Shown piece by piece: positions 1-19,548 of a DNA stretch of 19,548 nt. The notes below the pieces were generated by a model. That model was not told where the DNA came from. It made no database searches and saw only the letters and a program-made list of their open reading frames with translations. How positions within the stretch are numbered: position 1 is the stretch's first letter; each line of letters opens with the position of its first letter. The stretch comes from Candidatus Geohabitans tengchongensis (GTDB lineage: Bacteria > Sysuimicrobiota > Sysuimicrobiia > Sysuimicrobiales > Humicultoraceae), in NCBI GenBank assembly GCA_031459625.1, contig JAVKIH010000004.1, positions 90,885-110,432 of the forward strand, written 5' to 3'. The position numbers and the translations under genes are program-made.

Positions 1-1
1 T

Positions 2-334
2 CTGGCGATGCTGGCCTCGCTGGGGCTGCCCGGCCTCATGGGCTTCGTGGCCGAGTTCCTCATCTTCCTGGGGGCCTTCGGCATCTTCCCGGCCATCGCC
101 GCGGTGGGGCTCCTCGGCATCGTCCTCAACGCCGGGATGTTCCTGTGGACCATCCGCCGGGTCTTCACCGGCCCGGTGAACGAGCGCTGGCGCGGGCTGC
201 CCGACCTGGACGCCCGGGAGTGGCTGGCGCTGGCCCCGCTGGCGGCGCTGATGCTGATCTTCGGCCTCTTCCCGCGGCCGCTGCTCGACCTCATCGACGT
301 GGCCATGACCGGATTGGTGACGGCGCTGCGGTGA
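2..334 (+). CDS. nuoM: NADH-quinone oxidoreductase subunit M, C-terminal part (5' end lies outside the window)
   Basis: LASLGLPGLMGFVAEFLIFLGAF and LPDLDAREWLALAPL...LIFGLFPRPLL match the NuoM C-terminus; directly upstream of nuoN. Confidence 0.93.
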   Translation: MAMLASLGLPGLMGFVAEFLIFLGAFGIFPAIAAVGLLGIVLNAGMFLWTIRRVFTGPVNERWRGLPDLDAREWLALAPLAALMLIFGLFPRPLLDLIDVAMTGLVTALR

Positions 335-410
335 GGGGCTCGGCGCTGCACGGCACGCGGGGGCGGGCGGGCGTAGGGGGCGGCGGCGCGCCGTCCCGGG
401 AGCGGGCGTG

Positions 411-1895
411 ATGCCGCCGGCCGCCGACCTCTGGGCGCTGCTGCCCGAGTTCTGGGTGACCGGGCTCGGCCTGCTCCTGCTGGTGCTGGCCGCGGTCGTG
501 CCGGCCCGCCAGGCCAACCTGGTCGGCTGGGTGGCGGCGGCGGGCCTGCTCCTCGGCCTGATCCCCACCTGGGGGCTGATCGAGACCCTGGGCGGGCCGG
601 GACGGCTGGTCCTGGCTCAGACCTACGCCGTCGACGGCTTCGCCGTCTTCTTCAAGGTCCTCGTCCTGGTGAGCAGCGCGCTGGTCGTGCTGGCGGCGGT
701 GGACTACTTCCGCAGCCCCGGCGAGCCTGCGCCGGCGGCGGCGCCCGGGACGCCCTTCGAGGCCGAGGTCTACGTCCTGATCGTCTTCGCCGCCCTGGCC
801 TTCATCCTCATGGCCGCCAGCGCCGACCTGGTGGTGCTGGCGTTGGCCATCGAGTTCGCCAGCCTGGCCTCCTACGTGCTGGCCGGCTACCTGAAGGGGC
901 ACCCGAAGAGCCACGAGGCCGGGCTGAAGTACTTCCTCTACGGCGCGGCCGCCTCGGCGACGATGTTCTACGGTTTCTCCGTCCTCTACGGCCTGGCCGG
1001 GTCCACCAACCTCTACACCATCGCCGAGCGGGTGCGCGGAGGGCCGCAGCCGGCGCTCGTGCTGTCGCTGGCGCTCATGCTGGCCGGCTTCGGCTTCAAG
1101 GTGGCCATGGTCCCCTTCCACCAGTGGACCCCGGACGTCTACGAGGGGTCTCCCACGCCGGTGGCGGCCTTCCTCTCCGTCGCCTCCAAGGCGGCCGGCT
1201 TCGCCGTGCTCCTGCGGGTCGTGGCAGTGGCCATCGCGCCCAGCGGCTTGGACTGGGTGAGCCTGGTGGCGGCGCTGTCGGCGGTCTCCATGGTATTGGG
1301 CAACCTCCTGGCGCTCCCCCAGCGCAACATCAAGCGCATGCTCGCCTACTCCACCGTCTCCCACGCCGGCTTCCTGCTCATGGGGGTGGCGGGGTTTGGC
1401 GGGGACCTCGGCAACCTGGGCCTCTTGGTCTACCTCTTCGCCTACCTCTTCTCCAACCTGGGGGCGTTCTTCGTGGCCTCCCTCATCGGGACGCAGCTGG
1501 GCTCCGACGACATCCCCGACTACGCCGGGCTGAGCCAGCGCGCCCCCGTCCTGGCGTTCCTCATGGCCCTCTTCATGCTCTCCCTCACCGGGATCCCGCC
1601 CACCGCCGTCTTCTTCGGCAAGCTCTACGTCTTCGGGGCGGTCCTGGAGCGCAGCCCCCAGCTCCTCTGGCTGGTGGCGGTGGGCGTGGTGAGCAGCGTC
1701 ATCGCCCTGTACTACTACGTGAGCGTCATCCGGGCGATGTACCTGCTGCCGCCGCGCGACCCCACCCCGGTGCGGGAGCCGGTGGCGCTCGGGGCGGCGC
1801 TGTGGGTGGCGGCGCTGGGGACCCTGGTGGTGGGCCTGTGGCCCCAGCCGGTGATCGATCTGGCGCGCACGGCAGTCTTGTTGCTGCGCCTGTAG
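411..1895 (+). CDS. nuoN: NADH-quinone oxidoreductase subunit N (alternative GTG start at 408)
   Basis: EAGLKYFLYGA, GFKVAMVPFHQWTPDVYEGSPTPV, NIKRMLAYST.SHAG and LSLTGIPPT motifs; about 14 hydrophobic segments; GGGAG at 398-402. Confidence 0.95.
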   Translation: MPPAADLWALLPEFWVTGLGLLLLVLAAVVPARQANLVGWVAAAGLLLGLIPTWGLIETLGGPGRLVLAQTYAVDGFAVFFKVLVLVSSALVVLAAVDYFRSPGEPAPAAAPGTPFEAEVYVLIVFAALAFILMAASADLVVLALAIEFASLASYVLAGYLKGHPKSHEAGLKYFLYGAAASATMFYGFSVLYGLAGSTNLYTIAERVRGGPQPALVLSLALMLAGFGFKVAMVPFHQWTPDVYEGSPTPVAAFLSVASKAAGFAVLLRVVAVAIAPSGLDWVSLVAALSAVSMVLGNLLALPQRNIKRMLAYSTVSHAGFLLMGVAGFGGDLGNLGLLVYLFAYLFSNLGAFFVASLIGTQLGSDDIPDYAGLSQRAPVLAFLMALFMLSLTGIPPTAVFFGKLYVFGAVLERSPQLLWLVAVGVVSSVIALYYYVSVIRAMYLLPPRDPTPVREPVALGAALWVAALGTLVVGLWPQPVIDLARTAVLLLRL

Positions 1896-1909
1896 CGGTC
1901 TGCTATCAT
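1881..1909 (+). promoter_or_regulatory. Putative sigma70-type promoter of the V/A-ATPase operon
   Basis: TTGCTG (1881-1886), 17-bp spacer, TATCAT (1904-1909), with extended -10 TG at 1901-1902; conspicuous in GC-rich context. Confidence 0.6.
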
Positions 1910-2134
1910 GACCCCGGTCTCCGGCCGCCCCGGGAGCGCGCTCCCAGGGCGTTTCGGATGTCAAGAGGCCCTTTTTCCCCCAGTGCGCTGCATACACCGA
2001 CCGACCGGGGGCGCCCGTCGTGCCCGCGGGGCGGGGAAGCCCGGGCCGAGGATGACGGACGGGACCACAGACGAGCGCGTGCCGAGGATGACCGCAGACC
2101 GGCCCCGGTCGGCGTGCCGGTCGGGAGCGTGGTG

Positions 2135-2527
2135 ATGGCCCACCAGCGACACCACCGTGAGGACGGCGAGGATGTCCTGCGCCTGATCGCCGAGAAGGAG
2201 CGCGAGCTGGAGGCGGCCATGGAGCAGGCCCGTCAGGAGGCCGCCGCCATCGTGGCCGCCGCCCGTGCCGAGGCAGAGGCGATCCGGGCGCGGGCGCGGC
2301 AGGAGGCCGAAGCGCTGGCGGCCGAGGCGCGCCGCCGCGCCGAGGCGGAGGTGGCCGCCATCACCGGGGAGGTGCTGGCGCAGGCCCGGCGCGAGGCGGA
2401 GGCGATCCGCGCCCGGGCGGCGGAGCGGGCCGACCAGGCCGTGCGGCTGGTGGTCGGGCGCGTCCTGGGCGGCGTGGCGGACGTGGCGCCGGTCCAAAGC
2501 GGCGGAGCCGGAGGGGGCGCGGCGTGA
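2135..2527 (+). CDS. V/A-type ATP synthase peripheral-stalk subunit G (archaeal subunit H equivalent), 130 aa
   Basis: Ala/Glu/Arg-rich coiled coil (LIAEKERELEAAMEQARQEAAAIVAAARAEAEAIR); first gene of the operon; GGGAG at 2123-2127; stop overlaps subunit I start (GTGA). Confidence 0.88.
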   Translation: MAHQRHHREDGEDVLRLIAEKERELEAAMEQARQEAAAIVAAARAEAEAIRARARQEAEALAAEARRRAEAEVAAITGEVLAQARREAEAIRARAAERADQAVRLVVGRVLGGVADVAPVQSGGAGGGAA

Positions 2528-4539
2528 TCGTCGCCATGAGCCGGGTGCTCGTGATCGGGCCGAAGCGCCTGCTGGCGGCGGTCCTGGAGGAGACGCAGCA
2601 GGTGGGGGCGCTCCACGTCGACCGCATCGAGGCGGAGGAGGTCCCGGCGGTGGCGCCGACCGCCGACGAGCACCGCGAGGAGCGGGAGGCGCTGGAACGG
2701 CTGCGCCTGCGTGTGGATGGCCTCCTGGGCCTGCTCCCGGGTGCGGCGGAAGAGGCGCTCCCCTCGACGGCGGAGGTCGCCGGCCGGCCGGTGGATGCCC
2801 TCGAGGCCGAGGTGGCGGCCATCGAGGCCGAGGTGCAGGCGCTGGTGCGGGCGCGCCTGGAGGCCCAGGACGAGCTCGAGCTCATCCGCAGCTACGAGAG
2901 CGCGGTGCGCGTGCTGGCGCCGCTGTTGGGGGCGCTCAGCGGCAGCCGGGCCTTCGAGACGGTCGGCTTCATCCTGCGCACCCGCGACCTGGCCCTCGTC
3001 CAGGACTTCCGCCGGCGTCTGGAGGAGCTGACCGAGGGGCGCGTCGGGGTCGTCAGCCGCGTGGTGGAGGAGGGGAAGGTCGGCGTCGTCGTCGCCTTCC
3101 TCCGCCGCGACGAGGAGGCGGTACGCAGCTTCCTGGCGCGCGCCGGGGTGAGCGAGCTGCGGCTGCCCAGCCAGTACGCCGACCGGCCCCCCGCCGAGGC
3201 CATCCGGGTGATGGAGGAGCGGCGCCGGGTCCTGCCCCAAGAGCTGGCGCGTCTGCAGGGCGAGCTGGCCGCGGCGGCGCGGCGCCACCGGCCGCGTCTC
3301 GTGGCCATCCGCGCCGTCCTGCAGGACCGTCTGGCCCGCCTGCAGGTCGTCCCGGCCCTGGCCCAGTCCCGCTACACCTTCATCCTGCACGGGTGGGCGC
3401 CCACGCGGCTCGTGGCCACCATCCGCCAGCGGCTGCGCCGCCGCTTCGGCGAGGAGGTCGTCGTCTACGACAGCCCCGCCGACCCCCACGAGGCGGAGCG
3501 CGTCCCCGTGCTGCTCGACAACCCCACGCCCATCCGGCCGTTCCAGCTGCTGCTGGGCCTCTTCCCGCCGCCGCGCTACGGCACCTGGGACCCGAGCCCC
3601 CTCATCGCCGTCACCTTCCCCATCTTCGTCGGCCTGGTCATCGGGGACGTCGGCTACGGCGCGCTCTTCTTCCTGTTCGGGTGGTGGCTGCGCAACCGCA
3701 GCCGCGCCGGGCGCGCCTGGACGGTGCCGGTGCTGGACGTGCGCCTCGACCCGCCGCTGCTCTGGGCGGTCTCCTGGCTGGTCCGGGTGATCGCGGTGTG
3801 GGTCATCGCCTTCGGCGTGGTCTACGGCGAAGTCTTCGGCAACCTGCCCGAGCTGTACGCCCATGCCCGCGGCATCGCCTTCCACCCCCTCTTCGACCGG
3901 GTGCACGAGCCGGGGACGACGCTCTACTTCCGCGCCATCCTGCTCTTCGGGGTGGTGATGGTCTACCTGGGCCTGGTGGGCCACCTGGTGATGGCGCTGC
4001 GCCACCGCCACCTGGAAGGGGTCTTCGAGAGCCTGGTGCTCATCGGCGCCTCCGGGGCGCTGCTGCTCTTCCTGGGCACCCAGGCGCAGATGCTGCCGGC
4101 GGCGCTGGCGCCCTGGAGCCTCTACCTGCTGCTGGCGGCGGTTGGGAGCGTGGTCGCCTTCGGGGTGGCCTCGCGTCGGCCGCGCGGCATGGCGGCGGGG
4201 CTCCTGTGGTTCCTGGAGTCCTTCACCGCCTTCGGGCACATCCTCTCGCACGCCCGGCTGATGGCCTTCGGCCTGGCGGCGGCGGCGCTGGCCATCGCCG
4301 CCAACCAGCTCGGTCCGGAGATGGTGGCGCAGTTCGGCCTGCCCGGGATCGTGGGCGCGGTGGTGGCCACGCTGCTCGCCGGCCTCTTCCAGGTGCTCTT
4401 CTTCCTCTTCACGATCATCGGGCACCTGATCCAGCCGGCGCGTCTGCACTGGATCGAGTTCCTCACGAAGGTGAAGTACCACGACGAGACGGGGCGGCCG
4501 TACGAGCCGCTGCGGTCCGCGGCGTCGCCGCGGTCGTGA
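2524..4539 (+). CDS. atpI: V/A-type ATP synthase subunit I (a), also called NtpI
   Basis: 671 aa; soluble N-half; PVLLDNP...PF, P.YG..DP and FPIFVGLVIGDVGYG motifs; essential-Arg motif ILSHARLMAFGLA; C-terminal RLHWIEF. Confidence 0.95.
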   Translation: MIVAMSRVLVIGPKRLLAAVLEETQQVGALHVDRIEAEEVPAVAPTADEHREEREALERLRLRVDGLLGLLPGAAEEALPSTAEVAGRPVDALEAEVAAIEAEVQALVRARLEAQDELELIRSYESAVRVLAPLLGALSGSRAFETVGFILRTRDLALVQDFRRRLEELTEGRVGVVSRVVEEGKVGVVVAFLRRDEEAVRSFLARAGVSELRLPSQYADRPPAEAIRVMEERRRVLPQELARLQGELAAAARRHRPRLVAIRAVLQDRLARLQVVPALAQSRYTFILHGWAPTRLVATIRQRLRRRFGEEVVVYDSPADPHEAERVPVLLDNPTPIRPFQLLLGLFPPPRYGTWDPSPLIAVTFPIFVGLVIGDVGYGALFFLFGWWLRNRSRAGRAWTVPVLDVRLDPPLLWAVSWLVRVIAVWVIAFGVVYGEVFGNLPELYAHARGIAFHPLFDRVHEPGTTLYFRAILLFGVVMVYLGLVGHLVMALRHRHLEGVFESLVLIGASGALLLFLGTQAQMLPAALAPWSLYLLLAAVGSVVAFGVASRRPRGMAAGLLWFLESFTAFGHILSHARLMAFGLAAAALAIAANQLGPEMVAQFGLPGIVGAVVATLLAGLFQVLFFLFTIIGHLIQPARLHWIEFLTKVKYHDETGRPYEPLRSAASPRS

Positions 4540-4590
4540 CGGGCCGCGCCCGGGCGGACCGGGGCGGCGATGTCAACGGGAGGTGATCGT

Positions 4591-4908
4591 GTGCGTGTCC
4601 TGCTGGTCGGTGTGGTGATGGCCCTGCTGTTCGTGGCGCCCGCGGCCGCGGCCCCGGAGGAGGCCCCGGCGGCCCCGGCGGGGCTGGGGCTGGGGGCGGG
4701 CCTGCTAGGCCTGGCCGCCGCGGTGGCGGTGGGGCTGGGGGCGCTGGGGACAGCCTGGGCGCAGGCCCGCATCGGGTCGGCGGCGGCCGGCGCGATGGCG
4801 GAGCGGCCGGAGATCGGCGGCCGGTTGCTGATCTTCCTGGCCCTGCCGGAGACGATGATCATCCTGGGCTTCCTGGTGGCCTTCTTCGTCATCGGCCGGA
4901 TCCGCTGA
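4591..4908 (+). CDS. atpK: V/A-type ATP synthase proteolipid subunit K (c/L) with N-terminal signal-like presequence, 105 aa
   Basis: Strong SD GGAGGTGAT (4579-4587) before GTG 4591; AQARIGSAAAGAMAERPE and ion-carrying Glu in LALPETMIILGF; single-hairpin proteolipid. Confidence 0.93.
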   Translation: MRVLLVGVVMALLFVAPAAAAPEEAPAAPAGLGLGAGLLGLAAAVAVGLGALGTAWAQARIGSAAAGAMAERPEIGGRLLIFLALPETMIILGFLVAFFVIGRIR

Positions 4909-4909
4909 G

Positions 4910-5488
4910 GTGGCCCACGAGCTGATCGCCCTCCTGGAGCGGGAGGCGGCGGCCGAGCGGGAGCGCGTGCTCGCCGCCGCCCGCGCCGAGGCCGACGAGA
5001 TCCGGCGCGCCGCCGAGGCCGAGGCCCGGGAGGAGCTGGAGCGCCAGCGCGAGGCCGTGGAGGCGGAGGTGCGGACGGCCCGCGTGCGCGCCCAGTCCAC
5101 GGCGCGGCTGCAGGCGCAGGCCCTGGTGCTGGCCGCCAAGGACGAGGCCCTGAACGCGGTCTTCTCTCGCGCGGCGGAGGCCCTGGAGGCGGTGGTCCGG
5201 GACCGGGCGCGCTACGCCCGGGTGCTGGACCACCTGGTCGCCGAGGGCCTGAACGACTTCCCCGACCCGGTGGTGGTGGAGGCGCACCCGGACGACCTCG
5301 AACCGGTGCGGGCGGCGGTGGCCCGCCTGCGGGCGGACACCGAGGTGCGGCCGGCGCCGGACGTGCGGGCCGGCGTCCGCCTGCGCGCGCCCGACGGCCG
5401 CTACGTCGTCCTCAACACCCTGCCCCAGCGGCTCGAGCGCGCGCGGCCGGCGCTGCTGGCGGAGGTGGCACGGGTCCTGTGGGGGTAG
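4910..5488 (+). CDS. atpE: V/A-type ATP synthase subunit E (NtpE)
   Basis: N-terminal coiled coil plus C-terminal domain ending GVRLRAPDGRYVVLNTLPQRLERARP.L.AEVARVLWG; operon position. Confidence 0.92.
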   Translation: MAHELIALLEREAAAERERVLAAARAEADEIRRAAEAEAREELERQREAVEAEVRTARVRAQSTARLQAQALVLAAKDEALNAVFSRAAEALEAVVRDRARYARVLDHLVAEGLNDFPDPVVVEAHPDDLEPVRAAVARLRADTEVRPAPDVRAGVRLRAPDGRYVVLNTLPQRLERARPALLAEVARVLWG

Positions 5489-5529
5489 CGGGCGGCCGCG
5501 GCACGGCGGCGGCGGGCCGCTAGGCGCGC

Positions 5530-6588
5530 ATGCCGGACTTCCCCTACATCAACGCCCGGGTGCGGGCCATGCGCGCCCGGCTGCTGGACAGCGGGCGCCT
5601 GGAGGAGCTGCTGGCCGCGCCCACCTTCGACGCCTTCCTCCAGGCCCTGGCCACCACGCCGTACGGCGCCGACCTCCAGGAGGCGCTCACCCGCCACCGC
5701 GGGCTGGCCGCCGTGGACGAGGCGCTGGCGCGCCACTTCCACGCCACCACCCAGCGCATCCTCGGCTTCGCCGACGGGCGGCCGCGGACGCTCATCGAGG
5801 CGTTTCTGCGGCGGTGGGACCTGGCCAACGTGCGGGCGGTGCTGCGGGGCAAGCACACGGGGCGGTCCCCGGAGGAGATCGCCGCCTCGCTGTGGCCCGC
5901 CGGCACGCTCGGCGAGGTGGCCCTGCGCGAGCTGGCCCGCCAGCCCGACATCCCGGCCGTGGTGGGCTCGCTGGAGGCCCTCGGCCACCCCTTCGCCATC
6001 CCCCTGGCGGAGGGGTTGGGCGCCTACGCGGAGACGCGGGACCTGCTGGCCCTGGAGCTGCGGCTGGACCGCTTCTACACCGGGCACGTCCTGCAGGTGG
6101 CGCGCGGCGGCGGCCACAACGAGACGGTGCTGCGGGAGCTCGTCCAGGCCGAGATCGACGCGCTCAACGTGAAGACCGCCCTCAAGCTGGCCCGCCTGGC
6201 CCCGGACGCGCCGGCGGAGCCGCGCGCGCCGGGGCAGGAGGCGGAGCGCCTGCGCTTCTTCATCCCCGGCGGGGCCCTCACCACCGAGGAGCTCTTCCTC
6301 CTGCTGAGCCACCCGGCCACCCTCGAGCAGGGGTGGCGGGCGCTGCGCGTGCGCGGCTTCCCCGTGGCCCGCCCCCCGGAGGATTTGACCGCCTTCGAAA
6401 AGACGCTCGACCAGCTCCTGGCCCGCGGGGCGGCACGCCTCTACCTGGGGGACCCCCTGGGCCTGGACGTCGTGGTGGGCTACCTGGCCCTCAAGTACAA
6501 TGAGGTCGTGAACCTGCGGTTGATCGCCCGCAGCAAGGCCCTCGGTCTGCCCCGCGAGCTGGTCCGTCGCGAGATGGTGCTGGTGTAG
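5530..6588 (+). CDS. atpC: V/A-type ATP synthase subunit C (d/AC39, NtpC)
   Basis: DFPYINARVRAMRARLL, RWDLANVRAVLRGK and YLALKYNEVVNLRLIARSKALGLP motifs. Confidence 0.94.
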   Translation: MPDFPYINARVRAMRARLLDSGRLEELLAAPTFDAFLQALATTPYGADLQEALTRHRGLAAVDEALARHFHATTQRILGFADGRPRTLIEAFLRRWDLANVRAVLRGKHTGRSPEEIAASLWPAGTLGEVALRELARQPDIPAVVGSLEALGHPFAIPLAEGLGAYAETRDLLALELRLDRFYTGHVLQVARGGGHNETVLRELVQAEIDALNVKTALKLARLAPDAPAEPRAPGQEAERLRFFIPGGALTTEELFLLLSHPATLEQGWRALRVRGFPVARPPEDLTAFEKTLDQLLARGAARLYLGDPLGLDVVVGYLALKYNEVVNLRLIARSKALGLPRELVRREMVLV

Positions 6589-6906
6589 ATGGCGCGCGCC
6601 GCCGTCATCACCGACCCCGAGACCGCCACCGGCTTCCGCCTGGCCGGCGTGGAGGTGCGCGAGGCGGCCACGCCGCAGGAGGCACTGGAGCAGCTGCGCC
6701 AGCTCATCGCGCTGGACTACAGCCTCGTGGCGGTGAACGAGGACCTGCTGGCGGGGACGGAGGAGGAGCGGGCCCGGGTCCTGCGCGGCCGGGACCTGCC
6801 GGTGGTCGTGCCCGTGCCCGCCCCGCGCGCGCAGGTGGAGAGCGGGGAGGCCTACATCGCCCGCCTGGTGCGGGAGCACATCGGGTTCTACGTGAAGCTC
6901 CGCTAG
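6589..6906 (+). CDS. atpF: V/A-type ATP synthase subunit F
   Basis: [18 protein letters not shown]-terminus and [13 protein letters not shown]-terminus; abuts the subunit C stop. Confidence 0.94.
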
Positions 6907-6943
6907 CCCTAGCCTGGCGGGGCCGGACGGGAGGAGGACAGCG

Positions 6944-8734
<1,791 letters not shown>

Positions 8735-8752
8735 GGAGCTGAGGAGGAGCCG

Positions 8753-11749
8753 ATGGAACTCGCGGTCAAGCGCTACCAGTCCATCTCCTACATCTCGGGG
8801 CCCCTCCTCTTCGTCGAGGGAGCCCGCGACCTGGCCTACGGGGCCATCGTGAACATCCACCTGCCCGACGGCAGCGTGCGCAGCGGGCAGGTCATCGAGG
8901 TCTCCGACCGCCACGCCGTCATCCAGGTCTTCGAGGAGACCACGGGCCTAGACGTGGCCCGCACCGCGGTGAGCCTGCTGGAGGACGTGGCCCGCTTCGG
9001 GGTGAGCCGCGAGATCATCGGGCGGCGCTTCAACGGCCGCGGCGAGCCCATCGACGGCCTGCCGCCGATCATCCCGGAGCGGCGCCTGCCCATCATCGGC
9101 GCGCCCATCAACCCGGTGGCGCGGCTGCGCCCGCAGGAGTTCATCCAGACCGGAATCTCCGCCATCGACGGGCTGAACACGCTGGTGCGCGGTCAGAAGC
9201 TGCCCATCTTCTCCGGCGCGGGGCTGCCCCACAACGAGATCGCCGCCCAGATCGCCCGCCAGGCCAAGGTGCTGGGTCAGGAGGAGGAGTTCAACGTCGT
9301 CTTCGCCGCCATGGGGATCACCCAGCGCGAGGCGGCCTATTTCATCGAGCAGTTCGAGTCCACGGGGGCGCTGGCCCGCAGCGTCGTCTTCCTCAACCTG
9401 GCCGACGACCCGGCCATCGAGCGGCTGATGACCCCGCGGCTGGCCCTCACCGCCGCGGAGTACCTGGCCTACGAGCTGGGCGCCCACGTCCTGGTCGTCC
9501 TCACCGACATGACGAACTACTGCCTGGACGGGGCGCAGGAGGTCCTGCTGGCCGACGGCCGCATCGTGGCGGCGCGGGAGCTGGTGGAGCGCCCCGAGGG
9601 GGCGGCGGTGGTGTCCCTGCACGAGGGGCGCGTGGTGCCCGGCACCGTGACGCGGACCTTCCGGCTCCCGGCCCCGCCGGAGCTGGTGCGCCTCCGGACG
9701 CGGTCGGGGGCGGAGCTGCGGGTGACGGCCGACCACAAGATCCTCGTCGACACGCCAGACGGTCCGGCCATGGTCCCTGCCGGCGTGCTCCGGGTGGGGG
9801 ACGAGATCTACACCGCGCGCCGCCTCCCCGTGGTCGAGCCCTGGCAGCCCACGGTCCTCGACCTCCTGGCGGCCTCACCCGAGGCCGACCGCCTCTTCGT
9901 CCACATGCGGAACGGGCTGGTGGCGGACACCCTGCGGGCCCGCTACGAGACGCTCCGCCGGGCGTCTGCGGTGCTGGGGCTGCCGTACGGTCGCGTGACG
10001 GCCGGTCGCGGCCACGCCTGCTTCTCGGTGGCTGACCTGACGGCCGTGGCCCGGGGGACGGGGACGGTGCTGGCCACCTTCCTGCCCGAGGTCGAGCGCA
10101 TCACCGCCGGCACGCGTGAGGGCCTGCGGCTGGGGACGGCCGTCCTGACCGAAGAGCTGCTCTATGCCCTCGGCCTCGTCGCCGCCGACGGGTCGGTCTA
10201 CGAGAACGCCGCCCGGGGCGCGTACTCCCTCTCCTTCGCCAACCGGGAGCCCGGTCTGGTGGACCGCTTCGTCAGGACGCTGCAGGCGCTCTTCCCGGGT
10301 CTCGCGGTGCACGTCCACCCCAACCAGGACGGGGTGCCCATGGCCCGGGTGAACAGCCGCACCCTGCTGGTCCTGGCCCGCGCGCTGGGGCTGCCCGAGG
10401 ACCTGCGCCCGCTGATTCGCCTGCCCGAGTCGCTGATCGCGGCCTTCCTGCGGGGCTACTTCGACGGCAACGGGTCGTGCGTGCTCACCCGGACAGGCCG
10501 GGTCCGTCACCTCCAGCTCACCACCCGGAGCCGCGGCCGGGCCGCCCGGCTCCAGCTGCTGCTCCGCCGGCTCGGCATCGTGAGCCGGGTGCAGACGCGC
10601 CGTAACGTCGGCGGATCCGGGGACGTGACCGTCTGCGACGTCCTGGTCGAGGGGCGGGAGATGGAGACGTTCGCCCGCGTCGTCGGCGCGCACCACCCGG
10701 AGAAGCGCCGGCGCCTGGACCTGGCCGCGGGCGGCGCGCGCGCGGCCGCGGGCTTCGAGCTGGCCCCGCGCAGCTGCGGGAGGCTGCTGCGCCAGGTGCG
10801 TGAGCGGCACGGCGTCCGGGCGGCGACGCTCGGCCCCTCCAGCACGGTCGCCCAGGTGGAAGCCGGGACCCGGCGGACCTCGCGGGCGACGCTGCAGCGG
10901 TGGGTCGCCCGCCTGGCCGGGCAGGTGGGCCCCGAGGACCCTGAGCTGGCGCGGCTGCGCCGCCTCCTGGAGGAGGAGACGGTGCTCGACCGCATCGTGG
11001 CCATCGACCGCTGCCCGCCCTCGGACGGGCACGTCTACGACATCACGGTGCTGCCGGCCCACAACTTCGCCGTGGCCAACGGCCTCATCGTCTCGAACTG
11101 CGAGGCGCTCCGGGAGATCGGGGCGGCCCGCGAGGAGATCCCCGGCCGGCGCGGCTACCCCGGCTACATGTACACCGACCTGGCCACGATCTACGAGCGG
11201 GCCGGCCGCATCGAGGGGCGCAAGGGGACGGTGACGCAGCTGCCCATCCTGACGATGCCGGACGACGACATCACCCACCCCATCCCCGACCTCACCGGCT
11301 ACATCACCGAGGGGCAGATCGTGCTCAGCCGGGCCCTGCACCGCAGCGGCATCTACCCGCCCATCAACCCCCTGCCCAGCCTCTCCCGGCTGATGAACGA
11401 CGGCATCGGCAAGGGGCGCACGCGCGAGGACCACGCCAACGTCAAGGACCAGCTCTTCGCCTCTTACGCCAACGCCGTGGACCTGCGGCGGCTGGTGGCC
11501 ATCATCGGCGAGGAGGCGCTCACCGAGCGGGACCGGCTCTACCTGAAGTTCGGCGAGCGGTTCGAGCGGGAGTTCCTGGGGCAGGGCAACACCGACCGCT
11601 CCATCGAGGAGACGCTGACGCTGGGGTGGAGGCTCCTCTCCATGTTCCCGAAGGAGGAGCTGAAGCGGATCAAGCAGGACCACGTGGACCGCTACTACTT
11701 CGGCGAGACCATGGAGAAGCTCTGGGAGGACCGGCGGCTGCCGCGCTGA
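8753..11749 (+). CDS. atpB: V/A-type ATP synthase subunit B (NtpB) precursor, 998 aa = 472-aa extein + 526-aa intein
   Basis: [31 protein letters not shown] and [62 protein letters not shown]; conserved motif split by an in-frame insertion. Confidence 0.97.
9521..11098 (+). mobile_element. Intein with LAGLIDADG homing-endonuclease domain, inserted in V/A-ATPase subunit B (residues 257-782)
   Basis: Block [14 protein letters not shown]; block [11 protein letters not shown] (TxxH); LAGLIDADG motifs ALGLVAADG (10166-10192) and LRGYFDGNG (10448-10474); [12 protein letters not shown]; blocks [24 protein letters not shown] followed by Cys+1; removal restores TDMTNYCEALRE. Confidence 0.96.
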
Positions 11750-11755
11750 GGTTCG

Positions 11756-11781
11756 CCCGGCGCCGCGCAAGCGGCGCCGGG
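11756..11781 (+). other. Intergenic GC stem-loop between subunits B and D (probable mRNA stability element)
   Basis: CCCGGCGCCGC-GCAA-GCGGCGCCGGG: 11-bp all-GC stem, GNRA tetraloop, no U-tract. Confidence 0.6.
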
Positions 11782-11826
11782 GCGCGACGGCGCCCGCGAC
11801 CGACCGGAGGGACGAGCGGAGCAGCG

Positions 11827-12474
11827 ATGCCTGAGCTGATCAGTCCGACCCGCATGAACCTGCTGCAGCGGCGCAACCAGCTGCGCGTGGCGCAGCAGGG
11901 CGTCGACCTGCTGAAGCGCAAGCGCGACGCGCTGGTGGCCGACTTCTTCAAAGTCGTCCGGGAGGCGCTGGCCGCGCGCGAGCGGCTGGCCGCCGTGGCC
12001 CAGGACGCCTACGTCTTCCTCAGCCTGGCCAAGGCGGTGGAGGGGAAGCCGGCCCTCGAGGCGGCGGCCATGGCGGAGCGGCGGGCCCTGGCCGTCGACG
12101 TGGAGATCCGCAACGTCTGGGGGACGAAGATCCCGGAGGTCCGCGTGACCGGGGTGCGCCGCCCGGCGGCCGAGCACGCCCCCAACCCCGTGGCCACCAG
12201 CGCGCGCACCATGGAGACGACGGCCAAGTTCGAAGCGCTGCTGGACGCCATCTTCCAGGTGGCGATCACCGAGATCAAGCTCAGGAAGCTGGGCGAGGAG
12301 ATCAAGAAGACCACCCGCCGGGTGAACGCGCTGGAGCAGGTCGTCGTCCCGCGCATCCGCGCCGAGATCCGCTACATCGCCGCGGTGCTGGAGCAGCGCG
12401 CCCGCGAGGACATCTTCCGGCTGAAGCGCATCAAGCGGAAGCTGGAGGCCCGGGAGGCGGGGGTGCCGGCGTAG
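11827..12474 (+). CDS. atpD: V/A-type ATP synthase subunit D (NtpD), 215 aa
   Basis: ISPTRMNLL, GVDLLKRKRDALV, NVWGTKIP and EIKKTTRRVNALEQVVVP...LEQRAREDIFRLKRIK; ATG at 11827. Confidence 0.96.
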   Translation: MPELISPTRMNLLQRRNQLRVAQQGVDLLKRKRDALVADFFKVVREALAARERLAAVAQDAYVFLSLAKAVEGKPALEAAAMAERRALAVDVEIRNVWGTKIPEVRVTGVRRPAAEHAPNPVATSARTMETTAKFEALLDAIFQVAITEIKLRKLGEEIKKTTRRVNALEQVVVPRIRAEIRYIAAVLEQRAREDIFRLKRIKRKLEAREAGVPA

Positions 12475-12478
12475 GGGG

Positions 12479-13228
12479 ATGGCCTCGGGCGCTCCTCCGC
12501 TCGTCCGGCCCGGCGCGGCCCGCTGGCCGCTGCTCCTGGCCGGGCTGTTCGCCGTGGCCGGCTTCCTCCTGGCTGCCCAGGTGCGCACGGAGCTGCTCAT
12601 CCGCCGCCACCTGCAGGTGCCCGGCGTGCGCCTGGGGGAGCTCGGCGTGCGCCTCCAGGAGCTGGAGCACCGGCGGGCCGTGCTGGAGGCGGAGCTGGCC
12701 GAGCTGCGTGACCAGATCGCCGAGGCGGAGCGGGAGGCGGCGGTGGGCCAGTCCAGCCTGGCCCGGCAGAACCGGCGGGTGCGCGACCTGCGCGTGCTGG
12801 CGGGGCTCGTCCCGCTGGAGGGGCCGGGGGTGGCGGTGGAGCTGCGCGACAGCCCGCGCCCCATCCGGCCCGGCGAGGACCCCAACAAGACCATCCTCCA
12901 CTACACCGACCTCCACGCCGTGGTGAACGACCTCTGGGCGGCGGGCGCCGACGCCGTGGCCATCAACGGCGAACGCCTCGTCGGGACCACCGGCATCAGC
13001 TGCGTGGGGACGACCATCCTGTGCAACACCAAGCGGCTGGCCCCGCCCTACCGGCTGGAGGCCATCGGCGACCCCGACGCGCTGGTGCGCTACCTGCGCC
13101 GCCCCGGGGGGCCGCTGGAGGTCCTGGAGGCCTTCGGCTTCCCGGTCCAGGTGACCCCGCAGGCACGGGTGCGGGTGCCGGCCTACCGCGGCATCCTGCA
13201 CGTCACCTACGCCCGTCCCCAGGAGTAA
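12479..13228 (+). CDS. DUF881-family protein (YlxW/YlxX-like)
   Basis: N-terminal TM, coiled coil, AGLVPLEGPGVAVELRD, DL..VVNDLWAAGADAVAINGERL and PPYRLEAIGDP. Confidence 0.9.
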   Translation: MASGAPPLVRPGAARWPLLLAGLFAVAGFLLAAQVRTELLIRRHLQVPGVRLGELGVRLQELEHRRAVLEAELAELRDQIAEAEREAAVGQSSLARQNRRVRDLRVLAGLVPLEGPGVAVELRDSPRPIRPGEDPNKTILHYTDLHAVVNDLWAAGADAVAINGERLVGTTGISCVGTTILCNTKRLAPPYRLEAIGDPDALVRYLRRPGGPLEVLEAFGFPVQVTPQARVRVPAYRGILHVTYARPQE

Positions 13229-13267
13229 GGTCACCCGGGCGGCCGGCGGAGGAAGGAGGGAGCGCGC

Positions 13268-13636
13268 ATGTGGTTGCCGGTGATCGGGCTGATCGTGGGC
13301 ATCCTCCTGGGGTTGCTGGTCTCCGTGGAGATCCCGCTGGCCTACGTGAAGTACACCGCCATCGCCATCCTGGCCGCCATCGACACGATCCTGGGCGGCG
13401 TGCGCAGCCAGCTGGAGGGACGCTTCGACCTGGGGATCTTCGTCTCGGGCTTCGTCATCAACGCCGGCTTCGCCGCCTTCCTGGCCGGGCTGGGCGACCT
13501 GCTGGGGCTGGACCTCTACCTGGGCGCGGTCATCGCCTTCAGCATCCGCATCTTCGACAACGCCGGCTTCATCCGGCGGGACCTGCTCGACGCCTACCTG
13601 CGGCGGCCGCGCGGGACGGGCCCGGTGTCGGGGTAA
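13268..13636 (+). CDS. sbp: Small basic protein family (Sbp, DUF1290) membrane protein
   Basis: MWLPVIGLIVGILLG, YTAIAILAAIDTILGGVRS.LEG.FD..IFVSGF, LGDLLGLDLYL and IRIFDN...IRR; usual neighbour of DUF881; SD GGAGG. Confidence 0.88.
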   Translation: MWLPVIGLIVGILLGLLVSVEIPLAYVKYTAIAILAAIDTILGGVRSQLEGRFDLGIFVSGFVINAGFAAFLAGLGDLLGLDLYLGAVIAFSIRIFDNAGFIRRDLLDAYLRRPRGTGPVSG

Positions 13637-13689
13637 ACGAGACGGTGACAGCGCCCGGCGGCCAGCGCCGGGCGGTAGGAGGGGAGAGC

Positions 13690-14703
13690 ATGGTCCGGGT
13701 GGGGATCAACGGCTTCGGCCGCATCGGCCGGCAGGCCCTGCGGGCGATCCGCGAGCGGGCCGCCGACACGGTGCAGGTCGTCGCCCTCAACGACATCGCC
13801 GACCCGCAGATGAACGCCTACCTCTTCGCCCACGACTCCAACTACGGCGCCTATCCGGGGACGGTGGCGGTGCGCGACGGGGAGCTGGTGGTGGACGGCC
13901 AGGCCATCCGGGTCTTCCAGGAGCGCGAGCCCGCGCGCATCCCCTGGCGGGACGCCGGGGTGGAGCTGGTCATCGAGTCCACCGGCCGGTTCACGAAGGC
14001 CGAGGCGGCGCGCGGCCACCTGACCGGCGGCGCCCGCAAGGTGGTCATCACCGCGCCGGCCAGGGGCGAGGACATCACCCTGAACATGGGCGTGAACCAC
14101 GAGGCCTACGACCCGGCCCGCCACACCATCGTCAGCAACGGTTCCTGCACGACCAACGCCCTGGCGGTCACGGCCAAGGTCCTCAGCCGCGAGTACGGCA
14201 TCCGGCGCGGCCTGATGACCACGGTCCACTCCTACACCAACACCCAGCGCATCCTGGACGTCGTCGGCGAGTCCTTCCGCGAGTCGCGGGCGGCCGCGCT
14301 GAACATCATCCCCGCGCCCACCGGGGCGGCCCGGGCGATCTTCCTGGTCCTGCCCGAGCTGCAGGGGAAGATGGACGCCATCGCCATGCGCGTGCCCACG
14401 CCCACCGTCTCCATCGTCGACCTGGTCTGTGAGCTGGAACGGCCGGCGGGCGACCGCGACGCCCTCAACGCCACCTTCCGGCGGTGGAGCGAGGAACCGC
14501 TGCGCGGGATCCTCGGCTACACCGAGGAGGAGCTGGTCTCCATGGACTTCAAGGGCAACCCCTACTCGGGCGTCGTCGACGCGGGGTTGACCACGGTGCT
14601 GGGCGGCAACCTGGTGAAGGTCTTCACCTGGTACGATAACGAGTGGGGCTACGCCTGCCGCGTGGCCGACCTGGTGAAGTACATGGCGCAGCGGGGCCTG
14701 TAG
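13690..14703 (+). CDS. gap: Type I glyceraldehyde-3-phosphate dehydrogenase, 337 aa
   Basis: VGINGFGRIGR, VIESTGRF, catalytic SCTTN, RVPTPTVS and WYDNEWGY; SD AGGAGG. Confidence 0.96.
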   Translation: MVRVGINGFGRIGRQALRAIRERAADTVQVVALNDIADPQMNAYLFAHDSNYGAYPGTVAVRDGELVVDGQAIRVFQEREPARIPWRDAGVELVIESTGRFTKAEAARGHLTGGARKVVITAPARGEDITLNMGVNHEAYDPARHTIVSNGSCTTNALAVTAKVLSREYGIRRGLMTTVHSYTNTQRILDVVGESFRESRAAALNIIPAPTGAARAIFLVLPELQGKMDAIAMRVPTPTVSIVDLVCELERPAGDRDALNATFRRWSEEPLRGILGYTEEELVSMDFKGNPYSGVVDAGLTTVLGGNLVKVFTWYDNEWGYACRVADLVKYMAQRGL

Positions 14704-14717
14704 GACCGACGGCGGTG

Positions 14718-14753
14718 CGGAGAGGGCGGGGGGCGGCTCCTCCGCCCTCTCCG
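14718..14753 (+). other. Strong stem-loop between gap and pgk (mRNA stabiliser or weak terminator)
   Basis: CGGAGAGGGCGG (14718-14729) pairs with CCGCCCTCTCCG (14742-14753) and extends inward with G-U pairs; no U-tract. Confidence 0.6.
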
Positions 14754-14783
14754 TGTGTCCGGGCCCCGGTGCCAGGAGGGCGC

Positions 14784-15968
14784 ATGGCGAAGCAGACCAT
14801 CCGGGACGTGGCGGTGGACGGACGCCGGGTCCTCGTGCGCGTGGACTTCAACGTCCCGCTGGAGGACGGCCGGATCACCGACGACCTACGCATCCGCGCG
14901 GCCCTGCCCACCATCCGCTACCTGCTCGAGCGCGGCGCCCGCGTCATCCTCTGCTCCCACCTGGGGCGCCCGCGCGGCCGGCCTGATCCGGCGCTGCGCC
15001 TGGCCCCCGTGGCGCAGCGGCTCGGCGAGCTGCTGGGGCAGCCCGTCCACACGGTGGAGGCAGTGGTCGGCCCCGAGGTAGAGGCGGCGGTGGCGCGGCT
15101 CGAGCGGGGCGAGGTCCTGCTGCTGGGGAACCTGCGCTTCCACCCGGGCGAGGAGGCCAACGACGACGCCTTTGCCCGCCAGCTGGCCGCGCTGGCCGAC
15201 CTCTACGTGAACGACGCCTTCGGCGCGGCCCACCGGGCCCACGCCAGCACGGTGGGGGTGGCCCGGTACCTGCCGGCGGTGGCGGGGCTCCTCATGGAGA
15301 AGGAGCTGGCCTACCTGGGGCGTGTGCTCGACGACCCGGTCCGGCCCTTCGCGGCCATCCTGGGCGGGAAGAAGGTCTCCGACAAGATCCCGGTCATCCG
15401 CCACCTGCTCACCCGCGCCGACGCCCTGCTGCTGGGCGGAGCCATGACCTACACCTTCCTGAAAGCGCGGGGGCTGGAGGTCGGGAAGTCCCTGTGGGAG
15501 CCGGAGATGGTGCCCCTGGCCCGGGAGCTCATGGAGGAGGCGCAGCGACGCGAGGTCCGGCTCGAGCTGCCGGTGGACGTCGTGGTGGCGCCGGCGGCCG
15601 ACCCGGGGGTGCCGCACCAGGTGGTGCCGGTGGAGGCGATCCCTCCCGAGCAGATGGGCCTGGACATCGGCCCGCGAACGCGAGAGCGCTTCGCTGCGGT
15701 GGTGGAGCGCGCGGGCACCGTGGTGTGGAACGGGCCGATGGGCGTCTTCGAGGTGCCGCCCTTCGACGCCGGCACGCGCACGGTGGCGGAGGCGATGGCC
15801 CGCTCACAGGCCATCACCGTGGTGGGCGGGGGGGACAGCGCCGCCGCCGTGCGCCGCCTGGGGTTGGAGGAGCGGATGACCCACGTCTCCACCGGCGGCG
15901 GGGCGGCCCTGGAGTTCCTGGAAGGGCGGGTCCTGCCCGGCGTCGCGGTGCTGCAGGACCGCCCGTAG
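14784..15968 (+). CDS. pgk: Phosphoglycerate kinase, 394 aa
   Basis: RVDFNVP, SHLGRP, YVNDAFGAAHRAHAS, WNGPMGVFE, GGGDS and HVSTGGGAALEFLEG; SD AGGAGG. Confidence 0.97.
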   Translation: MAKQTIRDVAVDGRRVLVRVDFNVPLEDGRITDDLRIRAALPTIRYLLERGARVILCSHLGRPRGRPDPALRLAPVAQRLGELLGQPVHTVEAVVGPEVEAAVARLERGEVLLLGNLRFHPGEEANDDAFARQLAALADLYVNDAFGAAHRAHASTVGVARYLPAVAGLLMEKELAYLGRVLDDPVRPFAAILGGKKVSDKIPVIRHLLTRADALLLGGAMTYTFLKARGLEVGKSLWEPEMVPLARELMEEAQRREVRLELPVDVVVAPAADPGVPHQVVPVEAIPPEQMGLDIGPRTRERFAAVVERAGTVVWNGPMGVFEVPPFDAGTRTVAEAMARSQAITVVGGGDSAAAVRRLGLEERMTHVSTGGGAALEFLEGRVLPGVAVLQDRP

Positions 15969-16011
15969 GCTGCCGCCCGTCGGCTGCCGGATCGCCCGGA
16001 AGGAGGGTGGG

Positions 16012-16776
16012 ATGGCGCGGACGCCGCTCGTGGCCGGCAACTGGAAGATGCACAAGACCACGCGGGAGGCGGCGGCGCTGGTCGAGGCCCTCAAGCCGCT
16101 CGTCGCGCCGGTGCAGGGCGTCGACATCGTCCTGTGCCCGCCCTTCACGGCGCTGCAGGAGGTCGGCCGGCTCGTCGCCGGCACGGCGCTGGAGCTGGGC
16201 GCCCAGAACATGCACTGGGAACCGCGCGGGCCCTTCACCGGCGAGGTGGCCGCGCCCATGCTCTGGGAGCTGGGGTGCACCTACGTGATCCTCGGCCACT
16301 CCGAGCGGCGGGCCCACTTCGGGGAGACCGACGAGATGGTGCGGCGCAAGGTGGCCGCCGCCTTCGCCCACGAGCTCATCCCCATCCTCTGTGTGGGGGA
16401 GACCCTGGAGGAGCGGGACGCGGGGCGCACGGAGGCGGTGGTGGCGCGGCAGCTGCGGGCGGCCGTGGAGGGGATCGGCCCCGATGAGGCCGCGGCGCTG
16501 GTGGTGGCCTACGAGCCAGTGTGGGCCATCGGCACCGGCCGCCCGGCCACTGGCCAGGAGGGGAACCGCATGGCCGGGCTCATCCGGGGATGGCTGGCGG
16601 AGTGGTTCGGGGACGCGGCGGCCCAGATGCGGGTCCTCTACGGGGGGAGCCTTACCCCCGACAACGCCGCGGAGTTCTTCACCCAGCCCGAGGTGGACGG
16701 GGGCCTGGTGGGCGGGGCCAGCCTGGAGGCGGAGAGCTTCGCCCGCATCGTGCTGGCCGCGGTCCCGGCCCTGTAG
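16012..16776 (+). CDS. tpiA: Triosephosphate isomerase
   Basis: [27 protein letters not shown] and LVGGASL. Confidence 0.97.
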
Positions 16777-16822
16777 GCGGCCCTCCGGTCACGTAGTACA
16801 ATCTCCCGGGGCCGCCGAGGGC

Positions 16823-16878
16823 GGGTGCCGGATGCCCGGCGGTGGGTGCCGGATGCCCGAGCGGGGGCAGGATGCCCG
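16823..16878 (+). repeat. Three short direct repeats (GGGTGCCGGATGCCCG x2 plus one degenerate copy) between tpiA and secG
   Basis: Copies start at 16823, 16844 and 16863 (GGGGGCAGGATGCCCG); core GGATGCCCG identical in all three. Confidence 0.7.
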
Positions 16879-16901
16879 GTGCCCTGTAGGGAGGGCGTTT
16901 T

Positions 16902-17123
16902 GTGGAACAGGCCATCCTGATCGTCCACTTCGTCATCGCCGTCCTCCTCATCGGCGTCGTGCTGCTGCAGGGGCCGAAGGGGGAGGGGCTGGGGGCCATC
17001 GGAGGGAGCGCGCGGCTCTTCCACGGGCCGCGGCCGCGGGAGACGCTCTTCACCCGCATCACCACGGCGCTGGCGGTCCTCTTCGTCTTCACCTCGACCT
17101 TCCTCGCGTTCTCCCTGCGCTGA
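16902..17123 (+). CDS. secG: Preprotein translocase subunit SecG
   Basis: Two TM segments; VLLQGPKGEGLGAIGG and LFTRITTALAVLF; typical tpiA-secG-tRNA-Leu context. Confidence 0.93.
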   Translation: MEQAILIVHFVIAVLLIGVVLLQGPKGEGLGAIGGSARLFHGPRPRETLFTRITTALAVLFVFTSTFLAFSLR

Positions 17124-17186
17124 AGCGGTGCCGGCGGACCGGACCCCGCCCCGGCGGTCCCCGGCCCTGGTAGGGGACAGGCGGGG

Positions 17187-17192
17187 TATAAT
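17187..17192 (+). promoter_or_regulatory. Putative -10 element for tRNA-Leu
   Basis: Perfect TATAAT 15 nt upstream of the mature tRNA 5' end; no convincing -35. Confidence 0.55.
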
Positions 17193-17207
17193 GAGGGTGC
17201 CACCCGT

Positions 17208-17292
17208 GCCGGGATGGCGGAATTTGGCAGACGCGCACGCTTGAGGGGCGTGTGGGGTTCCCGTGGGGGTTCGAATCCCCCTCCCGGCACCA
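17208..17292 (+). tRNA. tRNA-Leu (anticodon GAG), 85 nt, encoded CCA
   Basis: Acceptor stem GCCGGGA/TCCCGGC, D-loop GG, anticodon arm CACGC-TT-GAG-GG-GCGTG, long variable arm, GGTTCGAATCC T-arm, ACCA end. Confidence 0.97.
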
Positions 17293-17293
17293 G

Positions 17294-17328
17294 CGAACGC
17301 TTGTTCGTATTTCGTTTTCTCCTACAAT
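17294..17328 (+). promoter_or_regulatory. CGAAC-N4-GTTCG palindrome (LexA/Cheo-box-like) overlapping a TTGTTC-16-TACAAT promoter-like element; could alternatively be the tRNA terminator hairpin
   Basis: CGAAC GCTT GTTCG at 17294-17307; TTGTTC at 17301-17306; TACAAT at 17323-17328; T-rich tract follows the palindrome. Confidence 0.4.
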
Positions 17329-17436
17329 TCGAGCTCGCCGCAGTAACATTTAACAGTCTAGGGAACCCCTGATTTGTGGTTGTACCTTGAGAAAACGAGT
17401 TACGCCAAGACGCTTCCCCTGGCATAACTGCCGAGC

Positions 17437-17571
17437 GTGACGAACCTCCGCCTCGGCGCCGCGAAGTACAGCAAGCTGCGCTGGGATGTTGTCCTGCTCG
17501 ACGCGCACCTCCCAAATCTGCCTGGAAGGCGCGCGACACTCCGCGACTGGTCCGCTGCTTTCTGGCCTTAG
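17437..17571 (+). pseudogene. Possible decayed response-regulator receiver-domain fragment
   Basis: Short frame reads KYSKLRWDVVLLDAHLPNLPGRRATLR, resembling receiver beta3 (PDVVLLDxxLPxxxG); bounded by in-frame stops. Confidence 0.3.
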
Positions 17572-17873
17572 TGCGATTTCGCCATTGACTGCCTCAAGAT
17601 CGTGCGGTCCCGATCCACCTTATCCGGGATGGGCGGCAAGGCGGCGTTGAAAGCCCGCGGCCAGATCGCAGTCATCCCTCAAGGGCGGCGCGGGAAAGAA
17701 CTTCACGCTGGGCATTCCCTTCCACATCGTCAGTGACCGGCGACTGGCGGATTTGAACTGAGATAGGCATCACGCCGCTCCGGGGCCTTCGCTCAGCGAA
17801 GGTAGGCTCCGCACGCAGGCCTCTCCTTGGACGCTGCCGCGAGCCGGCTGGAATAGTCAGTAGCTTCCTGCCG

Positions 17874-17899
17874 TACATACATCAGAAATGTCGTATGTA
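17874..17899. promoter_or_regulatory. Inverted repeat TACATAC-N12-GTATGTA, candidate transcription-factor operator
   Basis: AT-rich 7-bp perfect arms ending 25 nt before the ATG at 17925. Confidence 0.45.
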
Positions 17900-17924
17900 A
17901 CTCCTTACCAGAGAGGGGCGTACT

Positions 17925-19319
17925 ATGGTTCAGGCCGGAGACGCGAGAGTTTCCGAGGGTGCCCCGCGAATCGTCCCCCCGGACCTGCCCATCCTGATTG
18001 GCTTCGCCCATGAGATCCTCCCCGTCCTGATCGTGCTCTGGGTGGCCCTGGCGGTGGCCTGGGCGTTGACCGGGCGCGAGTACACGGTCCCGATGGCGAT
18101 TTGGGCCACGGTGACTACTCTCATGCTCTGGCCGGTCGGCCACCGTCTGGGTCGCCGGTATCTCAGCTATCGTCCCGCCCTCTTCATCCTGGGCGTGCTG
18201 AGCATGGCCTACATTCCGTTCGTGGGCTTTGTGCTACAGTCAAACCTCCCCTATGCGGCCAAGCTCGTGCTGTGGCTACTCCTGCCCCTGGATCTCACGA
18301 TCTTCGCCATCCTGCCCAGCCTACACCAGGGAATCGGCCAGCCCATCCGGATGTTCTTCCGTCCCGACCTCCTCTTCGGGGACGGCCGGGTGCTCTGCTG
18401 CGGCATCATCGTCACCGTGTTGGGACTCCGCTACATGCTCGGCCCTCATCCACCGGCCGGCATCCCCATTGCCATCCCCAAGTGGGACTGGTGGGGGATT
18501 GCCTACGCCATGGCCGCCGGGTTCGTGCCAATCATCCCGCTTCGTGGAATGAACAAGTTGCTGGCCCGGATGAATCGCCTGATCACCGGGCGCTGGGGCG
18601 GGTGGGACGGCATCCTCTTCAAGGAAGGGCTCCTCATCCTCGCTGCGCTCTCCATCGGGTGGGGCTTCCACCACGTCTTCAAGGGCGCGGCCCCGTTCAC
18701 GGCGGCCAGCTGGCACGAGATCCACGAGGCCCTGGAGGCCGGGCACCATCCGCTGGGCTGGCTGTTGCTCACGCTCGGTGCGCTGTGGCTGGTCGTTGTC
18801 CGCGGCGGCTACAAGCGGGCCATCGGCGAGCCGTTCATCAAAGAGACCCGACGGCAGACCTGGATCAAGGAGGTCCTCTTCGTCGTCGGGTTCCTGCCGC
18901 TGTTTCTTGGCTTCATGCTCCTCATCGAGGGGGACTTCGGGACCTGGAACCCGTGGCCGCAGTGGCTGGTGGGGCTCCTGTTCTTCCTGTGGGGGCTGGC
19001 CGTACTGCTCCCCTTCCGGGTGGTGGCCCAGGTGAACCAGCGCCGGGCGATCGTCCAGCAGATGGCGGCGGTGGTGCTGCCGGCGCACCCGCCGGAGGTA
19101 CGTCGGCGCGTGCTGCTCCAGATTCTCCCGGGACTCGCCACCCTCCCGGAGGAGCAGTGTGTGACATACATGCGGGCGATGCAGCAAGCCCTTGATGAGG
19201 CACCTGAGCAGACCCGTCAGGTGATGGCCGAGGATCGGCTCTGGTGCATGGCCCAACTCCCAGGTGAGGTCCGCCGGACGTTGATGCGCCGGATGGATCT
19301 AGCGCTGGCACGGACCTAA
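17925..19319 (+). CDS. Uncharacterised polytopic membrane protein with C-terminal helical-repeat domain, 464 aa
   Basis: SD-like AGAGGGG; roughly 11-12 hydrophobic segments; soluble C-terminal 19-aa repeats; no family recognised. Confidence 0.8.
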   Translation: MVQAGDARVSEGAPRIVPPDLPILIGFAHEILPVLIVLWVALAVAWALTGREYTVPMAIWATVTTLMLWPVGHRLGRRYLSYRPALFILGVLSMAYIPFVGFVLQSNLPYAAKLVLWLLLPLDLTIFAILPSLHQGIGQPIRMFFRPDLLFGDGRVLCCGIIVTVLGLRYMLGPHPPAGIPIAIPKWDWWGIAYAMAAGFVPIIPLRGMNKLLARMNRLITGRWGGWDGILFKEGLLILAALSIGWGFHHVFKGAAPFTAASWHEIHEALEAGHHPLGWLLLTLGALWLVVVRGGYKRAIGEPFIKETRRQTWIKEVLFVVGFLPLFLGFMLLIEGDFGTWNPWPQWLVGLLFFLWGLAVLLPFRVVAQVNQRRAIVQQMAAVVLPAHPPEVRRRVLLQILPGLATLPEEQCVTYMRAMQQALDEAPEQTRQVMAEDRLWCMAQLPGEVRRTLMRRMDLALART

Positions 19320-19344
19320 GGTCGTGCGAAAGGAGGTGACGCCA

Positions 19345-19548
19345 ATGGTCGGCATCGGTTTTCTAGCGTTCCTCACACTGCTGGGCATCGGCACTGTCGT
19401 GGTTGCCGCCAAGATCGTGATCGGTGCCGCACCCGGCGGGCCGCGGAGCGCCGCGGAGGTCGCGACGGATCTAGTCTTTGGCTGGGTCGGCGGGTGGCTG
19501 GGCTCGCCCGTCTTCGGGCACTGGTTTGAGAACGTGCGCTACCAGGAG
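19345..19548 (+). CDS. Small membrane protein, GlsB/YeaQ/YmgE (transglycosylase-associated)-like; runs off the window
   Basis: SD AGGAGGTGA (19331-19339); open to the window end: MVGIGFLAFLTLLGIG...LVFGWVGGWLGSPVFGHWFENVRYQE; missing from the ORF track because it has no stop in the window. Confidence 0.65.
   Translation, partial: MVGIGFLAFLTLLGIGTVVVAAKIVIGAAPGGPRSAAEVATDLVFGWVGGWLGSPVFGHWFENVRYQE

Follow-up and report, generated by a model that had tools for sequence, protein, structure and literature searches.

The gene for the non-catalytic subunit B of a V/A-type ATP synthase is split by an intein of 526 residues in the 19,548-nucleotide stretch of DNA analysed here (the window). We hold with high confidence that this is a same-site element, likely selfish and predicted to self-splice, that has likely homed between archaea and bacteria more than once, and that the nuclease of the window copy is predicted to be disabled. 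By alignment it belongs to an allele that Methanopyrus kandleri also carries, of which it is a new bacterial representative, and the distribution of this allele is apparently undescribed so far.

The open reading frame at 8753-11749 (+) encodes 998 aa and matches the NCBIfam model for V-type ATP synthase subunit B (E 4.7e-227). The insert that had been read from the DNA alone occupies residues 257-782; its translation is free of stops from CLDG to VSN and lies in frame between TDMTNY and CEALRE (full pattern TDMTNY/C...SN/CEALRE; Table 1). It exceeds the cut-offs of Pfam Intein_splicing (57.8 bits; cut-off 35.8) and LAGLIDADG_3 (70.7 bits; cut-off 22.5) and of both the N- and C-terminal intein models of NCBIfam, and its flanks match Pfam ATP-synt_ab, ATP-synt_ab_N and ATP-synt_VA_C. 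The intein-less alleles that the original prediction proposed to seek in relatives exist: their subunit B genes carry the exact empty junction TDMTNY/CE[AS]LR, so that the insert is missing from host orthologues in the manner of a class 1 cis-splicing intein. When subunit A is aligned with an intein-free subunit B, the insertion site falls five residues past the Asp aligned to the VALMAD Walker B strand of subunit A, in agreement with the predicted position just beyond the equivalent strand. Subunit A had been described as intein-free, and a Pfam search of its 596 aa gave no intein match.

Table 1. Features of the V/A-ATPase operon and of the subunit B intein in the window.
Feature	Position	Strand	Basis
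V/A-ATPase operon, complete, order I-K-E-C-F-A-B-D	2524..12474	+	ORFs, Pfam
Operon genes I; K/c; E; C; F; D	2524-4539; 4570-4908; 4910-5488; 5530-6588; 6589-6906; 11827-12474	+	ORFs, Pfam
Catalytic subunit A, 596 aa, intein-free; VMA-a and VMA-b sites empty	6944..8734	+	ORF, Pfam, NCBIfam
N-extein of V/A-ATPase subunit B, 256 aa, ends TDMTNY	8753..9520	+	ORF, Pfam, NCBIfam
Intein, 526 aa, allelic with the M. kandleri subunit B insert	9521..11098	+	translation, Pfam, NCBIfam, alignment
N-terminal splicing (HINT) part: Cys1 9521-23, block B Thr69 9725-27, His72 9734-36	9521..9832 (end approximate)	+	NCBIfam, alignment, model
First helical accessory region, residues ~105-205, no Pfam match	9833..10135	+	predicted structure layout
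LAGLIDADG homing endonuclease domain: block C Asp223 10187-89, block E Asn317 10469-71	10136..10720 (boundaries approximate)	+	Pfam, alignment
Second helical accessory region, helix-turn-helix-like, no Pfam match	10721..10972	+	predicted layout
C-terminal splicing part: block F Asp507 11039-41, His514 11060-62, Ser525, Asn526 11096-98	10973..11098	+	NCBIfam, alignment
C-extein of subunit B, 216 aa, starts with Cys+1 (11099-101)	11099..11749	+	ORF, Pfam

The domain layout was taken from an AlphaFold model (pLDDT 70.6, pTM 0.44, 5 sequences), which was used for this purpose only and in which the HINT domain is not closed. The predicted model structurally matches TliVMA (PDB 7QSS; E 1e-16), PI-PkoII and PI-PfuI, its best matches, and I-DmoI, which together with the LAGLIDADG_3 match identifies a LAGLIDADG homing intein. 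The first helical accessory region is likely a DNA-binding accessory domain, a function that we infer; for the second, a single relative gives a weak HTH_31 match (E 0.011). A promoter scan gave no signal beyond chance. The operon lies between nuoM/nuoN-like genes and genes for DUF881 and DUF1290 proteins (window 8-16776), and the latter are followed by three genes that we take to be gap, pgk and tpi. Further downstream (17208-19319), a tRNA-Leu(GAG) (17208-17292) precedes a stretch of lower GC (0.62-0.67 vs ~0.73), possibly the edge of an island, with a membrane-type ORF of 464 aa (17925-19319) for which Pfam, NCBIfam and Atlas gave no usable match.

All splicing residues listed in the original prediction (Cys1, Thr69/His72, Asp507, His514, Asn526 and Cys+1) are in place. 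Across 136 aligned inteins, a set that contains near-duplicates, Cys1, Asp507 and Asn526 occur in all 136, His72 in 132 and His514 in 120. The HINT domain, Cys1, block B TxxH, block F Asp, terminal Asn and Cys+1 assign the insert to class 1. A penultimate His, usual but not obligatory in this class, is replaced by Ser in 136 of 136 inteins, M. kandleri included, so the block F His, present here as His514, probably assists Asn cyclisation. Other active inteins also lack a penultimate His, and the roles we give to the splicing residues draw in part on general intein chemistry. They follow the scheme in the accessible text of PMC7765530: the 998-aa precursor would fold, Cys1 would perform the N-S acyl shift, aided by Thr69/His72, and the N-extein would be handed to Cys+1; Asn526 would then cyclise, with block F Asp507/His514 replacing the absent penultimate His, and a subunit B of 472 aa would be freed for A3B3 assembly. 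The chemistry is thus ordinary, and the intein is predicted to splice itself out by the standard class 1 route. Comparison with a 93%-identical strain gave pN/pS values of 0.11 and 0.08 for the N- and C-terminal splicing parts, 0.04 and 0.09 for the exteins and 0.31 for the nuclease (uncorrected values from one independent comparison, as loci L086 and L087 are identical), indicating strong purifying selection on the splicing parts. One contig from an RNA library, in which DNA carry-over is possible, covers both junctions with zero differences.

The original prediction mentioned a B-subunit intein in M. kandleri, and its subunit B (Q8TUT0, AATB_METKA, 990 aa) indeed holds a homologous insert of 517 aa at the same junction, alignable end to end with that of the window. 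This insert is presumably annotated as an intein in InBase, under the name 'Mka VatB', and in Swiss-Prot. The two share the Ser-Asn end, the layout of the accessory regions and the LAGLIDADG motifs; they differ in length (526 vs 517 aa, 37.8% identity), in host (bacterial vs archaeal), in their branch of the intein tree and in block E, which has Asp in M. kandleri and Asn in the window. The insertion point is identical and the homology full-length, so the site itself is not new. The archaeal VMA-b inteins TliVMA and PhoVMA (PDB 7QST) and the yeast VMA-a intein PI-SceI likewise combine HINT, LAGLIDADG and accessory domains, and PhoVMA is also without nuclease activity, having lost its block C and E aspartates according to the accessible text of PMC8966425. 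The VMA-a and VMA-b inteins, in contrast, sit in catalytic subunit A, at the P-loop or ~20 residues from it (accessible parts of PMC2814812 and PMC8966425). The window intein lies in subunit B, is not allelic with them and is 12-17% identical to them in a structural alignment that uses the predicted model. Its nearest non-allelic relatives in sequence searches, 28-34% identical over most or all of the insert, occupy other sites in other host genes; those with ends examined have Cys1 and Asn/Cys+1.

A protein search that scored 8000 candidates gave 93 matches, of which 89 are intein-bearing subunit B proteins. Of these, 81 show both junctions at the same site; in two others the N-junction is variant, and six, apparently incomplete sequences, miss one junction. 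In 185,579 species genomes, the exact junction pattern recovered 39 loci. By label, archaea account for 25 of them (Asgard, Caldarchaeales, Nitrososphaerales, Desulfurococcales, Thermoplasmata, DPANN, Methanophagales and others) and bacteria for 14; the total is a minimum, since the pattern misses AARK variants, M. kandleri is unlisted and the window's own genome was left out. Within the phylum Sysuimicrobiota, 13 of 94 genomes carry the intein (E <=1e-25, a search that mini-inteins would escape; one partial and one probably contaminating contig are included), and in 55 of the 94 the site is strictly empty. The empty allele is therefore about four times commoner than the full one, and both occur within each of seven genera (g2, g3, g5, g23, g27, g29 and g15). 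The predicted rarity of the allele in Bacteria holds overall, given 14 bacterial-labelled loci among 39, but not in Sysuimicrobiota, and carriers come from no fewer than three further bacterial lineages. One is a member of the Rubrobacteraceae, with the gene on a 206-kb contig; two of its relatives have empty, 95-96% identical genes. Two more are known from carrier proteins whose exteins are 95.0% identical to subunit B of Ca. Acetothermia (Bipolaricaulota) and 95.9% identical to that of Ca. Poribacteria; many carrier hosts are metagenome proteins placed by extein similarity only. For three further carrier proteins of bacterial type, the hosts have no placement.

Binning or labelling errors seem to affect at least three carrier contigs, which were not counted as transfers: L047, labelled Steroidobacteraceae, is a 2.7-kb contig whose extein is 99.8% identical to the Sysuimicrobiota type; L066, labelled Methanosarcinales, has ~97% DNA identity to a Woesearchaeota locus; and L060, 3.1 kb long and 99.7% identical to G012, belongs to genome G097, where an empty site is present too. 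A join skipping exactly 1578 bases in run X5 (two contigs, side of 21 letters) was likewise rejected as an empty allele of the window species, because other organisms may have contributed it; runs whose word share was small were excluded. In the search for a vector, 72,556 plasmids held no close copy, nor was there one among the matches listed for viral contigs, in which at least 76 loci align weakly with parts of the intein (best listed E 9e-12). Large gaps break the subunit A matches of archaeal loci L043, L044, L046 and L066, so subunits A and B probably both carry inteins there. The Thermoplasmata genome G065 (L049) has an intein-bearing subunit B and an intein-free second copy on another contig.

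In the nuclease of the window copy, block C Asp223 is intact and the second LAGLIDADG motif (block E) reads FDGNG, not FDGDG; neither this change nor the penultimate Ser had been mentioned in the original prediction. An active LAGLIDADG endonuclease has an acidic residue in both motifs, and Asn317 leaves one of them without it. At position 317, 120 of the 136 aligned inteins have Asp and five have Asn, three of the five being the window and two near-identical proteins. The AAC codon (10469-71) is backed by contigs of a DNA run and an RNA run (X1, X4), with no other letter; Asp is found in runs X5 and X6 and in metagenome loci L086 and L087, which represent strains 91-93% identical. The catalytic acids of LAGLIDADG nucleases sit in blocks C and E (accessible text of PMC8966425), and one Asp-to-Asn exchange confined to one half of the protein was enough to stop double-strand cutting by single-chain I-CreI or I-MsoI (accessible text of PMC2655683). 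The window nuclease, probably disabled, is predicted to have lost double-strand cutting; with Asn in place of the block E Asp, homing of this copy is probably lost and inheritance in the window population is probably vertical only now. The nuclease pN/pS of 0.31 suggests that the loss is probably recent. As D22N single-chain I-MsoI retained nicking activity (same part of PMC2655683), the Asn317 copy may retain some activity. Both acids are kept in 70 of 82 cluster representatives; eight have one or both changed and four have the domain deleted or gapped. This series is the cycle of invasion, decay and loss expected of a selfish intein. In an intact lineage, the free intein would cut empty TNY/CEALRE alleles and be copied in by repair; Asn317 would be the first step of the usual decay toward a mini-intein or loss.

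The host genome (2.76 Mb, 73% GC, 94% complete) is assigned to Sysuimicrobiota (CSP1-3): three loci of genomes in its family are identical to loci recovered by the GTDB scan, of which two are labelled Sysuimicrobiota, one of these being in Ca. Humicultoraceae. The sequencing runs that match it best are metagenomes of hot springs; four belong to a single study, which may be the source of the genome. In this 94%-complete genome, no F-type beta subunit exceeded the cut-off, and subunit B was found only once; among 61 Sysuimicrobiota genomes searched, an F-type beta subunit was found in two and none over cut-off in 59. The phylum appears to rely on a Thermus-like V/A-ATPase; the subunit B extein of the window is close to the subunit B of Thermus thermophilus, whose site is empty. 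Because no F-type synthase was found, splicing is predicted to be probably essential in this host, and A3B3 assembly probably depends on it, as had been proposed. The further proposal of a post-translational checkpoint on ATP synthesis fared less well. Under this reading, a domesticated intein would gate assembly of the sole ATP synthase by splicing conditionally on temperature, salt or redox state (through a Cys1/Cys+1 disulfide). Such splicing is documented for other inteins in the accessible parts of PMC7765530 and PMC4760082; with no F-type beta in the host or in 59 of 61 genomes of the phylum, splicing would control ATP synthesis; once the nuclease is lost, mini-inteins of 178-180 aa persist; and the nearest inteins outside subunit B lie largely in energy enzymes (25 of the best 150 matches scanned). 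We nevertheless consider a checkpoint improbable. Of 94 genomes of the phylum, 55 have the site empty and 13 are carriers, and the two states occur side by side within genera; 70 of 82 representatives keep both nuclease acids, as expected if homing maintains the element, and some carriers have decayed or deleted nucleases; the N-extein has no Cys near the junction; and splicing is obligatory for any intein in an essential gene, a necessity that does not amount to regulation. No result pointed to conditional splicing.

The case for a mobile selfish element also draws on the conflict between extein and intein trees, which had been proposed as the way to examine transfer between domains. The extein tree (61 rows, four duplicate loci dropped and partial loci left out) recovers the 35 Sysuimicrobiota-type rows as a single clade (SH-aLRT 100), within which full and empty alleles are intermixed. 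The intein tree (44 rows chosen from 124, 42 in an earlier version, two long outgroups dropped) is rooted on four distant long-branch inteins, and the tree tool flagged uneven amino-acid composition in the window row and ~20 others. All subunit B inteins form one clade against the outgroup (100/99). Within it, the window groups with its own family, the Rubrobacteraceae carrier (99/96) and the Bipolaricaulota-like carrier (99/98), in a 12-row bacterial clade with support of 86/82, and the inteins of other Sysuimicrobiota families join Thermoplasmata and Micrarchaeia (100/100). AU tests, run after sight of the first tree, rejected a single bacterial intein clade (p-AU 2e-96, 13/42 rows, before the Bipolaricaulota- and Poribacteria-like rows were added) and a single Sysuimicrobiota intein clade (p-AU 1e-4, 14/44 rows); the extein data rejected a clade of the bacterial group with the Thermoplasmata/Micrarchaeia hosts (p-AU 1e-67). 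Pairwise identities between Rubrobacteraceae and CSP1-3 are 57.5% for the extein and 57.1% for the intein, and those between the window and CSP1-3 86.5% and 60.8%. The incongruence supports lateral, cross-domain movement, and the trees provide good evidence that such movement was repeated.

We regard a purely vertical history as very unlikely. It would place the intein in the ancestral Sysuimicrobiota subunit B, or let it enter once with a whole archaeal operon, followed by losses only. The codon use of the intein is fully host-like (GC3 0.96 vs 0.97-0.995), so its arrival was not recent and its residence has been long, and most inteins of family f1 form one clade. Against this, the Sysuimicrobiota inteins do not form one clade whereas the exteins do, the extein is close to the empty T. 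thermophilus gene, and the Rubrobacteraceae, Bipolaricaulota-like and Poribacteria-like inteins are nearer to the window (50-53% and 46%) than those of other Sysuimicrobiota (42-44%). A vertical history is contradicted for the phylum as a whole and may still hold for the window's own family. For the mobile element, the deepest intein branches are archaeal with the distant-intein outgroup (99/96 and 98/91), so an archaeal origin of the allele is likely. The Sysuimicrobiota-type intein P0075 branches just outside the archaeal rows of the second group (90/69), and the direction of cross-domain movement is only partly resolved.

The residue at +1 in empty alleles adds a lead on how the element enters new hosts. 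Among the best 120 intein-free matches to the Bipolaricaulota-like extein, +1 is Ala in 67, Cys in 44 and another residue in three (six unread). The 11 closest intein-free proteins to this carrier all have Ala or Val where carriers have Cys, and Ala also stands at +1 in the nearest empty alleles, 95-96% identical, to the Rubrobacteraceae and Poribacteria-like carriers. Either the intein brings Cys+1 at arrival, or hosts change Cys to Ala after intein loss; the Rubrobacteraceae tree needs two changes under either reading, so arrival with Cys stays a lead. Tentatively, and with slightly less than even confidence, we propose that one allele crossed the boundary between archaea and bacteria at least twice and homed into the B genes of at least four bacterial phyla, including splicing-incompetent Ala+1 genes, by writing in its own Cys+1; one of the transfers may run from bacteria to Thermoplasmata/Micrarchaeia.

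That the split gene is a chimeric assembly or a non-splicing pseudogene is hardly credible and largely refuted: the genome is a metagenome bin and its best runs come from one study, perhaps its source, but individual contigs read through both junctions in one DNA run, one RNA run and one run from a different study, eight proteins fall in the 90% cluster, the exteins are under purifying selection (pN/pS 0.04 and 0.09), and the host genome has no second subunit B.

Our full-text literature search, with subscription journals mostly outside its coverage, found no paper describing a subunit B intein or bacterial carriers. In line with the original prediction, the accessible parts of surveys place the classic V/A-ATPase inteins in subunit A only, in yeasts and archaea. 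The accessible text and supplement file 2 of PMC4760082 list 12 V-ATPase inteins, all in archaeal subunit A, with no COG1156 match; its tables are top-15 lists and therefore weak evidence of absence. PMC2814812 covers VMA-a and VMA-b only in its accessible text and three supplements, the accessible parts of PMC5784728, PMC5706428, PMC3655853 and bioRxiv 10.64898/2026.10.01.756066 contain nothing on subunit B, and the word intein is absent from PMC11604079, on the phylum Sysuimicrobiota. The present allele extends the selfish elements of this enzyme to a second, non-catalytic subunit and to movement between domains, and therefore marks DNA contact of hot-spring, subsurface and soil archaea and bacteria. 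T. thermophilus subunit B, with the same site empty and Cys present, makes the allele testable, and the natural strains differing at one nuclease residue are a ready pair for work on homing, decay and cost or control of ATP synthesis.

Several observations concern other inteins. The host genome holds four more, in SufB, DnaB (locus partly masked), a helicase that resembles UvrB in its motifs and whose intein has an HTH accessory domain, and a radical SAM protein whose CxxxCxxC motif is split by the intein (L070, L071, L073 and L074). The nearest non-allelic inteins (25 of the best 150 matches scanned) lie mostly in energy enzymes, plus TruB and MCM. These enzymes are an Fe-S flavoprotein, the 49-kDa and 20-kDa subunits of complex I/hydrogenase, a TPP oxidoreductase beta subunit and ACS/CODH, with host-protein domains of archaeal type (Fer4/pyridine-nucleotide oxidoreductase, Complex1_49kDa, Oxidored_q6, TPP_enzyme_C and ACS/CODH). 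At the subunit B site itself, loci L062, L063 and L047 carry mini-inteins of 178-180 aa, which are candidate small Ser-Asn/Cys inteins for protein engineering.
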